A DNA stretch of 64,000 bases, taken from contig WQYT01000001.1 in the NCBI GenBank assembly GCA_009781115.1, forward strand, positions 13,413-77,412, in the 5' to 3' direction. The notes under the pieces were generated by a model, which had not been told where the DNA came from, did no database searches, and worked only from the letters and a program-made list of their open reading frames with translations. The DNA comes from Coriobacteriia bacterium. GTDB lineage: Bacteria > Actinomycetota > Coriobacteriia > WRKU01 > WQUG01. Made by a program: the position numbers and the translations under genes. Position 1 is the first letter of the stretch. Each line of letters opens with the position of its first letter. Of this stretch, positions 1-64,000 are shown piece after piece.

Positions 1-241
1 GGGTCAGCTCCGGCACCACCGAGCCCAGGCAGACCGCCTCAACACCGGCAAGCGCCAGGCCGCGCGCAGCAAACAGGGACTCCAGCCATGTCGCAAGCTC
101 ATCGGGGGTTGCCGTGGCATGCGTCGAGATGCGCCAGGTGGCGATGGGAGCGGGGGTGGCGCGCTCTGCGTGCTCCGGGCTCGCTGCGTCATATACGCCA
201 AGCGCCGTCTGAGTATTTCCTATGTCTATTGCGAGTAGCAT
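1..241 (-). CDS. coaX: Type III pantothenate kinase (CoaX), N-terminal part; gene continues past window start
   Basis: Own translation of minus frame from ATG at 241-239: MLLAIDIGNTQTALGVYD...ISTHATATPDELATWLESLFAARGLALAGVEAVCLGSVVPELT, with high GC3. Matches CoaX N-terminal acetate/sugar kinase motif. Not in the ORF track (no stop in window). Fits the adjacent panB/panC context. Confidence 0.6.
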   Translation of the reverse strand, partial: MLLAIDIGNTQTALGVYDAASPEHAERATPAPIATWRISTHATATPDELATWLESLFAARGLALAGVEAVCLGSVVPELT

Positions 242-308
242 GTGAGGTAACATGTTATCATTTTACAGCAGGTAATACAGTAGGTAACTGTGGCCGAAGG
301 ATGAGATC

Positions 309-1013
309 ATGCAAGAAACCCCGCCAAAAATCCTGATCGTTGACGATGAGGCTTCCATCACAGAGTTTGTGAGCTACAACCTGAAAAAAGAGGGTTATCA
401 GGTCGCGGTGGCCGTTGATGGGCCCAGCGCCCTTGAGGCCTTCGCCGCCGATATCTACGATCTGGTGGTACTCGACATCAATTTGCCGGGGATGAATGGC
501 TTTGAGGTCTGCAAACACCTCCGGGAGCACTCCACCGTGCCGGTGCTGTTTCTTTCTGCCCGCGATACCGAGCTTGACAAAGTTGTGGGGCTGGAGATTG
601 GTGGCGATGACTACCTGGCCAAGCCCTTTGGGGTACGCGAGTTTTCCGCGCGGGTCAAGGCCCTGCTGCGCCGCTCGACCACTGAGGCCGCTCACGAAGA
701 GGCCGCCAACGAGATCGTCGATGTGTCCGGCATCACGCTGGATCAGACCGCTCACAGTGCGCGCAGCGCTGCCGGCCCGATCGACCTGACGCCGCGCGAG
801 TTCGAGCTGCTGAACTGCCTGATGCATCACGCCGGCAAGGTCTTATCGCGCGAGCAACTGCTGCGCGACGCCTGGGGCTGGGAGTACCTGGTCGAGACTA
901 AGACGGTCGATACTCACATCAAGCGCTTGCGTGACAAGCTTGAAGCCGCTCAAATCAACCCGAGCATTGTAGAGACGGTGCGCGGCTACGGGTATCGCTT
1001 CCGCTGCGAATAG
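309..1013 (+). CDS. OmpR/PhoB-family response regulator (receiver + winged-helix)
   Basis: KILIVDDE...D at receiver positions; C-terminal GYGYRF winged-helix motif; RBS GAAGGATGAGATC before ATG. Confidence 0.9.
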   Translation: MQETPPKILIVDDEASITEFVSYNLKKEGYQVAVAVDGPSALEAFAADIYDLVVLDINLPGMNGFEVCKHLREHSTVPVLFLSARDTELDKVVGLEIGGDDYLAKPFGVREFSARVKALLRRSTTEAAHEEAANEIVDVSGITLDQTAHSARSAAGPIDLTPREFELLNCLMHHAGKVLSREQLLRDAWGWEYLVETKTVDTHIKRLRDKLEAAQINPSIVETVRGYGYRFRCE

Positions 1014-1046
1014 GGCGCGGCAAGCCGCCCGCCCGGTGGTCCGGTC

Positions 1047-2162
1047 ATGGCCTCTCAAAAACATAGCTTCAGTTCAGGGATCTCGCAGAGGATGCGCCTT
1101 ATCTTTCTGCTGCTGCTGGCCGCGCTGACCGCCATCTGCCTGGCCGCGCTGCTGCTCATCACGCAAAAGGCCGCTCTTGTTATCATCGCTGGCGCCGCCG
1201 TAATCTGCATGGTGGTTGGCTGGCTTATCATCGGGCGCGTTTCTGCTCACCTGACGCGCGATTTTCGTGGTCTGGTAGCAACCGTGCGCGAGTTTAATGA
1301 CGGCAACAAGTCTGTGCGTGCGCGGGCACAGGGCGCCAAAGAGATCCGGCAGCTGGCCGATGGGATCAACCGCATCATCAAAGAAAACGAGACGGCAATC
1401 AGCGCCCGCAAGGCCGAGGACCGCCGCCAGAACCGCTTTGTCGGCGACGTCAGCCACGAGCTGCGCACGCCGCTGGCCAGCATCCACGGCGCCGCCGAAA
1501 CCTTGCTGGACGGCGATGTTGATCCGGAATACCAGCAGCGGTTTTTGCAGATGATCATCGAGAATACCGAGCGCATGACGCGCCTGGCAAACGACCTGAT
1601 TGAGCTGACCAAGATCGAGGGCGCCACCGGCGAGATCCCCCTGCGCAGGTTCCGGCCGCGCCAGGTGGTCGACAAGGCGCTGACCCTGCTGGAGCCCACG
1701 CTTGAGGCCCGGGGGACCGAGATCACGATCACCGGAGACGCGCCTGAGATACTCGGCGACATGGACCGCGTGCAGCAGATCGTCGTCAACCTGGTCGATA
1801 ACGCGTCGCGCGCCAGCGACGCGGGCGGCAAGATCGAGATCGGGCTCAGCACCTGCGAGGTGCGCGAGCTGGGCCCGCAGGTGCACGACAAGAACCTCGC
1901 GGATGTCGAGTTCTTTGCGCTGCTTAGCATTGCCGACAACGGCCCCGGGATCAGCGAGGAGGACCTCCCCTACCTCTTCGAGCGTTTTACGCGCCCCCAG
2001 AAGAGCCGGGCGCGCACCAGCGGCGGCGCAGGGATCGGGCTTTCCATCGTCAAGGCGATCGTCACGGCCCACGGCGGCGCGATCGACGTGCGCAACCGCA
2101 AAGAGGGCGGGGCGCTGTTCCGCGTCTTTCTGCCCATCCCCCCCGATCTGCCCAAGTACTAA
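1047..2162 (+). CDS. Sensor histidine kinase (TM-HAMP-HisKA-HATPase)
   Basis: H-box VSHELRTPLASI; G-box GGAGIGLSIV; N-terminal TM helices; immediately downstream of the response regulator. Confidence 0.85.
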   Translation: MASQKHSFSSGISQRMRLIFLLLLAALTAICLAALLLITQKAALVIIAGAAVICMVVGWLIIGRVSAHLTRDFRGLVATVREFNDGNKSVRARAQGAKEIRQLADGINRIIKENETAISARKAEDRRQNRFVGDVSHELRTPLASIHGAAETLLDGDVDPEYQQRFLQMIIENTERMTRLANDLIELTKIEGATGEIPLRRFRPRQVVDKALTLLEPTLEARGTEITITGDAPEILGDMDRVQQIVVNLVDNASRASDAGGKIEIGLSTCEVRELGPQVHDKNLADVEFFALLSIADNGPGISEEDLPYLFERFTRPQKSRARTSGGAGIGLSIVKAIVTAHGGAIDVRNRKEGGALFRVFLPIPPDLPKY

Positions 2163-2776
2163 CTGCCGTCCAGCACTGAGGTTGCCCCTCCGGGCAGGTG
2201 GCGGGCCAGAAGGCGAGCGGTTGCCAGGGCGACAGCGGCTTTGATGAGGTCGCCAGCAATGAAGGGCAGGACGCCGGCGATCAGGGCGGCGGTAAGCGGC
2301 AGATGCGTACTGGCGGCAAGCCAGAGTGTGCCGAGCGCGTCAACAATAAGGATCATCGCTGCGGCTGCCAGGACCTCCCGCCAGAGGCGGCGGCGTCCGG
2401 CGCCCCGGGTGTCCCGGACGCGGCGCCCGGCGCCGGTGGCCCGGGTGCCCCAGGCAGGACGGCCCGCGATAAGCGCGCCAAGACCAGCCGCGATCACAAA
2501 AGCGATCAGATAGCCGCCGGTCGGGCCGACGAGCACCGCCGCTCCCCCTTTGCCGCCGGCAAACACCGGCAGGCCGAGGGCGCCCAGCGCAACATAGCAC
2601 AGCATGCTCGCCGTCGCCCAGCGCGGACGGAGCAACAGCGCCGCCAAAACCACAAAGAAGGTCTGCAGAGTCAGCGGAACAGACGCGGGCAGCAGGGCCG
2701 CAATCCAGGATGTCACCGCCAAACAGGCCGCGATGAGCGCGGCGACAGTCAGCTGCCGGATGCGATCAGATCTCAT
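2159..2776 (-). CDS. bioY: Biotin transporter BioY (ECF S-component)
   Basis: LTLQTFFVVLAALLL...LGLPVFAGGKGG...GPTGGYLIAF BioY signature; RBS GAGGAG before ATG at 2776. Confidence 0.8.
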   Translation of the reverse strand: MRSDRIRQLTVAALIAACLAVTSWIAALLPASVPLTLQTFFVVLAALLLRPRWATASMLCYVALGALGLPVFAGGKGGAAVLVGPTGGYLIAFVIAAGLGALIAGRPAWGTRATGAGRRVRDTRGAGRRRLWREVLAAAAMILIVDALGTLWLAASTHLPLTAALIAGVLPFIAGDLIKAAVALATARLLARHLPGGATSVLDGS

Positions 2777-2857
2777 GAAAGCTCCTCATCTGGCAGGCGG
2801 CGCGCCGGGTCGGCACGCCCTACGCATTGATGCATGCCATTGCTCATCTGGCAAAAC

Positions 2858-2889
2858 GGTGACAAACACCCCCTGGGGTGTTTGTCACC
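2858..2889. repeat. 32-bp palindrome GGTGACAAACACCCC-ct-GGGGTGTTTGTCACC overlapping the birA stop, upstream of bioY
   Basis: Direct read; family copies at 44824-44852, 53501-53529, 53440-53470 (variant) and 5204-5248 (half-site variant). Confidence 0.7.
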
Positions 2890-4165
2890 TGTCATCCCAG
2901 GACCGGATGCGCTCAAGCAGCGGCGGGAACAGCCACTCGGCGACGTCTTCTGGGGTTGGGTTCTTCAGCGCATCAGACAGGTAGGCGGCCCCCTCAAAGC
3001 CCTGCCGCTGATGGCGCGGGCGGCGTACATTTACGCCAACCCCAATGATCAGCCATCCGTCCTGGCCGCTTGCTTCCAGCAGAATGCCCGCCAGCTTGCC
3101 GTCCGGCGCATACAGGTCATTGGGCGCCTTGACAAAAAGCCCCTCGACCCCCTGCGCGGTCAAAACCTCGCAGAGCACCTGCGCGCTGAGCAGCGAGAGC
3201 TCGCTTTGCTCAGAAACCGGGCGCTGCGGCCAGTACAGCAGGCTGGCGTACAGCCCGCCTGCGGGCGATGTCCACGAGCGCTGGAACTGCCCCCGCCCTC
3301 CCGTTTGGGTGCGCGCGATGACCAGCAGCGTATCGCCTGGCTCTGCCTGGCTCTGCCCCGATCTCTGCCCCAGCGCTGTCCCCTGGCTCTGCCCGCTCGC
3401 AATCAGTTCTTTGAGGTAATCATTGGTTGAAGCCAGGCGATGGACGCTCGTGATTTTGGTCAGCCGGGCACGCTCGCGCAGGGCCATGAGGCGACGCCGG
3501 CGCTCCGCAATCTGTTTGACCATGAGAGCGGCAAAAACGGCCAGCGCAATGAGCAGAACCACTCCAAAGATGCCCAGGCCAGAAAAGAGGTCGCTTGCCA
3601 GGGCGGCGTTGCGCATCAAAAACCAGCCCACCAGCGTCAGCACCAGGGTATAAAACGAGCTGCCCAGAAACAAGTTCAGTAAAAAGCGCGCATACGACAT
3701 GCGCAGGGCGCCTGCGACCGGCGGCACAAAGGCCTTCATGCCATAGATGAAGCGCGCCGAGAGGATCGTGACCGTGCCATGCAGCTCAAAGTACTCCTTG
3801 AGGTCATCGACGATACCCGGATCAACCCGCATGAAGCGCGGCAGTCTGAGCCCGTTGTAGCGGACCAGGAAACGGCGCAGGCCCTCGATGCCAAGCCGGC
3901 GCCCGGTCAGATACATCGCGGTAGAGCCGATCAGCGAGCCTGCCAGCGCCAGCACAAACACCCACAGAAGCGACACGTGTTGACCAACCGCCACAAAGGC
4001 GGCGGCCGCGATGATGACCTCGCCAGGGGTAACCAGGCCCACAAACGGGATCGTCTCTGCGATGGTCAGCACAAGCAGCACAAGCAGACCCCAGGGGAGA
4101 AAATAATGCGCGATCCAGGAGTAGATCGGGGCGATGGGCGTCAGTATCTCGGGGATGGACGACAT
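2885..4165 (-). CDS. birA: DedA-family membrane domain fused in-frame to group-I biotin-protein ligase (BirA catalytic domain)
   Basis: N-terminal ~215 aa has DedA/TVP38 motifs (GEVIIAAAAF...; RFIYGMKAFVPPVAGALRMSYARFLL...GWFL). C-terminal part has ASTNDYL and the GRGQFQRSW biotin-ligase motif. There is no stop codon between the two domains. RBS GGAGG before ATG at 4165, which overlaps the panC stop (ATGA). Confidence 0.75.
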   Translation of the reverse strand: MSSIPEILTPIAPIYSWIAHYFLPWGLLVLLVLTIAETIPFVGLVTPGEVIIAAAAFVAVGQHVSLLWVFVLALAGSLIGSTAMYLTGRRLGIEGLRRFLVRYNGLRLPRFMRVDPGIVDDLKEYFELHGTVTILSARFIYGMKAFVPPVAGALRMSYARFLLNLFLGSSFYTLVLTLVGWFLMRNAALASDLFSGLGIFGVVLLIALAVFAALMVKQIAERRRRLMALRERARLTKITSVHRLASTNDYLKELIASGQSQGTALGQRSGQSQAEPGDTLLVIARTQTGGRGQFQRSWTSPAGGLYASLLYWPQRPVSEQSELSLLSAQVLCEVLTAQGVEGLFVKAPNDLYAPDGKLAGILLEASGQDGWLIIGVGVNVRRPRHQRQGFEGAAYLSDALKNPTPEDVAEWLFPPLLERIRSWDDR

Positions 4166-5181
4166 CAGGCCTCCGTGAGACAGGTGAGACAGGGACTGAG
4201 ACAGGGGGACGGTTCTTCTGTCTCATTAATGAGACAGAAGAACCGTCCCCCTGTCTCAGTCCCACCCCCTGTCCTTATCTCGGCGTTATCGATCAGGTGC
4301 ACTCCTGCCAGTGTGACCGAGATCAGCAGGCGAGCGGGGCCATCCAGAGCCTCAATCGGCTGAAGCGTCTCAGGGTCAACCAGCGCACAGTAGCCAATCT
4401 GGAGCCCGCCACGATCATCGGTCTGGGCCCCCTCCCCCTCCTGCAGCACGCCTGCAGCTGCCGCCTCCAGGCGGCGCGCGTCACGCTCGCCTGCGGCGGC
4501 GGCGGCCTGGGCCGCGCTGATGGCCGCAAACAGCACGCCGGCCCGGGCACGCGCGCCTGCGCCCGCTCCGGCGCCTGCGCCCGCATCCAGGTAGCGGTTG
4601 CGGCTCGAAAGCGCCAGGCCGTCTGGTTCGCGCACCGTCGGCACGCCGATGATGGCCGCGCTCAGGTCAAGGTCGCACGCCAGCTGGCGTATCACGCACA
4701 GCTGCTGATAGTCTTTCTCCCCAAAGTAGGCCTCCTCCGGCCCAACCAATGACAAGAGCTTGGTAACCACCAGGGCGACCCCGGCAAAGTGAGTGGGACG
4801 CAGCGCGCCCTCCCAGATACGGCCCAGCTCTCCTACGGCGATCGTCGTCTGCGACAGGGGTTCTGCCGCGTGGCCGCTATAAAGCTCTTCAACGGAGGGG
4901 GCGAACAGGAGGTCTGCGCCAGAGCGGGCGGCAAACTCCGCGTCGCGTTCCAGATCGCGCGGATAGCGCGCCAGATCCTCATCTGCCGCAAACTGCGTGG
5001 GGTTAACAAAGACCGACACCACCACAAAAGCGCCGCCGCGCGCCGCCGCCTCGATCAGCGCGCCATGCCCGGCGTGAAGCGCGCCCATCGTCGGCACCAG
5101 CGCGATCTTCCTGCCGCTGCCGTCTGCGCGCACCTGGCGCAGCACAGCGCGAAGCTCCTCTTTGGTATGCAGCAGATCCAT
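4165..5181 (-). CDS. panC: Pantoate--beta-alanine ligase PanC
   Basis: PTMGALHAGH, FGEKDYQQ and SSRN motifs. Start placed at internal ATG 5181 (MDLLHTKEEL); the ORF-track start 5271 would add 30 aa encoded by a palindromic repeat. Last ~30 codons run through a 66-bp palindrome. Confidence 0.8.
   Translation of the reverse strand: MDLLHTKEELRAVLRQVRADGSGRKIALVPTMGALHAGHGALIEAAARGGAFVVVSVFVNPTQFAADEDLARYPRDLERDAEFAARSGADLLFAPSVEELYSGHAAEPLSQTTIAVGELGRIWEGALRPTHFAGVALVVTKLLSLVGPEEAYFGEKDYQQLCVIRQLACDLDLSAAIIGVPTVREPDGLALSSRNRYLDAGAGAGAGAGARARAGVLFAAISAAQAAAAAGERDARRLEAAAAGVLQEGEGAQTDDRGGLQIGYCALVDPETLQPIEALDGPARLLISVTLAGVHLIDNAEIRTGGGTETGGRFFCLINETEEPSPCLSPCLTCLTEA
4195..4260. repeat. Perfect 66-bp palindrome (30-bp arms around ATTAAT) with flanking GAGACAG repeats
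   Basis: ACTGAGACAGGGGGACGGTTCTTCTGTCTC-ATTAAT-GAGACAGAAGAACCGTCCCCCTGTCTCAGT; GAGACAG also at 4177, 4186 and 4198. Confidence 0.8.
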
Positions 5182-5326
5182 GCGTCCATGCGTCCTCTCA
5201 TCAGGTGACAAAAGGGGCCTGACTCCTTTTGTCACCCCTTTTGTCACCGGCAAACCGGCGTGCCAAAGCACCCGATTTTTTTACTACGCGCAATCCCTTG
5301 CCACGCGGCTCCTTGCCACGCTCCCG

Positions 5327-6211
5327 TCACACAAGAGCGTCCGGGCTCAAGCTCCCGTCCAACAGCGCTTCCACGTGGGCCTGCGCGTCAGCGACAACCT
5401 GGGAGTCAACGTGAGTCGTTTGCTCCTCAGCCGGATACGTCTTCTCCCGCACCGCGGCCACATAGTCAGACAAGCCAGCCGTCAAAACCTCGGCGCCCTC
5501 GGCAAAGTGGCGGGCATGGCGCGGGGTAAAGTCGCCGCCCACGCCACAGAGATCATGAAAAACCTGTATCTCTCCATCACAGTCCGGACCAGCGCCGATA
5601 CCGATCGTTGCGCAGTCGATGCGCGCCGTGATAGCGCGCGCCAGCTCGGCCGGGATGCACTCAAGCACCAGGGCCACCACGCCCACAGCCGCCAGGGCCT
5701 CAGCGTCAATTATCAGGTTAGCGGCCGCCAGAGCGTCCTTGCCCTGAGTCTTAAAGCCACCAAATGCGTTGACCGACTGCGGGGTCAAGCCCAAATGGCC
5801 CACAACCGGCACGCCGGCAAGCGTCAGCCCCTCGACCAGATCAAGCGCCAACGGGAAGGCCCCCTCAAGCTTGACGGCGCCAGCGCCGCCCTCCTTCATC
5901 AGACGGCCCGCGTTATACATCCCATCGGTATATGAAGCCTGGTAGCTCATAAACGGGAGGTCGGCGACGATGAAGGTATCCGGGGCGCCTTTTGTGACGG
6001 CGGCAGTTGCCCGGACCATGTCATCCATCGTCACCGGGAGAGTCGTGCCATAGCCCAGCATCGTGTTGCCGAGCGAGTCGCCCACAAGTATCGCGTCAAT
6101 GCCTGACGCCTGCACGATGCGCGCCTGCGCCACATCATAAGCGGTACACATAACGATGCGCTTTCCCTGGGCTTTGTACTGGGCAAATGTCGTGGCGGCA
6201 AATCTCTGCAT
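5327..6211 (-). CDS. panB: 3-methyl-2-oxobutanoate hydroxymethyltransferase PanB
   Basis: IVMCTAYD...ILVGDSLGN PanB motifs. Start at ATG 6211, preceded by AAGGAG RBS; the ORF-track start 6259 is upstream of this RBS. Confidence 0.85.
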   Translation of the reverse strand: MQRFAATTFAQYKAQGKRIVMCTAYDVAQARIVQASGIDAILVGDSLGNTMLGYGTTLPVTMDDMVRATAAVTKGAPDTFIVADLPFMSYQASYTDGMYNAGRLMKEGGAGAVKLEGAFPLALDLVEGLTLAGVPVVGHLGLTPQSVNAFGGFKTQGKDALAAANLIIDAEALAAVGVVALVLECIPAELARAITARIDCATIGIGAGPDCDGEIQVFHDLCGVGGDFTPRHARHFAEGAEVLTAGLSDYVAAVREKTYPAEEQTTHVDSQVVADAQAHVEALLDGSLSPDALV

Positions 6212-6272
6212 GGCAGCTCCTTGATCAATCGGGATCAGCGCTCCTGACCCTGACCGCACGGGCCTGCGCCCG

Positions 6273-7739
6273 TCAAAAACAGGCGGGCAATGCGTCCGGC
6301 AGAAGCGCGGGGTGAACCTCTATGATAGCGCCGTAACGCTCAGCTTCACGAGTTAAGCGCGCGCCCGTTGGGAAACGGTAATCAGGCTCCAGGGCAAGCA
6401 GGGGCTCAACCACAAAAGCGCGCTGCGCAATGCGCGGGTGCGGCAGCGTGAGCGCGTCTGTCTCAAGAATGACATTCCCATAGGAGAGCAAGTCCAGGTC
6501 GATGATGCGAGGACCGTTGGGAGTAGTCTTTATCCGCCCCGCCAGGCGCTCAGCCGCCTGCAGCCCGGCAAACAGCGCCCGCGGCCCCAGGCGCGTGTCC
6601 AGGCGCACGACCGTGTTGTAAAACGGCGCCTGGTCTTCGTAGTAGGCAGGCTCGCTGACGTAGAGGGGAGCAGTGGCGGTCAGGGTGGTCGCCGGGAGCG
6701 TCTGCAGGAAGCGCAGCGCAGCGCGCAGATGGTCTTCGCGTGGCTCGATATTGCTGCCGAGCGCCACATAGGCAGTCTGCGCCGGTTGCGTGGCCAGGCG
6801 AGTAAGCTGGGCGCGCGTGGCAGCGGCGTCGTGCACCCGCAGCCAGGTCGCGCCCGCAGCCGCGAGCGCGGCGGAGAGCTCAGCGCTTGCCTGGTCGCGC
6901 TCTTCCGGGGGGCGATCCTCGCCGAAAAGTGTGGCGAGAAAGCGCTTGCGCGACAGGCCGACGTAGGTGGAGTAGCCTTTGGAGCGGAGGCAGTCGATGA
7001 GACCGGGCGCCTGGCCGTACAGGCAGATGTCGTCGTCGCGCGTGGGGGTGAACCCGAACCCCGGATCGAGCGCGATGCGCCCGCGGGCGACACCGGCGCG
7101 TTGCAGCAGAGAAGCCTGCGCCAGGAGGAGGTCTGCTGACGCCGCCAGGTCTTGCCGAGCTGCGGCGTGCATCAGGATGCAGCGGGCGGCTGTCTTTGCT
7201 GCCAGTGCGCGCATCTCCGGGTCTTTAAAGCCGGTGACGTCATTGATGCCATCGGCGCCTGCGGCCAGAGCAGCACGGGCGGTTGCAACGTGAAAGGTGT
7301 CAACGCTGATGGGCGCCGTTACGCCTGCCACACGCAGACCTTCAATGACAGGCAGGACGCGCGCGCACTCCTCACCCGTATCGACTGGCGTCGCCCCCGG
7401 GCGCGTTGACTCCCCACCCACATCAAGCTCGTCTGCACCCGCGCACAGCAGGTCAAGACCGTGGCGAACAGCAGCATCCGGCGCAACGTATTGCCCGCCA
7501 TCAGAAAATGAATCCGGAGTAACGTTAACGATGCCCACCAGGCGCACCGACGAAAGATCGACCTGCTCCGGCTCAGGGTCATCCCCGAAATACACCGGGG
7601 TTGCCGCTGGGGCTGGAGCGGAATCTGGAACTGCCGCTGCCACTGCCGCTGGGGCTGGATCCGGAACTACCGCCGAAGCCGAAGCTGAAGTTGCATCCGG
7701 GACCGGAGCCGGAACAGAAGCCGGGCTACCGTCAGACAT
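6273..7739 (-). CDS. folP: Fused dihydropteroate synthase (FolP) and HPPK (FolK) with a 60-aa Ala/Pro-rich N-terminal extension
   Basis: GIVNVTPDSFSDGG pterin-binding motif, then C-terminal YVALGSNIEP HPPK motif; GAGG RBS before ATG 7739. No folB between them. Confidence 0.85.
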   Translation of the reverse strand: MSDGSPASVPAPVPDATSASASAVVPDPAPAAVAAAVPDSAPAPAATPVYFGDDPEPEQVDLSSVRLVGIVNVTPDSFSDGGQYVAPDAAVRHGLDLLCAGADELDVGGESTRPGATPVDTGEECARVLPVIEGLRVAGVTAPISVDTFHVATARAALAAGADGINDVTGFKDPEMRALAAKTAARCILMHAAARQDLAASADLLLAQASLLQRAGVARGRIALDPGFGFTPTRDDDICLYGQAPGLIDCLRSKGYSTYVGLSRKRFLATLFGEDRPPEERDQASAELSAALAAAGATWLRVHDAAATRAQLTRLATQPAQTAYVALGSNIEPREDHLRAALRFLQTLPATTLTATAPLYVSEPAYYEDQAPFYNTVVRLDTRLGPRALFAGLQAAERLAGRIKTTPNGPRIIDLDLLSYGNVILETDALTLPHPRIAQRAFVVEPLLALEPDYRFPTGARLTREAERYGAIIEVHPALLPDALPACF

Positions 7740-7761
7740 GGACGCCTCGCTGCAGGGCCCC

Positions 7762-8331
7762 TTAGCGGGGGCCGATCAGCGCCATAGCTTCCGCGCGCGT
7801 GCGGGCGTCAGTCTGAAACGCCCCCCTGACCGCAGACGTGATCGTCTTCGAGCCCGATTTCTTCACGCCGCGCATCGACATGCAGAGGTGCTCGGCCTCA
7901 ACAACCACAAGCACTCCCGCCGGATGAAGATACTCGACCAGACTGTCTGCGACCTGCGAGGTCAGGCGCTCCTGGACCTGCAGGCGCCGCGCAAAGATAT
8001 CGACGACCCGGGCCAGCTTTGACAGGCCGCAGACCCTGCCGTCGGCGCCAGGGATGTAGGCCACGTGGGTCACGCCAAAAAACGGCGCCATATGGTGTTC
8101 GCAGAGGGAGTAGAGCGGGATGTCGCGCACCAGCACCATCTCCTGATGACCCTCGTCAAAAGTAACAGAAAGTGGCTGCGCTGCAGAAAGCTCCATCCCG
8201 GAGCAAATCTCTGCATACATATCGGCCACACGGGCGGGCGTTTTCTGCAGCCCCTCGCGATCTGGGTCCTCGCCTATTCCCTCAAGAATCAGGCGCACGC
8301 CCGCAGCAATTTTGTCCCTATCAAAAGACAT
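7762..8331 (-). CDS. folE: GTP cyclohydrolase I FolE
   Basis: [22 protein letters not shown] matches the FolE active-site region. Confidence 0.9.
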
Positions 8332-10325
8332 CAGGCTCCCACGGGGGCAACAGCGCCTGTTGAAGGCGGCAACGGCAGGTCCGCAATCGCATCAGCGCTG
8401 CTGGCGCTGTCCACAGACGGCGTGTCCTTTGGCTTGTTCTTATCCTGGGCGGCTTTGGCTTTGGCCTGCTCTTCTGCCAAAAACTCCTCCCAGCGGCCTT
8501 CAAAGACAGCCTTCAGGGCGTCGCCTTCGAGCGTCTCGCGCTCGATGAGCAGCTGCGCCATCAGGTCAAGCATGTCATGGTCCTTCTTCAGGATGCCCCG
8601 AGCTTTGGCAAAGCCCTCGTCGATGATACGCGCGGTCTCGGTATCAATGATCGTCGCGGTCTCATTGCTGTAGTCATTGTGCTGCGCCAGGTCGCGGCCC
8701 AAAAAGACGTCGTGGCTCTGCTCTGCAAAGGCGCGCGGCCCCAGCGCATCGCTCATGCCAAAGCGCGTCACCATGTCGCGGGCCAGTTTGCTGGCGCGCT
8801 CGATATCGTTGGAGGCGCCCGTGGTCACGTCGCCGATGGACATCTCCTCAGAGGCACGCCCGGCCAGGAGCACGGCGATGTCGTCAAGCATCTCTGCCTT
8901 TGACTGCAGGAAGCGGTCCTCCGTGGGCAGCTGCCAGGTCGAGCCCAGGCTGCCGCCGCGGGGGATGATCGTGACCTTGTGGACCGGGTCAGAGTTTGGC
9001 AGGCGATGGCCCACGATCGCATGACCCGACTCATGGTAGGCGATGGTCTTTTTCTCTGCGTCAGAGATCAGGCGGCTCTTGCGCTCCGGGCCCATCATGA
9101 CGCGGTCTGAGCCTTCCTCGATCTCTACCTGAGTGACCTTCTTCTTGCCGGCGCGCGCCGCAAGCAGCGCGGCCTCGTTAAGCAGGTTGGACAGATCTGC
9201 GCCTGTAAAGCCCGGCGTACGCCGTGCGATGACGCCCAGATCGACCTCATCGGCAAGCGGCTTATTCTTTGCGTGAATCTTCAGTATCTCCTCGCGGCCC
9301 CGCAGGTCAGGACGATCGACCACGATCTGGCGATCAAAGCGCCCCGGACGCAGCAGCGCGGGGTCAAGCACGTCGGGGCGATTGGTCGCCGCGATCATGA
9401 TGACGTTATCCTGCGGCTCGAAGCCGTCCATCTCTACCAGCAGCGCGTTTAAGGTTTGCTCGCGCTCATCATGGCCACCGCCCAGCCCGGTACCGCGCTG
9501 GCGGCCCACGGCGTCGATCTCGTCAACAAAGATGATCGAGGGGGCAGAGGCCTTGGCCTGCTCAAAGAGGTCGCGCACGCGCGAGGCGCCCACGCCCACA
9601 AACATCTCGACAAAGTCAGAACCGCTGATGCTGAAAAACGGCACGTCGGCCTCGCCCGCCACGGCGCGCGCCAGCAGGGTCTTTCCCGTGCCGGGAGGGC
9701 CCACCAGCAACACGCCCTTGGGGATCTTGGCGCCCAGGGCCTGGAAGTGCTCGGGCAAAGACAGGAAGTCCTTGATCTCGCCCAGCTCCGCAACGGCCTC
9801 CTCCTCGCCGGCCACGTCTTTGAACGTGACTTTCTGCTTCTGGGGATCGGTCATCTTGGTGCGCGCGCGCCCAAAGTTCATCATGCGCGCATTGCCGCCC
9901 TGCATCTTGAAGATGAAAAAGAGCAGCACCCCGCCAACGATCGCCAGCAAAACAATCTGCCCCAGGATGCTCCAGACTGCGTTGGTGTCCGCGTTGTTGA
10001 CCGAGAATTTGCCGCTCAGGTTATCCTGCGCAAAGGTGGTAAACGAGTCGGCGCCCGCCCAGGTTGAGGTAAATTTCTTGACGCCCTTATCTTCTTTCTG
10101 GTCCGCGGTTGTTGCCCAGTACTGGCCCGAGAGCGTGCCCGCGTTGGGCTTGTATTCAGCGCTCTTGATCCGCCCCTGCTTTGCCGCGACCATAAACGCC
10201 CCGGTCGAAAGCTTAGTGGGCTGCGTATTGGCCGAGTTCACCCGGTTGACGACAACAATCATCAAGACGAGTAACCCGACCAGATAGAGGAAGGTGATTC
10301 CGAGATTTTTTTTCTTGCTGTTCAA
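8331..10325 (-). CDS. ftsH: ATP-dependent zinc metalloprotease FtsH
   Basis: Walker A GPPGTGKT; SRH region; HEXXH (HESGHAI); two N-terminal TM helices. TTG start with AAAGGAG RBS. Confidence 0.95.
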
Positions 10326-10377
10326 CGATGTGACTCCTTTAATAGCGTCGCTGCGCCGCCCGGGTCTTGCCCCCGAT

Positions 10378-11070
10378 TTACTCGGCGTAGAGCGCTGGTT
10401 TTAATATCCCGATATAAGGTAGATTACGGTAGTGCTGCGCATAATCCAGCCCATATCCTACAACAAAAGCATCCGGAATCGTGAAACCTACATATTGCAC
10501 GTCAAGAGGGACCGCCTGCGTGCCCTCCTTAAGCAGCAGCGTTGCAATGGCAATGCTGGCCGCGCCGCGCCCGTGGAAGTTGCGCGCCAGATACTTAAGC
10601 GTCAGCCCGGTGTCGAGGATGTCTTCTAAGATGATGACATGGCGATCGGTAACCGGCTCATTGAGGTCCTTGATGATGCGCACCACGCCGGAGCTCCGGT
10701 GCGCATCCCCATAGCTGGAGACCGCCATGAAGTCCATGGTCAGCGGGCAGTCGATCCTGCGCGTCAGATCGGTCATGAAGTACACGGCGCCCTTCAGGAC
10801 ACCGATGAGCAGGGGGTTTTTGTCCGCGTAATCCTGCGTGATGTCTGCCCCCATCTGCGCGATACGACTGGCGAGCTGCTCTTTGCTGATCAGCACGCTG
10901 GTAAGATCGCCGTGCGGCGAAGGCTGCTCATCAAAAGCCGCAACCGCCGGTGTTGGATGAATGAATTCCGGAGAATCTGATGACGAGGGCTTCTTACCAA
11001 AAGCCGCAGCCGCAGATGTTGGATGAATGAATTCTGGAGATTCAGATGACACAAGTACTTCTTTCCTCAT
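10378..11070 (-). CDS. hpt: Hypoxanthine-guanine phosphoribosyltransferase with N-terminal duplicated low-complexity extension
   Basis: [23 protein letters not shown]...[15 protein letters not shown]...[14 protein letters not shown] PRTase motif. N-terminal [12 protein letters not shown] occurs twice, from a ~48-bp DNA tandem duplication. Confidence 0.8.
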
Positions 11071-11231
11071 CGGACAGGATGCGCCCCCGGAAGCCTTACC
11101 AGAGGCGGCATGTATCTACCTTAGCACAGCAACCCCTGGCAAAAGCTACCACCGCGCTTTTGTCACCACTCTGCCGCTAGCTGGTAAACACCTTTGCTGG
11201 CGATGGTTCAGCAACCAAGCAGCCCGAACAA

Positions 11232-11392
11232 GGCGCGCCGAGTCGTCGCGCCCTACGGGGCAACTACCAGCCAAAGCCGTCACAGCTGACGCCAGCATGT
11301 GCTTTCTGACAGCGCCAGCATATGCCTTCTGGCGTTAGCTGGAAATGTTTTGGCTGGCAATCATCCGTAGGGCGCGACGACCCGGCGCGCCT
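11232..11392. repeat. MITE-like unit: two inverted REP copies (GGCGCGCCGAGTCGTCGCGCCCTAC / GTAGGGCGCGACGACCCGGCGCGCC) flanking a 111-bp core
   Basis: Copies at 11232-11256 and 11368-11392; internal direct repeats (GCTAGCTGGTAAACACCTTTGCTGGCG / GTTAGCTGGAAATGTTTTGGCTGGC); in the 498-bp hpt-tilS intergenic region. Confidence 0.6.
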
Positions 11393-11568
11393 CCGGTACT
11401 GGGCAACGAGCCCGGCCCCCATGCCTCCGGTACTTGGCACCGAGCCCCAACTCATGCGTAGCGCGCGGAGACCCGGCGCGCCACCCGTCCGGAACCGCAG
11501 GGTGCTGTAGCGTCAGCCGACACTCCCCCCGCGCCGTCCGTCCGGACCCCGTCCGCCCCCCTCACCCG

Positions 11569-12594
11569 CTACTCCCCGCGCCGCCAGATAGGGAGCTTTT
11601 CGATGATGAGCGCATGGGGGGCCCGCTTTGCCCGCAGCCCCCGGCCCAGATCGGCCTGATAGCTGGCAGCGGTCAGCGCGCCCGCCAGCTCAAGGTAGCG
11701 CGCCTGGGGCAGGCGCGAAGCCTCCGCCGGAAAGGCATCCAGCAGCGCGCGGCGCAGGACGCGGCGGATCATGACCGGGTCAAGCGTTGCCAGCATGTCA
11801 GCGTCCAGCATCAGGCGCTGGCCCTCATCCTGCTCTTGCGCATCGCAGAAGTCCCGCACAAAGCCAGCGGCCAGCTCATCAAGCAGCGCATCGTCTTCTG
11901 CCAGCAGGTCCATCGTGCGCTCAAGGTTAGCGCGAAACGCCGGGGCAAGCTCCTCTGCAGCCGGCACGATCCGCGCGCGAATAAACGCGCGGGTCCGGGT
12001 AGTATCAGTATTGGTCGCGTCCTCGCACCAGTCCTGGTCCTGTGCCTGCAGGTACGTGCGCAGCGATGTGCGGTCGCAGCGCAGCAGCGGCCGCACAATG
12101 CGCCCACGCTCAGGACGGATTGAAGCCAGCGCACCCGTCCCGGAGCCAAAAAGCGCCCGCTCAAAAAAGGTCTCAACACGATCATCAAGTGTGTGAGCGG
12201 TGGCAATGCGCCCGGCTTGCGGGTCCGCGTCCAACGCCGCGCACAGCTCATCGCAGAGCTCATCTGCCGCGGTGTAGCGCAGCTCGCGCCCCAGGTCCTC
12301 AACGTTGCGCTTCTCCTCTGCAGCCCGCGCGCCCACGTCAAGATGGCGCAGCACGCAGGCATAGCCCAGCCGGTCGCAGAGCTCAGCCACAAACGCCTCG
12401 TCCCCATCAGCCGCAGCGCCACGCAACCCGTGATTAACATGCAGCACACGAACGCGGTCCGGCGCCGGCGTCCGCCCGCCAAAAGCGCCGCCCGCCAAAA
12501 GCCGCAGCAAAGCGACCGAGTCCCCCCCGCCACTGACCATCACCACCAGCGGAGTTACAGCATCAAAAAGCTCTGTCAAAAGAGGAAATTCCAT
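11569..12594 (-). CDS. tilS: tRNA(Ile)-lysidine synthetase TilS
   Basis: PP-loop VMVSGGGDSVALL; conserved tilS-hpt-ftsH neighbourhood. Confidence 0.85.
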   Translation of the reverse strand: MEFPLLTELFDAVTPLVVMVSGGGDSVALLRLLAGGAFGGRTPAPDRVRVLHVNHGLRGAAADGDEAFVAELCDRLGYACVLRHLDVGARAAEEKRNVEDLGRELRYTAADELCDELCAALDADPQAGRIATAHTLDDRVETFFERALFGSGTGALASIRPERGRIVRPLLRCDRTSLRTYLQAQDQDWCEDATNTDTTRTRAFIRARIVPAAEELAPAFRANLERTMDLLAEDDALLDELAAGFVRDFCDAQEQDEGQRLMLDADMLATLDPVMIRRVLRRALLDAFPAEASRLPQARYLELAGALTAASYQADLGRGLRAKRAPHALIIEKLPIWRRGE

Positions 12595-12684
12595 ACTCTA
12601 GAGTATAAAGCATCCACCCCTCATCACTGCGAGCACGGTAGTTCCTGCACATTGACGCTCATCATGACCGCACAAGGAAAATAA

Positions 12685-13440
12685 CTACACTGGGATTCTT
12701 TCACGTAATACGAAATTGATAATAATGAAACTCAAAATAACAAAGATAGCCGCAGCGATTACGAGAGCATGATAGGTAGGTCGATTGAGAGATATTGGTT
12801 TTTCTCTTTTCCTGTTAAAGATAACTATGCACAACGCAAACACGCAACCAAAGAAAAGTAGATAATGGGGCCAATAGGACACAATGGCCTCCTTAATAGT
12901 AAGAATCAGGCCTGAATAATTGAGGTCTTCAACAATTATATGAAACGACCAAGCAAAACGGCAAATGAAGGCGACAATGCTGCCTACCAAACAGCTCAAA
13001 GGATACGGTTTGCAAATAATGCTTGTTCCAAAAACAAACCCAATAGTAAAAACAGCAAGACCGCCTAATACATATGCAAACGTCGGAAATACAAAAACTG
13101 AACCGGGCAGCGTGGCAACTTGAAATAGGTCGAACGCAACATGAAGAAAAATCATGCAAAGAAAGGCAGCGGTACCAAAAACAGCAGGCAAAGCAAATCT
13201 CTCAAATACAGACGAAAGCTCCTTCTGCTGAATAGTATCGCAATCACCAGCATGCTCAATACTACCTGATTTCGAACTACCTTCTCTTTTACCTAACATT
13301 GGAAACCTCTCTAAAAACATATGCAGAAGCTTATTATAACGAAACATAGGAACTGAGTAACCATAAGCAGTCGCTTTAGCGAATTTCAGGTTGCCCTGAC
13401 CGTCATAAGTAGTGATGACATCATTAAATGAGACAGGCAT
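12685..13440 (-). CDS. Hypothetical polytopic membrane protein (AT-rich island gene)
   Basis: ~5 predicted TM helices; low GC; N-terminus contains TTYDGQGNL, resembling a YD-repeat fragment. Start 7 nt after the upstream gene stop. Confidence 0.5.
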   Translation of the reverse strand: MPVSFNDVITTYDGQGNLKFAKATAYGYSVPMFRYNKLLHMFLERFPMLGKREGSSKSGSIEHAGDCDTIQQKELSSVFERFALPAVFGTAAFLCMIFLHVAFDLFQVATLPGSVFVFPTFAYVLGGLAVFTIGFVFGTSIICKPYPLSCLVGSIVAFICRFAWSFHIIVEDLNYSGLILTIKEAIVSYWPHYLLFFGCVFALCIVIFNRKREKPISLNRPTYHALVIAAAIFVILSFIIINFVLRERIPV

Positions 13441-13447
13441 ATCTAAG

Positions 13448-14116
13448 TCACTTCTTGATATTGGCGTTCTTCACAAGCTGTGCCACCAGCGCATCTATAG
13501 CCGTTGAGCGAGCATCGTTAAGGTAGTCTGCCTTGATTTCATCTTTCAGTTCTTCAAAGCTCCCGGCTCCTGCATAGCGATCCTTATGCGAGTTATAGTA
13601 GGCTTGCAGCTTTGCGTCAGAAGCTGAAGAATCAGGAACAAGGGATTTGGTAAGCGCAGCTATCGTCAGGTTATCAGCAACAGCGGTCTTGAGTTGCGCC
13701 TCTGTCATTCCTGCCTGCTTGAGTTTATCCTGCAATTGAGCGTCAGTACCATAGCTTTTAGCCAGCGAGCTATACGCTGCATCAATAACTTTGCCAGAAA
13801 TTTTAATCCCCTGCTTCTTGGCTTCCTGCAATAAAAGCTGTTGGTTGATAGCAGCATTCAGATTACGCTGATCAACATCCTGCTTACTTGCCGCTCCTCC
13901 ATTAGCATCAAAGATATCGGGAGTCTGCGAAAGTGGGAAAGCAGTCTGCTGATCAATATCTGCCTGCGTAATAGCCACCCCATTGACCTGAGCTACTGTC
14001 TTTGTATGTTGGCGCAGAAGCAGATAGGCAGTAAGAGCGCCTGCAGCAAGAACGACTATCGCTATTGCAACAACAATCCATTTATTGCGTTTGTATGATA
14101 CCCGTTTCTTTTTCAT
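13448..14116 (-). CDS. Membrane-anchored SurA_N/PrsA-like (chaperone-like) protein
   Basis: Start at MKKKR (ATG 14116) preceded by GGGAGG RBS; single N-terminal TM helix; VNGVAITQADIDQQ resembles the SurA N-domain; low GC. Confidence 0.55.
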   Translation of the reverse strand: MKKKRVSYKRNKWIVVAIAIVVLAAGALTAYLLLRQHTKTVAQVNGVAITQADIDQQTAFPLSQTPDIFDANGGAASKQDVDQRNLNAAINQQLLLQEAKKQGIKISGKVIDAAYSSLAKSYGTDAQLQDKLKQAGMTEAQLKTAVADNLTIAALTKSLVPDSSASDAKLQAYYNSHKDRYAGAGSFEELKDEIKADYLNDARSTAIDALVAQLVKNANIKK

Positions 14117-14157
14117 GTGGTTGCCTCCCAATTATTATCATGCTTAACAGGTATTGA

Positions 14158-15015
14158 TTAAGGCCAGTCTTTTGGGTTTATTGAGGCAACTCTATCATCT
14201 GGTGTTTCGTAGATATCACCTACCACAAAATTCTGTCTTTCTTTTTTATACGCGATATCTACAATGCCGTCTCTTGTCACATGTGCAGAATAGCATCGAT
14301 ATTCTGGGGAAAACACCGCTATGCTTATATTTTGAACATAGTAATTTGGCGTTGCTGCGTCACAATCAAAAAAGTTGATCTTTGTTGCGGGGTCAACCCT
14401 TTCGACATCCACGAGGGTGGAGCTTCCTTTCACAAAAGTGTCAAAATCCCGAAAACGTAGTGTCTTTCCGACAAACATACAACCAGCCGCTTGGTATTCG
14501 CCAGAGCTTGCTTGAGTGTAAAATACAAAAAGACGCCCACCAGACAAGCTATCATGCGCGCTGTAAGCCCATGAGCCACTATACGGCCCATCACTTATAC
14601 TGAAAGGTCGTAATTGAGAGACAGATACAAAACTCCGCACGTCATTGAGCGTGACTTCATGACCCGCGGAATCAAACGCACCTTCGAATGTTATCTTCCG
14701 CATAAGACCGAGTATATTTGTTTTACTCTCCCGAGAGGCCAACAATGCCCGATTAGGATCTCTCGCAACAGTTGGTGTTGACACAGTAGATTCTATAGAT
14801 TCGCTTTTCTGTTTTTCATTTGACACCTGATTCTTCTCTGCCCTGTTGTCTTTGCCCGGGCCTCCACATCCAGATGAAAGTATCATCAACAGTAAAATAA
14901 TTATGGCTCCCGTTCTTGCAATTTTCACAATCACACCGCCACGATATCTCGTCTTACGGAACAACTCTTGCTCCAGTTCGCTTCCCGCACCATCAAACAT
15001 TTCACACCATCCCAT
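14158..15015 (-). CDS. Putative lipoprotein, candidate immunity protein for the upstream RHS toxin
   Basis: Signal peptide with lipobox LSSGC; low GC; begins 63 bp downstream of the RHS stop on the same strand. Exact start codon uncertain. Confidence 0.5.
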   Translation of the reverse strand: MGWCEMFDGAGSELEQELFRKTRYRGGVIVKIARTGAIIILLLMILSSGCGGPGKDNRAEKNQVSNEKQKSESIESTVSTPTVARDPNRALLASRESKTNILGLMRKITFEGAFDSAGHEVTLNDVRSFVSVSQLRPFSISDGPYSGSWAYSAHDSLSGGRLFVFYTQASSGEYQAAGCMFVGKTLRFRDFDTFVKGSSTLVDVERVDPATKINFFDCDAATPNYYVQNISIAVFSPEYRCYSAHVTRDGIVDIAYKKERQNFVVGDIYETPDDRVASINPKDWP

Positions 15016-15078
15016 CTGTCACGTTCGGCAAAGCGTATATTAACACCAATACTCTACAGCCTTTATCGAGAAAACGCA

Positions 15079-18000
15079 CTATTGCCGCTTAAATTTTATC
15101 GCTAAATAAAGCGTCTTGCTATTGTAAATTATTCCGCCATTGTTTCCATAATTCTTACCCCATACATCGGGATTCACGCTAAAATTATGATACTGAATTT
15201 CGGATATCGGACTTGAGATATGTCCATGTTTTTCTGACCAATAGCCATAGCCATGAGTATCTTGTTTCATAAAATGAAAATCAAACGAACATACTCTTAT
15301 TGCGATTCGATATTCGTTACTATATGTTGAAGCGTTTTTGCCTGAGATTGCTCTTGCTTTGCTACTACCTACTTGTTTGATGACTGTTTTTCGAAAATTT
15401 TCCACAGTAGATAAAGAATCATTAGGATATTTACAACCTGAATGGATATTCATAGCATATGAATAGCAATTAAAATTAGCGGTAGGCTCATTAATCCATC
15501 CCCATGTTTTTGGTCCAACAATCCCATCAACAATCAACCCATTCATCGATTGGAATTTCTTTACCGCAGCTAGCGTATTTGTCCCAAAAATACCATCCTC
15601 TGCCAAAGCCTTGCCGTTTGAACCCCGTACTGTAAAGGTATTCAATCTCCTCTGAAGCTTTTTTACAGTTGCTCCTTGACTACCATATCTCACCGTGGAA
15701 TCAAGCCCGCTCGGATCCGTACCGCCCACCGGCTCTCCCGCACAATACATATACGGGCTCTTCTCGCCGTCTGCTTTGACAGGATCGCGGCTGATGAAGC
15801 TTGCGGTGGTCGGGTCATAGTAGCGTTGGCTGCAATAGTACAAGCCAGCCTCAGCATCCCAAACATAGCCCGCATAACGCAGAGGTTGTGCTGCTGATAT
15901 CTGCTGAGCCAGATCAAGGGCAATAAGCGATGTTGCAAATTCTGTGTCGGAAGTAATGTTTCCAAAAGCGTCATAGTCGTAGCGAGCAAAGGTATCCCCA
16001 TTGGTGTCTCTAAGCTCGCGTACGTCTCCTCTGGCATCACTGACAATCTCGAAGTTTACTGGAGCTGTCGTCGCAGTCGTAGTAGTGCTGTAGCAAGCCC
16101 CAACGGGTGTTGAGCCTGATCCATACAGATAGATGATGCTTTGAGTCTCTGTAGAAGATTTTGCGGCTAGCGAGACAAGCTTGGTACCGTCATAGAGGTA
16201 GTTGGTAGTATTGTTTCCTGCCGTCTTTGAAAGCCTCTGGCCTTCTGCGTCATAGGCGCAGGTGAACTTCGCAGGCCCGGTACCGCCATAATATCCTGAA
16301 ACCAGTCTCTGACCAGACCAGCCATAGGTGACCCCATGGTCATCTGATATTCTTCTGCCAAGCCCGTCATAGTTAAAAGAAAACGCTGTCGATACTATAA
16401 AGCCACCGCTACTTGAAGTACGTCCGGCAAGCCTTCCTGCCGTATCATAAGAGTAACTTGTCGCGCCTGCTTGAGTAATATCTCCGGTTGTCGCATTGTA
16501 AGCATAAGCCGTTGTAGTACCGCTCACTTTTGCCGAGGCAAGCTGGGTTCTGTCTGCCGAGTAGGTATAGCTGGCAGACTGAGCACCTAAGCGGCTATAG
16601 CTTGAAGATGTCAACTTTGAGTCATTAGCATCATAAGTATATGTTTTTTGTCCTGGTGCAGAAAGATTAGTGTCGCCTGTCAGGTTACCCTGACTGTCAT
16701 AGCTAAGCTGAGAGCTTTGGGCGCCAACGCTTCTGGCAGTCGGTCTTCCACCCTCGTCATAGCTGGTGTTTGCAGCACTTAGACTTGAACCAAACTTAGG
16801 AGTAAGCGTATCAGAAGCAAGAAGCGCTCCGTTGACAATGCTTGTCTGTGTTGTGCCGTCAGCGTAAGTCTCAGTCTTAGTCGTTACCGTCTGCGCGTTG
16901 ATTCCTGCCCCTGTGTTTTGGTAGGTAAAAGCCTGCTTGTAACCAGATACTGACTCATCGATTACGCTGGGGCGCCCTGCGCTGTCAAAGGTAGTGGCGA
17001 TATCTTTGAGCACCACTGTGTCTTTCAGTTCCTTTTGCTCAGTTATTCTTGAAAGGCCATCGTAAGTATAGTCAACCTCTGTGCCATCGGGATTGACCTG
17101 CTTGGTTACCCTTGAAGCATTATCGTAGGTCGTAGTAGTAGGATCATCGGCTCCGACTTTCTCGGTAAGCTGGTTGCCCGCCCTATCATAACTGTAAGTA
17201 GTAGTAACGCTATCAAAGTCAGTTTTTGAGAGAATATCTCCGCGTACATTGTAGATATTGGTAGTAGCCGTCTGCGTTCCCATTTTTGTGGTAAGCAAGC
17301 GACCAGCTAAGTCATAGGTAGAGACAGTCGTTATATCAGGCTTGCCAGAGGCGCTTTGCTTATCGGAGATAACGTTGCCAACCAGATCGTAGTCGCAGGT
17401 ATCAGTCACGCCACCATTTGTTTGTGTTATAGCATTACCCGAAACATCATAGGTCGTGCTCTGATCAGGTTGCCCCGTGGTTTTAGTTGAGGTAACGTTT
17501 CCGGCTGCGTTATAGGTTGTTGTAGTTGGCGCGCTATACGGGGTAGTAGTCGTGCCAAGCACATTGCTGCTTTGTATCTCTTGACCAGATGCATCATATT
17601 TGGTCGTTGTAGTCACTCCGTCAAGAGTTCCTTCGGATTTGGCTTGAATAACGTTTCCTGCCAGGTCACAGGTCGTAACACTTGCGCCTTGCTCCGAATT
17701 TGAGTCTGAAACAGCTTCTCTCCCAAGAACGTCATGAGTCATGGTCGTGATCTCAACGGCTGTTCCCGCACTATCAAGACTTGAAGCAGTAAGAGTGTTT
17801 CCTTGTGCGTCGTAGGTAGTCTTTGTCCAATTTGATTTGACAGACGAACCAGAAGGTAGCTGGTAAGTTTCGGTCACATTACCCAAGTTGTCATAAACAT
17901 TGGTAGTAACAAGCCCGGTCTTATCTGTTGAGGTAAGCAGAGAGCCTGCAACGTCATAGGTCGAGGTATCGGTGATAATCCCGCGCCCATCAGTATTTGA

Positions 18001-21000
18001 GAGTCTGTTGCCACAGTCATCAATGGCGCAGCTCGTGGTGATATCTTGCGGCGTAGCGCTTGTTGCCAGCTGCACTGAATGCTCAATGGTTTTCTGGGAG
18101 TTCCCGTCACAAGCGAAGTCTGAGTAATCCTTGATATCGAAGATATAGGAACCATCAGCATTCTTAGAGAGGGCAGTCTTTTCCTGAGTAGTAAAGCCTT
18201 GGGTGTTGTAGCTGTATTCAGTGCGCTTGCGCGCCCCATTGGCAGCAATCAGCTTTTCTGTCACAAGTATGTTTCCTTTGCTGTCAACGTCATTCCAGGT
18301 CACAGCTCGGGCGTTATCGATCATCTTAATCAGGTCGTTTGCGCTGTTGTAGTAGTACCAGGTCTCAAGCCCTGCCTTGTCGAGAGCGTAAGTCTGATTT
18401 CCCCTGCTGTCATAATCTGACTTGGTGGCGCCTGCCACCCCTACTGAAGCGGGGCAATTAGTAAAGGTAAGCCCATCGGCAGATGCAGATACCGGGTCTT
18501 TAGTCACGATGACCTGGTTGTAGGCATTGTAACTGGTATTTGTTCCATAAAGCTGGTCGACCGAAGCAGACGCCCATATCTCCTGCCCTGTTGGATCAGT
18601 AAGAAATACCTGTCTTTCTTGCCCGGCAGCAAAGCCACCTTGAGCTGTGGCCGAGCCTTTGTCCAATACAGCCTGGCCCACATTGGTTGAGCGCTTGGAA
18701 TAGGTCATGGTAGCAGGAGCAGGCGGGGCGCCTGAAGTGGTATGAGCAAAGCTCACTGAAGCGGTACCGTAAGTGATCGTAGCGCTGTCTTGTCCCCTGC
18801 TGACAGAGGTGATGCGCCCGGAAGCATCTGAAGTAAAGGTGTCGGTGACTTCCCGTGGGCTGCCTTCATATTCAGTCACGGTCATATTGTTGCCACTGAT
18901 TGCATAGGTAAAGGTCTTTGAAGCAGATACGCCTTCTAAGGTGAGGGTATAGCTTGTTGCAGAGTCCTTTGCCAGCTCCAACTTCTGCCCATTGGCAGCC
19001 GTGATGATAGCTCCTCCCGATCCATAACTGTAGGTAGTTTTGTTGTTATTGCGATCACAATCTGAAGTGATCTTTCCGTCAGATCCAAAGAGATGCTGGG
19101 CTCCATCGGCATCCTTTAAAGTGAACCCTGAACTTGTTTTTGTCAGTGTCGAGAACATGCCGGCAGGTGAGAGGTAGGTATCCGTGTTCTTGGGGTCCTG
19201 AGCAAAGAGAATGACCGTTCCGGCGCCATCCGTATACTGTACAGCACCCGTAGAAAGCGTAGTCATATTCTGCTCAAAGCTAAAACGCCAGCCTTTAGGA
19301 AGATAGCTTGAGGTAGAAGCCATATCTGAGAGGTAGGTACGGCTTACTGCGGCAGCAGGACCATAGGTAGCGATCGTAAGGTCGTCAGAGATGATACGGG
19401 TAGCCGCTCTGCCCTCTGCGGCCTCAACAGATTGCCCTGCAACAGTTCCTAACTGCGTATAGCCCGGGTTGGGATTATCAGACACTCTGACGGTACGGTT
19501 ATCCAGCGTGGGCGATACCACACTCGCAGAATAGACGGCGGTCTCTCCATTGGCGTCATAGGCCGCTACCCTGAACCAGTAGTTGACGTTGTTTTGATAG
19601 GTGGTCGTCTTTGATTTGCGATAGATCGCATTAGGGTTATCACGCAGATCAAGTCCGGATCCTGCAAAGGTATCGACATTGGTTCCGCTTGAGAGGTTGC
19701 CGCCAATAAAGCGCTTGGAGGTTGCGTCATAGCTAAACGACACCATGCACTTGGTAGCCTGGTCTGACTGGAGCCATGAATCAGTAAGCAAGTGGCTGGA
19801 TAGCGAGACTTTGTAGGTACGCGCAAGGTTAGTGCTCGTCCATTCCATCAGATAGAGGTTATATCCATCGGAGGTCACGCTGTCAAAGCTTCCAAAGGCT
19901 GTGGTGTTTGCTACAGAGATACTCCAGTCCTTTTCGAAGTGCCCGGTATCGTTGTATTGACGCACGCTGAATCCCTGACCCACTTTGCCTACTGAATAGA
20001 TATGGGCGCCATCACTGGTAAGCATCACCCCATAGCCAGTAGTTCCTGCTGCGATATCAGTACCCGCACTATAGCTGAGCAAAGGTTTATCAAAAGTGAA
20101 GCTTAAGCGACGCGCTGTAGTACTTTCAAAGGTTGATTCCGCGTAGGCAGCGATAGTGGTAGCGTTTGCTGTTGATGCTGTGATGGCGCCGTCATAGAGG
20201 ACCCCGTTAAGTACAAAGGCGCCAAGAGACTGCGGAACGCTGTCTGTAGTGCCTAAGATAACGGGACTTCCATAGGCAGGTTTTGCGTTTGGATAGTTTG
20301 TCTGGGTAAAGCGTACCCATTTGGCAGGTCCTTTGTAGGCGCCCCAGGCTTTGACATAGATGTACTTGCCATCAGGCACAACAATTCCGGAACCTCCGGA
20401 ACCCCCGTTGGTTCCGGTGGTATAAGGGGTTCCTGCTGGATAGGTAAGCGTAGCAGATGAGACTCTGGTTGCAGGGCTGGGACTTTGGCCTGCTGTGTAG
20501 GGGTTACCGGCATAAGTTCCATCTGCCCCATAGCCAGCTACGGTAGTATCGGTGGGATATAAGCCTGCGCCAGACGTTGACCAGGTGATGTTATTGCGCC
20601 CGAGCGTAGTCCCTACCTGACGATAGCTTACCCCATCATAGGTATAGATATGATAACCCGTTGCGTGAGAGTCAGCGCTCCATGAGAGCTTGACCGACCC
20701 CCTGCCGGCATCAGGATAGTCGTTTTTGTTATCAGCAACGCCATCTTTGTTCTTGTCGGTCTCTTTGAAGTAGGCGCCACTGGCTGAAGTTGTAGCGGAC
20801 AGGTTCTTTACGGGCTGCACCAGAGAGGAGCAGGTGATCGTGATATAAGGGGCATTGCCGCCAGCCACAGAAGAAAAAGCATGCCAGTTATTAGTAAGCG
20901 GTGTTGCCTCGGACTCATAGAGCACCAGCCCATAGAAAGCTGTACCTGAGGTAAGCGGGCCGGTAAGCGTTGATGTGATGTCATAGGTGGCCCACAGGCT

Positions 21001-22308
21001 TGTTCCGGTAATAGATGTCGAAGCAATCGCCGAAGACATCGCTGGTTTGTTGTTCCAGTTTACGTTGGTAGGAATAGCAGCTGACGCCTGAGCAAGATAG
21101 CTTGTAGCAGCAGCCGTAGTGAAACAGCGGGTTTGATAAGCGCTGAAGGTGACTTTGCTGACTGAGACCCCCGCCAGATTAGGCAGAGCATCAAAGGTGA
21201 TATAGCTACGGTATTTATTGCCCGTTGAGGTAGTACAGCCAGCAAGAAGTTCTGTTTGATGAAGCGTGGTAGTGGGGCTCACCGAGTTGACGCAGGCATC
21301 TGCAGCCACCGCAACGGTAGCCGTTGGATCGATCTTTACCGGCCATGCACGGTCTTTTGAGCCGAGCCAGTCTTCATTAATAGTAGCCCGAAAACGAGCA
21401 GAAGCCGCAGAAGAAGACAGGAGCTCCCAGGAAGTGTTGGGACAGATGCTACTGCCCGCTTGTCCTGTGCCTGAATCTTCTACAACCAGATCAGACAGCA
21501 AATAAGCGACGCTGCCGTCTGCTTTGACTAACTCCCACGTACCTTTATCTTGCTTAAGACTCAGTCCTGAGAAATCAAGCCTGAAGTCATAGGTGTTTTT
21601 AGTAGTGGGGGTATTAAGGAGCAGGGTCTCTTTTACTCCGCCTGAAAGCGCTTGATATTGCAGGGTGGTGTTGCCTGTCGGGTCAAGGTAGACGGCAGTG
21701 TCACCCAACGTTAAAGGTGAAGAAAGTTGTTGTCCGCAATAGGTGAAGGAGACGCTATAGGGAGCAGATGACGTTGTGTCCGCCGATATAGTTGCCGCTC
21801 CTGTTCCTGAGGCAGAAAAGGATGTCTTATTTTCAGTGGAAAGGGTCGTAACAGCGCCAACCGGAGAATCAGAACCTGATGCAACTAAGTTCGTCGAAAT
21901 GTCTACAAACTGATTATGATCGCCTTTGTAATGAATATCTCCTGTGGAAGCTACTATCTGTCGCTGACCATCAGAAAGCTCATAGGTCTTAGTCGTAGCA
22001 GTACGCTCTTCGATGATCTCACGCACACGTTTAGCATGGGGATCCTTAACTTGAGGTTTTACAACAGCGGCAGGATCAGGAATAGCGTCAGCGGGAGCAG
22101 TATAGGTAGCTTCACCTGAGCCAAGAGGAGGGGTGGAAGCTTCCTGAGAAGGAACAGCAGTGCTCTCATGTGAAGCCGCCACAGCAGAAGCAGGAATGAG
22201 CGCCAGAAGGAGAACGGCAGAAAGGAAAAAACATAACAACCTGCGTAAAGGACTGGTAAAACAGCCCTCGTCAAATGTAGGCACCGACAACTGATTTGTT
22301 TTCTTCAT
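15079..22308 (-). CDS. Sec-secreted RHS/YD-repeat polymorphic toxin (2409 aa) with C-terminal peptidoglycan-binding domain plus Cys/His toxin-like domain
   Basis: N-terminal signal peptide; dozens of YD repeats (YDxxGN, YTYDGLSRI...); RHS core terminates PVGGTDPSGL (DPxGL). A 207-aa tail follows: PG_binding_1-like (LQRRLN...DGIFGTNTLAAVKKFQ...DGIVGPKTW) and a 137-aa Cys/His domain (NCYSYAM...HGYGYWSEKHGH). AAGGAAGG RBS. GC markedly lower than flanks, lowest in the tail. Confidence 0.9.
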   Translation of the reverse strand: MKKTNQLSVPTFDEGCFTSPLRRLLCFFLSAVLLLALIPASAVAASHESTAVPSQEASTPPLGSGEATYTAPADAIPDPAAVVKPQVKDPHAKRVREIIEERTATTKTYELSDGQRQIVASTGDIHYKGDHNQFVDISTNLVASGSDSPVGAVTTLSTENKTSFSASGTGAATISADTTSSAPYSVSFTYCGQQLSSPLTLGDTAVYLDPTGNTTLQYQALSGGVKETLLLNTPTTKNTYDFRLDFSGLSLKQDKGTWELVKADGSVAYLLSDLVVEDSGTGQAGSSICPNTSWELLSSSAASARFRATINEDWLGSKDRAWPVKIDPTATVAVAADACVNSVSPTTTLHQTELLAGCTTSTGNKYRSYITFDALPNLAGVSVSKVTFSAYQTRCFTTAAATSYLAQASAAIPTNVNWNNKPAMSSAIASTSITGTSLWATYDITSTLTGPLTSGTAFYGLVLYESEATPLTNNWHAFSSVAGGNAPYITITCSSLVQPVKNLSATTSASGAYFKETDKNKDGVADNKNDYPDAGRGSVKLSWSADSHATGYHIYTYDGVSYRQVGTTLGRNNITWSTSGAGLYPTDTTVAGYGADGTYAGNPYTAGQSPSPATRVSSATLTYPAGTPYTTGTNGGSGGSGIVVPDGKYIYVKAWGAYKGPAKWVRFTQTNYPNAKPAYGSPVILGTTDSVPQSLGAFVLNGVLYDGAITASTANATTIAAYAESTFESTTARRLSFTFDKPLLSYSAGTDIAAGTTGYGVMLTSDGAHIYSVGKVGQGFSVRQYNDTGHFEKDWSISVANTTAFGSFDSVTSDGYNLYLMEWTSTNLARTYKVSLSSHLLTDSWLQSDQATKCMVSFSYDATSKRFIGGNLSSGTNVDTFAGSGLDLRDNPNAIYRKSKTTTYQNNVNYWFRVAAYDANGETAVYSASVVSPTLDNRTVRVSDNPNPGYTQLGTVAGQSVEAAEGRAATRIISDDLTIATYGPAAAVSRTYLSDMASTSSYLPKGWRFSFEQNMTTLSTGAVQYTDGAGTVILFAQDPKNTDTYLSPAGMFSTLTKTSSGFTLKDADGAQHLFGSDGKITSDCDRNNNKTTYSYGSGGAIITAANGQKLELAKDSATSYTLTLEGVSASKTFTYAISGNNMTVTEYEGSPREVTDTFTSDASGRITSVSRGQDSATITYGTASVSFAHTTSGAPPAPATMTYSKRSTNVGQAVLDKGSATAQGGFAAGQERQVFLTDPTGQEIWASASVDQLYGTNTSYNAYNQVIVTKDPVSASADGLTFTNCPASVGVAGATKSDYDSRGNQTYALDKAGLETWYYYNSANDLIKMIDNARAVTWNDVDSKGNILVTEKLIAANGARKRTEYSYNTQGFTTQEKTALSKNADGSYIFDIKDYSDFACDGNSQKTIEHSVQLATSATPQDITTSCAIDDCGNRLSNTDGRGIITDTSTYDVAGSLLTSTDKTGLVTTNVYDNLGNVTETYQLPSGSSVKSNWTKTTYDAQGNTLTASSLDSAGTAVEITTMTHDVLGREAVSDSNSEQGASVTTCDLAGNVIQAKSEGTLDGVTTTTKYDASGQEIQSSNVLGTTTTPYSAPTTTTYNAAGNVTSTKTTGQPDQSTTYDVSGNAITQTNGGVTDTCDYDLVGNVISDKQSASGKPDITTVSTYDLAGRLLTTKMGTQTATTNIYNVRGDILSKTDFDSVTTTYSYDRAGNQLTEKVGADDPTTTTYDNASRVTKQVNPDGTEVDYTYDGLSRITEQKELKDTVVLKDIATTFDSAGRPSVIDESVSGYKQAFTYQNTGAGINAQTVTTKTETYADGTTQTSIVNGALLASDTLTPKFGSSLSAANTSYDEGGRPTARSVGAQSSQLSYDSQGNLTGDTNLSAPGQKTYTYDANDSKLTSSSYSRLGAQSASYTYSADRTQLASAKVSGTTTAYAYNATTGDITQAGATSYSYDTAGRLAGRTSSSGGFIVSTAFSFNYDGLGRRISDDHGVTYGWSGQRLVSGYYGGTGPAKFTCAYDAEGQRLSKTAGNNTTNYLYDGTKLVSLAAKSSTETQSIIYLYGSGSTPVGACYSTTTTATTAPVNFEIVSDARGDVRELRDTNGDTFARYDYDAFGNITSDTEFATSLIALDLAQQISAAQPLRYAGYVWDAEAGLYYCSQRYYDPTTASFISRDPVKADGEKSPYMYCAGEPVGGTDPSGLDSTVRYGSQGATVKKLQRRLNTFTVRGSNGKALAEDGIFGTNTLAAVKKFQSMNGLIVDGIVGPKTWGWINEPTANFNCYSYAMNIHSGCKYPNDSLSTVENFRKTVIKQVGSSKARAISGKNASTYSNEYRIAIRVCSFDFHFMKQDTHGYGYWSEKHGHISSPISEIQYHNFSVNPDVWGKNYGNNGGIIYNSKTLYLAIKFKRQ

Positions 22309-22377
22309 GAGCTATCCTTCCTTAGACGAACTCTTTTACACAGATATAGTAGTAAGAAAAGAGGTTATCTGAACAGT

Positions 22378-22423
22378 GTGAAATCACCTGATTTTCGGAA
22401 TTAGCAAATTCAGGTGATTTCAC
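22378..22423. promoter_or_regulatory. Perfect 14-bp inverted repeat with 18-bp spacer (GTGAAATCACCTGA-N18-TCAGGTGATTTCAC) upstream of the RHS gene
   Basis: Arms read directly at 22378-22391 and 22410-22423. Lies 70-115 bp upstream of the RHS ATG, just upstream of a TACTAT/TATATC -10-like region; adjacent LuxR regulator gene. Confidence 0.4.
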
Positions 22424-22479
22424 CTGTATCAAAAAAGGCTCCGCTGGTCGTATTTGGGAGAATTACATAAGCTGCTTGC

Positions 22480-23868
22480 TTAAAGTTCGCCGTTGCGGAA
22501 CTTATTAACCAGCATAATGCGATTTCTTGAACCTGTTTTTGATAAGAGCGAATTGACATGGTTTTGCACCGTGGTTGTCTTAACGCCCATTACTGCAGCG
22601 ATCTCCTCGGTGCCTTTACTGTTGGCAAGCAATTGCACGACCTCTAATTCTCGACCGGTAAACGAGGTTTTTGTTAAAACAGTTTGCTTATGTTCAGTAA
22701 CTTCCGGCTGATTCTTCTGCGGCAAAGCATCCAGGAAAATCAGAAGCACAAATACCAAAACCGCAAAAAGGATAATGGTTAACGGCAACAGAAACTCTGC
22801 CCGCCTGGCAAAGTCTGCCACTGAAAGCCCCAGCACATGCAAGTTTAAAAAGCCCTCACTGGAAAAATACACGAGCAAGCCCAAGCCTGCAATGAAGCCC
22901 TTATGCGAACGCCGCGCAGCCGCGATCATACAAAGAATATGGATAAGAAACACACAGCCTTTTACCCCAAGGTTGAGCAATAGATAAGCCATATTGTTTC
23001 CCGGAGAGTCCCCGTAAAGAAAAAGGGGCAGAAGGCAGCCCAACACCAGCAAAACAATCGGGATAGCCATGTTCAGTATACTGAATCGCTTATCTATCAA
23101 ATACCCTAAAAGAGCGCCAAAGGGAATGCGCAAAATGATAATGACCAAATAAAGGAACGGTATGCTTGCTGTCCCCCCTTGCTTTTCTAACGTTCCTGAA
23201 TTCATCACCTGTCCCAAAAGAACCAGGATGGTGAGCCCAACCAATAAAAGACCCAGACTACGCGAAGCCAAAACTCTCGATTCCAATGGATCTGGACTCC
23301 CTACGTCTTCGTTGCTTTTTGGCCAAAAATAAAACGCCGCAGATAAAAGCACCACCAAGATAAGAAACCCTATCGTAGTGATGGGTGTCTTTGGAAGAAG
23401 CGCCGATAAAAATTGGTAACCAAGTTTGAAGGGATATATCGCAAGAGAATAGAGGCTTGCAGAAATGCCGATTTTCAGCCCCCGGTTTCGCGCGTCGCCA
23501 CTTTCAAGGAAACTCACCAGCACCGCACAAACAAATAGTCCAATAATAATACCAAACCCGACAGATAGGACGATCAAAAACGACGTCCCTTGAAATGCAA
23601 GCATCCCGATACTGTATATCAGCAAAAGAATCGGCGCTAGGCCACGATAGGCGCGACAAAACTGTGGGTAGAAATGTTCAAGTAGCCCGTAAAGCAAAAT
23701 CCCCAGAGGAATCAGCTGTAGCGTAGCGTTTCCTGCAGCACTGAAACGCCCACTGGTTACATAAATAAGCTCGGCAGCGATGCCAATCGCTACCATCGAT
23801 AGACAGAGCGCTAAGAAGGGGTGATTCTTTTTACTTTTTAGCAAAAGGAGGGATTTATCGCTATCCAT
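22480..23868 (-). CDS. LuxR-family transcriptional regulator with ~10-12 TM N-terminal membrane domain
   Basis: C-terminal HTH (LEVVQLLANSKGTEEIAAVMGVKTTTVQNHVNSLLSKTG); long hydrophobic N-terminal region; AT-rich. Confidence 0.8.
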   Translation of the reverse strand: MDSDKSLLLLKSKKNHPFLALCLSMVAIGIAAELIYVTSGRFSAAGNATLQLIPLGILLYGLLEHFYPQFCRAYRGLAPILLLIYSIGMLAFQGTSFLIVLSVGFGIIIGLFVCAVLVSFLESGDARNRGLKIGISASLYSLAIYPFKLGYQFLSALLPKTPITTIGFLILVVLLSAAFYFWPKSNEDVGSPDPLESRVLASRSLGLLLVGLTILVLLGQVMNSGTLEKQGGTASIPFLYLVIIILRIPFGALLGYLIDKRFSILNMAIPIVLLVLGCLLPLFLYGDSPGNNMAYLLLNLGVKGCVFLIHILCMIAAARRSHKGFIAGLGLLVYFSSEGFLNLHVLGLSVADFARRAEFLLPLTIILFAVLVFVLLIFLDALPQKNQPEVTEHKQTVLTKTSFTGRELEVVQLLANSKGTEEIAAVMGVKTTTVQNHVNSLLSKTGSRNRIMLVNKFRNGEL

Positions 23869-24031
23869 CTTTCTCTCTCCGTTTCATCTATTTTAGAATT
23901 TTAATTTCAATATCGAGTTTTTTATTAAATCTTATTATAAAGCTTTACGTTCAGATAAAACAATTCAAATAGTCAACGGCTGGATTGCGGCGTCGCGCAT
24001 TGATGGGGATCTTTTGCCAGCCCAAACGAGC

Positions 24032-24056
24032 GACGCGCCGGGTCGTCGCGCCCTAC
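24032..24056. repeat. REP hairpin copy plus adjacent GCATTGATGNGGGTCTNTTGGCAG direct repeats (23996-24140)
   Basis: Direct read. Confidence 0.6.
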
Positions 24057-24182
24057 GCATTGATGCGGGTCTGTTGGCAGCCCCAAGCGCATACATTAAT
24101 GCGGGTCTCTTGGCGGGTCAGACGCGCGCATTGATGCAGAGCAGTTTCCCGTGCCAAAGCTAACATGAATTAATGTAGCTTA

Positions 24183-26762
24183 TTACCACTTTGTGCGGCG
24201 GTGGCGCTGGATGGCTTTTACGGCTTCGTACCAGAAGACTGAGAGGGCGGCAGCAGCGATTACCGCAAGCATTCGCGCTGGGCTCAGCGGCGCCAGCTGG
24301 AAGAGCCCGGCCAGCGGGGTGTAGAGTATGGCCGCAATGCCCACCAGCGTTGCGATGTTGACGATGCCAATCACACGGTCGCCGAACAAGTACCTGAAGT
24401 TCGCCGTAACCGGCGCGGTGTTAGAGCTGTTGACCTGCACCAAAAAGAGGTTGGCCAGAAACACCACGCAGAGCCCCATTGCGCGCGCTACCGGGGCGCT
24501 TGCTCCCGTTTTCAGGCTGTAGTAGTACAGCCCAAAGCTCGCCGCAAAAACACAGAGGCCTTGCAGCAGGCTCTTGACCAGCACCGCGCGTGACAGGATG
24601 CCCTCGCGCGGGTCGCGGGGGGGCCGCCGCATGACATCGCGCTCTGCCGGTTGGCGCTCAAAGACGATCGAGCAGGTCGGGTCGATGATGAGCTCCAGCA
24701 GCAGCACATGCGCGGGCAATAGCATGAGCTGCGCCGGGTTCAGATGCAGCAAGGGCGCAAGCAGCGCCGTCAGCATGATCGGGATGTGGATCGTGAAGAT
24801 GTAGCCGATGGCCTTGCGGATATTCTCGTAAATCCGGCGCCCGTCTTCGACGGTGGCCGTGATGGTCGCAAAGTTGTCATCAAGCAGAATCAGGTCGGCT
24901 GCCTCGCGCGAAACCTCAGAGCCCCGCTTGCCCATCGCAACGCCGATGTCGGCGTACTTAAGCGCGGGCGCGTCGTTGACGCCGTCACCGGTCATGGCGA
25001 CAATCGCGCCGTTAGCGCGAAACGCCTTAACGATGCTCATCTTATCTGCTGGCAACACGCGCGAGAAGATGTTGGTGGTCTGGACCCGCGTTTGCAGCTC
25101 GTCTGCGCTGAGCTGCGCCAAATCGGCGCCGGTGCAGACCTGATCGCTGTGCGCAATGCCGACACGGGCCGCAATGGCGCTGGCCGTAAGCCCGTTATCC
25201 CCGGTGATCATGACCACGCGGATCCCCGCCCGCTGGCACTGCGCGATATCTGCCGCCACGCCCTCGCGCGGCGGGTCGGCCAGGCCGATCAGGCCGGCAA
25301 GCGTCAGGCGGCAGTCTGCCAGCGACGCTGGCAGCGCCTCGCGCGAGGCCGGATGCGCGAAGCCCACGGCGATCACGCGCAGGCCCTGCTCGGAAAACGC
25401 GCGCAATTGTGCGGCGGCGGCATCGCGCTCTTCTGCCGTCAGGTCGCAGATCGCCAGAATCGACTCGGGCGAGCCCTTGGCCGCTACCGTCAGGCGGCCC
25501 TCGTGGACCCAGACATGGCCCATCATTTTGGCCTCATCAGTAAAGGCATATTCGCTGACAAAATCGCTGGTCGCCGATTCAAAGAGGTGCGCGGTTGTGA
25601 TGCCATGGTCCTCGCAGGCGCGCAGCATGGCTTGCTCCATCGGGTCGTAGGCTGACGTTTCGCAGGCCAGGCCCATCGTCTCATAGAGGCCTTCCGTGTC
25701 GCCTGCGGGGCTCCAGTCACGGGTGACCGTCATGCGGTTTTGTGTGATCGTGCCGGTCTTGTCCACGCACAGCACCGATATCGCGCCCAGCGTTTCAAGC
25801 GCGGGCAGGCGGCGAATCAGGGAGTGCTTTTTTGCCAGACGCCAGGCGCCCATCGAGAGAAATACCGCCAGCACGACCGGGAACTCCTCCGGGATCATGG
25901 CCATCGCCAACGTGATGCCGGCCAGGACGGAGTCGATCAGGCGGTTTTTGGGCAGCAGATCGCCCAGGTTAAAATACGTGATGACCACGGCCAGCGTGCA
26001 GAACACAACGGCAATGATGACGCAGACCTTGACGACTTTGGATATCTGCTTTTCGAGCGGCGTGGGGCGCTCGGGCGCCTCGGCGATGTGGACGCCGATC
26101 TTGCCGTACTCGGTCTGGGCGCCTATTGCGTCAACGAGGACCGTCGCCGAGCCCTGGGTAACCAGCGTCCCGGCGTAGCAGTAGTCGCGGCGCCAGTACT
26201 CTTCTGGTACGGGAGTGGTGGTGGTTGGGGCAGCGGCGTCAGTTGGGGGTGCGGGTGTCGCGTCCTCATCGGGCGCCGCGACGACCTTCCAGACGCCGAC
26301 CGACTCGCCCGTCAGGGAGGACTCATCAACGCACAGATCGCTTGCTTTAAGAATCGTCCCATCAGCGGGGATCTTGACGCCTTCGGTAATGATGAGCATA
26401 TCTCCCGGCACCAGGTCGGTACTGGGAATCTGGCATTGAGCCCCGTCGCGAATGACGGTCGCTGTTGGCGCGGACAAGCTCTTGAGCGCGTCCAGCGTCT
26501 GATCGGTCCGCCATTCCTGAAAGATCTCGATCCCAATGACGGCAACCACGAACACGAGCATGATTGACCCATCGCGCGGCTCGTTTAACAAGAAGTAGAC
26601 AAGGGCAGCTGCGATCAACAGGATGAACATTGGTTCACGCAGGATGCCCAGCGCCTTGAGCAGAAAGCTTTTCTTTTTCTCGGGACTCAGCTCGTTTTTG
26701 CCGAACTCCTTTTGGAGTTCGGCTGCCTGCTGCGAGGTAAGTCCTGTTGTGTTCATCTGCAT
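24183..26762 (-). CDS. Cation-transporting P-type ATPase (P2-type, Ca2+/Mg2+-like)
   Basis: DKTGTIT phosphorylation motif; TGDN/GDGVNDAPAL motifs; ~10 TM. Start chosen at ATG 26762 with GGAG RBS (track start 26777 is TTG). Confidence 0.9.
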   Translation of the reverse strand: MQMNTTGLTSQQAAELQKEFGKNELSPEKKKSFLLKALGILREPMFILLIAAALVYFLLNEPRDGSIMLVFVVAVIGIEIFQEWRTDQTLDALKSLSAPTATVIRDGAQCQIPSTDLVPGDMLIITEGVKIPADGTILKASDLCVDESSLTGESVGVWKVVAAPDEDATPAPPTDAAAPTTTTPVPEEYWRRDYCYAGTLVTQGSATVLVDAIGAQTEYGKIGVHIAEAPERPTPLEKQISKVVKVCVIIAVVFCTLAVVITYFNLGDLLPKNRLIDSVLAGITLAMAMIPEEFPVVLAVFLSMGAWRLAKKHSLIRRLPALETLGAISVLCVDKTGTITQNRMTVTRDWSPAGDTEGLYETMGLACETSAYDPMEQAMLRACEDHGITTAHLFESATSDFVSEYAFTDEAKMMGHVWVHEGRLTVAAKGSPESILAICDLTAEERDAAAAQLRAFSEQGLRVIAVGFAHPASREALPASLADCRLTLAGLIGLADPPREGVAADIAQCQRAGIRVVMITGDNGLTASAIAARVGIAHSDQVCTGADLAQLSADELQTRVQTTNIFSRVLPADKMSIVKAFRANGAIVAMTGDGVNDAPALKYADIGVAMGKRGSEVSREAADLILLDDNFATITATVEDGRRIYENIRKAIGYIFTIHIPIMLTALLAPLLHLNPAQLMLLPAHVLLLELIIDPTCSIVFERQPAERDVMRRPPRDPREGILSRAVLVKSLLQGLCVFAASFGLYYYSLKTGASAPVARAMGLCVVFLANLFLVQVNSSNTAPVTANFRYLFGDRVIGIVNIATLVGIAAILYTPLAGLFQLAPLSPARMLAVIAAAALSVFWYEAVKAIQRHRRTKW

Positions 26763-26778
26763 TGCCACTCCTACCAAA

Positions 26779-27050
26779 GGCGCGCCGGGTCGTCGCGCCC
26801 TACATGGTCGTTGCCAAGACCGAGTCGGTTGCCCAGTGCCGACGGCCCATGGTCGTTGCCAGGACCGAATCGGTTGCCCTACCAGAAGCGCGCCGGGTCG
26901 TCGCGCCCTACATGGTCGTTGCCAAGACCGAATCGGTTGCCCAGTGCCGACGGCCCATGGTCGTTGCCAGGACCGAGTCGGTTGCCCAGTGCCGACGGCC
27001 CATGGTCGTTGCCAGGACCGGGTCGGTTGCCCAGTGCCGACGGCTTTGCC
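26779..27050. repeat. Tandem array (~5.3 copies of a 45-bp unit ATGGTCGTTGCCARGACCGARTCGGTTGCCCAGTGCCGACGGCCC) with two embedded REP hairpins
   Basis: Units begin at 26804, 26849, 26912, 26957 and 27002. REP GCGCGCCGGGTCGTCGCGCCCTAC at 26779-26803 and 26888-26912. Overlapping ORF-track peptides (GRCQDRVGCP repeats) come from these DNA repeats. Confidence 0.75.
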
Positions 27051-27140
27051 AAGTGCTGCCGCTCCGGCTGACGCCAGATTATAGTATAAACGAGCTCCCC
27101 ATTGCTGGAGAGCTCGTCCTCACTCGTGATAATGAGCATC

Positions 27141-27866
27141 TCAGCCTTCGCCGAGATAGGCCTTTCGCACATCCTCGTTGGCCATCAGCTCGGCGCCAGT
27201 GCCCTTGAGCTTTACGGTTCCGGTCTCCAGCACAAAGCCGTAGTCTGCTATCGCAAGCGCCAGGTTGGCGTTCTGCTCGATAAGCAGGATGGTCACACCT
27301 TCGTCATGGAGCTTCTTGATGATCCCGAAGATGATCTCTACGACCACAGGGGCCAGACCCATCGAAGGCTCATCAAGCATCAGCAGCTTTGGCTGCGACA
27401 TGAGTCCGCGACCCATGGCAAGCATCTGTTGCTCGCCACCAGACAGCGTGCCGCCCTTTTGCGACAGACGTTCCTCCAGACGGGGGAACAAGCTCATGAC
27501 CCAGTCGAAGTCTTTCTTGATGCCCGCGGCGTCCTTGCGCAGATACGCCCCCATCTCAAGGTTCTCGCGTACCGTCAAGTCCGGGAAGATACGGCGTCCC
27601 TCCGGTATCTGGATAACGTGGCGCGCCGTGACTTTCGAAGGGGCCATGCCGCCAATCTCTTCGCCCATAAAGCGGATTGAGCCTTCAACCGGATGCAGCA
27701 GACCAGAAATCGTGCGCAGGGTCGTTGTCTTACCAGCGCCATTAGCCCCGATGACCGTGACCAACTCGCCCTCGTTGACCGCAAACTCTATGCCGCGCAA
27801 AGCCTCGATCTTGCCATAGTGTACATGGAGGTTTTCAACCTTCAATAAATGTTCGCTGGATTCCAT
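27141..27866 (-). CDS. livF: Branched-chain amino acid ABC transporter ATP-binding protein LivF
   Basis: Walker A GANGAGKTT; LSGGEQQ signature. Confidence 0.85.
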   Translation of the reverse strand: MESSEHLLKVENLHVHYGKIEALRGIEFAVNEGELVTVIGANGAGKTTTLRTISGLLHPVEGSIRFMGEEIGGMAPSKVTARHVIQIPEGRRIFPDLTVRENLEMGAYLRKDAAGIKKDFDWVMSLFPRLEERLSQKGGTLSGGEQQMLAMGRGLMSQPKLLMLDEPSMGLAPVVVEIIFGIIKKLHDEGVTILLIEQNANLALAIADYGFVLETGTVKLKGTGAELMANEDVRKAYLGEG

Positions 27867-28757
27867 TTACGCCTCCTTTGTGTCGTCAGAGGCAGGAACC
27901 TCACCGGCGCTGTCTTCTTCTGTGGCCTGGCCAGATTCCGGCGTAGCTGCCGCCGACGCCGCCGCGCCGTTTTGATTGGCAATGATGGCTTCGGCGCCTT
28001 TGCCCAGATAAGCCTCGATCACCTGCGGGTTATTCTGAATCTCTTCCGGATTACCCTGAGCAATCAGTTTGCCAAAGTCCAGCACATAAATGCGCTCCGC
28101 GAGATTCATCACAACCTTCATGTCATGTTCGATCAAAAGAACCGTAAGCCCCCGGTCGCGCAGCCCAAAGATCAGATCATTAAGGCGCTTTGACTCAGTA
28201 GTGTTCATGCCGGCCGCCGGCTCATCTAAGCAGATGAGCTTGGGGTCGGTTGCCAGAGCGCGCGCGATCTCAAGACGACGCTGCGCCCCGTAAGGCAATG
28301 AGCTGGAGATTTCGTTTGCAAAAGGAAGGAGCCCGCAAAAGTCCAGGCACTCCTCAGCGTAGCGCTGTGATTCGCGCTCTTCGCGCTTAAAGGCTGGCGT
28401 GCGGAAACTCGCGCCCCAGGCCGTCTGCTTGGTGCGGATGTGGCGCCCGATCATCACATTCTCGAGCGCGGTCATCGACTTGAACAAGCGGATGTTCTGA
28501 AACGTACGTGAAATGCCCCACTCGGCGATCTTATCAGGCTTGACACCCGAGACCGACCGGCCTTCGAAGAGTATCTCGCCTTCGGTCGGTTTGTAAATGC
28601 CGGTCAACAGGTTAAAAAACGTCGTCTTTCCGGCGCCATTAGGTCCGATCAGAGAGACGATCTCGCCCGGATCAATGTACATGTTCACGCTATCGACAGC
28701 GCGCAGGCCGCCGAACTGAATCGTGGCGTCCTTCGCTTCTACCAAGTGTTCGCTCAT
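27867..28757 (-). CDS. livG: Branched-chain amino acid ABC transporter ATP-binding protein LivG (acidic C-terminal tail)
   Basis: GPNGAGKTT Walker A; ABC signature. Confidence 0.85.
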   Translation of the reverse strand: MSEHLVEAKDATIQFGGLRAVDSVNMYIDPGEIVSLIGPNGAGKTTFFNLLTGIYKPTEGEILFEGRSVSGVKPDKIAEWGISRTFQNIRLFKSMTALENVMIGRHIRTKQTAWGASFRTPAFKREERESQRYAEECLDFCGLLPFANEISSSLPYGAQRRLEIARALATDPKLICLDEPAAGMNTTESKRLNDLIFGLRDRGLTVLLIEHDMKVVMNLAERIYVLDFGKLIAQGNPEEIQNNPQVIEAYLGKGAEAIIANQNGAAASAAATPESGQATEEDSAGEVPASDDTKEA

Positions 28758-30022
28758 GCCGCATCACCTGCTTTCACAAGGTCGTCTTCTGCAAGAGCGG
28801 CAACCGAGTCCTCTCCTGCCACCTGGATCTTCTCATGCGCCTCAGTCGTGAGGAAACGCTTGGGACGTACCATCGGTATGATCCCATCCGGCCTCCAGGC
28901 CATCATGATGACCATGACCAGGCCGAGCACAAGGTTACGATAGTTCGATATGGTATCGACCACCGTCTGCGAAAGCGGCAACTGCCACATGATGAACGGC
29001 AGTCCCGAGGGGCCTGCGAACGCACGGATCAGCTCCGGCGTGCCGAAGATGACGACCGCGCCAATGATTACGCCCTTTGTTGAACCCATGCCACCGATGA
29101 CCACAATAGCCAGGACAAGGATCGACCCGAAGAACGCGAAGGTCTCCGGTGAGACGACGCCCTGAACATAGGCGAACAAAGCGCCTGCCACCCCGCCCCA
29201 GATCGCGCTCATCATGATGGCCGAGGTCTTGGTCTTGGTGGTGTTGATACCCATGGCGCGCGCCGCGATGTCATCATCCTTCAGCGCAGCCCACGCACGC
29301 CCGGTACGGGAGTTCTCCTGACGCCGCGTGATGATGATGGCAATGACAACGAACACCAGGATGATCAGGAACCAATAGACTTTCGGGGAGAACGTCAACG
29401 CATAACCGCTGTTCCCGAAAGGATAGTAGAATTTATTCTGAAGCCAGTCCAGGCCGATCGGATGCGGGAGATTCTTGCCCGCTGTCGGGATGCCGCCTGC
29501 CCCGCCGGTCAGGTTCAGGATGTTGTTCTGAGCACTGATACGTACGATCTCTGCCAGGCCGAGCGTAACGATCGTCAGATAGTCGCCCCGCAGCCTGAGC
29601 ACTGCCAGACTGAGGACCCCGCCAAGCACTGCCGCTCCCGCCACGCCCGCAAAGATCGCAACGATGAAAGACGCCCCTGCCAGAGAAGCCGGCAGCGCGT
29701 TTGCCACGAGCAAGCCGATGATCATACCGGCATAGGCGCCCGCCGCGTAAAACGCGATACGACCGAAGTCCAACTGGCCGGCATAGCCCACCAGAATGTT
29801 GAGACCCAAAGCAAGGATGATGTAGAGCCCGATGAGGGTGAGGATGCGCGTATAGATCTCCTGGCCCAATGCCGCGAATATGAACGGCACCAGCGCCATG
29901 ACGACCACGAGCGCTATCAGCAATATCGTTGTGGTCTTGCTGGTCTTGCGCGTATGAGCCGCGCCCTTCTTTTTGTCGGTAGCAGCGGAAGGCGTCGTCA
30001 TTTCTTTGATTTTTTCTGCCAT
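28754..30022 (-). CDS. livM: Branched-chain amino acid ABC transporter permease LivM
   Basis: Polytopic permease; operon context. Confidence 0.8.
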   Translation of the reverse strand: MAEKIKEMTTPSAATDKKKGAAHTRKTSKTTTILLIALVVVMALVPFIFAALGQEIYTRILTLIGLYIILALGLNILVGYAGQLDFGRIAFYAAGAYAGMIIGLLVANALPASLAGASFIVAIFAGVAGAAVLGGVLSLAVLRLRGDYLTIVTLGLAEIVRISAQNNILNLTGGAGGIPTAGKNLPHPIGLDWLQNKFYYPFGNSGYALTFSPKVYWFLIILVFVVIAIIITRRQENSRTGRAWAALKDDDIAARAMGINTTKTKTSAIMMSAIWGGVAGALFAYVQGVVSPETFAFFGSILVLAIVVIGGMGSTKGVIIGAVVIFGTPELIRAFAGPSGLPFIMWQLPLSQTVVDTISNYRNLVLGLVMVIMMAWRPDGIIPMVRPKRFLTTEAHEKIQVAGEDSVAALAEDDLVKAGDAA

Positions 30023-30024
30023 GA

Positions 30025-31017
30025 TTACACCTTCTCTACAACTGAACTACCGAGCAGGCCACCCGGACGGAATACCAGGATCACGATCAGGATCACGAAG
30101 GTCGCGACGTCTTTATAGGCCGCAGGCACACCGATCAACGAACCATAGGCCTGCGCCATCGCCTCGATGAAGCCGAGCAGGAACCCGCCGAGCATCGCGC
30201 CGCGCAGGTTACCGATACCACCGATGACCGCCGCAGTGAAACTCTTGATGCCGGGCATGAATCCCATGTTATAGGTCACGGTCCCGTAGTAAATGCCCGA
30301 GAACACACCGGCGATGCCGCCGAGCGCCGGGCCAATGAAAAACGTCAGGGCGATGACCGAGTTCACGTTGATGCCCATGAGTCCTGAGGCATCCTGATCC
30401 TGGCTGGTCGCACGCATCGCCTTGCCCACGCGCGTACGCGCGATGAACAGGTCAAGAGCGATCAACAGAAGGACCGAGGTCGCTACGATCATGATGCGGA
30501 CCGGAGTGATACCCAGGTGCATGCCCCCGCTGATATCTTTGACCGAGATCAGGTGCGGGAAGGGCTTGTTCGAAGCGATCCACAGCAGAACCGCGTTCTG
30601 CAGGAAGATCGAGACACCCAACGCGGAGATCAGCGGAGCCAAACGCGGCGCATGGCGCAAAGGCCGATAGGCAAAGCGCTCGGTCAACATCCCCAGACCG
30701 CCCGTTAGGACTGCGGCGACCGCCAACACGATAACAAGCAGTATGATCAAACCTGCCGTTGAGCTCGTGAAAAACCCGCGAAGGCTTTTGAGGAATGAGA
30801 GAAACGGGAGCACTTTGCAGATCGCATTTTGTGTTCCCGCGTTAGATAAGAGGAGCAGCGTCCCCAGGCCAATGTAAGCGCCCGACATGAACATCTCCGA
30901 ATGAGCGAAGTTGATCATGAGCAGGACTCCATAGACCATGGTGTAACCGAGAGCAATGAGCGCATACATGCCGCCCAACGTAATCCCGTTCACCAACTGC
31001 GCAAGAAAGTAATTCAT
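30025..31017 (-). CDS. livH: Branched-chain amino acid ABC transporter permease LivH
   Basis: Polytopic permease; operon context. Confidence 0.8.
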   Translation of the reverse strand: MNYFLAQLVNGITLGGMYALIALGYTMVYGVLLMINFAHSEMFMSGAYIGLGTLLLLSNAGTQNAICKVLPFLSFLKSLRGFFTSSTAGLIILLVIVLAVAAVLTGGLGMLTERFAYRPLRHAPRLAPLISALGVSIFLQNAVLLWIASNKPFPHLISVKDISGGMHLGITPVRIMIVATSVLLLIALDLFIARTRVGKAMRATSQDQDASGLMGINVNSVIALTFFIGPALGGIAGVFSGIYYGTVTYNMGFMPGIKSFTAAVIGGIGNLRGAMLGGFLLGFIEAMAQAYGSLIGVPAAYKDVATFVILIVILVFRPGGLLGSSVVEKV

Positions 31018-31054
31018 AAAAACTGGTTCCTTTGCCCGCGTCTACCTGACAACA

Positions 31055-31089
31055 CGCGGAGGGGACGCCAGGACCGGCGCCCCCTCGCG
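31055..31089 (-). promoter_or_regulatory. Intercistronic GC-rich hairpin between livK and livH
   Basis: CGCGGAGGGGACGCC-AGGACCG-GGCGCCCCCTCGCG, ~13-bp stem; typical binding-protein/permease attenuating hairpin. Confidence 0.35.
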
Positions 31090-31122
31090 CATTAAAACGA
31101 TTGTACTACGAATCGACTTATA

Positions 31123-32334
31123 TTACTGCTCTGGCTGAGCTTCCCATTTGCCATTAACGACCTTGTAGAGCGTGATGACACGGTTGTTGTTGTCGCCCTT
31201 GTTGTCGAAGGAGACTTTACCGGTCACGCCATCAAAGTCAGTAGCGGCAACCGCTGCGAGCAGCGCATCACGGCCAGCCGGTGAAGTGACCTTGTTTACG
31301 CCGAGATCCTTGGCGACCTTGTAAGTAGCGTTGATGATTGCGTTGGCTGCGTCATACGCGTAGGCGTCGAACGGAGCTGGCTGCTGACCAGGGAACATCG
31401 CTACGTAGTCTGCTGCGAACTGCTTACCATTGGGGAGCAGCTCGACCGGCATACCTGGGCAGGTGGCAAAGTTACCCTCAGCCGCATCAGCGCCTGCACC
31501 GGTGATGAACTCAGGAGCATAGAGGCCGTCGCCGCCCATCATCGGAACTGTAACGCCACCGCTCTTGAGCTGCTTGGCGAACAGAGCGCCCGCGCCCGTA
31601 TCAGGAGCATAGGTGCCGCCGAAGTAAACCAGATCCGGCTTAGCTGCAGCGATCTTGGTCACGAGAGCCGTGAAGTCGTTCTGCTTCTGCTGAGTAGCAT
31701 CTTCGAATACGACCTTGCCGCCATTCTTGAGGAACTCATCCTTGAAAGCTTTGACAAGACCCTGGCCATACGGGCTGGAGTCATTGACGATTGCCACGTT
31801 CTTGAAGCCGAGCTTGTTCGCACGATCAGCGCCCGTGGGACCCTGGAGGTCGTCGGTCGCGCAGGTGCGGAATACGTTCTTGAAGCCCTGCTTGGTCAGA
31901 TCCGGGTTAGTCGAACCATAGCTGATCTGGACGAAGTTGCTCTGGTTGTAAACCTTTGAAGCCGCGATCGAAACGGTCGAGTTGAAGTGACCGACTACGC
32001 CGACCATATTCTTGTCAGAAACGAACTGGTTGGCGACCGTCGTGCCAACGTCAGCAAGACTCTGGTCGTCGCCTGAGATGACCTTGAACTGGATACCGGC
32101 ATCCTTGGCTTCCTGGCTCTTGTTGGCATTCTCGATCGCCAGCTTGGTCGCACGCTCGCCACCCTGGCCAAAAGATACGTCGCCCTGGGTAAGAGGGCCA
32201 CCAAAGCCGATGTTGAACGTCGTGGTGCCACCGCTGGTGCCACCGCCACCGCCTGTACCGCAGCCGGTCAGCGCCAGTGCGAGCGTCAGCAGCGCGGCCA
32301 TCACGCCGACGACTATCCTGTGATTTCTCTTCAT
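31123..32334 (-). CDS. livK: Branched-chain amino acid ABC transporter substrate-binding lipoprotein (LivK/LivJ family)
   Basis: Lipoprotein signal LTGC; periplasmic binding protein type I fold sequence features. Confidence 0.85.
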   Translation of the reverse strand: MKRNHRIVVGVMAALLTLALALTGCGTGGGGGTSGGTTTFNIGFGGPLTQGDVSFGQGGERATKLAIENANKSQEAKDAGIQFKVISGDDQSLADVGTTVANQFVSDKNMVGVVGHFNSTVSIAASKVYNQSNFVQISYGSTNPDLTKQGFKNVFRTCATDDLQGPTGADRANKLGFKNVAIVNDSSPYGQGLVKAFKDEFLKNGGKVVFEDATQQKQNDFTALVTKIAAAKPDLVYFGGTYAPDTGAGALFAKQLKSGGVTVPMMGGDGLYAPEFITGAGADAAEGNFATCPGMPVELLPNGKQFAADYVAMFPGQQPAPFDAYAYDAANAIINATYKVAKDLGVNKVTSPAGRDALLAAVAATDFDGVTGKVSFDNKGDNNNRVITLYKVVNGKWEAQPEQ

Positions 32335-32654
32335 GTACGTCCTCCTCTACTACTTTTACCGTCGTATTCTTTCTGAATAAAACGCACCACCGGATATGAA
32401 AGTTCCCGATAGTACTAAAAACAATAGCACAGTATTACTAAACAAACAATGAAGAAAAACTTAAGTATCTGCCTGAACGGCAGAAATTGCCGGTTGTAGT
32501 CCTGTGTAGAGTCGCAAAACCGGGGCTGGAGCTGAGAGGCTGGATCCTGCGACGGAGCCTGCGCTGCGCGTAGTCGCAGTGCGCAGGATGACCGGGTTGG
32601 GAACGCAGGGCAACCCGGGTTGGGATGCGTGGGATGGCTGGGTTGGGCGGGCTG

Positions 32655-33896
32655 TTACTTCCAGTCGTAGCGGCGGGCGGCAACTACTTGTGAGGGGTCG
32701 TGTATCTTGCTGATGCAGACGTTCTTGCCCGCATAGGGCGCCTCGATATAGTAGCCGCCGCCAAGATACAGGGCGACATGGTGGATGGGCGACCCAAAGA
32801 AGATGACGTCGTTTTGTTGCAGGGGGCCTGTGACCGGCGTGCCCACCTGCGCCTGCGCCGCACTGTTATGGGGGAGCTTGACCCCGTGCTGGGCAAAAAC
32901 ATACATCATCAGCCCGGAACAATCGAATCCCGCGGGGCTTGCGCCGCCCCACACATAAGGGACGCCGATATAGGTCAGCGCCGTCGCCGCGGGGCTGTTT
33001 GGCTGGATCTTGACGTCAGCAAGCTTGCCGGAGGCAATCGCATACGCCAGCTGGCTCTCCTGCTCGTTGCTGATCTGGAGCGTCCGGTCATAGAGCGCGC
33101 GCAGCGTTGCGCTCTGATTCTTCAGGCTTTCCTGACGCTGGGTGTTGCGCGCCTCGATCTCGATCTTGCGCGCCTTCAGCTCGAACTCAAGGCTCTGGGC
33201 GGTAGCCTGATTGCTCTTAAGCTCTGCCAGCGTATCTGAGAGCGCGGCCTTTTTGTCCCGCAGCGTAGAGATGAGGCGCGTATCCATGTCATTGACGGCC
33301 CTCAGGTACTCAAGGCGCGAGTAAAAATCACTGAACGAGGAGGCGTCAAGCAGCAGCTCGAACGTGCTGTAGCCGCCGTCGCGATAGGTCGAGGCGGCGC
33401 GCTGCCCAAAGTCGTGCGCCGCAATATCGTAGGCCTTCGCAAGCACCTCGTAGTTATTCTGCTGGATCGTGATGTCGGTATTCAGGCTCTCAAGCTGCCC
33501 CTGCGCGGCGTTGTATTGCTCAGAGGCAATCTCGGTCTCCTGATTGATGGCGTCAAGCTTCTGGTACAGCGCCAGCAGAGCGGACCGCTGCTTTGCCGTG
33601 ATCTGCGGCAGCGCGTCGATAGCGGCCTGTGCCTGGAGCTGCGTATTGCTGCCCGAGTCGCCCTGCCCGATGATCTCTGTGCCGATAGCCGGCGCAGAGG
33701 GAAGCGGAGCGGCGCCTGCGCGGGCGGGGGCGGCAAGCAGGGGCAGGGCCGCGGGCGCCGCTGCCAGCACGGTCGCCAGCAGCAGGGCCAGCGCGCGCCG
33801 CAGCGCAGCGACACCGCAGCTGTGGCGCGCGGGCAGGACCACGGGCGCGATGCACCCGCTCCCGTGGCTCTGTTGGCAGCGCTGGCTCCGCATCAT
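32655..33896 (-). CDS. NlpC/P60 (C40) peptidoglycan endopeptidase with N-terminal coiled-coil region (RipA-like)
   Basis: C-terminal NlpC/P60 (GFDCSGLMMYVF...H...). Start chosen at ATG 33896 with AGGAG RBS just after the upstream stop; track start 33965 would overlap the upstream gene by 65 bp. Confidence 0.8.
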   Translation of the reverse strand: MMRSQRCQQSHGSGCIAPVVLPARHSCGVAALRRALALLLATVLAAAPAALPLLAAPARAGAAPLPSAPAIGTEIIGQGDSGSNTQLQAQAAIDALPQITAKQRSALLALYQKLDAINQETEIASEQYNAAQGQLESLNTDITIQQNNYEVLAKAYDIAAHDFGQRAASTYRDGGYSTFELLLDASSFSDFYSRLEYLRAVNDMDTRLISTLRDKKAALSDTLAELKSNQATAQSLEFELKARKIEIEARNTQRQESLKNQSATLRALYDRTLQISNEQESQLAYAIASGKLADVKIQPNSPAATALTYIGVPYVWGGASPAGFDCSGLMMYVFAQHGVKLPHNSAAQAQVGTPVTGPLQQNDVIFFGSPIHHVALYLGGGYYIEAPYAGKNVCISKIHDPSQVVAARRYDWK

Positions 33897-33900
33897 CGCA

Positions 33901-35916
33901 TTACTCCTGAGCAGCCTCACGGGCAAGTTGCGCGGCCTGCTCTTCATGGCGGCTGTACTCATCAAGGCCGTCTGTGCCGGTCGTAGCGCTCACGGGATAC
34001 TTGTCGGCGCCGGCGTTTTCGATCGCGCGCACGTAGCTGTAGGGCACCTGCACCGTTGCGACGTCACGATAGCCCCGCAGCGCCATAGATATCGCCAGAG
34101 TGGTCTGGTTGTGCAGCAGATTGTCGTAGAGGTGCTCCACAACAACCCGGCTCATGACGACTGCGATCGAGCCCCCCGGTTGCAGCTGGTCAACTGCAAC
34201 GTCCAGGTAATCTTCGATCGTCCCGACGATATTGCGATAGGGACAGGGCAGCACCTGCAGCGCAATCCCGCGATCCAGGCCGTAGTCATGCCAGGCGGAT
34301 TGCAGGCGCTCGGCATACTCCTCATCGGTGGCCACATGCAGGGCAATGACATTGCCCGAGATCTGGTTGGCAAAGTTCAGGAGCTTTAAGACCGGGCGAG
34401 TCAGGCCATTGACCAGCACCAGGCAGAGAAAATGATTGTCCGTGTCGCAGCGACGATAGCGCCGGAGAAACTCGCGCCGGGTGATCTGCATCGAGCCCTT
34501 CACGTGCGTATAGTGGCGATGGATCACCTCCATCAGCAGCACAAGCAAGGGGATTGCCACCGCAAGAATCCACGCCCCGTGCGAAAACTTCATCAGGAAC
34601 ACAATGACAAAGGTCACGCCCGTAAGCACTGCTCCAAAGGCGTTGATGAGCATCTTGGTCTGCCAATGGCGCTCTTTATCACGCACCCACTTGCGCACCA
34701 TGCCCGCCTGCGACAGCGTAAACGAGATAAACACGCCCACCGAATAAAGCGGGATGAGGCGATTGACGTCAGCCGCAAAAGCTATGACCAGAATGGAGGC
34801 CGCGACCCAGAGAAAGATGATGCCATTTGACAGCGTGAGCTTGGCGCCGCGGTTGGTGAACTGATGCGGCATGAAGCTGTCGCGCCCCAAAAGCGCCAGC
34901 AGATTGGGCAAATCGGTGTAGGCGGTGTTTGCCGCCAGCACTAAGATGAGTGCCGTAAAGACCTGCAGCAGGTAGAAGAGCGGGTTGTGTGCGCCAAAGA
35001 CCGCACGGCCCATCTGGGCGATGACCGTGATCTTTTCGATCGGGACGACCTTGATCCAGGTGGCCAGGGTAACTGAGCCGGAGAAGATGAACAAGATGAT
35101 GGCCGCCAGCGCAACCAGCACAATGCGCGCGTTGCGGGTTGCGGGCTTTTTAAACGAGGGGACCGAGTTGCTGACCGCTTCGATACCGGTCAAAGCCGAA
35201 CAGCCCGATGAAAAAGCCCGGAAGAGCAACACCACAAAGGCAAAGCCCATAATCGGTTGCAGGAGGTTTGCCTGCTGCACGTGGGCATACTGCAAGGGCG
35301 TGATACTGCCCGTGGCCAGACGAAAGATACCGGTAGTGATCAGGGCAATCATCAGCACGATAAAGCCGTAGGTCGGGATGCCAAAGATGCGCGAGCTCTC
35401 CTTTGAGCCGCGCAGATTCAACAGCGTGATGAGCGCGATGGCTCCCAAAGCAACCACTATCCGGTAGTTGAAGAGCTCCGGAAAGGCTGAGGCAATTGCG
35501 GCAGAGGCGGAGCTGATGGAAACCGCCACGGTCAGCATGTAGTCTACAACCAGCGATCCGGCCGCGAACAGCGAAACGTTTTTGCCAAAGTTGTCCTGAG
35601 AGACCGTGTAGGCGCCCCCGCCGCTGGGATAGTGCTTGATCGTCTGCAGGTAGCTGAACGCCAGAACAACCAGCAGCAAAATAATGGGGGCCGAGACCCA
35701 GGGCAGAAAGTTGGTGGCAACAAGGCCGATGGCCGGCACCAGCACGAGCAGGATCTCCTCGATTGCATAGGCCACCGAGCTGACCGCATCCGAGGCCATG
35801 ATCGGCAGGCCCCAGTACCAGGTGAGCTTCTGTTCTTCAAGCCCGCCGCTTGCCAGAGGCTTACCCAGAACATGCGCTTTCACGCGCTCATACATCGACA
35901 CGCTGTGATGTTGCAT
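33901..35916 (-). CDS. KimA/YdaO-like APC-superfamily cation (K+) transporter with C-terminal cytoplasmic domain
   Basis: N-terminus LGKPLASGGLEEQKLTWYWGLPIMASDAVSSVAYAIEEIL closely resembles the KimA N-terminus; 12 TM APC fold. Start ambiguous (35916 or 35895). Confidence 0.7.
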   Translation of the reverse strand: MQHHSVSMYERVKAHVLGKPLASGGLEEQKLTWYWGLPIMASDAVSSVAYAIEEILLVLVPAIGLVATNFLPWVSAPIILLLVVLAFSYLQTIKHYPSGGGAYTVSQDNFGKNVSLFAAGSLVVDYMLTVAVSISSASAAIASAFPELFNYRIVVALGAIALITLLNLRGSKESSRIFGIPTYGFIVLMIALITTGIFRLATGSITPLQYAHVQQANLLQPIMGFAFVVLLFRAFSSGCSALTGIEAVSNSVPSFKKPATRNARIVLVALAAIILFIFSGSVTLATWIKVVPIEKITVIAQMGRAVFGAHNPLFYLLQVFTALILVLAANTAYTDLPNLLALLGRDSFMPHQFTNRGAKLTLSNGIIFLWVAASILVIAFAADVNRLIPLYSVGVFISFTLSQAGMVRKWVRDKERHWQTKMLINAFGAVLTGVTFVIVFLMKFSHGAWILAVAIPLLVLLMEVIHRHYTHVKGSMQITRREFLRRYRRCDTDNHFLCLVLVNGLTRPVLKLLNFANQISGNVIALHVATDEEYAERLQSAWHDYGLDRGIALQVLPCPYRNIVGTIEDYLDVAVDQLQPGGSIAVVMSRVVVEHLYDNLLHNQTTLAISMALRGYRDVATVQVPYSYVRAIENAGADKYPVSATTGTDGLDEYSRHEEQAAQLAREAAQE

Positions 35917-35973
35917 ATGCTCCCGTTGAATCCTTCCTCTACTGAAATAAGTGCAGAAACAGGTAATCTCCTA

Positions 35974-37605
35974 TTATATCAGGTGGTCAGCTTTCAGCGC
36001 CGCGATCAGGCGCTCAGTATTGCGCCCGTCGTGGTAGGTGACCAGATGCCGAAAACGCCGGATGAACTCCGGGTCCTGCGGCTTGCCATACCGGGCGCAG
36101 ATGGCCTGGCCAAGCTCTTCTGAGTCCCGGCAGACCTCCCCAAACGCATGATCTTCGTCCAGCATGAGTGGCGCGCCGTACTGCTGCAGGCACTCTTTAA
36201 TATCGCGCCAGAAGAACAGCACGTTACTGCCCCCGCAGTACGCCGCAAAAGAGGCCGAAGAGTAGTCGGTAATAAACAGCGAGCATTCGCGCAGCAGATC
36301 ACAGTAGCGGTCGAAAGCGGGGATGTGCTGCGCCAGGTCACTCGCGCGAAACGCCTCAAGCATCAGGGGATGCGGCAGTATCCACACCTTCTCCTGCAGA
36401 GCGGAAGGAACGCTTTCATACATCGCGCACAGCAGCCGGTAGTAGCCCGTCTGCTCAGGGGCGACCCGCGCCTGGTTAAACTCCCATTCGCGCCAGGTGG
36501 GCATCAGGATGATGTGGTCTGCGCCCGGCGCCATCTCGTAACGATCATAGTCTGGCAGCCCGGTAACGTAGAGGGCGTCCGGGGCGTAATTGGCCCCTTC
36601 GATGAAGTGCTGAGCTTCTGTCTGCGAGGAGACCACAATGCGGTGAAAGCGATACGAGCGGATCCCCTCGCGAAACACCTGCCGCAAGGGTGAAGCAAGA
36701 GACACCATGTACATGACGCCGTGCTGCAGGAAGACAAAACGGTTGTGCGGGCCGTTAGCTTTGCGCTGCACAACGGGGCTTGCCGCGCGCGGCTCCAGTG
36801 CATGCTGCAGGCCCTCGGTCCCAAAGTAGGTGCGGCAGGCAAAGAAGTGATAGTAGTGGCGCAGCGTGAAGGCATTGATGATGCGGCCACGACAGTTCGC
36901 CGGCACAAAGCGCGTCTGAGAGCTGCGCTGATCCAGAAGATAGTACGCCTGCTGATTGTCCTCGGCACACAGGCGCTCGAACAGGACCGCCGCAGACTCC
37001 CCATAGCCCTGCAGCTCTTTTTCATAAAGCAGCACCTCGCGCGAGCGGGGGGCAACGCAGGCAAGCGCATGGGCCACCTGCAATTTGAGGCGCTCGCGCA
37101 GCGGGTCAGTGCGATTGATCTTGCGCTGGCACAGCACCAGCGCGTTTTGCCGGGTCTGCCTGAAGTACAGGCTCAGCCCACGGGCGTGGTCAACATGAAT
37201 CCGGCCATGACGATACCGCCCGTGTTTTGCGTTGAGCAGATCGTAGACAAAGGGCACGCGCCAGGTGCGCTGCGGCGTGACGATTTCGAAGTTGAGCGGG
37301 TTATTGATGGTCAGATCAGAGCGCTGCGGATCGTCAAGGTCAATGCTGACCCGCATAAAGTTGAAGTGGAGTTTAGTGCCCGGCACGCGCAGGCCCCGGC
37401 GCAGCGACATGCGCATCCTGAGCGGAACAGCGCCCGCAAACAGGCGTGTCTGCTTGAAGTCGATGCCCACAGCGGTCTTGTCCAGGTAGGCGCACAGCGC
37501 AACATAGCCAAACCGGCGCTTTGTCTTCCAGAAAAAGGGCAGGATGTTAGCAAAGACGAGCGTCTGCAGCCAGTCAAGGCTGAGCAGCTCTTCAGTCAGA
37601 TCCAT
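35974..37605 (-). CDS. CDP-glycerol glycerophosphotransferase family protein (TagB/TagF-like)
   Basis: Glyphos_transf-type motif MPTWREWEF; start at ATG 37605 with AAAGGAGG RBS. Confidence 0.7.
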   Translation of the reverse strand: MDLTEELLSLDWLQTLVFANILPFFWKTKRRFGYVALCAYLDKTAVGIDFKQTRLFAGAVPLRMRMSLRRGLRVPGTKLHFNFMRVSIDLDDPQRSDLTINNPLNFEIVTPQRTWRVPFVYDLLNAKHGRYRHGRIHVDHARGLSLYFRQTRQNALVLCQRKINRTDPLRERLKLQVAHALACVAPRSREVLLYEKELQGYGESAAVLFERLCAEDNQQAYYLLDQRSSQTRFVPANCRGRIINAFTLRHYYHFFACRTYFGTEGLQHALEPRAASPVVQRKANGPHNRFVFLQHGVMYMVSLASPLRQVFREGIRSYRFHRIVVSSQTEAQHFIEGANYAPDALYVTGLPDYDRYEMAPGADHIILMPTWREWEFNQARVAPEQTGYYRLLCAMYESVPSALQEKVWILPHPLMLEAFRASDLAQHIPAFDRYCDLLRECSLFITDYSSASFAAYCGGSNVLFFWRDIKECLQQYGAPLMLDEDHAFGEVCRDSEELGQAICARYGKPQDPEFIRRFRHLVTYHDGRNTERLIAALKADHLI

Positions 37606-40357
37606 CGCTACCCTCCTTTTCTGGTTGGCGTCGTGCGCTTGTTGCATCAGGGCCAGAACCCAGCGCCAGATTATCGGCGATCAGCGCGCCTATCTGTGCT
37701 GCCGCCGAGCCTGATCCGCGCACCAGATAGCGCGCAAAGAAAGCCTGGCTTGCCGCGCGCGCCTCGCTGACAGACGCTACGCCCCGCAGCGCGTCAATGA
37801 GAGCTGTCGCCGACGTAAAGGTGGCTTCTGGTAATTCGAGCGCGGTATTGATATTTAAGCCCCGGTCATCCTGATACGTATCCAGATCATAATCATAAAA
37901 CCAGACGCTGCATCCGGCAAGCGCCGCCTCAAAGGCCACCGCAGAATAATCGGTAATGACCTGCGCGCAACCGCCCATCAGTTCCTGTGTCGAGCGCTCC
38001 GTCTCAAGACAGGAGGCCAGCTGGTCAAGCTCATCGTCTAAGTGGTCACGCCGCAGTTGGGCCAGGGCGAGCGGATGCAGGCTGATCGTCAGGCGCAGGC
38101 AGGCGCCGCGCGCCGCCTCCGCGAGCTCTGCAGCCGCCCGGCACCACTGCGCGCGCGCCTCCGGCGTGTCACGAAAAGTCGGCGCGTAAAGCAGATGATC
38201 GGGCGCGCCGGGCGTCTTGCGCTGCGCGCGCAGGGTATCGGCGTGAGGCAGCAGCAGCGGCACAATGCGCTCAGGCGCAACGGAAAACGCCTCTGCAAAA
38301 AACGGCACGCTCCCCTCCCCGCCGCACAGGATCTGGCTGTAGCCCCGGTGCATGCGCGCCGCCTTCGCCAACGCGGAGGAGCGCCCCCCGCCCGTGTCAA
38401 GCGTCTGGAAAGAGAACTTCTTGATCGCGCCCAGCGCGTGCCACATCTGCAGAACGTAGAGCTCCGGGCGCTGGTTGAAGTAGCTGACCGACGGGCTGTA
38501 CCCGTCAAGGATGACCGCACGCGAAGACGCGACGTCGCGCAGCTCCGCCCGCAGCCGACCCGCTATTGTTTTCAGTGCGCTGGCGTCGCCCTCGTCACGT
38601 TGGCAATGCACCGCAATTTCGAGTTCCGGGTCGCGGGTGCGCAGGACCTCGATCAGCAAAGCGAAGTCGGTAGTAATCTCGCTTGATTGACGCGAGAGCA
38701 GCGTCACCTTGTGGCAGACCGGATGGCGGCGCTTGACGCCTGCGTAGTAGAGGTTGGCAAACGGCCGCCCCAGATACAGCAGCAGGATGAATCCGCGGCC
38801 AATGCCGTTGCCGCTGCTGCCGTTGCCGCTGCTGCTGTCGCTGCTGCTGCTGTCGCTGCCGCTGCCGTTGCTGCTGCCATTGCTGCCGCTGCCGTTGCTG
38901 CTGTCGCTGCTGCTGCTGCTGCTGCTGTCGCTGCCGCCACCGCTGCCGGAATCTGCCCCCCGCTCGGCCCGCTCGGCCGCCGTGCTCAGGCTGTAGGCGC
39001 CCAGCAGGAAGAACACCAGATGGGGCGAATAAGCCACGGTAAAGGTATTGTCAAACAGGCTGGTAATCACCGAGATCAGACAGAGGCACAGCGGGAGCGC
39101 CCTTGAGGTCGCCTCAGTCTTGCGCATAGCCATCCAGACAAGCAGCGCGATGAAAGCGGCACACATCAGCGGACCGCCCTGCAACCAGGCGGCCAGGAAA
39201 TCGTTGTGGACGTTCATGCTGAACATCTGCATGACGGTCAGCCAGGCCCCCCAGGGATGCGCTGCGATAATCTGCCACGCAGCAGTCCAGAGATCGCCGC
39301 GCCCCGACATCAGCGCATTGAGCACCTGCGCCGAGAGCGATCCTCCCTGCGCGCCAAGGCGTCGGTCAGCCGACGCCAGCCGCCCCAGGATGCCGAGGTC
39401 GGCAAGACGCTGCCCTGCCGCCACCAGCACGGCAACGGCAATGCAGGCCACCACCAGAAGGGCTAAGGCCCCAAAGAAAAGCGCTCTGCGCCTGCGGGTT
39501 GCAAAGCAGGCCGCCTTGATGTCTTTGTGATAGATGATCGCCACACAAATCAGTACGGCCAGCAAAGCAAGCAGCGACGTGCGCGACGCGCTGAAGAACA
39601 CCACCAGCAAGCTCTCGACTGCCACAATAATCCGCAGCGCGCGGTCGCCTTTTCCGGTACAGGCCCACGCAAATGCAATGACTGCAAAATAACCAAAGAT
39701 ATTCGGGTTGTTGGAAAAGCCGGTCAGGCGCAACGACTCGATATGGTTCCACGACCAGGACGCATAGGGGCGGTTCGCCACCTGGTTAAGCCAGTAGAAG
39801 AAGTTCCCAACCGGGTTTGAGACCCCAAAGTCCCGCAACAGCTCCCCCAGGCCACTGATAACTGCTACCGTCATGATGACGACAAAGAACAGTGCGATCC
39901 AGCGCCGCGGCGTGCTGCGGTTGACCACTCCAATCAGGTAGGCACAGGGCAAAGCGGCATAGAGCATCCAGTAGTTAGTGGCAATGACGCCGCCCATGCG
40001 CACCAGCGGGTCAGCAGTGCGCAGGCTCCCCGCGATAAGCACCGCGAAGGTCACCGCATAGTAGATAATGAGCGGGAGGGCCTCGCGCAGCAGCGCCTTG
40101 CGATCAATCTCGCAGCGCCGGCGGAAGAACACCAGGCAGGCAACAACCAGACCGAGAACCAGGACCAGAAACGGCCCGAAAAACATCTTGGGAAAGCGCG
40201 GAATAAAAAACGCCCACTTCTTCACATAGAGCACCGTCAGGCCAATAACGAACAGCGATATAAGCGCCAGCCACTTCTGACTGGCAGGCAGGGCCTCAGC
40301 CGGTGATTTCACGTGCGTTCCTCGTGTGCTCATAATGCTTTTGATTGTAGCAATCAT
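37592..40357 (-). CDS. Fusion of O-antigen ligase/Wzy_C-like polytopic membrane domain, Ser/Gly/Asn-rich linker, and TagF-like glycerophosphotransferase domain
   Basis: N-terminal multi-TM region with SASRTSLLAL Wzy_C-like motif; linker GSGGGSDSSSSSSSDSSNGSGSNG...; C-terminal LLYAPTFRDTPEA TagF motif. Start uncertain: track start 40414 is GTG; ATGs at 40357 and 40333. Confidence 0.7.
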   Translation of the reverse strand: MIATIKSIMSTRGTHVKSPAEALPASQKWLALISLFVIGLTVLYVKKWAFFIPRFPKMFFGPFLVLVLGLVVACLVFFRRRCEIDRKALLREALPLIIYYAVTFAVLIAGSLRTADPLVRMGGVIATNYWMLYAALPCAYLIGVVNRSTPRRWIALFFVVIMTVAVISGLGELLRDFGVSNPVGNFFYWLNQVANRPYASWSWNHIESLRLTGFSNNPNIFGYFAVIAFAWACTGKGDRALRIIVAVESLLVVFFSASRTSLLALLAVLICVAIIYHKDIKAACFATRRRRALFFGALALLVVACIAVAVLVAAGQRLADLGILGRLASADRRLGAQGGSLSAQVLNALMSGRGDLWTAAWQIIAAHPWGAWLTVMQMFSMNVHNDFLAAWLQGGPLMCAAFIALLVWMAMRKTEATSRALPLCLCLISVITSLFDNTFTVAYSPHLVFFLLGAYSLSTAAERAERGADSGSGGGSDSSSSSSSDSSNGSGSNGSSNGSGSDSSSSDSSSGNGSSGNGIGRGFILLLYLGRPFANLYYAGVKRRHPVCHKVTLLSRQSSEITTDFALLIEVLRTRDPELEIAVHCQRDEGDASALKTIAGRLRAELRDVASSRAVILDGYSPSVSYFNQRPELYVLQMWHALGAIKKFSFQTLDTGGGRSSALAKAARMHRGYSQILCGGEGSVPFFAEAFSVAPERIVPLLLPHADTLRAQRKTPGAPDHLLYAPTFRDTPEARAQWCRAAAELAEAARGACLRLTISLHPLALAQLRRDHLDDELDQLASCLETERSTQELMGGCAQVITDYSAVAFEAALAGCSVWFYDYDLDTYQDDRGLNINTALELPEATFTSATALIDALRGVASVSEARAASQAFFARYLVRGSGSAAAQIGALIADNLALGSGPDATSARRQPEKEGSDGSD

Positions 40358-40426
40358 AGAGCGTTCTGTCTGTATCACGTAGCTTTCGCGTTGCCACAAA
40401 CAGAAGTTTTTCACTCCAAGTTTCCT

Positions 40427-40897
40427 TTATGAGAAGGAAGAGCGGAACGTGAAGAACTTATTGCCGATATAGGATATGGCCGTCGAGACACAGACTGTGA
40501 CCAGTTGCCCCACTAGCGCCGGGAAGCCAAGCACCTGAACGCAGAAGGCCAACACGCTTGACGCGAACAATTGCGGCAGAAGATACACCCCATAAGCACG
40601 CAACACCTGCCGGGGATACGAGCCCTCGCGCCTGAATACGAAGCGACGCATCGTGTAGGCACTGACCGGCACCGTAAAAAACCACGCGATCCAATTGACA
40701 ACGACGTAATAATGCTTCCCTACAAAGCGCAGTGCAGACATCTGGGCCGCCGCCAGAAGAGAAGCCTCCGGCTTCAGGGCCCATAACAACAGCGCGAACA
40801 GCCCGTAGTTAAAGGCAGTGTTACAGCCGCCCGTAACCAGGAACCGTATGGGCTCGCGCGCCCACAGTTTGTGTATGATGTCTGCCAATCGCTTCAT
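40427..40897 (-). CDS. GtrA-family polysaccharide synthesis/flippase-like membrane protein
   Basis: 156 aa, 4 TM, FLVTGGCNTAFNYGLF GtrA-like N-terminus. Confidence 0.75.
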   Translation of the reverse strand: MKRLADIIHKLWAREPIRFLVTGGCNTAFNYGLFALLLWALKPEASLLAAAQMSALRFVGKHYYVVVNWIAWFFTVPVSAYTMRRFVFRREGSYPRQVLRAYGVYLLPQLFASSVLAFCVQVLGFPALVGQLVTVCVSTAISYIGNKFFTFRSSFS

Positions 40898-41868
40898 GAA
40901 TGAAGGCGCGCGCCGGTCACGCGCGTCAGCTCTATCTCGAAAAACAACCGGGTCTGCTTGCGGATCGAGTCAACGATCACCCCGCAGACGCCCGAAAGCA
41001 GCGACATGACAAAGAGCCCGATCGAAACAATCAAGGTCGGAAAACGCGTTACCAGACCTGTGGTAATGAACTCGTCGAGCGGAATCAGGAACAGCCCAAA
41101 CGCTACTATGAAGACGATCAGCGAGACCAGCCCAAAGAACAGGAGCGGACGGAAGTCCTTAAAGAGCGCAAAGATTGTTTTGAGCACCCGCAGACCGTCC
41201 GGGATCGTGTCAAGCTTACTCTGGCTCCCCTCACGACGGTCGCGATAGCCAACCGAATGCTGGGTCACCAGAAAGTCCTTGTCAAGCGCATGGATCGTCA
41301 TCTCGGTCTCGACCTCAAAACCGCCGGAAAACGAGGGGTAGGTTTTGACAAACGCGCGTGAGAACGCGCGTGCGCCAGTCATCACGTCGGTGATGTCGCT
41401 GGTAAAAATCCGGTTGATCAGCCAACGCACGCCCCGGTTGCCCGCGTTGTGAAACGCCCGCTTATTCTCCGTAAAATACGTACCGGAGAGGCGATCGCCA
41501 ACCACCATGTCTGCACGCCCGGCAGCCACGTCTTTACCAAGCGCCACCACGTCAGTTGCCTCATAAGTGTCGTCAGCGTCAACCATCAGGTAGACGCCGG
41601 CCTCAATGTCGCGAAACATCGAGCGCACCACAAAGCCCTTGCCCTGCCGGTACTCCGGCACCACCACCGCCCCTGCCTGGCGCGCCTCCTCAGCAGAGTT
41701 ATCCGTGGAATTGTTGTCATACACATAGATATCCGCCTCAGGCAGAAGCGCCCGATAGTCTTTGATCACCTTCGCGATTGTGGATCCCTCGTTGTAGCAG
41801 GGTATAAGAATGGCTGTTCTCACTCTGTTCCTTTCGTCCCGGTGTTGATTGTCAGTTCTGAAAGTCAT
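40894..41868 (-). CDS. Family 2 glycosyltransferase, polyprenyl-phosphate sugar transferase (GtrB/DPM1-like) with C-terminal TM anchor
   Basis: ILIPCYNEGSTI...DNNSTDNS...DADD GT2 motifs; two C-terminal TM helices; overlaps gtrA-like gene by 4 nt. Confidence 0.8.
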   Translation of the reverse strand: MTFRTDNQHRDERNRVRTAILIPCYNEGSTIAKVIKDYRALLPEADIYVYDNNSTDNSAEEARQAGAVVVPEYRQGKGFVVRSMFRDIEAGVYLMVDADDTYEATDVVALGKDVAAGRADMVVGDRLSGTYFTENKRAFHNAGNRGVRWLINRIFTSDITDVMTGARAFSRAFVKTYPSFSGGFEVETEMTIHALDKDFLVTQHSVGYRDRREGSQSKLDTIPDGLRVLKTIFALFKDFRPLLFFGLVSLIVFIVAFGLFLIPLDEFITTGLVTRFPTLIVSIGLFVMSLLSGVCGVIVDSIRKQTRLFFEIELTRVTGARLHS

Positions 41869-41910
41869 AATTTGTCAGGTCCGAAATACCCAATTTGTCA
41901 GTTCTGAAAG

Positions 41911-43317
41911 TCAGCGTTGGCTCTCCTGCCCTTGTGCCAGTTTTTGCAGGAACAGGGCCTCTGCTATGGTGGTGCGTTCCAGTTCGGCGGGGTCTACGCT
42001 TTCGTTGCCGCCGTGGATTTTGGAGGCCTGCGCGTCTGCGGAGCCGAAGACGAGGAAGTCGGCTGCGGGCGCTACCTTCTGGAGTTCGGTCATGAGCGGG
42101 ATTGAGCCGCCGCTCGCCTTGATTTCAAGCGGGCATTCGAAGGCAGCTTCGAAGGCTTCGTGCGCCACAGCCAGGAAGCGCTCGCTCGGCTCGAAAGAAA
42201 ACGGGCTGCTCTCGTGAGTCTCGACGATCTCAAGGTGCGCGTTAAAGGGCACATGCGCTTTCAGGTGCGCTTCAAGCGCGTCGAGCGCCTCCCGCCCGGT
42301 AAAGCCCGGTTGGAAGCGCAGGCTGAGCTCTGCGGTGACCTCGGGAATCACGATGTTTGACGCGCCCAGGACGGCAGGCATCTTATCAAGGCCGATGACC
42401 GAGAGGCTCGGGTGCGACCACAGGCGCGAGGAGAGACTGCCGGCTCCGGCAAACTCAACGCCGGACAGCAGGCCCGCCTGTTCGCGCAGCATATCTGCCG
42501 GGTAGTTGACGCCCTGGTACTCCACGCCCTCCAGACCGGGTATCACCGTAGCGCCACCTTCGCCATAGCAGCTGCCCATCATCAGCAGGAAGGCTATCAT
42601 CGCATCGGGCGCCGCACCCCCAAAAAGTCCGGAGTGTAGCGCCTGCTTGATCGTGCGCACAGTCACGGTGAGCGCCACGGTGCCACGCATTGCGGTGCAG
42701 ATGGTCGGCTTGCCGACTTCCATGCCGCCGTCGTCGCTGACCAGGTAGATGTCTGCCGCAAACATCTCGGGGTTTGCGGCCACATAGGGATCCAGCGCGC
42801 TGACCCACTCCTCCTCGCCTTCGAAGCAGATTTTGATGTTGAGTGGCGCTGTGCCATCTTCACGCAGACCCAACGCACGCAGTGCCGCCAGGTGGCTCAC
42901 GATGCCGTTCTTGTCGTCGGCGGCGCCGCGCCCGTACCAGCGGCCATCGGACTTGAGCGTCATCTGGAATGGATCGGTCTCCCAGCCTTGCTCTGCGACG
43001 GGCGCCGGTTGGATGTCATAGTGCGCGTAGAGCAACACGGTCGGCGCGTCTGCCGGGCCGGGGACCTCTGCCCACACCAGAGGCAGCTTGCCGCCGATGT
43101 CACGGACCTCGACGTTGGTTGCGCCCGCATCACGCACCATTTGCGCCACCGCTGCGGCACAATCAAGGCCGGGCTGCAGGTCGGAGCCGTCAAAGGCGAG
43201 CGAGGGATAGCTCACGAGCGTGCGCAGCTCTTCAAGCGCGCGCGGGAACTGAGCCCTGGCGGCGGCGATCAGGTCGGTCGTGGTAGCGTTCCAGTTGTCA
43301 GACATACATTGCTCCAT
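41911..43317 (-). CDS. M20-family dipeptidase (PepV/Sapep-like)
   Basis: YAHYDIQP...WYGRGAADDKNG M20 metal-binding motifs. Confidence 0.85.
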   Translation of the reverse strand: MEQCMSDNWNATTTDLIAAARAQFPRALEELRTLVSYPSLAFDGSDLQPGLDCAAAVAQMVRDAGATNVEVRDIGGKLPLVWAEVPGPADAPTVLLYAHYDIQPAPVAEQGWETDPFQMTLKSDGRWYGRGAADDKNGIVSHLAALRALGLREDGTAPLNIKICFEGEEEWVSALDPYVAANPEMFAADIYLVSDDGGMEVGKPTICTAMRGTVALTVTVRTIKQALHSGLFGGAAPDAMIAFLLMMGSCYGEGGATVIPGLEGVEYQGVNYPADMLREQAGLLSGVEFAGAGSLSSRLWSHPSLSVIGLDKMPAVLGASNIVIPEVTAELSLRFQPGFTGREALDALEAHLKAHVPFNAHLEIVETHESSPFSFEPSERFLAVAHEAFEAAFECPLEIKASGGSIPLMTELQKVAPAADFLVFGSADAQASKIHGGNESVDPAELERTTIAEALFLQKLAQGQESQR

Positions 43318-43338
43318 TTCTTTGCTGCTCCGAACAGA

Positions 43339-43363
43339 GGCGCGCCGGGTCGTCGCGCCCTAC
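43339..43363. repeat. REP hairpin copy
   Basis: GGCGCGCCGGGTCGTCGCGCCCTAC upstream of the M20 peptidase gene. Confidence 0.6.
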
Positions 43364-43519
43364 AGGGCGATTGCCAGTTCCACTATCATATCAACTCCCG
43401 CAACAAAAGAAACGCCTCATGCCTTTAGTCACCGTTGTTCCGCGAAAGAATCGTTTCGCGTAAGCCCCGAAGAGAGATCCGCATTGGGCCTACGCCCATG
43501 CGAATCTCTCTGAGCGGAT

Positions 43520-44317
43520 TCACGCGGAAGGAGGCTTCGCGGAACCGAAGCCTTGGACAGCGTACGTGCCTGAACGGGGGTCGCGCTCGATGACGATGTA
43601 GCCTTTCTCGGCTGCTTCTTCCAGAAGCTGGTTGAAGCTGCGATAGCCGTAGCTGCGCTCTGAGAACTGGGGCAGCTTACGCCGGATCGTGTCCTTGATG
43701 CGGGAGCTGTGGATGTTCGTGATGTTCTCGCGCAACAGCGCGTCGATGGTCTCAAGCAGCAGCTTGTACACCGTGCGTTGCTTGCGCGGAATGTCGGCGC
43801 CCAGCTTGGGAACCTCTTTGCTCGCCCCGATATCATCGTAGAAGATGAATTCGTCGCAGTTGGCGGCAAGCAGGTCGCTCGTGGCTTCGCGCATACCGAC
43901 GCCGATGACGGTCTTGCCATACTCCTTGAGCTTGCTTACCAGTGGCAGGAAATCCGAGTCGCCGCTGATGATGACGAAGGTATCGATGTTGCCCCGCGAC
44001 GAGCAGTACTCCATCGCGTCAACGACCAGGCGGATATCCGCTGAGTTCTTGCCGCTGACGCGGCGCTGGGGGATCTCGATCAACTCGATACCCAGCTCAT
44101 GAAGCGGCGTCACGTAGCTTGTGTAGTTTTGCCAGTCGCAGTAGGCAATCTTTGCTACTATCTTGCCTTTTTCAAGCAGCCGATCAAATACCTTGCGCAT
44201 GTCGATAGTCTGCGTGGTTTTGCGCTTGCGTCCATTGGGCATATCCTTGAGCCCCAGGACCAAATTCTCGAAGTCAATAAAGACCGCGAGTGAATGTTCA
44301 GTTGTTGTGTCAGCCAT
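43520..44317 (-). CDS. NYN-domain (LabA-like) protein with C-terminal OST-HTH/LOTUS-like domain
   Basis: AVFIDFENL...FVIISGDSDFLPLV NYN motifs; GGAG RBS; flanked by inverted ~85-bp repeats. Confidence 0.7.
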   Translation of the reverse strand: MADTTTEHSLAVFIDFENLVLGLKDMPNGRKRKTTQTIDMRKVFDRLLEKGKIVAKIAYCDWQNYTSYVTPLHELGIELIEIPQRRVSGKNSADIRLVVDAMEYCSSRGNIDTFVIISGDSDFLPLVSKLKEYGKTVIGVGMREATSDLLAANCDEFIFYDDIGASKEVPKLGADIPRKQRTVYKLLLETIDALLRENITNIHSSRIKDTIRRKLPQFSERSYGYRSFNQLLEEAAEKGYIVIERDPRSGTYAVQGFGSAKPPSA

Positions 44318-44483
44318 TAGCAGAGGCTCCTTATCTGTCTAGCTCGGTCTCTTTTCGCTTTGATCCGCTCAGACTGATCCTTAAGGCAATTAAGGCCATT
44401 ACGAATCGCTCTTCGGGGCTTACGCGAAATGATCCATTCGTTATATATATCATAGTGTGAAAATAACCTTATCAAGTTCCTAC

Positions 44484-46016
44484 TTACTGTTCTTCAAAAA
44501 GGACCGACTCGTCGGTGCCACGCGCCTGTGCGATCAGGCGCAGCCGTACGCGAGCCAGACCAGCCTCCAGCCCCACCGGGTAGCTATGAGGCAAAAGGAA
44601 GCGTTTGTGGGTCTCATTCAGCGTGTCCAGGCCAGCCAGCGTTCGTGCGCGAAGCTCACTGAGAGCAGCGGGAGCGGCGTCTTTGTGCGGCGTCCCGCTT
44701 GCGACCACCGGCTGCAGGAGCTCACGACTTTGCGCGTCCGGGGCAAAGGACTTGCTGCGGGTCATATCCGCTGGATCAAACATCGTGACCGGCGCCCCCT
44801 GCGCGGGCGGGCAGACGCCGTCAGTGACAAACACCCCAGGGGTGTTTGTCACATCGTAAACCAGGTCGCCGTCCAGCTTGCCGTCGGCGCGATAGTAACG
44901 GCGCACACTTTGCACGCCGGGGATTGTTGTTTTTGCGCTCTGGTCAGAGAGTTTGAGTTTAGGTTGCCAGACTCCGGCATCATCAGCCAGCGCCGAGAGC
45001 TTGTAGACCCCGCCAAGCGCCGCCGTCGGATAACCGGTGGCCAGGCGCGTACCGACCGCCCAGACATCAATGGGTGCGCCCTGGTCCTTGAGCGAGGTGA
45101 TGGTATACTCATCGAGCTCATTGCTGCAATAGATCTTCGTGGCAGCAAAACCCGCCTCATCAAGTAAGGCGCGCGCCTGCTTGGAGCGCCAGGCCAAGTC
45201 CCCGGAGTCGATGCGGATCCCCAGCAGCTCATGGCCTTGCGCGCGCATCTCACGGCCCACGGTGATTGCGTTGCGCACCCCTTGCAGCGTGTCATAGGTA
45301 TCGACCAGGAGCACCAGATTGTTGGGAGCAGAGCGCGCGTAAGCCCGAAACGCCGTCAGCTCGTCATCAAAGGCCATGACCCAGCTGTGGGCGTGGGTGC
45401 CCGCCACCGGAATGCCGTAGAGCGCGCCCGCCTCAACGTTTGATGTTGCTGAGCAACCACCAATATAGGCCGCGCGCGAGGCCATGAGCCCACCATCGGG
45501 GCCCTGGGCACGGCGCAGACCAAACTCCAGCAGCGCAGCGCCGCCTGCCGCCAGCGCACAACGGGCCGCCTTCGTCGCGATCAGCGTCGAGAAGTTGATG
45601 AGATTAAGCAGCGGCGTCTCCAGCAGCTGGCATTGCTCGATGGGGCCCGTGACGCGCAGCAGGGGCTCCTGCGCAAAGCAGATCTCTCCCTCGGGCAGGG
45701 CCGCGACATCAATGCTCAGCCGCAGGTCCCGCAGATGCTCAAGGAACTCCGGGCAAAAAAGTGGCGTGCCGTCAGGTGCAGGCAAGGTGGCAAGATAGGC
45801 GATTTCGCGCTCGTCAAAGTGCCAATCACGCAGATAGTCAAGTACGGGCCCCAGACCGGCGGCAACAGCAAAGCCCCCGTCAAAGGGATTGCTGCGAAAG
45901 CTCAGAATAAAGCAGGCCTGGCGCTCGCCTATCCCGGCCTGAAAGTAGCCCTGTGCCATCGTCAGCTGGTACAGATCCGTGCGCAACGCCGCATTGTTTT
46001 GCGCGCCATCAGCCAT
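44484..46016 (-). CDS. pncB: Nicotinate phosphoribosyltransferase PncB
   Basis: LYQLTMAQGYF N-terminus; AGTHAHSWV catalytic region. Contains a 29-bp palindrome in-frame at 44824-44852; start overlaps the gatB stop by 8 nt. Confidence 0.85.
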   Translation of the reverse strand: MADGAQNNAALRTDLYQLTMAQGYFQAGIGERQACFILSFRSNPFDGGFAVAAGLGPVLDYLRDWHFDEREIAYLATLPAPDGTPLFCPEFLEHLRDLRLSIDVAALPEGEICFAQEPLLRVTGPIEQCQLLETPLLNLINFSTLIATKAARCALAAGGAALLEFGLRRAQGPDGGLMASRAAYIGGCSATSNVEAGALYGIPVAGTHAHSWVMAFDDELTAFRAYARSAPNNLVLLVDTYDTLQGVRNAITVGREMRAQGHELLGIRIDSGDLAWRSKQARALLDEAGFAATKIYCSNELDEYTITSLKDQGAPIDVWAVGTRLATGYPTAALGGVYKLSALADDAGVWQPKLKLSDQSAKTTIPGVQSVRRYYRADGKLDGDLVYDVTNTPGVFVTDGVCPPAQGAPVTMFDPADMTRSKSFAPDAQSRELLQPVVASGTPHKDAAPAALSELRARTLAGLDTLNETHKRFLLPHSYPVGLEAGLARVRLRLIAQARGTDESVLFEEQ

Positions 46017-47568
46017 CGAGCTTCTCTCCCAACAACTCGTTCACTACCTGCGGATTGGCCTGTCCGTGTGTCTCGCGCATGACCTGCCCCACGAAAAATC
46101 CTCTGAGCCCCGTCTTGCCGCTGCGATACTGCTCGACTTTGTCCGGGTTCGCCTCGCAGATCGCGTCGATGACCGCCGCCAATTCCCCGGTGTCGCTGAC
46201 CTGCTTCAGCCCCCGGGACTCGATGATCTCCGCAGGATCAGCGCCCGTCTCGATCATGTCGGCGAAAACCTCCTTGGCCTGCTTGCCTGAGATCGCCCCC
46301 TCGTCGGCCAGCATGACCAGCGCCGCGGCGCCCGCTGGCGTCACTTTGCTCGCGGACAGTTCCTGTCCGGCTGCATTGAGCGCGCCGATCAGGTCGTTGA
46401 CGATCAGGTTGGCGAGCGGTTTTGCCAGCGTGTCCAGCTTGGCGCCCAGCGCCCCGGCAGCTTCCTCGTAGAAGGCGCAAAGCTCCAGATCCTCGCTCAG
46501 GATCGCCGCATCTGATGCTGGCAGTCCGTAGTCAGCGCAGAAGCGTTCCTTGCGCGCGTCCGGAAGCTCGGGCAGGCGCGCCACTACCGACGCCACGAAC
46601 TCATCGGAGAACTCGAAAGGCACCATGTCCGGCTCAGGGAAGTAGCGGTAATCGTTGGCCTCCTCCTTGGATCGCAGCGAGCTCGTGACCTTGCGCCCGG
46701 CGTCCCAGTGCCGCGTTTCCTGCGCCACGGCGCCGCCGCTTTCGAGGATCTCTGCCTGCCGCACGATCTCATAGGCCACCGCATCATGAAGCGACTTGAA
46801 CGAGTTCATGTTCTTGACCTCGGCGCGGATGCCCAGCTCGGCCTGGCCTCGTGGCCGCAGGCTGATGTTGGCGTCGACGCGCATCGATCCGCTCTCCAGA
46901 TTGCCGTCCGAGATCCCCAGCGTCAGCCAGATCAGGCGCAGCTTCTGCACGAAACGCCGCGCTTCCTCCGGTGTGCGGATGTCAGGCTCGCTCACGAGCT
47001 CCATCAGCGGCGTGCCCGCGCGGTTGTAGTCGACCAGGCTGTGCGTCGCGCCCGCGATGCGCCCCTCGCTGCCACCCACGTGCACCATCTTGCCCGTGTC
47101 CTCCTCCAGGTGGATGCGCGTGATGCCGATGCGTGTTTCGTAGCCGTCCTCGGTCGGCGTCACCACGCCAGGCTGGTCGCGATCCAGGCGCTGCGCGATC
47201 CCCTCCTTGCCCACTTCGATCGTGAGCTGCCCCTCTTTGCAGAACGGGCGGTCGTACTGCGAGATCTGGTAGTTCTTGGGCATGTCGGGATAAAAGTAGT
47301 TCTTGCGGTGGAACTGGCTGACGCGCTCGATCTCACAGCCGGTGGCAAGCCCCGCGAGCACGGTCCACTCGATGGCCGCCTCATTGGGCACGGGCAGCGC
47401 GCCGGGCATGCCCAGGCAGACCGGGCAGACCCGCGTGTTGGGCTCGCCGCCGTGAGCGGTCTCGCAGCCGCAGAACATCTTCGTGCGCGTTGCGGTGATC
47501 TCGGTGTGGATCTCCAGGCCGATAACGGGCTCCCAGGTTCGCATCACTTCTTCGAGTGTCTTGCGCAT
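46009..47568 (-). CDS. gatB: Asp-tRNA(Asn)/Glu-tRNA(Gln) amidotransferase subunit B
   Basis: Start at internal ATG 47568 (MRKTLEEVMRTWEPVIGLEIHTEI) with GGAAAG RBS; the track ORF 5' extension is non-homologous. Confidence 0.9.
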   Translation of the reverse strand: MRKTLEEVMRTWEPVIGLEIHTEITATRTKMFCGCETAHGGEPNTRVCPVCLGMPGALPVPNEAAIEWTVLAGLATGCEIERVSQFHRKNYFYPDMPKNYQISQYDRPFCKEGQLTIEVGKEGIAQRLDRDQPGVVTPTEDGYETRIGITRIHLEEDTGKMVHVGGSEGRIAGATHSLVDYNRAGTPLMELVSEPDIRTPEEARRFVQKLRLIWLTLGISDGNLESGSMRVDANISLRPRGQAELGIRAEVKNMNSFKSLHDAVAYEIVRQAEILESGGAVAQETRHWDAGRKVTSSLRSKEEANDYRYFPEPDMVPFEFSDEFVASVVARLPELPDARKERFCADYGLPASDAAILSEDLELCAFYEEAAGALGAKLDTLAKPLANLIVNDLIGALNAAGQELSASKVTPAGAAALVMLADEGAISGKQAKEVFADMIETGADPAEIIESRGLKQVSDTGELAAVIDAICEANPDKVEQYRSGKTGLRGFFVGQVMRETHGQANPQVVNELLGEKLDG

Positions 47569-47605
47569 CGTGGCTTTCCTTTCTGTGATCGGACGGCCTT
47601 GCGCC

Positions 47606-49579
47606 CTAGGGCGCAGACCCCGACGTCTGATCCTGAGTCGGCGGAGCATAGAGCAAGACCGGCAGGCCCAGCTGATAGTCCTGGCTGCCGGCCGGGAACT
47701 GCTGCGTGACGATACCGGTCCGCTGTCCTTTGGGCAGCGGTACCACCCAGGGGTCCAGCCCCAGAGAGCGCAGCTTATCCTGCGCCGAGGCAAGCGGGGT
47801 ACCGAGCAAGCTGGGAACCTTCACCGCGGGGTTTGTTCCCGCGCTGATCAGCACGCCGACCGTAGCGCCCGCGGCAAGACGCGTGTCCGTGGACTGCGGG
47901 ACCTGGGCCACCACCTTGCCCGCAGACGCGGAGCTGGTCACGATACGTCGCACGTCAACATTGAAACCGGCATTTTTGAGCGCCTTGGTTGCCGCAGCCT
48001 CATCCTGGCCGGTCACATCGGGCACAATCATGCCGCTGGTCGAGTTGCCCTGGCTGACAAGCACCATAACTACCGAGCCCGGCAACGCCAGCCCGGTCGA
48101 TGCGGGCGTCTGCGCCACGGCCTCGTTCACGGCGCCAAATACCGTCTGCGCGTAGTAAAACAGGGGGATAAATCCCTGATCACTCAAGAGCTTTGTAGCG
48201 TCTGCTTTGGAGAGCCCGAGGACTTTTGGCACGGTAACTGAGGTGCTCATCGAGCCCTGGCTGATCAGCACCGCGACCTTTGATCCGCTGTCTACTGTGG
48301 TTCCGGCAACCGGAACCTGCCCGACAATCTGCCCGGGCGGCACCGTATCGCTGAAGGTTTTGACCTCCTGATAGACCAGCCGCGACTCTGTGAGCGCGGT
48401 GCTCGCATCAGAGGGCGCCATACGCAGTACCGAAGGCACCAGCGCCTGTTCAGAGGCTTGCGCGACCGTCAGGCTCACGGCAGAGCCGCGCGCCACCTTA
48501 GTATCAACCTGAGGGTCCTGGTCCATGATAGTACCCGGCACAACATCGGCCGTCGGCTTTTCTGTCAGCTGGCCAACCTTGAGATGGCTGCTATTGAGGG
48601 CAGCTACCGCATCAGTCTGATTCTTGCCAACCAGATCGGGAACAGTCACCTGGTTATAATACACCTGGTACCAGACAAACGCGCCGGCCAAAAGCAGGAC
48701 GGCCAGCCCTCCGACGATCAACGCAATCTGGAGTTTTCGCTGTGACTTCTGCGGCCCATTGGCCTCAGCTATCAGGCGCTCTTCGGCAGACGCCATGGCG
48801 TTCTGCGCCCGATCAAGCACCCCGAAAAATCCCCGCATGCGGGGCTCGTCATCAGCATCGGGAGCGTCTAAGGCATCCTGGATGTCTAAGGCATCAAGCG
48901 TATCTAGGGCGCCGGTATCTGCGTCCTCGTCTCCGGGCAGCACGTCAGGCTCCGGCAAGGTTGAGGTGCTGGTTTCCATGCGCAGGTTTTCAAGCGCCTT
49001 ATTAATAACCCCCTCGTCAACGGCATCCGGGACCGCCTTTTCCTCCAGAATGCGCTGAAGGACCTCCTCGCTTATCTGCTTTTCTTCCGAGGCGGGCTTT
49101 GCTTCCGGGTGTTGTTTAGCTGGGCTTTCGGGCTCCCTTTTATCAGGCGCCTGGGGCTTTGTGTTGTCCTTTGCTTTTGAGGCGGCGTCTGGCTTGGGCT
49201 TGGGCTTGGGCTTCGGCTTCGGTTTTGGGGTTGCTTTTTGCCGGGGCTTTGGCTTCGGCTTCGATTGTGGCTTTGGCTTTGGTTCTGCCTCGGGCCTGGA
49301 TGCTGGCGCGGATTTTTCCTGAGCTTCCGATGCAAGCTTTGGCGCGGATTTCTCTGTCGGTTTTGACGCGGGCTTCTCCATAGGCTTTGGCGCGAGCTTC
49401 TTCTCTGCGATCTCTGCCGACGCAGCAGTCTTTCCTGCGGCCTTTGTCCCCGCCTTCTGCCCAGAAGGAGCTTTCGACTCGACCTGCGGCTTGTCCCCGG
49501 GCTGCGGCTTGCCCTCGACCTGCAGCTTGCCCTCGGCTTGCGGCTTCGCGTTAGATTCTGGTTTGGCTTTATCTGGCAT
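47606..49579 (-). CDS. Kinase-less PASTA-repeat membrane protein with long Lys/Pro-rich disordered cytoplasmic N-terminus
   Basis: KPKPKP repeats; single TM (LQIALIVGGLAVLLLAGAFVW); ~5 extracellular PASTA-like repeats (VPDLVGKNQTDA..., VPKVLGLSKADA..., VPDVTGQDEAAA..., VPSLLGTPLASA...). Start ATG overlaps the gatA stop (TAATG). Confidence 0.75.
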   Translation of the reverse strand: MPDKAKPESNAKPQAEGKLQVEGKPQPGDKPQVESKAPSGQKAGTKAAGKTAASAEIAEKKLAPKPMEKPASKPTEKSAPKLASEAQEKSAPASRPEAEPKPKPQSKPKPKPRQKATPKPKPKPKPKPKPDAASKAKDNTKPQAPDKREPESPAKQHPEAKPASEEKQISEEVLQRILEEKAVPDAVDEGVINKALENLRMETSTSTLPEPDVLPGDEDADTGALDTLDALDIQDALDAPDADDEPRMRGFFGVLDRAQNAMASAEERLIAEANGPQKSQRKLQIALIVGGLAVLLLAGAFVWYQVYYNQVTVPDLVGKNQTDAVAALNSSHLKVGQLTEKPTADVVPGTIMDQDPQVDTKVARGSAVSLTVAQASEQALVPSVLRMAPSDASTALTESRLVYQEVKTFSDTVPPGQIVGQVPVAGTTVDSGSKVAVLISQGSMSTSVTVPKVLGLSKADATKLLSDQGFIPLFYYAQTVFGAVNEAVAQTPASTGLALPGSVVMVLVSQGNSTSGMIVPDVTGQDEAAATKALKNAGFNVDVRRIVTSSASAGKVVAQVPQSTDTRLAAGATVGVLISAGTNPAVKVPSLLGTPLASAQDKLRSLGLDPWVVPLPKGQRTGIVTQQFPAGSQDYQLGLPVLLYAPPTQDQTSGSAP

Positions 49580-51096
49580 TATGCACCTAAAACGTTCACG
49601 GGTACCGTCTGATACGGGAACTGATAGTCCTGTTCGAGCGCTGAAGCCGCGCGGAAGACGTTTGCCTCGTCGAAGTAGTTCCCGATCAGCTGCACCCCGA
49701 GCGGCAAGCCCGCCGCAGAGAGCTTCGTGGGCAGATGCAGCGCGGTGTTGCCTGCCAGGTTGACGGGGATTGTGAACACATCAGAAAGATACATCGAGAG
49801 CGGATCGGTCGTTTTCTCGCCCAGCTTGAATGCAGGGGTCGGCGCCGTTGGCGTCAGTATCAGGTCGTAGTCGGCAAAGACGCGGTCGAAGTCCTGCTTG
49901 ATGACCGTGCGCGCCTTCTGTGCACGGGCGTAGTAGGCGTCATAGTAGCCGGCGGAGAGCACATAGGTCCCAATCATCACGCGCCGGATCGTCTCGGGCC
50001 CAAAGCCCTCGGCGCGGCTGCGCATATAGAGGTCGAGCACGTCAGTGGCGTCCTGGGCCCGCAGGCCGTAGCGAATGCCGTCAAAGCGCGCCAGGTTGCC
50101 GCTTGCCTCAGCCGGCCCCACGATGTAGTAAGCGGCCAACCCGTACTGGGTGCTGGGCAGCGTTGCCTCGCCCACCTCGGCGCCCATCCGCGTAAGGCGC
50201 TCGGCCGCGTCAAGCACGTCCGCCTTGACCTCCGGATCCAGCCCCTCAAGCTCCAGGAAGTCAGTAGCTACCGCCACGCGCAGACCCTTCAGGTCGGCGC
50301 CCAGCGCCTGACTATAGTCCGGCACCGGCGCCTCTACGCTGGTTGCATCGTAACGGTCCTTGCCGCTGATAACCTGCAACGCCAGCGCCGCATCGCGCAC
50401 CGTACGGGCAAACGGCCCGATCTGGTCAAGCGAGGAGGCAAAGGCCACGCAGCCATAGCGCGAGACGCGCCCGTAAGTAGGCTTGAGCGCCACAACGCCA
50501 CAGCAGGCGCCCGGCTGGCGGATCGAGCCACCCGTGTCTGAGCCGAGCGTGATGGGGGCAAGCCCTGCGGCCACCGCCGCGGCCGAGCCACCGGAGGACC
50601 CGCCCGGCACGCGCGCCAGATCCCAGGGATTATGCGTGGGGCCAAAGGCAGAGTTCTCCGTCGAGGAGCCAAAGGCGAACTCATCCATGTTGAGCTTGCC
50701 GAGCGGCAGCGTGCCCGCGTCAAGCAGACGACGCACCGCCGTGCAGTCATAGGCCGACTCGTAATTACTGAGAATGCGCGACGAACAAGTCGTGCGCGTC
50801 CCCTGCAGATTCATATTGTCTTTGAACGCCACGGGCGCGCCCACGAGCGCGCTATCCGGCAACCCGTCGCCGGGCTTGTCGCCCGCCGCAAGCTTCTTGT
50901 CAAGCTCATCAGCCGCTGCGTAAGCCAGCGCATCAGAGCGCTGGTTGTAGGCATGGACCTGCGCGTCGCAGGCATCCGCATGCGCGTAGGCCGCATCAAC
51001 AACCTCGCGCGCTGACACTTCGCGCGCACAAACCAGCCGCGATATCTCAGTGGCTGGCTTAAACATCAGATCCTGAGGATTTGCAGCAACAGCCAT
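49579..51096 (-). CDS. gatA: Glu-tRNA(Gln)/Asp-tRNA(Asn) amidotransferase subunit A
   Basis: Amidase signature GGSSGGSAAAVA. Confidence 0.9.
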   Translation of the reverse strand: MAVAANPQDLMFKPATEISRLVCAREVSAREVVDAAYAHADACDAQVHAYNQRSDALAYAAADELDKKLAAGDKPGDGLPDSALVGAPVAFKDNMNLQGTRTTCSSRILSNYESAYDCTAVRRLLDAGTLPLGKLNMDEFAFGSSTENSAFGPTHNPWDLARVPGGSSGGSAAAVAAGLAPITLGSDTGGSIRQPGACCGVVALKPTYGRVSRYGCVAFASSLDQIGPFARTVRDAALALQVISGKDRYDATSVEAPVPDYSQALGADLKGLRVAVATDFLELEGLDPEVKADVLDAAERLTRMGAEVGEATLPSTQYGLAAYYIVGPAEASGNLARFDGIRYGLRAQDATDVLDLYMRSRAEGFGPETIRRVMIGTYVLSAGYYDAYYARAQKARTVIKQDFDRVFADYDLILTPTAPTPAFKLGEKTTDPLSMYLSDVFTIPVNLAGNTALHLPTKLSAAGLPLGVQLIGNYFDEANVFRAASALEQDYQFPYQTVPVNVLGA

Positions 51097-51398
51097 CAGG
51101 CATCAGCCCCCGGTCCAATGATCCGCGGGATCAGGATCGCGTCGGCCTCGCGCGCGGGCGCGTTCATGAGCGCGCGCTCCCGGTCAAGGCCGGGTACGGG
51201 CACGTCTTCGCGCATCGAGTTGACGAGCGGGATCGAGTGCACCATCGGCTCGACGTCAGCAAGGTCAAGTTTTGATATCTGATCGATGTAGTCAAACACA
51301 CCATTCAGCTCAGTCTGCAAAGTCGCAACCTGCTCTTCGGTCAGCGCAATACGCGCCAACAGCGCGACATGGCGCACTTCTTCTTGTGTTAATGCCAT
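51096..51398 (-). CDS. gatC: Amidotransferase subunit C
   Basis: 100 aa, LTQEEVRHVALLARIAL...; operon position. Confidence 0.85.
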   Translation of the reverse strand: MALTQEEVRHVALLARIALTEEQVATLQTELNGVFDYIDQISKLDLADVEPMVHSIPLVNSMREDVPVPGLDRERALMNAPAREADAILIPRIIGPGADA

Positions 51399-51527
51399 AA
51401 CTGCCTTTCAATCACAGAAACACAGGAGCTTCCCGGCTCCCAGATATCGTTTGGTTCCTTATCACATTATACGGAACAACAAGAGCCCCTCGCGAAAAAC
51501 GCAAGAGGGCTTACGGGACAGTGACGC

Positions 51528-53063
51528 CTAATAATTCGCAAGATGGGCGGCCACGTCCTGGATTATCACCGGATTATACGCAGGGTTCAGCCATTTGAGC
51601 ACCGAGACAACATGCGCCTGCGATGTTGCGGTGCACCCCGCCGTATAGCTGGCGCCCCCATCACCGTGAAAGAATATGCCGCTTCCGACGCCGGGCGTTC
51701 TTGCCGTATTGTATTTGATCACAAACCCGTAATTGTAATAAGGCCGGATATAATACATTCTTTCATTGGCTGGATCCTTCCAGAGCGGACTGGAGGTCGA
51801 TACGTTCTGCAAAGTATTGTAGACGGCAGGATAGGCGGGGTTTTCAACCCAGATATCACCCGGCTTGAACAGGTGATAGGACAGTTTTGTTCCGGGATTA
51901 CTATACTCCCCAAACGCCATGCCAACCAGATACTTGCCCGCAGGAGACCGGGGGTCGCCTTCCCTGGTCTTGCCCAGGCCGTTTTTCCCCAGGATGCCCG
52001 ACATGGACGACACCAACTGCCACCCTGAACTTGTTTTTTGGTAGGTCCTGATCGTTGCGGAGCGAGACGACGCGCTCGGCGCGGTAACCAGGATCAATTG
52101 CCGCACATTTCCCAAGCTCTTCATTGCATTGACGGTCTGAGCGGTGTTGCCAAGGGCTATCCCGTGCACCAGGACACGATCGACACAGACAAGCTTGGGG
52201 GCAGAAGAGGTCACCGTGACCTTCAAGGTATGGACTTTTGTGGCGCCCAATCCTTCACGATGGAAAAGCGCCTGCTTATAAGAAGTCTTGGGGGCAGTCA
52301 TTGTGACCGCCTTCTGGGTCACTCCGTCAAGAACAACTGAGGCAGATCCATAAGTTGCAGCAGTGACCCCGACCCACTCAATTGCGTCCCCTTTGAAAGA
52401 GACCTGGAATGCGGCGCCTTTATGGCTGGTGAGTTTAACGGCTCCGCCGATGCAGGCAGAAGAGGTGGCCTTGCTCCAGGCGCCGGAATAAGTGATGCAA
52501 GCAGAGGTGTCTTCATAGGCGTTCCAGCCGCTGCCCGCAGTTCTTGCCGGAGCAAAGATAACCGCGGCGCCGTTGTGCACCATGATGTTATCGACGCAGA
52601 CAAGCTTGGGCGCCGCACTGGTGACCGTGACCGTCAAGGTATGAGTCTGGCTGGGGTTAAGGCCCGTCTTAGAGAACAAGGCCTGCTTGTAGCAGGTGGA
52701 TGTGGTGGTCAGGTTGATAGTCCCCTGGCTTACGGCATCTAAGATGACCTGTGCCTTGCCGTAGGTGGCCGCTCTTATGCCATCCCATTCGATGCCGTCT
52801 CCGGTAAAGCGTATCTGGAAAGCAGAACCGGCCTTACTGGAGAGCATGACCGCGCCACCAGAGCAGACAGAAGAGGTCGCCTTGCCCCAGGTTCCGTAGT
52901 AGTTGATGTACCCACTGCTCTCCGGATAGGCGACCCAACCGTTACCAGAAGGCGTGGCGGGGTTCAACACTTGCGTCACTGCACCCGCGCCGCTGAACGG
53001 CAGCAAGCTGAAAATCACCAGAATCGAGAGAGTGCAAGCCAATAATGTTAGAAATCGCTTCAT
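51528..53063 (-). CDS. Secreted L,D-transpeptidase (YkuD-like) with two tandem ~150-aa beta-sandwich (carbohydrate-binding-like) N-terminal repeats
   Basis: Signal peptide; internal duplication (GNGWVAYPESSGYINYYGTWGKATSS... vs GSGWNAYEDTSACITYSGAWSKATSS...); C-terminal catalytic HG...GC motif (GIFFHGDGGASYTAGCTATS). Confidence 0.65.
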   Translation of the reverse strand: MKRFLTLLACTLSILVIFSLLPFSGAGAVTQVLNPATPSGNGWVAYPESSGYINYYGTWGKATSSVCSGGAVMLSSKAGSAFQIRFTGDGIEWDGIRAATYGKAQVILDAVSQGTINLTTTSTCYKQALFSKTGLNPSQTHTLTVTVTSAAPKLVCVDNIMVHNGAAVIFAPARTAGSGWNAYEDTSACITYSGAWSKATSSACIGGAVKLTSHKGAAFQVSFKGDAIEWVGVTAATYGSASVVLDGVTQKAVTMTAPKTSYKQALFHREGLGATKVHTLKVTVTSSAPKLVCVDRVLVHGIALGNTAQTVNAMKSLGNVRQLILVTAPSASSRSATIRTYQKTSSGWQLVSSMSGILGKNGLGKTREGDPRSPAGKYLVGMAFGEYSNPGTKLSYHLFKPGDIWVENPAYPAVYNTLQNVSTSSPLWKDPANERMYYIRPYYNYGFVIKYNTARTPGVGSGIFFHGDGGASYTAGCTATSQAHVVSVLKWLNPAYNPVIIQDVAAHLANY

Positions 53064-53555
53064 AGTGAACTCATTTTAGCATCTGAGGAACAGCGGGCGA
53101 TAAGTCGCAAAAAGATTCATGCCACGATTTCTGGCGTTTTTGTATCTAAAACGGACTTGTGTACGCGGTATTCGGCTGTTTTCCCTGAAAACCCCTATAT
53201 TTGTCGCGATTTTGTGCCTTTATGGGCTCTTACAGGCTGAAATCAGGCGTTTTATCGTACACAAGTCCATTCTAGATGCAAAAAGTCCCGAAAAGCTGGC
53301 ACGGGTGCATTTTGGAGCTCGCCCGCAAAGCGTTCTATTGAAGGCAAGGGAGCTGGAGCAGAGCACCGCAGGCAAAATCCAGCTCCCTCGATGGGCCGAG
53401 CAGCCGCATCCAGGTAAAAGTAGGCCCGGGCTCATTGCCTGACAAAATTACCCCTGGGGTAATTTTGTCAGCGGGGCGTGCTGGCTCGATGCCAGCTAAA
53501 GTGACAAACACCCCTGGGGTGGTTGTCACAAGCACCGGAGGTGCGAGGTCTTTCC

Positions 53556-53589
53556 AAAAAACAGAGCGCCCGGGGGCGCTCTGTTTTTT
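53556..53589 (-). terminator. Bidirectional rho-independent terminator downstream of rplQ
   Basis: AAAAAA-CAGAGCGCC-cggg-GGCGCTCTG-TTTTTT: perfect 9-bp stem with flanking A and T runs. Confidence 0.7.
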
Positions 53590-53610
53590 GTAGCTTGGCA
53601 AAAAGGCAGG

Positions 53611-53961
53611 TCAGTCCAGCAGCGACATGACCACCATGGGGGCTGCGTCGCCCTTGCGGGGACCCAGCTTCATGATGCTTGTGTAGCCGCCGTCGCGCCC
53701 TTCAAAGCGCTCAGACTCATCAAAGAGCTTTGACACCAGCTCTTTGTCGCCGACCGCGGCAATCGCCAGACGGCGCGCGGGTACATCCCCGCGCTTAGCC
53801 CAGCCAATGACCTTGTCCACGTCGCCGCGGATCTCCTTGGCGCGGGTCTCGGTCGTCTTGATGCTCTCATGCTTAAGAACAGCCGCTACCAGGCTCTTGC
53901 GCATCGCAGCGGTGTGCGAGGCGTCAGTGCCCAGCTTGCGGCCTTTATATCCGTGTCTCAT
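53611..53961 (-). CDS. rplQ: 50S ribosomal protein L17
   Basis: Start at internal ATG 53961 (MRHGYKGRKLG) with AGGAGG RBS; the track 5' extension is spurious. Confidence 0.9.
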   Translation of the reverse strand: MRHGYKGRKLGTDASHTAAMRKSLVAAVLKHESIKTTETRAKEIRGDVDKVIGWAKRGDVPARRLAIAAVGDKELVSKLFDESERFEGRDGGYTSIMKLGPRKGDAAPMVVMSLLD

Positions 53962-53975
53962 GGGCTTATCTCCTC

Positions 53976-54914
53976 CTAGAGCTTCAGGTTCAGGCCCATG
54001 TCGATGAGCTTGTCCTTGACTTCCTCGATCGATTTGGCGCCGAAGTTGCGAACATTCAGCAGGTCGTTTTCGGTGCACTCGGTCAGCTGACCGATCGTGT
54101 TGACGCCCTGACGCTTCAGGCAGTTGTAGGCGCGAACCGACAGGTTAAGCTGCTCGATCGGCGTATCCAGCTGGCCGTACTCACCTTCGCTGAACTCAGA
54201 GAAGATCGACTCTTCATCGATGGGCGTGATAGTCTGCTCAACAAAGAGCTGCATGTGCTCGTCGATGATGCGACCGGCGCGCGCGATGACGTCATCGGGC
54301 GCCATTGAGCCGTTGGTCTCGATCTCTAAAATCAGCTTCTCGTAGTCGGTACGCTGGCCCACGCGGGTGTTTTCCACGGTCAGCGCGCAGCGGATTACCG
54401 GCGAGAACAGACTGTCGACCGGGATGACCCCGATGGCGTCGCCCGGCTTCTTGTTGCGCACGGCCGGCAGATAGCCGCGCCCCGTGCCCAGATGCATGTA
54501 CACGTTTAAGCTTGCGTTCTTGTTAAGCGTTGCGATGACATGGTCAGGGTTGACCAGCTCAAATTCGCTCGGAACGCTCAGGTCAGCGCCGGTAACGGTG
54601 CGTGGGCCGGTCACAGAAAGCAGTGCCTCGCCCGTGCCCTCGCCGATGCCTGTCTCGCGAAACACCAGACCTTTGACGTTTAAGACAATGTCGGTCACGT
54701 CCTCATGGACGCCCTCGATTGTCGAAAACTCGTGCTGTACGCCATCGATGCGGATGCTGGTCACTGCCGCGCCCTCAAGCGAGGACAACAGCACGCGACG
54801 CATGCAGTTGCCCAGGGTGTAGCCAAACCCACGATCAAGGGGCTCAACTATATAGCGCGAAGTATACTCGTCCAGCTCTTGAACGGTAACACTTGGCTTC
54901 ATAAAGTCACTCAT
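53976..54914 (-). CDS. rpoA: DNA-directed RNA polymerase subunit alpha
   Basis: PLDRGFGYTLGNCMRRVLLSS...IDGVQHEFSTIEGV matches the RpoA N-terminal domain. Confidence 0.9.
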   Translation of the reverse strand: MSDFMKPSVTVQELDEYTSRYIVEPLDRGFGYTLGNCMRRVLLSSLEGAAVTSIRIDGVQHEFSTIEGVHEDVTDIVLNVKGLVFRETGIGEGTGEALLSVTGPRTVTGADLSVPSEFELVNPDHVIATLNKNASLNVYMHLGTGRGYLPAVRNKKPGDAIGVIPVDSLFSPVIRCALTVENTRVGQRTDYEKLILEIETNGSMAPDDVIARAGRIIDEHMQLFVEQTITPIDEESIFSEFSEGEYGQLDTPIEQLNLSVRAYNCLKRQGVNTIGQLTECTENDLLNVRNFGAKSIEEVKDKLIDMGLNLKL

Positions 54915-54929
54915 TATCCCGTTCCTTTC

Positions 54930-55556
54930 TTACTTCGAGTAAAGCTCGACGATCAGGTGCTCCTGAACCGTAATATCGATCTGCTCGCGTTTGGGCATCG
55001 AAAGCACTGCGCCTTGCAGCTTTTCGATATCGACCTCAAGCCAACCGGGCACCGTTGCGCGCTCGTTGGATACGATGGCCGCCTTGATTACCAGCAGGTC
55101 CTTGGATTTGGGAGCGACTCCTACCAGGTCGCCTTCGCTGACGCGGGCCGACGGGATGTCGACGCGACGGGCATTGACCGTGATGTGGCCGTGACGGACC
55201 AGCTGACGCGCCTCTGCACGCGACTTTGCAAAGCCCAGGCGATAGACCACGTTGTCCAGGCGGGTCTCCAGCAGGACCAGCAGGTTCTCACCTGTGATGC
55301 CTGGCTGACGACTGGCCTTTACGTAGTAGCCGTGGAACTGCTTTTCGAGCATACCGTAGGTACGCTTCGTCTTTTGCTTCTCGCGCATCTGAAGACGATA
55401 CTCAGACTCGCGCGGACGCTTCTTGCCCGCCTGGCCCGGCGGGTAGGGGTGTTTTTCCATTGCACACTTGTCGTGGTAGCAGCGGTCGCCTTTCAGGAAG
55501 AGTTTCTCTCCCTCGCGACGGCAGAGTCGACAAGTGGCTCCTCTATATCGTGCCAT
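54930..55556 (-). CDS. rpsD: 30S ribosomal protein S4
   Basis: [16 protein letters not shown]...HLIVELYSK. Confidence 0.9.
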
Positions 55557-55583
55557 GTATGTACTCCTCTATACGTGCGCGCA

Positions 55584-55982
55584 TCAGACGCGGCGACGTT
55601 TACTCGGACGACAACCGTTATGCGGGATGGGCGTCACGTCCTGGATGGACGTGATCTCAAGCCCGGCAGCCTGGAGACTGCGGATGGCGGTCTCGCGACC
55701 GCTCCCCGGCCCCTTGGCAAACACGGTCACTTTGCGCATGCCGTGCTCCTGCGCGGTCTTGGCAACCGCCTCGGCTGCCAGCTGGGCCGCAAAGGGCGTG
55801 GACTTACGCGAGCCCTTGAAGCCCGAGGTGCCGGCGCTCTGCCAGGCGATAACGTTGCCCGCGGGATCGGTGATCGTCACGATGGTGTTGTTGAAGGTGG
55901 ACTTGACGTGTGCCTGACCAACCGCGATGTTCTTGCGCTCGCTCTTTTTGATGCGAGTACGGACGTTTTTCTTAGGGGCCAT
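55584..55982 (-). CDS. rpsK: 30S ribosomal protein S11
   Basis: [18 protein letters not shown]...[14 protein letters not shown]. Confidence 0.9.
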
Positions 55983-55985
55983 GGT

Positions 55986-56360
55986 TTATGCTCCCTTCTT
56001 GCGCGCGCCGATTTGGCGACGCGGACCCTTGCGGGTACGCGCGTTGGTGTGGGTGCGCTGACCGCGTACCGGCAGGCCGCGGCGATGGCGCAGGCCGCGA
56101 TAGCAGCCGATCTCCATCAGGCGCTTGATGTTTTGCGAGGTCTCCCGTCGCAGGTCACCTTCTACCTGTACGTTTTTGTCAATATAGTCGCGAATGGTTG
56201 AGACGTCCTCATCAGTGAGGTCGGCAACGCGGGTATCAGGATCGATGCCTGTTGCTGCCAGCACTTTCTGGCTGGTAGTAAGCCCGATGCCGTAAATGTA
56301 GGTCAGACCGATCTCGACGCGCTTTTCACGCGGCAAGTCGATACCAAAAATACGAGCCAC
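55986..56360 (-). CDS. rpsM: 30S ribosomal protein S13
   Basis: [26 protein letters not shown]. Confidence 0.9.
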
Positions 56361-56375
56361 AGATGCTCCTTTACT

Positions 56376-56489
56376 CTAGCCCTGACGCTGCTTATGGCGC
56401 GGGTTGTCACAAATGACATACACGCGGCCATGGCGCCGGATGATCTTGCACTTATCGCACATTTTTTTAACGGAAGGACGAACCTTCAT
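56376..56489 (-). CDS. rpmJ: 50S ribosomal protein L36
   Basis: Own translation: [37 protein letters not shown] (37 aa). Not in the ORF track because it is below the length cutoff. Confidence 0.85.
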
Positions 56490-56602
56490 GGTGGGTCTCC
56501 TTTAATAATCTTTGTTCTATCATCAACGCCCAGCCGCAGGCGGTAGTTTTCAGCGTAAGAGCCAGCGCCTTTTTGGCCCCGGCTGCTTCAGTTCAGCGTT
56601 TT

Positions 56603-56836
56603 CTACTTGTAGCGATACGTGATGCGACCACGACTCAGGTCGTAGGGCGAAAGCTCAACTTTCACGCGGTCGCCCGGAAGGATACGGATGTAGTGCATGC
56701 GCATCTTACCAGAGATATGAGCCAGAATCTGATGCCCCGGGCCGTTCTCGTTATCGAGTTCGACCTTAAACATCGCATTGGGGAGCGGCTCGATAACCGT
56801 CCCTTCAAGCTCAATTGCTGCTTCTTTTTCTGTCAA
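56603..56836 (-). CDS. infA: Translation initiation factor IF-1
   Basis: [20 protein letters not shown]...[15 protein letters not shown]. Confidence 0.85.
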
Positions 56837-58559
56837 AACTTACGTACGCCTTCCTGTCGCAATCTGAGAAAACACGCGGTTTATTATCGTAGCATGCAGC
56901 AGTGCCTATTGCAACCGAGCAGATCTGACTACACGGTATCGACACGCCCGGTGGCGTTGGTTGTGCCCGGTGACTTGGTCGCGCTGGTCGCTTTGGTCGC
57001 TTCGATTGCTTTGACTGCCGCGATTGCTGCGATTGCTGCGACCGGATGATGAGAGGCGGACGGACCGGCTCTATAGTCAGGCCACGATCCTTACCGCCAT
57101 GACCGGGCGTGTCAGTAGTAGGTTTGCTGGGGCCGGGGGTATCTGTTGTTGGCCTGCTGGGCGGAGTAATTATCAGCCCACGATGAGACGGACTGCCGCC
57201 CGTGCCATCATCCTGCCCCCCAGGCGCAGGAGGCAGCGCAGGGGGATTTCCGGGAGACGATGATCCCGGCCCCGGTCCTGACCCCGATCCCGCGTTAGCC
57301 GCGCTTGCGGTGCGACGGCCCGCGGCGCCACCGCGGGCCGCCTGGCCACTCTGAGTCTTGTTCTGCGTAGACGTCTGGGACTGATCGTTTGCGGCGCTTT
57401 TCTGATCGTCGCTACTCTGACTCTGCGTCCCGGAGGAGCCAGACGAGCCCCCCTTGCCGCCGCCAGAGCCGCCGCCGCCCGTGTGGACGACTTTGGCCGC
57501 AGCCTGCTTCTGCGCAGCTGCGGTCGCAGCGCGATGGGCCAGCGTGACGCCCCCGGCTGCCACCCCGGCAACCAGCGCCACGCTGACAACACCGGCCACT
57601 GCCGCCTGGGCGGGATTGGCCGTGGCGCGCGCGATCAGTTTAGGTATCAGCTTGAGCGTCAAAGCGGGCAGGTGCGACGCGTTTGCCGCCGTGGCAGAAG
57701 CCGCCGACGCGCTGATGGCCGTCCCCGCAATTACCGGAGCTGTGGCAGAAGCCAACGCGGGCAGACCCACGGCGCGCACCACATTGCTCCAGATATCGGG
57801 GGCAACCGTCAGCAAAGAATGATGCTCCGGTATCAGGCGCGCGACGCTGGCGCTCAGCTCGCCAAAATTCGGCGACAATTCAAACTGCATAAGCTGGCGA
57901 GTGATAAACGGCACAATGAGCATCGCATCCATGCGCCCCAGGGCCGAGTTGACCTCAAATCCTGGCATGGTTGCGGCCAGGGATGGCTCGCCTTCTCCAA
58001 GCAGAACCAGCAAGTGCCGGCGCGCCTTGAAAAGCCGGGAGCGCGCCGCCGTATACGTGACCCCGAGAACACCCGCGATATCATCGACCGAAAGGCCCTC
58101 GACGTAATACAGCAAAATAACTTCTTTTTGCTTCTGGGAAAGCGACTGGATCGCCGCCCAGGTCTCCTCGTCTGCCTCGTGCGCCTCCAGGGCCTCATCC
58201 GGGGAAAAACTCTCGCTGCCGCCTAAAAGATCGGCCAGTATGTCCTGACCCAGCTCTGCGCTGATGTCATGCTCATGCTTGCGCGCCTGTAGCATTCCGC
58301 GGCAAGCGCTGGCGATGACCGCGTTCAGCCAGGTCTGGAAGTAGTCAGAATTCTTCAGCTCCTCAATATGTTTATAGACATGAATGAAAGCAGCCTGAGT
58401 GACCTTCTGCGCCTCCTCCCGATCATTAAGCAACACGAGCGCCCGGTAGTAGACAAGCGGCAGCAGCTCTGCGTAGAGTTGCTCGAAATTCTCCTCTTTA
58501 TCCGCGCGGACCTGGTCGACCAGAGCGATCAGGCGTTCTTTATTCAGCTGCTGTTTCAC
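56811..58559 (-). CDS. ECF-type sigma-70 factor fused to a C-terminal anti-sigma-like segment, TM helix and Gly/Ser/Pro/Gln-rich extracytoplasmic tail
   Basis: Region 2 ([17 protein letters not shown]...[14 protein letters not shown]...FQTWLNAVI) and region 4 ([44 protein letters not shown]) in the first ~190 aa. [20 protein letters not shown] near residue 340. GTG start; 3' end overlaps infA by 26 nt. Confidence 0.75.
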
Positions 58560-58661
58560 GATAAATGATTCCTCTTCTTAAGCCACAATGTGAGCTATTC
58601 TTAAACATCAGTGTGAATCCACCCAGTTTTTATTATAATGGCTCCGGAGAGAAGGTGCACT

Positions 58662-59552
58662 ATGTTATTAATATCATGGAATGTTAATGGTATCCGGGCC
58701 GCGCTGAACAAGGGTTTCCTGGATTTTTTTGAGAGCGCCGACGCCGACGCATTCTGCTTAAATGAGACCAAAGCCCAGCCGGAACAGGTCGAGCTGGAGC
58801 TGCCCGGTTACCACCAATACTGGAACTCCGCCGAGCGCAAGGGCTACTCGGGGACGGCGATCTTTTCTAAGACCGAGCCGCTGTCTGTGGTGCGCGACTT
58901 TATCCCGACCCTGCGCGCAAGCCAGGTCAGACGCAGCGCGGTCACCGTCAGCGCGGACAGCAAGGACCCGCAGATCGCCGCCATCGGCACAGATAAGGCG
59001 GAGGCGCGCGCCCGTGGGTTTGGCGCAGATGAGCTGCGCGCGCTTGACACCGAGGGACGCATCACCGCGCTTGAGTACCCGGGGTTCTGGTTGGTGAGCG
59101 TCTATGTCCCGAACTCCCAGGACGACCTGGCGCGCATCGATCACCGCATGGCGTTTGAGGATGCGTTTCGCGCCTTCTGCAAGAAGCTTGACCGGAGCAA
59201 GCCGGTCGTGGTCTGCGGCGACATGAACGTCGCGCACGCCGAGATCGACCTGGCCCGGCCCCGGCCCAATCGCGGCGGCGCCGGGTTCTCCGATCAGGAG
59301 CGCGGCAAGTTTGACGAGCTCCTGGCGGCGGGGTTCGTGGACAGCTACCGGGCGCTGCACCCCACGCAGACTGACGCCTACACCTGGTGGTCGTTTCGCG
59401 CGAATGCCCGCGCCCGCAACGTCGGCTGGCGCATCGACTACTTCCTGGCGTCAGCACGGCTGATGCCCCAGGTCACTGGCGCGCTGATCTATCCGGAAGT
59501 AACGGGCTCGGATCACTGCCCCATCGGGCTGAGGCTGGCAGAACTCTCTTGA
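58662..59552 (+). CDS. xth: Exodeoxyribonuclease III (Xth/APE family)
   Basis: Start ATG 58662 (MLLISWNVNGIRA) with GGAGAGAAGG RBS; catalytic motifs ...LNETK..., ...GDMNVAH..., ...SDHCP. Confidence 0.85.
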   Translation: MLLISWNVNGIRAALNKGFLDFFESADADAFCLNETKAQPEQVELELPGYHQYWNSAERKGYSGTAIFSKTEPLSVVRDFIPTLRASQVRRSAVTVSADSKDPQIAAIGTDKAEARARGFGADELRALDTEGRITALEYPGFWLVSVYVPNSQDDLARIDHRMAFEDAFRAFCKKLDRSKPVVVCGDMNVAHAEIDLARPRPNRGGAGFSDQERGKFDELLAAGFVDSYRALHPTQTDAYTWWSFRANARARNVGWRIDYFLASARLMPQVTGALIYPEVTGSDHCPIGLRLAELS

Positions 59553-59809
59553 TTCTGATTGACCTGGCGCCCGGCGCGTGGTACCTGGCGCCTGTCGCTT
59601 GGCGCCTGTCACCTGTCGCCTGGTACCTGGTACCTGGCGTCTGTCGCTTGTCGCGTGGTGCCCAAACTTCATGTCACTGTCAACCACTAAGAAAAAAATA
59701 TCCAGAGAAACATCCTTAAACTGATATCATTAAACTGATATCATTAATAGTAAGGAGAAGCGTCGTGGCGCAGTACTGTCCACGGCGCGCCGATAGAGAA
59801 AGGATTATT

Positions 59810-60379
59810 ATGTATCCCGATGAGTTTGGCACCCCACCAGTCGAAGATTATAACGCAGCCGCACCCGCTCCGGAGGCTCCCGTACCGCCCGCGCCTGTGG
59901 CGCCACCGGTACCGCCTGCTCCGGAGTATGGCCCCGCGCCCGTACCTCCGGCGCCCCAGTATGCTCCGGCGCCAGAAGCCCCCGCGCCTCAGCCCTATGC
60001 GCCCGCACCACAGCCACAGCCGCAGTATGCGCCCGCCCCGTATGCCCCTGAAGGACAGAACGCGGGACCAGATGACGGAAAGGGCATGGGGATTGCCTCT
60101 CTGGTACTGGGCGCCGTTGGTTTTATTCTGAGCTTTGTTGGTATCGGCGCTATTGCCGGTATCATTGGGCTTATCCTCGGCATTTCTGCCAAAAAGAAAT
60201 CCGCCCAGTACAGCGTCACAAGCGGTTTGTCAATTGCAGGAATTGTCTTAAGCATCATAGCCATTTTCATTGGCCTTCTCATGCTTTTGATTGGGGGGTC
60301 ACTGGCCTCAATCTTTAACGGCTTAAACAGCAGTGGCTACTACAGCGCGATAGTCTCTCATCTGGCAAGCATCTGCTAG
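59810..60379 (+). CDS. DUF4190-like small membrane protein with Pro/Ala-rich N-terminus (paralog 1)
   Basis: Start MYPDEFG at 59810 with AAAGGA RBS; PAPxY repeats then two TM helices (GIASLVLGAVGFILSF..GIIGLILGI). Confidence 0.6.
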   Translation: MYPDEFGTPPVEDYNAAAPAPEAPVPPAPVAPPVPPAPEYGPAPVPPAPQYAPAPEAPAPQPYAPAPQPQPQYAPAPYAPEGQNAGPDDGKGMGIASLVLGAVGFILSFVGIGAIAGIIGLILGISAKKKSAQYSVTSGLSIAGIVLSIIAIFIGLLMLLIGGSLASIFNGLNSSGYYSAIVSHLASIC

Positions 60380-60397
60380 TCTTTGATTTGGTTTTTG

Positions 60398-60436
60398 AAA
60401 AGCGCCTGTTGTGAATTCAGCAGGCGCTTTTTTATT
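60398..60436 (+). terminator. Rho-independent terminator after paralog 1
   Basis: AAAGCGCCTG...CAGGCGCTTTTTTATT. Confidence 0.55.
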
Positions 60437-60542
60437 GTGGAACAGAGAGGGGTTCTCGGCACAACTGCTATCATAGGAGATACGCAAGCCAACACAAGGG
60501 CGGCAGAAACGTTGCCTGGCTTTAAATGAAGGAGAGATCATA

Positions 60543-61028
60543 ATGTATCCAGATGAAATCGGCTCCACCCCAACAGGAGCCTACGCCGCGCCAGCGCCTG
60601 CGCCTGCGCCAGCGGCAGCACCGTTTCCCGCTCCCGTAAGTCCCGAGCCTCAATACGCGCCTCCCCAGTACGGGTCTGTGCCATACGCGCCTCCCCAGTA
60701 CGGGCCAGTTAATACCGGGACCCCCGCTAATCCTTTGGGGGACGCACAGGGCTTCAGCCTCGCAGGCATGGTGCTGGGGATCATCTCGATCCCTCTGGGC
60801 TCAAGCCTCGTCTTTGGTATTCTGGGTCTGGTGTTCTCGATCATGGGCGAGAAGCGGACGCCAGCCGGGGCAGAAAACAACTATGCCAAAACGGGCAAGG
60901 TTTGCTCAATCATCGGCCTGTCACTGGGCATACTGATCTGGGTCCTCGTCATCGTGCTTTACATCGGCCTGTTTGCCGCGCTCTTCGCTAACATACGATC
61001 AACAGGAGGCTCAAGCAGCCTCTATTAA
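60543..61028 (+). CDS. DUF4190-like small membrane protein (paralog 2)
   Basis: MYPDEIGSTP...; same architecture as paralog 1; GGAGAG RBS. Confidence 0.6.
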   Translation: MYPDEIGSTPTGAYAAPAPAPAPAAAPFPAPVSPEPQYAPPQYGSVPYAPPQYGPVNTGTPANPLGDAQGFSLAGMVLGIISIPLGSSLVFGILGLVFSIMGEKRTPAGAENNYAKTGKVCSIIGLSLGILIWVLVIVLYIGLFAALFANIRSTGGSSSLY

Positions 61029-61053
61029 CTCCCCTGCCCCTCCAACAACAGTA

Positions 61054-61092
61054 AAACACCCGCAACTCAAACCAAGTTGCGGGTGTTTTCAA
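61054..61092. terminator. Bidirectional terminator between paralog 2 and map
   Basis: AAAACACCCGCAAC-tcaaaccaa-GTTGCGGGTGTTTT. Confidence 0.6.
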
Positions 61093-61131
61093 CCCTTGAT
61101 ATACTCCAAACAGAAAGAGGCACGCCGTAAC

Positions 61132-61923
61132 TTATATGTGGGCGGGCCACCGCTCCCCCTCATCCTCGCAGGTCAGTATCATCGGGCCGTCGGCGGTGAC
61201 AGCGATCGTGTGCTCGACCTGGGCCGCGCGGCTCCCATCGACGGTGACCACACACCAGCCGTCGTGGCGCACTTTGACGCGCTCGCCGCCCAGCATGAAC
61301 ATGGGCTCGATGGCAAACACCATGCCCACCTCAAGGCGCGCTCCCGTGCCTGGCGTGCCATAGTTGGGCACGCTGGGATCCTCGTGCATCACGTGACCGA
61401 CCCCGTGCCCGGTATACTCGCGCACGATGCCCAGGCCCGCCGCCTCGGCCACCGCGCCAACGGCTGCGGAGACATCGCCAAAATGGCCGCCCGGCACCGC
61501 GTGGGCAATGCCCGCGTAGAGCGCCTGACGGGTCACGTCAATCAGGCGCTGACCGTCTGCATCCAGCGCGCCGCCAATGCCGACCGAGTTCGCGTTATCC
61601 CCCACCCAGTCGTTACAGGTAGCGCCCACATCAATCGTGAGCAGGTCGCCCGCATAAAGCTTCATGCGGGGCGAGGGAATGCCATGAACGATCTCTTCGT
61701 TGATGCTCGCGCAAATGCAGCCCTTAAAGCCCCCGTAGCCCAGGAAGGTCGGCACGGCCCCTTCGCCGCGGATCGTCTCTTCTGCCAGCTCATCAAGCTC
61801 TTTGGTGGTGATGCCCGGGCGCGCGGCCTCGCAGGTCACGCGCAGCGCACGGGCGGCGATACGCCCGGCGTCTTTCATCTGCTCGACTTCCGCCGGCGTT
61901 TTGATTTGTATGCCCCTGCTCAT
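61132..61923 (-). CDS. map: Methionine aminopeptidase type I
   Basis: IKTPAEVEQMKDAGRIAA...; metal-ligand Asp/His/Glu pattern. Confidence 0.9.
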   Translation of the reverse strand: MSRGIQIKTPAEVEQMKDAGRIAARALRVTCEAARPGITTKELDELAEETIRGEGAVPTFLGYGGFKGCICASINEEIVHGIPSPRMKLYAGDLLTIDVGATCNDWVGDNANSVGIGGALDADGQRLIDVTRQALYAGIAHAVPGGHFGDVSAAVGAVAEAAGLGIVREYTGHGVGHVMHEDPSVPNYGTPGTGARLEVGMVFAIEPMFMLGGERVKVRHDGWCVVTVDGSRAAQVEHTIAVTADGPMILTCEDEGERWPAHI

Positions 61924-61928
61924 GGCGG

Positions 61929-62558
61929 TTAGTGCTCGCAGGCAGCCTTGACGTCAGCCCAGACCTCCGCGATGGGCCGGTCCCCGTCGACTTCAACCAA
62001 CACGTTTTTGCCCTGGTAATAGTTGATGAGCGGCGAGGTCTGCTGCGCATAGACAGACAGCCGGTTGCGGATCGTCGCCTCGTTATCATCGGCGCGCTGC
62101 TCAAGGACGCCGCCGCAGGACTTGCACGTGTCACCTTCACCTGCGGTCGTGATGCGCCCGCAGCCCGCGCAGGTCCGCCGCGCGCTCAGGCGCTTGACGA
62201 TGACCTCGGGGTCAATGTCGATAGAAAGCGCCACGTCGATCTTGCGCTCAGAGCCCGCCAGCGCCTCGTCCAGCGCGACCGCCTGCGCCGCAGTACGCGG
62301 AAAGCCATCCAGAATGAATCCCGGGGCCGTGTCTGGACGGGCCAGGCGCTCGTCCATCAGGTCGATCACCAACTGGTCAGGAACCAGCTCGCCCGCGTCC
62401 ATGTACTTTTTTGCCTCAAGCCCCAAGGGAGTACCCTCGCCAACAGCCGCACGGAAGATGTCGCCTGTCGAGATGTGAGGGATGCCATAGGCCTCAACCA
62501 ACTGCTTTGCCTGCGTGCCTTTACCCGCGCCCGGAGCCCCCAATAAAACGATATTCAT
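61929..62558 (-). CDS. adk: Adenylate kinase (with Zn-finger lid)
   Basis: Start at ATG 62558 (MNIVLLGAPGAGKGTQ) with AAAGGGA RBS; lid CAGCGR...CKSCGG. Confidence 0.9.
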   Translation of the reverse strand: MNIVLLGAPGAGKGTQAKQLVEAYGIPHISTGDIFRAAVGEGTPLGLEAKKYMDAGELVPDQLVIDLMDERLARPDTAPGFILDGFPRTAAQAVALDEALAGSERKIDVALSIDIDPEVIVKRLSARRTCAGCGRITTAGEGDTCKSCGGVLEQRADDNEATIRNRLSVYAQQTSPLINYYQGKNVLVEVDGDRPIAEVWADVKAACEH

Positions 62559-62618
62559 GTGATTCCCTTTCGTCACAATATGACCGCTCTTATGATAGCA
62601 CGGAGCCCCCTGCAATCT

Positions 62619-63989
62619 CTAACCTAACCGCCGCCGCCGAAGCGCACATACCCCCGCAGCACCCACACCCGCCATCAGCAACAGAACCGGCGCCAGAAAG
62701 CTGGCCGCATCCCCCGCATCAGGCAAACCCAACGGAGGCGCCGGAACTTTCACCCACACGCTACTCTCCCCATCAGTATAAGTCCTGTAGCCCGCCTTGG
62801 TAGCAGGAGTAACAAACGCTGATTTCTTACGTTTCTTCCCGCCCACCATGACATAGCTGGTTGCAGAGGTGACCGTTCCGTCGATAGTCACCTCCGCCCC
62901 ATTGTTAGCCGAAACAGCGGTATCAGTTTTTGAGATAACGTTACCTGCTACATACACCCGCGTAGGAGTACCCGTATTTTTAGTGCGCGCATGCCAGATG
63001 GGAGGTACGGTCGAAGCGATGACTGGTGTCCGTGCCGTATCAGTTGTGTTGTTGCCAGGAAGAATAGGCGCCGGGATTACGTCACTAACACCGGCGGGTC
63101 CCGTATAAACGTAGTTGTCTGCAAAAACCGCATTACCTGTAGCGGTAATCCTGCCGCCAACTTTTACCTGTGCGCCACTATCAGCATGTATACCCTGAGA
63201 CTGTCTGCCCTTTGCGGCGATATTACCTGAAACTGTTACCTTAGTCCCCTCGCCTGCTAAGACCCCACAACTATCCTTGCCTGACATAAAAATACTACCC
63301 GCCAGCGCAACACATGAGCTTTCATCCACAGAGATTGCATCCCAGGTTGCATGAATATCACCTTTCATCGTTATCTCTGCGTCCCCCCATGCATCGATAC
63401 CCGTACTGCAAGAAGCAATATCTCCCGTTAAGCTCATCTTAGTCGCACCCGAAACTTCTAACGCAGTATAAGCATTAATGCCACCTGCCACGGTAACAGT
63501 TGAACAGCTTTTGCTTTGCGGATCGGGAGGATACTGAGCCCAATCAGAGATTGCGGTATTCGATACTTTTATCTTGCCATGAATCGTAATGGTTGAACCG
63601 CCAGGGTAGATTGCATCACCCCAACCAATTGCAATAACCGAACCACCAATATCAACCGTGCAATTATCCAGGCTGAGGGCGCAAGACGACTCTCCCGAAA
63701 CTGACACGGTCTTCTTTATCGCAATCTCTGAATCGGATGCATCGACCGCAATAGCCTGTTCCCCTTTTGCGTTGACACATCCTCCCACATTGACCGTGGA
63801 ATGCCACGCAATGATACCTTCCGCGTACTCACCTGATGCCTCAATATTACCCTTAACACTAACAACTGCTTTGTGATAGGCGCCAATAGCAACACCGCTC
63901 ATTTCGGCAGCACGAGCATCCACCTTAGCGTGCGTCACCTTGCAGGAACCCCCACTAACACAGAGCGCGGCGGCGCCGGTAGATATCAC
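62619..63989 (-). CDS. Cell-surface repeat (beta-helix/adhesin-like) protein, C-terminal part with LPDAG-TM-RRRR sorting-signal-like tail; N-terminus lies beyond the window end
   Basis: Repetitive G/S/T-rich segments with periodic Cys; C-terminus PPLGLPDAGDAASFLAPVLLLMAGVGAAGVCALRRRRLG; ORF open to the window edge. Confidence 0.55.
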   Translation of the reverse strand: MISTGAAALCVSGGSCKVTHAKVDARAAEMSGVAIGAYHKAVVSVKGNIEASGEYAEGIIAWHSTVNVGGCVNAKGEQAIAVDASDSEIAIKKTVSVSGESSCALSLDNCTVDIGGSVIAIGWGDAIYPGGSTITIHGKIKVSNTAISDWAQYPPDPQSKSCSTVTVAGGINAYTALEVSGATKMSLTGDIASCSTGIDAWGDAEITMKGDIHATWDAISVDESSCVALAGSIFMSGKDSCGVLAGEGTKVTVSGNIAAKGRQSQGIHADSGAQVKVGGRITATGNAVFADNYVYTGPAGVSDVIPAPILPGNNTTDTARTPVIASTVPPIWHARTKNTGTPTRVYVAGNVISKTDTAVSANNGAEVTIDGTVTSATSYVMVGGKKRKKSAFVTPATKAGYRTYTDGESSVWVKVPAPPLGLPDAGDAASFLAPVLLLMAGVGAAGVCALRRRRLG

Positions 63990-64000
63990 CTGAAAGGTTC

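What the first reader, a model, noticed from the sequence alone, without database searches (positions are those of the whole stretch)
47606..49579. Kinase-less PASTA-repeat protein with a long KP-repeat disordered N-terminus embedded in the gatC-gatA-(PASTA)-gatB-pncB operon (window order pncB-gatB-PASTA-gatA-gatC)
The gene start overlaps the gatA stop (TAATG), its stop is 37 bp from the gatB RBS, and gatB in turn overlaps pncB. A ~330-aa Lys/Pro/Glu-rich cytoplasmic segment precedes one TM helix and about five PASTA-like extracellular repeats, with no kinase or penicillin-binding domain. PASTA modules normally sense muropeptides for Ser/Thr kinases. A stand-alone PASTA protein translationally coupled to tRNA-dependent amidotransferase subunits and NAD salvage is an unexplained linkage, possibly coupling cell-wall status to translation capacity.
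Basis: partly seen in the sequence, partly recalled or inferred. Interest (0 to 1): 0.55.

Follow-up and report, generated by a model that had tools for sequence, protein, structure and literature searches.

The report
Kinase-less PASTA protein inside gatCAB operon
A membrane protein carrying the cell-wall-binding outer part of a bacterial signalling kinase, but no kinase, is encoded in the middle of the operon for an essential tRNA-amidating enzyme throughout a group of uncultured Coriobacteriia, at least partly from termite guts; the placement is real and conserved, but nothing yet shows that the two functions are connected.

Summary
ORF 47606-49579 (-) encodes a 657-aa protein with a disordered N-terminus, one TM helix and five PASTA repeats. 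It has no kinase or PBP domain. Its ATG overlaps the gatA stop, and gatB starts 37 nt after its stop.

The ectodomain is of the Stk1/PknB kinase type by HMM and by predicted fold.

The gene order is not a one-off. All 15 distinct relatives with 42-80% identity in the TM+PASTA region have gatB directly downstream. All 13 whose contig reaches upstream have gatA directly upstream. Gene gaps stay tight while the outer flanks differ. GatB and PASTA identities fall together, and dN/dS is about 0.1-0.2. A more distant subclade (31-34%) keeps the gene near gat genes only loosely. Other Coriobacteriia have gatA-gatB adjacent with no PASTA gene.

The KP-rich tail is lineage-specific, built from DNA tandem repeats, and absent or acidic in relatives. 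Only a short cytoplasmic helix motif is conserved, and it matches no other protein family.

Best reading: a non-catalytic peptidoglycan/lipid II-binding membrane adaptor, derived from a PASTA-kinase sensor and trapped in an essential operon. Coupling to GatCAB is unproven. This is an uncharacterised variant of a known kind, of moderate interest.

The parts
51096..51398 (-). gatC, first gene of the operon; its stop overlaps the gatA start
   Evidence: Pfam GatC, E=1.3e-19; ORF coordinates
49579..51096 (-). gatA (amidase subunit); its stop TAA overlaps the ATG of the PASTA gene (TAATG)
   Evidence: Pfam Amidase, E=8e-149; sequence
47606..49579 (-). Kinase-less PASTA membrane protein gene, 657 aa
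   Evidence: ORF; Pfam PASTA, E=1.1e-47; NCBIfam PknB_PASTA_kin matched only over model positions 307-562 of 563, 165 bits against a cut-off of 450
49100..49579 (-). Codons 1-160: Lys/Pro/Ala-rich basic disordered tail; lineage-specific
   Evidence: Composition; pLDDT<50; DNA tandem repeats at 49190-49282 (6 nt x 15.5), 49336-49401 (24 nt) and 49478-49546 (18/36 nt); absent or acidic in relatives
48968..49069 (-). Codons 171-204: two predicted cytoplasmic helices carrying the family-conserved motif D[DE]xxI[DE]xAL..LR (residues 186-200 = 48980-49024)
   Evidence: Alignments; AF2 helices 171-181 and 186-204, pLDDT up to 85; dN/dS 0.06-0.2 for residues 161-285
48830..48967 (-). Codons 205-250: Asp-rich acidic disordered linker, ending in the conserved G[FI]FG motif
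   Evidence: Composition; alignment; pLDDT<50
48656..48829 (-). Codons 251-308: juxtamembrane helix (254-272), KSQRK positive patch and the single transmembrane helix (281-308)
   Evidence: Hydropathy; AF2
47636..48649 (-). Codons 311-648: five extracytoplasmic PASTA repeats (311-376, 379-443, 448-512, 517-582, 586-648); family signatures PLFYYAQTxFG (repeat 3) and QQFPAG..Y.LGLPVLLYA (repeat 5)
   Evidence: Pfam; AF2 pLDDT 85-97; Foldseek top matches are PrkC/Stk1 3py9 and 3m9g and PknB 2kui and 5e12; phmmer aligns repeats 2-5 to PknB PASTA1-4; repeats are 25-41% identical to each other
46009..47568 (-). gatB; ATG lies 37 nt after the PASTA stop
   Evidence: Pfam GatB_N and GatB_Yqey; sequence
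44484..46016 (-). pncB (nicotinate phosphoribosyltransferase); overlaps the gatB end by 8 nt
   Evidence: Pfam NAPRTase_N, NAPRTase_C and NAPRTase; coordinates
51486..51508 (-). Terminator-like hairpin between the upstream YkuD-like gene and gatC; likely 5' boundary of the gat transcription unit
   Evidence: Consensus scan, 9-bp stem with 6 GC pairs. This is a consensus match only.

Best explanation
The gene encodes a bitopic (N-in/C-out) membrane protein. Its extracytoplasmic part is a five-repeat PASTA rod of the Stk1/PknB kinase type. Its cytoplasmic part has no catalytic domain. It consists of a lineage-variable disordered tail, a short conserved amphipathic helix motif (D[DE]xxI[DE]xAL..LR) and a G[FI]FG juxtamembrane motif. 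The most likely function is a non-catalytic cell-envelope protein. By analogy with kinase PASTA domains, the ectodomain would bind lipid II or nascent, un-crosslinked peptidoglycan. This would place the protein at sites of wall synthesis. There it would act as an adaptor or modulator, for the cognate PASTA kinase or for wall synthases, through its ectodomain and its short cytoplasmic helices. Its position between gatA and gatB is an old insertion, vertically inherited within one Coriobacteriia lineage. The tight spacing gives constitutive, growth-coupled co-expression with an essential operon, and the integrity of that operon has kept the gene in place. No biochemical connection to GatCAB needs to be assumed. 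Shown here: domain architecture, predicted topology and fold, kinase-type affinity of the ectodomain, purifying selection, conserved gene order and spacing, and non-conservation of the KP tail. Inferred: ligand binding, localisation, the adaptor or modulator role, and that the operon position is not mechanistically meaningful.
For: Architecture. Kinase-type PASTA: NCBIfam PknB_PASTA_kin scores 165 bits over the C-terminal half of the model, against 16 bits for SpoVD. The Foldseek top five are PrkC/Stk1 and PknB ectodomains, E from 1e-14 to 3e-10, ahead of PBP1 and PBP2x. The nearest non-family sequence relatives are PASTA kinases at 30-37% identity. Purifying selection: dN/dS is 0.12-0.23 for TM+PASTA and 0.06-0.20 for residues 161-285. 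Conserved order: 15 distinct lineages with gatB 2-70 nt downstream. In the 13 whose contig reaches upstream, gatA ends between -1 and +15 nt of the PASTA start. Outer flanks differ: YkuD or toxin-antitoxin genes or ligA-Rce1 upstream, and pncB-NYN-M20, pncB-pncA or DegV downstream. Co-divergence of PASTA and GatB identities: Spearman 0.80, p=6e-4, consistent with vertical inheritance. A PASTA ectodomain without its kinase is biologically active: overexpressed or added PknB_PASTA delays regrowth, elongates cells and sensitises mycobacteria to beta-lactams (PMC4632501). The PknB ectodomain binds lipid II and this directs localisation (PMC6428115). Junction permissiveness: unrelated genes lie between gatA and gatB in other lineages. 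Sister Coriobacteriia have gatA and gatB adjacent (L011-L013).
Against: No ligand-binding or localisation evidence exists for this family. Of the four PknB residues reported to contact iGln and mDAP (S556, K557, N559, Q560), the aligned positions in the repeat 4-5 linker read S, A, T, N, so only one is identical. No PASTA kinase lies in the 64-kb window, so a cognate partner is unverified. Persistence of the exact gatA-PASTA-gatB order and tight spacing down to about 61% GatB identity, while both outer flanks change, is also what functional coupling would predict. In the distant subclade the gene still tends to sit next to gatA or gatB (L009, L092).
Confidence: 0.5

Rival explanations
1. Functional coupling to GatCAB. 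The protein tethers or regulates the tRNA-dependent amidotransferase (or the transamidosome) at the membrane, so that Asn-/Gln-tRNA supply or translational fidelity responds to cell-wall status sensed by the PASTA rod.
For: The exact order gatA-PASTA-gatB, with a -1 to +15 nt gap before and a 2-70 nt gap after, is kept in all 15 lineages of the closer subclade although both outer flanks vary. In the distant subclade the gene is still next to gatB (L009) or after gatCA (L092). A conserved cytoplasmic helix of unknown partner exists. Full PASTA kinases lie 1-4 kb upstream of gatC in an Acidimicrobiia MAG and a Bifidobacteriaceae MAG.
Against: The cytoplasmic region has no detectable homology to any GatCAB-, tRNA- or ribosome-binding module. 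A profile search of 1.84 billion proteins returned only the family itself plus two giant repetitive proteins. Most of the cytoplasmic region is disordered and not conserved in length, sequence or even charge. Close Coriobacteriia/Eggerthellales relatives run gatCAB without the gene (L011-L013). L108 has no gatA within the about 2.5 kb of contig upstream of the PASTA gene. The junction holds unrelated genes elsewhere. No paper in the library links PASTA and gat genes.
Confidence: 0.12
2. Dedicated antagonist (decoy) of the organism's PASTA kinase. The kinase-less paralogue competes for lipid II or muropeptide, or forms non-productive hetero-oligomers through its PASTA repeats, and so sets the threshold of Ser/Thr kinase signalling.
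For: The ectodomain is of the kinase type and matches the TM and PASTA parts of the Stk1-family model. An isolated PknB PASTA domain perturbs growth and wall homeostasis in mycobacteria (PMC4632501). Sequestering the ligand or abolishing binding mislocalises and hyperactivates PknB (PMC6428115).
Against: Five repeats with family-specific signatures, only 30-37% identical to any kinase found, suggest long independent evolution rather than mimicry of a partner. The conserved cytoplasmic helix would be unnecessary for a pure decoy. The cognate kinase has not been seen.
Confidence: 0.2
3. The Lys/Pro-rich tail is the functional part. It would be a histone-H1-like nucleic-acid-binding arm that tethers DNA or tRNA to the membrane at sites marked by the PASTA rod.
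For: Residues 1-160 are 22% K and 20% P with net charge +18. Several close orthologues also have K/P/A-rich tails.
Against: The tail is absent in P0007, P0026, P0029 and P0030, and is replaced by an acidic E/D/V-rich tail in L104 and L105. It is made of DNA tandem repeats. It evolves fastest, with dN 0.5-0.9. It is predicted to be fully disordered.
Confidence: 0.05
4. Decaying remnant of a PASTA kinase (or an annotation artefact) with no function of its own.
For: The protein has the C-terminal half of a PASTA kinase only. MAFFT placed the cytoplasmic motif next to the last helix of kinase domains.
Against: An intact ORF is present in every lineage, dN/dS is about 0.1-0.2, and family-specific motifs are conserved. 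The supposed kinase-helix vestige is not supported by profile-profile comparison: hhalign probability 0.5%, and a different region aligned.
Confidence: 0.02

Closest known systems
Stk1/PknB/PrkC/StkP family of PASTA Ser/Thr kinases (NCBIfam NF033483; structures 3py9, 3m9g, 2kui, 5e12)
   Same: Same membrane topology, with a single TM helix followed by a linear array of extracytoplasmic PASTA repeats. Best HMM, sequence and fold matches are to the TM+PASTA half of these kinases.
   Different: No kinase domain: 165 bits against the 450-bit cut-off, and only model positions 307-562 are matched. No Pkinase hit. Five repeats, against four in the Mtb PknB PASTA structure to which repeats 2-5 align. 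The cytoplasmic part is a disordered tail plus a family-specific helix motif found in no other protein. The gene is encoded inside gatCAB.
PASTA-bearing class B penicillin-binding proteins (PBP2x, S. aureus PBP1, SpoVD)
   Same: PASTA fold; weaker structural matches at E from 3e-6 to 1e-3.
   Different: No transpeptidase domain. TIGR02214 SpoVD scores 16 bits against a 688-bit cut-off. In these PBPs the PASTA domains are C-terminal appendages of an enzyme, not the whole ectodomain.
Experimentally expressed kinase-less PknB_PASTA domain in mycobacteria (Turapov et al. 2015, PMC4632501)
   Same: A PASTA array without kinase activity that nevertheless alters growth, cell shape and beta-lactam sensitivity. 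It is the nearest functional precedent for what a natural kinase-less PASTA protein could do.
   Different: It is an artificial construct from a four-repeat kinase. It is not a natural gene, has no conserved cytoplasmic module, and has no operon context.
Other PASTA-only proteins in databases, annotated 'PASTA domain-containing protein' or 'beta-lactam-binding protein with PASTA domain' (e.g. P0032, P0036, P0039)
   Same: PASTA repeats without a kinase or PBP domain. The closest named relatives are MCL2881975.1 and MCL2324852.1, annotated only as 'PASTA domain-containing protein'.
   Different: P0032, P0036 and P0039 are not next to gat genes. They lack the family's repeat-3 and repeat-5 signatures and the cytoplasmic motif.
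Interrupted gat operons of other Actinomycetota (e.g. gatC-gatA-pfkA-gatB in Mycobacterium tuberculosis; recalled from my own knowledge, not checked here)
   Same: A foreign gene sits between gatA and gatB. In the loci fetched here the junction also holds PAS membrane proteins, a Pro-rich TM protein, an alpha/beta hydrolase, an aminotransferase, a DsbA-like protein and a Transgly_assoc protein.
   Different: None of those inserts is a PASTA protein. The PASTA insert is specific to one Coriobacteriia lineage.

Membership tests
PASTA domain (Pfam PF03793) | Sequence match to the PASTA HMM above the gathering score | tested here: met
   160.2 bits against a 23.2 cut-off, E=1.1e-47, 4 stretches
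PASTA domain (Pfam PF03793) | Small alpha/beta fold (one helix packed on a three-stranded sheet), repeated in tandem | tested here: met
   The AF2 model has five helix+strand units, pLDDT 85-97. Foldseek matches solved PASTA domains, E down to 1e-14. This is a predicted, not solved, structure.
PASTA domain (Pfam PF03793) | Extracytoplasmic location | tested here: met
   A single TM helix precedes the repeats, with KSQRK on the N-terminal side (positive-inside rule). This is a prediction only.
Stk1/PknB family PASTA Ser/Thr kinase (NF033483) | N-terminal Hanks-type Ser/Thr kinase domain | tested here: not met
   No Pkinase or PK_Tyr_Ser-Thr hit at E<=0.01. NF033483 scores 165 bits against a 450 cut-off, with only model positions 307-562 matched. 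tblastn with a kinase domain finds nothing in the window. hhalign of the cytoplasmic region against kinases gives probability 0.5%.
Stk1/PknB family PASTA Ser/Thr kinase (NF033483) | Single TM helix followed by several PASTA repeats | tested here: met
Stk1/PknB family PASTA Ser/Thr kinase (NF033483) | Binding of lipid II or muropeptide by the ectodomain (PknB residues S556, K557, N559, Q560; PMC6428115) | tested here: inconclusive
   The phmmer alignment places the repeat 4-5 linker 'SAGTN' opposite PknB 'SKGNQ'. One of the four residues is identical. The peptidoglycan chemistry of the host is unknown. Binding itself is not testable with these tools.
PASTA-containing class B PBP (PBP2x/SpoVD) | Penicillin-binding transpeptidase domain | tested here: not met
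   No transpeptidase Pfam hit. TIGR02214 scores 16 bits against a 688 cut-off, covering only residues 309-373.
gatCAB operon (co-transcribed unit) | Same strand, with no room for an independent promoter or terminator between neighbouring genes | tested here: met
   -1 nt overlap with gatA and 37 nt to gatB. The same holds in all orthologous loci, with gaps of -1 to +15 nt and 2 to 70 nt. No intergenic terminator-like site; two weak hairpin matches (5-bp stems) fall inside the PASTA coding sequence at about 48831-48844 and 48161-48178 and were taken as chance.
gatCAB operon (co-transcribed unit) | Demonstrated co-transcription or translational coupling | not testable with these tools
   Needs RNA-seq or metatranscriptome reads spanning the junctions
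GatCAB functional partner | Physical or functional interaction with GatA, GatB or GatC | not testable with these tools
   There is no homology-based hint. Complex prediction and experiments are not available here.

The most novel reading that the evidence does not exclude
The conserved gatA-PASTA-gatB arrangement reflects a real functional circuit. A kinase-less wall sensor would use its conserved cytoplasmic helix to recruit or regulate GatCAB at the membrane, so that amidated aminoacyl-tRNA supply (and hence translational fidelity or Asn/Gln availability) follows peptidoglycan synthesis. The recurrence of other membrane or exported proteins at the gatA-gatB junction in unrelated lineages (L010, L020, L041, L047, L059) would then be part of the same theme.
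Probability: 0.08. Interest if true: 0.75.

Novelty: new variant of a known kind. Interest (0 to 1): 0.38.

Why it matters
PASTA domains are studied almost only as appendages of kinases and PBPs. This family offers a natural, selected, kinase-less PASTA array with its own conserved cytoplasmic motif. It shows that the sensor module has a life of its own, and it could help separate the ligand-binding and localisation roles of PASTA rods from kinase activation. The conserved embedding in an essential translation operon is a clean example of either long-term operon hitchhiking or an unrecognised wall-translation link. Which of the two applies can be tested with a few binding and interaction experiments. 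Practical impact is limited because the family is so far known only from uncultured Coriobacteriia. At least one source sample is a higher-termite gut metagenome (IMG 3300009784, PMC7800795).

Tried and rejected
1. Vestigial kinase helix. MAFFT aligned the cytoplasmic motif D[DE]xxI..AL..LR with the last helix of kinase domains ('ADEFIxALEQxR'). The spacing differs, and hhalign of the cytoplasmic alignment A4 against the kinase alignment A5 gave probability 0.5%, E=0.12, on a different segment. Rejected as unsupported.

2. Function of the cytoplasmic module by homology. A profile of A4 against 1.84 billion representatives returned only two family representatives and two giant repetitive proteins, which are probably compositional matches. 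Pfam and NCBIfam found nothing there.

3. RNA elements. Rfam gave no match at gathering score anywhere in the window.

4. Literature. No paper in the library combines PASTA with gatB or gatCAB, and none describes kinase-less PASTA proteins in Coriobacteriia.

It was repeated with A2.

6. Mapping of PknB lipid II-contact residues was inconclusive.

7. Recent horizontal insertion. Codon-position GC of the PASTA part (GC3 0.73) is within the range of its neighbours (0.69-0.85), and PASTA identity tracks GatB identity. Rejected.

8. Internal start codon that would skip the tail. No upstream Shine-Dalgarno-like sequence was seen by eye in the 20 nt before Met67, Met201, Met248 or Met262, and only the annotated frame is open. 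Rejected.

9. L108 was checked for gatA upstream of the ABC1-PASTA block. The upstream ORF is a membrane protein, not GatA.

No locus with more than 69% GatB identity was returned, although NCBI MAG proteins of the family exist.
Full report
**Observation**

The ORF at 47606-49579 (minus strand) is 657 codons long and starts with ATG. Its ATG shares one base with the gatA stop (…GGTGCATAATGCC…). An AGGTG Shine-Dalgarno-like motif lies 4 nt upstream. Its TAG stop at 47608-47606 is followed by a 37-nt spacer containing AAAGGAAAG and then the gatB ATG at 47568. The gatC stop overlaps the gatA start at 51096, and gatB overlaps pncB by 8 nt.

Pfam identifies the neighbours as GatC, Amidase (GatA), GatB_N+GatB_Yqey and NAPRTase. 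For the ORF itself the only family at E<=0.01 is PASTA, at 160 bits and E=1.1e-47 with four stretches above threshold. NCBIfam's Stk1-family PASTA-kinase model matches only through its C-terminal half. Model positions 307-562 align to residues 241-508, at 165 bits against a 450-bit cut-off. The SpoVD PBP model scores 16 bits. The finding is confirmed as described.

**Anatomy**

Hydropathy shows a single membrane segment with core at residues 285-303, preceded by KSQRK. This implies an N-in/C-out orientation.

- Residues 1-160 are 22% Lys, 20% Pro and 16% Ala, with net charge +18.
- Residues 161-250 are acidic, with net charge -18.

An AlphaFold2 model built on a 30-sequence alignment has mean pLDDT 72. 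It gives:

- disorder for residues 1-167;
- two short helices at 171-181 and 186-204, with pLDDT up to 85;
- a disordered Asp-rich linker;
- a juxtamembrane helix at 254-272;
- the TM helix at 281-308;
- five helix-plus-strand units at 311-648, with pLDDT 85-97.

Foldseek against the PDB returns kinase ectodomains first: S. aureus PrkC/Stk1 (3py9, 3m9g) and M. tuberculosis PknB (2kui, 5e12), with E from 1e-14 to 3e-10. PASTA domains of PBP1 and PBP2x follow. phmmer aligns repeats 2-5 with PknB PASTA1-4. The five repeats are 25-41% identical to each other, so they are not a recent amplification.

The N-terminal tail is truly coding. Its frame has no stop in 330 codons, against 4-18 stops in the other five frames. 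No internal Met has a ribosome-binding site. Orthologues also begin at the gatA stop. At the DNA level the tail is made of tandem repeats with periods of 6, 18/36 and 24 nt.

**Relatives and gene order**

Two protein searches found eight close orthologues (55-72% identity full length, about 70-80% in the TM+PASTA part). They also found a tail of more distant kinase-less relatives. All come from metagenomes or MAGs labelled Coriobacteriia, Actinomycetia or Actinomycetes. The next-best hits are bona fide PASTA kinases at 30-37% identity. The exact window protein is not in the 15-billion-protein collection. The nearest named entries are MCL2881975.1 and MCL2324852.1, both annotated 'PASTA domain-containing protein'.

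Contig look-ups and a metagenome scan with family-specific peptide patterns gave 15 distinct lineages with 42-80% PASTA identity to the window.

- In every one, gatB follows the PASTA gene after 2-70 nt.
- In all 13 whose contig reaches upstream, gatA ends between -1 and +15 nt of the PASTA start.
- GatB identity to the window in these loci spans 96% down to 61%.
- PASTA and GatB identities fall together (Spearman 0.80, p=6e-4).

The outer flanks are not constant.

- Upstream: a YkuD-like gene in the window and in L001; only a small ORF in L004; ligA-Rce1 in L090.
- Downstream: pncB-NYN-M20, pncB-isochorismatase, pncB about 1 kb away, or DegV.

dN/dS against six orthologues is 0.12-0.23 for TM+PASTA and 0.06-0.20 for residues 161-285. 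Synonymous sites are near saturation, so these values are approximate. The tail evolves much faster.

**Limits of the linkage**

A second, more distant subclade comprises L009, L092/P0034 and L108/P0033, at 31-34% identity. These proteins also have five PASTA repeats and a recognisable repeat-5 signature. In this subclade a divergently transcribed ABC1/UbiB kinase and a 118-aa phasin-like gene lie directly upstream of the PASTA gene where gene calls are available (L092, L108); L009 has the ABC1 kinase plus further genes in a larger block.

- In L009 the block containing the ABC1 kinase and the PASTA gene lies between gatA and gatB, with gatB 886 nt after the PASTA gene.
- In L092 it follows gatC-gatA but is followed by secA.
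- In L108 the upstream ORF is a membrane protein, not gatA.

Other PASTA-only proteins (P0032, P0036, P0039) have no gat neighbours.

In a GatB-seeded scan of species-representative genomes, the three loci next in GatB similarity after L009 and L010 (L011-L013, annotated Eggerthellales, Actinomycetes and Coriobacteriales) have gatA and gatB adjacent without any insert. In L010, PAS-domain membrane proteins fill the gap.

Where the junction is open in other phyla or classes, it holds unrelated genes:

- a Pro-rich TM protein (L041);
- an alpha/beta hydrolase on the opposite strand (L060, L069);
- an aminotransferase (L077);
- a DsbA-like protein (L059);
- a Transgly_assoc membrane protein (L047).

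**What is conserved in the cytoplasmic part**

Alignment of the family shows that the Lys/Pro-rich tail is not a family character. It is missing in P0007, P0026, P0029 and P0030, and is replaced by an acidic E/D/V-rich tail in L104 and L105.

In the closer subclade (PASTA identity 42% or more to the window), the following are conserved:

- a helix motif D[DE]xxI[DE]xAL..LR (window residues 186-200);
- a G[FI]FG motif (residues 250-253);
- in the closest group only, the juxtamembrane helix VLDRAQNAM..AEERL.

A profile of this region searched against 1.84 billion representative proteins found only the family itself and two giant repetitive proteins. The module is therefore family-specific, and homology says nothing about its partner. 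An apparent resemblance to the last helix of kinase domains did not survive profile-profile comparison.

**Mechanism**

The best-supported reading is a non-catalytic envelope protein descended from the sensor half of a PASTA kinase. The basis for a wall-ligand function is analogy.

- The PknB ectodomain binds mDAP-type lipid II, and this governs localisation and controlled activation (PMC6428115).
- A PknB PASTA domain expressed or added without the kinase delays regrowth, elongates cells and raises beta-lactam sensitivity (PMC4632501).

A natural kinase-less PASTA protein could therefore localise to sites of wall synthesis and modulate kinase signalling or synthases. The conserved cytoplasmic helix would provide a docking site. 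I rate this at about 0.5. A pure-decoy version is kept as a separate rival at about 0.2.

The position in gatCAB is most economically explained as an old insertion into an insertion-tolerant junction of an essential operon. Once there, the gene cannot easily leave without disturbing gatB expression, and it gains constitutive, growth-linked expression.

Direct functional coupling to GatCAB is not excluded. The strict conservation of order and spacing while the flanks change is also what coupling would predict. It has no positive evidence beyond synteny, and I rate it at about 0.1.

Two readings are contradicted by the data. The tail is not conserved, which argues against a nucleic-acid-binding function for it. 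Purifying selection argues against a decaying remnant.

**Comparison and novelty**

The protein works like, and is clearly related to, the ectodomain of Stk1/PknB kinases. It fails the defining test of that family because it has no kinase domain. It also fails the PASTA-PBP test because it has no transpeptidase domain. It is a member of the PASTA superfamily only.

Databases already hold it under the generic label 'PASTA domain-containing protein'. No paper in the searchable library describes a PASTA gene in a gat operon or characterises kinase-less PASTA proteins of this lineage. I classify it as a new variant of a known kind. The features that define the variant are a distinct kinase-less family with its own cytoplasmic motif, five repeats with family signatures, and a conserved location inside gatCAB.

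Interest is moderate. The conserved synteny is real and slightly surprising, but the functional link is unproven. The organisms are uncultured; at least sample 3300009784 is a higher-termite gut metagenome.

**Surroundings**

The operon lies directly downstream of the rpsM-rpsK-rpsD-rpoA-rplQ cluster. The remaining gene content is as follows:

- Upstream of gatC: a YkuD-like protein.
- Downstream: NYN/LOTUS and M20 peptidase genes.
- Further downstream: a block of envelope genes comprising a GT2, two TagF-like glycerophosphotransferases (one fused to a Wzy_C domain) and a PcsB-like NlpC/P60 hydrolase.

No Ser/Thr kinase domain is present in the 64-kb window.

Noticed in passing
L010:6413-9166; L020:9069-9985; L041:8640-9974; L047:9666-9956; L059:9189-9989: Where the gatA-gatB junction is not tight, it is mostly occupied by membrane or exported proteins in unrelated lineages. 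Examples are TM+PAS proteins, small multi-TM ORFs, a Pro-rich TM protein with no Pfam match, a Transgly_assoc protein and a signal-anchored DsbA-like protein. Exceptions are an opposite-strand alpha/beta hydrolase (L060, L069) and an aminotransferase (L077). The sample is small and some ORFs were called by eye.
   Followed up: partly
L009:3810-5465 (-); L092:2746-4829 (-); L108:322-2402 (-): In the distant subclade of the PASTA family, a divergently transcribed ABC1/UbiB atypical kinase lies upstream of the PASTA gene in all three loci (L009, L092, L108). A 118-aa phasin-like gene sits between it and the PASTA gene in L092 and L108; in L009 several further genes intervene.
   Followed up: partly
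L041:3939-5780; L060:~480-2279: Full-length PASTA Ser/Thr kinases lie on the same strand 1-4 kb upstream of gatC in an Acidimicrobiia MAG (Pkinase plus 4 PASTA by Pfam) and a Bifidobacteriaceae MAG (kinase and PASTA regions by tblastn only). This could be a coincidence or a hint about the origin of the kinase-less gene.
   Followed up: partly
window 51528-53063 (-): A 511-aa secreted protein lies directly upstream of gatC. It has two similar N-terminal halves (a weak CE2_N-like match) and a weak C-terminal YkuD L,D-transpeptidase match (22.8 bits against a 23.4 cut-off). A terminator-like hairpin follows it at 51486-51508. It is present in L001/L002 but not in L004.
   Followed up: partly
window 43520-44317 (-): A NYN ribonuclease-like domain is fused to an OST-HTH/LOTUS domain. 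It is 90-96% identical in the close relatives and always sits downstream of pncB and upstream of an M20 peptidase.
   Followed up: no
window 32655-41868 (-): A cell-envelope gene block lies downstream of the operon: a GT2 glycosyltransferase, two TagF-like CDP-glycerol glycerophosphotransferases (one fused to a Wzy_C/O-antigen-ligase domain), an amino-acid permease and a PcsB-like coiled-coil NlpC/P60 hydrolase.
   Followed up: no
window 15079-22308 (-): A giant 2409-aa protein with RHS repeats, DUF6531 and a C-terminal PG_binding_1 domain; it looks like a polymorphic toxin.
   Followed up: no
window 22480-23868 (-): A 462-aa protein combines an MFS-like multi-TM region (below the Pfam cut-off) with a C-terminal LuxR/GerE HTH. 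It is a membrane-embedded LuxR-type regulator.
   Followed up: no
window 56811-58559 (-): An ECF-type sigma factor (regions 2 and 4 within the first about 185 aa) carries a C-terminal extension of about 400 aa of unknown nature. A similar 451-aa sigma gene lies in the same region, on the far side of the infA-rpoA-rplQ ribosomal cluster from the gat operon, in L004.
   Followed up: no
P0080 (2687 aa), P0081 (3234 aa): Two giant repetitive proteins match the cytoplasmic-module profile in 8 and 24 stretches (E=1.6e-9 and 1.9e-8). These are probably compositional or coiled-coil matches; they were not examined.
   Followed up: no

Follow-up and report, generated by a model that had tools for sequence, protein, structure and literature searches.

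Fused sigma/anti-sigma ECF proteins with one or two transmembrane (TM) helices and long proline-rich tails are known from Actinobacteria (PMC8999054; PMC5826349), and proteolytic release has been proposed as the means of activation in ECF48, ECF52 and ECF53 (PMC8999054; PMC5826349). In Pseudomonas putida, proteolytic activation by Prc and RseP has been demonstrated for IutY (ECF243, a FecI–FecR fusion), which is constitutively active when truncated (PMC8999054). In the RpoE–RseA, AlgU–MucA and SigW–RsiW systems the anti-sigma factor is encoded by a separate gene. The partners of RpoE, AlgU and SigW are single-pass membrane anti-sigmas that are removed by regulated intramembrane proteolysis, and sigma genes of this type are usually autoregulated from an ECF-type promoter. 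As to genomic position, sigL–rslA of Mycobacterium tuberculosis (Rv0735–Rv0736, Rv0735 being sigL) shows that in an actinobacterium the secY-adk-map / infA cluster can be broken where an ECF sigma gene is located: in strain H37Rv sigL follows adk-mapA directly, and infA is located elsewhere in the genome. RslA is a separate ZAS anti-sigma. Class I anti-sigma domains (ASDI) consist of four helices that pack between sigma2 and sigma4.

Here we analyse a fused ECF sigma factor encoded beside infA in a 64-kb stretch of Coriobacteriia DNA (the whole stretch is called the window below), a kind of fusion that is already known in Actinobacteria. Like ECF52, ECF48 and ECF53 (e.g., SCO4117 of Streptomyces coelicolor), the window protein is a single polypeptide of a member of the Actinomycetota, in which an ECF core is followed by a cytoplasmic segment, a TM helix (one or two there, one here) and a long, proline-rich, low-complexity and presumably extracytoplasmic extension, with no separate anti-sigma gene adjoining. 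Unlike these groups, the window family lacks a zinc-finger/ZAS domain (HxxxCxxC, PF13490) after sigma4, and unlike ECF52 (SCO4117-like) the window protein has no carbohydrate-binding module. With IutY it shares the single chain and the one TM helix, the anti-sigma part being in its case a candidate only, whereas IutY, from a Gram-negative bacterium, has a FecR-type anti-sigma and a periplasmic domain and acts in TonB-dependent cell-surface signalling. From the RpoE, AlgU and SigW systems it differs in that its extension is fused to the sigma and unrelated to their anti-sigmas in sequence.

Results

A predicted ECF sigma core

The ORF at 56811..58559 (minus strand, as are all features below unless marked plus) starts with GTG and encodes a protein of 582 aa, in which a membrane-anchored extension is fused to the C-terminus of an ECF sigma; this product matches at 100% a public protein from a Coriobacteriia MAG, annotated as 'sigma-70 family RNA polymerase sigma factor'. 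A preliminary description had placed sigma regions 2 and 4 within the first ~190 aa and had left this assignment to be decided by HMMs, and both regions score above their cutoffs: Sigma-70 region 2 (aa 28-93, 58281..58478) is matched by Pfam PF04542 (Sigma70_r2) at 32.7 bits against a cutoff of 24, region 4 (aa 133-183, 58011..58163) by PF08281 (Sigma70_r4_2) at 57.1 bits against 25.7 and also by PF04545 at 35.9 bits, and aa 24-185 by NCBIfam TIGR02937 (sigma70-ECF) at 87.4 bits against 42.9. The sigma2–sigma4 linker (aa 94-132, 58164..58280) is acidic and unusually conserved, with invariant alignment columns; its dN/dS is ~0.11, that of sigma2 and sigma4 0.08-0.10, and the AlphaFold2 pLDDT is 64-87 in region 2 and <50 in the linker. 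With sigma2 and sigma4 only, and neither region 1.1 nor region 3, the protein belongs to the ECF sigmas (group 4), and to judge from these profiles a complete ECF sigma (sigma2, conserved acidic linker and sigma4) occupies its first 190 aa.

None of the NCBIfam equivalog and subfamily models comes near its cutoff on the ORF. By sequence profile and fold, the best PDB matches are ECF sigmas throughout, the closest solved cores being those of AlgU, RpoE and SigW, and these matches are confined to aa ~8-192; Foldseek with an AlphaFold2 model of aa 1-272 likewise matched the sigma core alone. The core is only distantly related to others: its next relatives share 33% identity, P0007, a ZAS-containing fused ECF, shares 26% identity over 29% of the query, and SigL is a weak match (28.8 bits).

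A conserved extension of unrecognised ancestry

Five orthologues (451-569 aa) from other termite-gut Coriobacteriia assemblies have the same architecture and form, with the window protein, the family considered here. In all six members one uninterrupted ORF runs across the sigma4–extension junction, and the single TM helix (aa 316-342, 57534..57614; Kyte-Doolittle up to 2.19 in a 19-residue window) has a fixed position, so that the single chain through one TM helix described earlier stands. Since the fusion is unbroken in the five orthologues, no frameshift splits the sigma from the membrane part, and the conventional sigma/anti-sigma pair that the preliminary description had weighed against its own reading was not seen.

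Between the sigma core and the TM helix lie a Cys-free helical segment conserved in the six sequences (aa ~201-264, 57768..57959; predicted helices at 201-224, 232-246 and 254-264) and an Ala/Ser/Thr-rich juxtamembrane linker (aa 265-315, 57615..57767). With dN/dS values of ~0.17 for the segment and ~0.16 for the TM helix, both are, by this measure, under purifying selection; the linker has a dN/dS of ~0.29. A 24-bit match of the Ala-rich linker to dihydrodipicolinate synthase (DapA) was set aside as probably compositional.

An exhaustive HMMER search of 1.84 billion representatives with a profile of the extension (aa 188-346) returned its own cluster only. At E<=10 the extension matches no anti-sigma family among Pfam and PDB profiles, and in Pfam to the same threshold neither PF13490 (ZAS) nor a FecR domain, so that no recognised homologue outside the family is detectable in these collections. 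The HxxxCxxC motif occurs in 0/6 members, in all of which aa 191-345 are Cys-free with the sole exception of one TM cysteine in P0005. Two AlphaFold2 runs (aa 1-346 with 6 sequences; aa 1-272 with 9) yielded low-confidence models of the extension, including the helical segment (pLDDT 30-59, pTM 0.31-0.37), and neither docked the segment confidently onto sigma2 or sigma4. What had been called an 'anti-sigma-like segment' is therefore a conserved helical segment without anti-sigma homology or HxxxCxxC motif; by analogy with the fused systems, aa ~201-264 may be regarded as a candidate cis-inhibitory (anti-sigma-like) module.

The TM helix is followed by 240 aa (S35 G34 P27 A26 Q19 R18 T18), of which aa 343-537 (56949..57533) form a low-complexity G/S/P/Q/T/A-rich tail that differs in length and sequence among orthologues; across the family the tail is G/S/P/T/Q-rich and measures 110-240 aa. 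The ~240-aa tail with PTTDTPG repeats reported earlier is thus as described, with two copies of the repeat (aa 470-476 and 480-486, 57102..57152); PTT[DEN]TP-type motifs occur once in P0002 and five times in P0003. TRF also finds 9-nt (three-codon) tandem repeats at 56975..57041. Pfam detects no domain C-terminal of the TM helix, carbohydrate-binding modules included. The tail is placed outside the cytoplasm on the sole grounds that there is no signal peptide and that the sigma has a cytoplasmic role.

Position of the sigma gene and its variants among relatives

The preliminary description had the gene inside an adk-map-infA cluster. It is indeed located between map (61132-61923) and infA, yet three plus-strand genes—two for DUF4190-like membrane proteins and xth—intervene on the map side, so that it does not adjoin adk-map. 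The ORF at 62619-63989 upstream of adk was considered as secY and rejected, as it encodes an LPXTG-like repeat surface protein. The product of xth (58662..59552, plus strand) is of the exodeoxyribonuclease III family (Pfam Exo_endo_phos, E=3e-33), and alignment of relatives puts the conserved start at ATG 58662, not 58638; xth is divergent from the sigma gene, and the arrangement is the same in every relative.

The xth/sigma intergenic region contains a palindromic -10-like box, ATTATAAT (58632..58639), that is invariant in five sigma-bearing loci. It is present in L009, a relative with a 202-aa sigma core alone at the same position, and absent from L011, a relative that lacks the sigma gene altogether; the sigma gene is probably transcribed from this box. 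Only this TATAAT-type box is conserved upstream of the sigma gene and no ECF-type motif (autoregulatory promoter) is, unlike in the RpoE, AlgU and SigW systems.

A scan of the genome collection found a true relative in two termite-gut MAGs only, and the fused sigma appears restricted to a small clade among the Coriobacteriia of termite guts. The sigma–infA adjacency, whose conservation in relatives had been raised as a point to check, is kept in seven loci and is missing from L011 together with the sigma gene. By this comparison of loci, the place of the sigma gene beside infA is a lineage-specific insertion; the 'very unusual context' claimed for it is real for the clade, and is to be read as an insertion particular to that lineage. 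In L009 both ORF and promoter are intact, and the sigma core is therefore a separable unit. NJ trees with bootstrap gave unusably low support as to whether L009 is derived, and pairwise distances were used instead: in infA-rpsK DNA, L009 is at 0.12-0.13 from the window, L010 and L002, and the fused L006 at 0.19-0.21 from all others. Because of these distances we favour a loss of the extension in L009. In the sigma-core tree, P0008 falls outside the fused set, a placement under which the core-only state may be ancestral.

The junction with infA

The infA gene (56603..56836; IF-1, 77 aa; Pfam eIF-1a, E=3e-28) has a TTG start that is conserved in seven loci, and its product contains a clade-specific 4-5-residue insertion (DNENGPGHQ), other IF-1 proteins having 72-73 aa. 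The sigma stop codon (56811-56813) lies 26 nt inside infA, as had been stated, and the conserved start bears this out. The overlap is found in this genome only; in relatives the stop is 77-290 nt upstream of infA. In 7/7 loci infA is preceded by a near-invariant sigma-A-type promoter-like element (56883..56914; TTGCAA, 17 nt, TACGAT(AAT) in the window, with the consensus TTGCAx-17-TACGATAAT), then by a 5'-UTR and a conserved Shine-Dalgarno (SD) sequence (ACAGGAAGG, 56849..56857). The promoter element is also found upstream of infA in the sigma-less L011.

A DNA alignment of the seven loci marks the last 45 codons and stop of the sigma ORF (56811..56948) as a window-specific read-through. These codons cross the 3' half of a palindrome, the infA promoter, 5'-UTR and SD and the first 26 nt of infA; the window frame is the sole stop-free one, the other two meeting stops within 12-20 codons, and GC by codon position is 0.40/0.53/0.49, versus 0.68/0.32/0.69 in the sigma core. 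The window's terminal frame is represented by one contig of one MAG assembly. The palindrome (AACGCC-NCCG-GGCGT, 5-bp stem, 56944..56958) is conserved; it lies just past the sigma stop in four relatives and within the ORF in the window and L010, and was rejected as an RNA terminator hairpin (-7 kcal/mol, no covariation, no U-tract). No intrinsic terminator is predicted between the sigma gene and infA, and transcription from the one may therefore read through into the other. The translational coupling with IF-1 put forward in the preliminary description finds no support, because the overlap is confined to the window and infA is preceded by conserved signals of its own (promoter-like element, 5'-UTR and SD), the promoter element also being present in the sigma-less relative; the overlap is probably incidental and without regulatory meaning.

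Discussion

Taken together, we lean somewhat towards the view that this one-polypeptide, membrane-anchored ECF sigma would be masked in cis and released by proteolysis, and that its overlap with infA would be incidental. A flexible linker of ~15 aa would join the sigma core to the three-helix segment, followed by the Ala/Ser/Thr linker, the TM helix and a tail that would be disordered and fast to evolve. The gene would be transcribed from a housekeeping-type promoter, and we propose that the protein is therefore made constitutively. The full-length form would be retained at the membrane, where the helical segment would mask the sigma domains in cis; a cut in the tail or the TM helix, by site-1 and then site-2 proteolysis, would activate it, and degradation of the remnant in the cytoplasm would set a soluble sigma core free. 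Of the ORFs scanned in the 64-kb window, none was recognised as an S2P gene. As to the locus, the sigma gene would have been inserted between xth and a pre-existing infA promoter, and indels in the repetitive tail would then have shifted the window ORF into a frame without stops across the infA promoter, UTR and SD.

The extension might not be an inhibitor at all, acting as a permanent membrane tether, from which the sigma would work on DNA close by, or as a positive module that activity depends on (of the ECF41/ECF42 type), without any proteolytic release. It has neither anti-sigma homology nor a ZAS motif, and positive or conformational C-terminal extensions are documented in other ECF groups (PMC7826278; PMC8999054); a second transcription regulator embedded in the membrane, in which a LuxR HTH is joined to an MFS-like domain, is also encoded in the same genome. 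We nevertheless think this unlikely, given that L009 keeps the core alone with an intact ORF and promoter, which suggests that the core can stand by itself, and that cleavage has been proposed or shown to be necessary in the known fused ECFs with TM helices (PMC8999054). It is more improbable still that the sigma gene is part of the infA-rpmJ-rpsM operon, co-transcribed and translationally coupled to it through the 26-nt overlap, an arrangement that would link the sensing of the envelope to the production of translation factors. Sigma gene and infA share a strand, are adjacent in seven loci and have no intrinsic terminator predicted between them, and the overlap is genuine in the window genome, yet relatives have spacers in its place, infA has signals of its own, the promoter-like element even where no sigma gene precedes it, the overlapping codons are non-coding-like in composition, and a stop 26 nt past the infA start would be badly placed for termination–reinitiation.

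Two further readings would restore a two-protein system. Internal initiation (e.g., at Met210) could yield a separate anti-sigma from the same ORF, acting with the sigma as a pair, and Met210 is indeed invariant and the string GGAGAAGG is present in linker-coding DNA; this string, however, lies 22 nt from ATG199 and farther from ATG210, is accounted for by the LLGEGE/LLEEGE codons and is followed by no start at SD-like spacing, which leaves this reading very little probability. Scarcely credible is a MAG assembly or sequencing frameshift that would have produced the fusion or the long tail from a conventional sigma/anti-sigma pair: the window sequence is on one contig only and its tail holds 9-nt repeats, but the sigma4–extension junction is uninterrupted in five orthologues from other assemblies, and since the alternative frames end either at 56930 or within the promoter, an error could have changed no more than the final ~45-60 codons. 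As the cause of the fusion, a frameshift artefact is largely refuted by these sequence comparisons.

A bolder version of the proposed single-chain sigma, which we hold to be distinctly improbable as a whole, would make the extension an orphan cis-regulatory module, arisen de novo or diverged beyond recognition, and the protein, an RpoE/SigW-like sigma at its core, a one-component transmembrane sensor without a zinc-finger anti-sigma fold; as the sigma gene has no terminator and directly precedes infA-rpmJ-rpsM-rpsK-rpsD-rpoA, its transcription would also feed this translation/RNAP-alpha operon, and gain (the fusion), loss (the core-only L009) and absence (L011) of the module would be displayed at one locus.

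The junction is a cautionary case, in that an apparent translational-coupling overlap is here an ORF running through its neighbour's conserved promoter and RBS. One locus moreover offers a natural series—the complete fusion, the core by itself and absence of the sigma—with which the origin of the fusion and the contribution of the extension may be probed. If the proposed mechanism holds, the family would add a non-ZAS member, an orphan in sequence, to the few single-chain sigma/anti-sigma 'one-component' ECFs; beyond that its interest is local, since it concerns a narrow group of termite-gut bacteria that have not been cultured.

Architecture of the sigma factor and its extension

The ORF lies on the minus strand at 56811..58559, as had been claimed, with a GTG start and 582 codons, and its product is identical to a public Coriobacteriia MAG protein whose sole annotation is 'sigma-70 family RNA polymerase sigma factor'. 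The proposed sigma-70 regions 2 and 4 are recovered above curated thresholds by Pfam (Sigma70_r2, aa 28-93; Sigma70_r4_2, aa 133-183; gathering score exceeded in each case) and by the NCBIfam ECF superfamily model TIGR02937 (aa 24-185, 87.4 bits versus a cutoff of 42.9); no NCBIfam equivalog or subfamily model came near its cutoff. ECF sigma factors were returned both by a PDB profile search and by Foldseek with the predicted model, the best being AlgU, SigW and RpoE, always confined to aa ~8-192. After region 4, a variable linker of ~15 aa leads to a conserved, predicted helical segment (aa ~201-264), an Ala/Ser/Thr-rich stretch, a hydrophobic (TM) helix at aa 316-342 and a 240-aa C-terminal tail rich in S, G, P, A, Q and T, so the single TM helix and low-complexity tail of the preliminary description, including its PTTDTPG repeats (two), stand. 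The tail-coding DNA carries three-codon tandem repeats (56975-57041). The same genome encodes a second membrane-embedded transcription regulator, a 462-aa protein with an MFS-like membrane domain and a C-terminal LuxR/GerE HTH (22480-23868, minus strand), and also a protein of 2409 aa in which RHS repeats accompany a peptidoglycan-binding domain (15079-22308, minus strand).

A check set beforehand, for a frameshift splitting the sigma factor from its membrane part, revealed none: region 4, helical segment and TM helix follow one another in an unbroken ORF in 5/5 orthologues (451-569 aa, 53-67% identity overall). Because these come from separate termite-gut metagenome assemblies (two belong to MAGs reported from higher-termite guts by Hervé et al., PMC7024585), the fusion is real. 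Mean column identity in the family alignment is 79% up to aa ~345, and conservation collapses in the tail. Nei-Gojobori dN/dS values, which are rough only as dS is saturated, are 0.08 for sigma2, 0.10 for sigma4, 0.11 for the linker between them, 0.17 for the extension helices, 0.16 for the TM helix and 0.29 for the A/S/T linker. Together, column conservation and dN/dS argue that the extension as far as the membrane is a constrained protein segment, not junk.

At the sequence level, the extension is an orphan: when a profile built on aa 188-346 was run exhaustively with HMMER over 1.84 billion cluster representatives, the one cluster returned was that of the family itself, and no anti-sigma family appeared in Pfam or the PDB at E<=10. 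The HxxxCxxC zinc motif is found in 0/6 family proteins, which have no Cys in aa 191-345 except for one TM cysteine in the orthologue P0005; it is present, as HVSHCGSC, in P0007, a distant fused ECF from the first search. In two AlphaFold2 runs, pLDDT was 60-87 for sigma2 and sigma4 but 30-59 for the extension. Given the lack of anti-sigma homology and zinc motif and the low pLDDT, the term 'anti-sigma-like' is an analogy, for a flexible linker, three predicted helices and a single TM helix. Single-chain fused ECF architecture is of an already known kind, with IutY as a demonstrated sigma/anti-sigma case (PMC8999054) and ECF48/52/53, including the Pro-rich SCO4117, as proposed actinobacterial cases (PMC8999054; PMC5826349). 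ECF52-like proteins are defined by a ZAS (zinc-binding anti-sigma) domain and a carbohydrate-binding module, whereas the window family has neither.

Genomic context and evolutionary history of the locus

The minus-strand order is adk (61929-62615), map (61132-61923), a gap, the sigma gene, infA, rpmJ, rpsM, rpsK, rpsD, rpoA and rplQ. The sigma gene thus does lie between map and infA, but is parted from map by three plus-strand genes, namely two for Pro-rich DUF4190-like membrane proteins (59765-60379 and 60543-61028) and xth (exonuclease-III family), and, being divergent from xth, it cannot be co-transcribed with adk-map. The DUF4190-like proteins are a small paralogous pair with weak, sub-threshold matches and Pro/Ala/Tyr-rich N-termini with PAPxYAP repeats; relatives have DUF5684 proteins in this variable spot. 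Downstream of xth, the intergenic region 59563-59662 and 59712-59747 holds ~14 copies of a 7-nt periodic repeat, CCTGGCG, also readable with 21- and 35-nt periods, and, just 5' of the DUF4190-like gene, 2.6 copies of the 14-nt direct repeat ATCATTAAACTGAT. The ORF upstream of adk, considered as secY, was rejected as such: it encodes an LPXTG-like surface protein (62619-63989, minus strand; repeat-rich, weak beta-helix-like matches, LPxAG/LPXTG-type C-terminal anchor), and the secY-adk link is therefore also broken in this genome. Elsewhere in the window, the gatCAB operon contains, between gatA and gatB, a gene (47606-49579, minus strand) whose 657-aa product has several PASTA domains and lacks any further recognisable domain, kinase and transpeptidase included.

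The xth(divergent)-sigma-infA block is kept in all sigma-bearing relatives, and the gene content between map and xth varies. Arrangements form a graded series, from map directly followed by infA, widespread in Coriobacteriales (L014, L015), through map, S8 peptidase, xth and infA (L012, L013) and divergent xth beside infA (L011; IF-1 86% identical), all three sigma-less, to xth, a sigma core only (202 aa, 68% identity to the core) and infA (L009), and finally the full fusion (window, L001-L003, L006, L010). This series indicates that the sigma gene is an insertion specific to this lineage, placed between xth and infA. Its placement, earlier called very unusual, is unusual beside infA, but in a clade-specific manner, and M. 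tuberculosis sigL (Rv0735) provides a precedent for an ECF gene adjoining adk-map.

In infA-rpsK DNA, the distance from L009 to the window (0.12-0.13) matches those of other fused loci, and the largest distances (0.19-0.21) are those of L006, itself fused, which speaks for a secondary loss of the L009 extension. Against this, a sigma-core tree places the core-only protein of L009 (P0008; L009 1243-1851) outside the fused set, although tree support is poor. The distance of P0008 to fused orthologues (0.28-0.31) exceeds what L009 ribosomal-protein DNA would predict, a divergence compatible with altered constraints once the extension was lost.

The overlap with infA

With infA at 56603..56836 (minus strand, TTG start), the sigma stop codon does sit 26 nt within infA. 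Alignment of seven loci from the sigma 3' end through the infA start shows a near-invariant non-coding series: a palindrome, TTGCAx-[17-18 nt]-TACGATAAT, the stretch AGACCGCGTGTTTT, the SD ACAGGAAGG and the TTG start. The promoter element and start of the UTR also precede infA in the sigma-less L011, as TTGAAT-17-TACGATAATAAACCGCGTGT, and are thus infA's own. The palindrome, AACGCC-NCCG-GGCGT (56944-56958, minus strand; also in L001, L002, L003, L009 and L010), is flanked by the sigma gene and the infA promoter, a variable 5-45 nt from the -35. It has a 5-bp stem and neither U-tract nor covariation; possible roles are a hairpin at the 3' end or a site bound by protein.

The sigma ORF ends ahead of the palindrome in L001, L002, L003 and L009; in L010 it crosses it in the window's frame (PTPPGVS) to a TAG immediately 5' of the -35, and in the window it extends on to 56811. 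Only the window's frame, one of three, is stop-free across this stretch, and the last 45 codons are Cys-rich, unlike the remaining tail, with GC by codon position of 0.40/0.53/0.49 versus 0.68/0.32/0.69 in the sigma core. The variable stop, sole open frame and atypical composition indicate that the overlap is a non-conserved by-product of indels in the repetitive tail and, as such, no evidence for coupling with infA. IF-1 of the window clade, with its conserved TTG start, is 77 aa long, its OB fold carrying an insertion of 4-5 residues (DNENGPGHQ); nearly all other IF-1 matches have 72-73 aa.

A proposed model of membrane-held sigma activity

The best-supported model, by analogy, is a membrane-held sigma factor masked in cis and freed by cleavage. 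The protein would be inserted in the membrane with its sigma domains cytoplasmic and its tail outside, the conserved extension helices would mask sigma2 and sigma4, and cleavage would release the active core. The analogy draws on AlgU, SigW and RpoE, the nearest solved relatives of the core, each of which is under the control of a single-pass anti-sigma and of intramembrane proteolysis, on IutY and the proposed ECF48/52/53 fusions, and on the natural core-only variant of L009.

That the extension is instead a permanent tether or a positive module is unlikely, though it deserves the most weight among the alternatives: the extension showed neither anti-sigma homology nor the zinc motif. Real coupling of the sigma gene with infA is improbable; no terminator is predicted between them, so transcripts may in part read through into infA, but translational coupling, first suggested as a possibility, would depend on an overlap that is not conserved, ahead of a gene with its own promoter element. 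Production of a separate anti-sigma by internal initiation seems very improbable, and an assembly artefact, which would have to recur in separate assemblies, is hardly credible.

In the xth/sigma intergenic region, the sole conserved element besides the SD and start of xth is the perfectly palindromic box ATTATAAT (58632-58639), which could serve either direction and is present in L009 and missing from the sigma-less L011. The xth start, listed for the ORF at 58638, is conserved as ATG 58662 (MLLISWNVNG). Conservation of the box, with no conserved ECF-type -35/-10 motif in this region, suggests that the sigma gene may be transcribed constitutively, in housekeeping fashion, with control exerted at the protein level.
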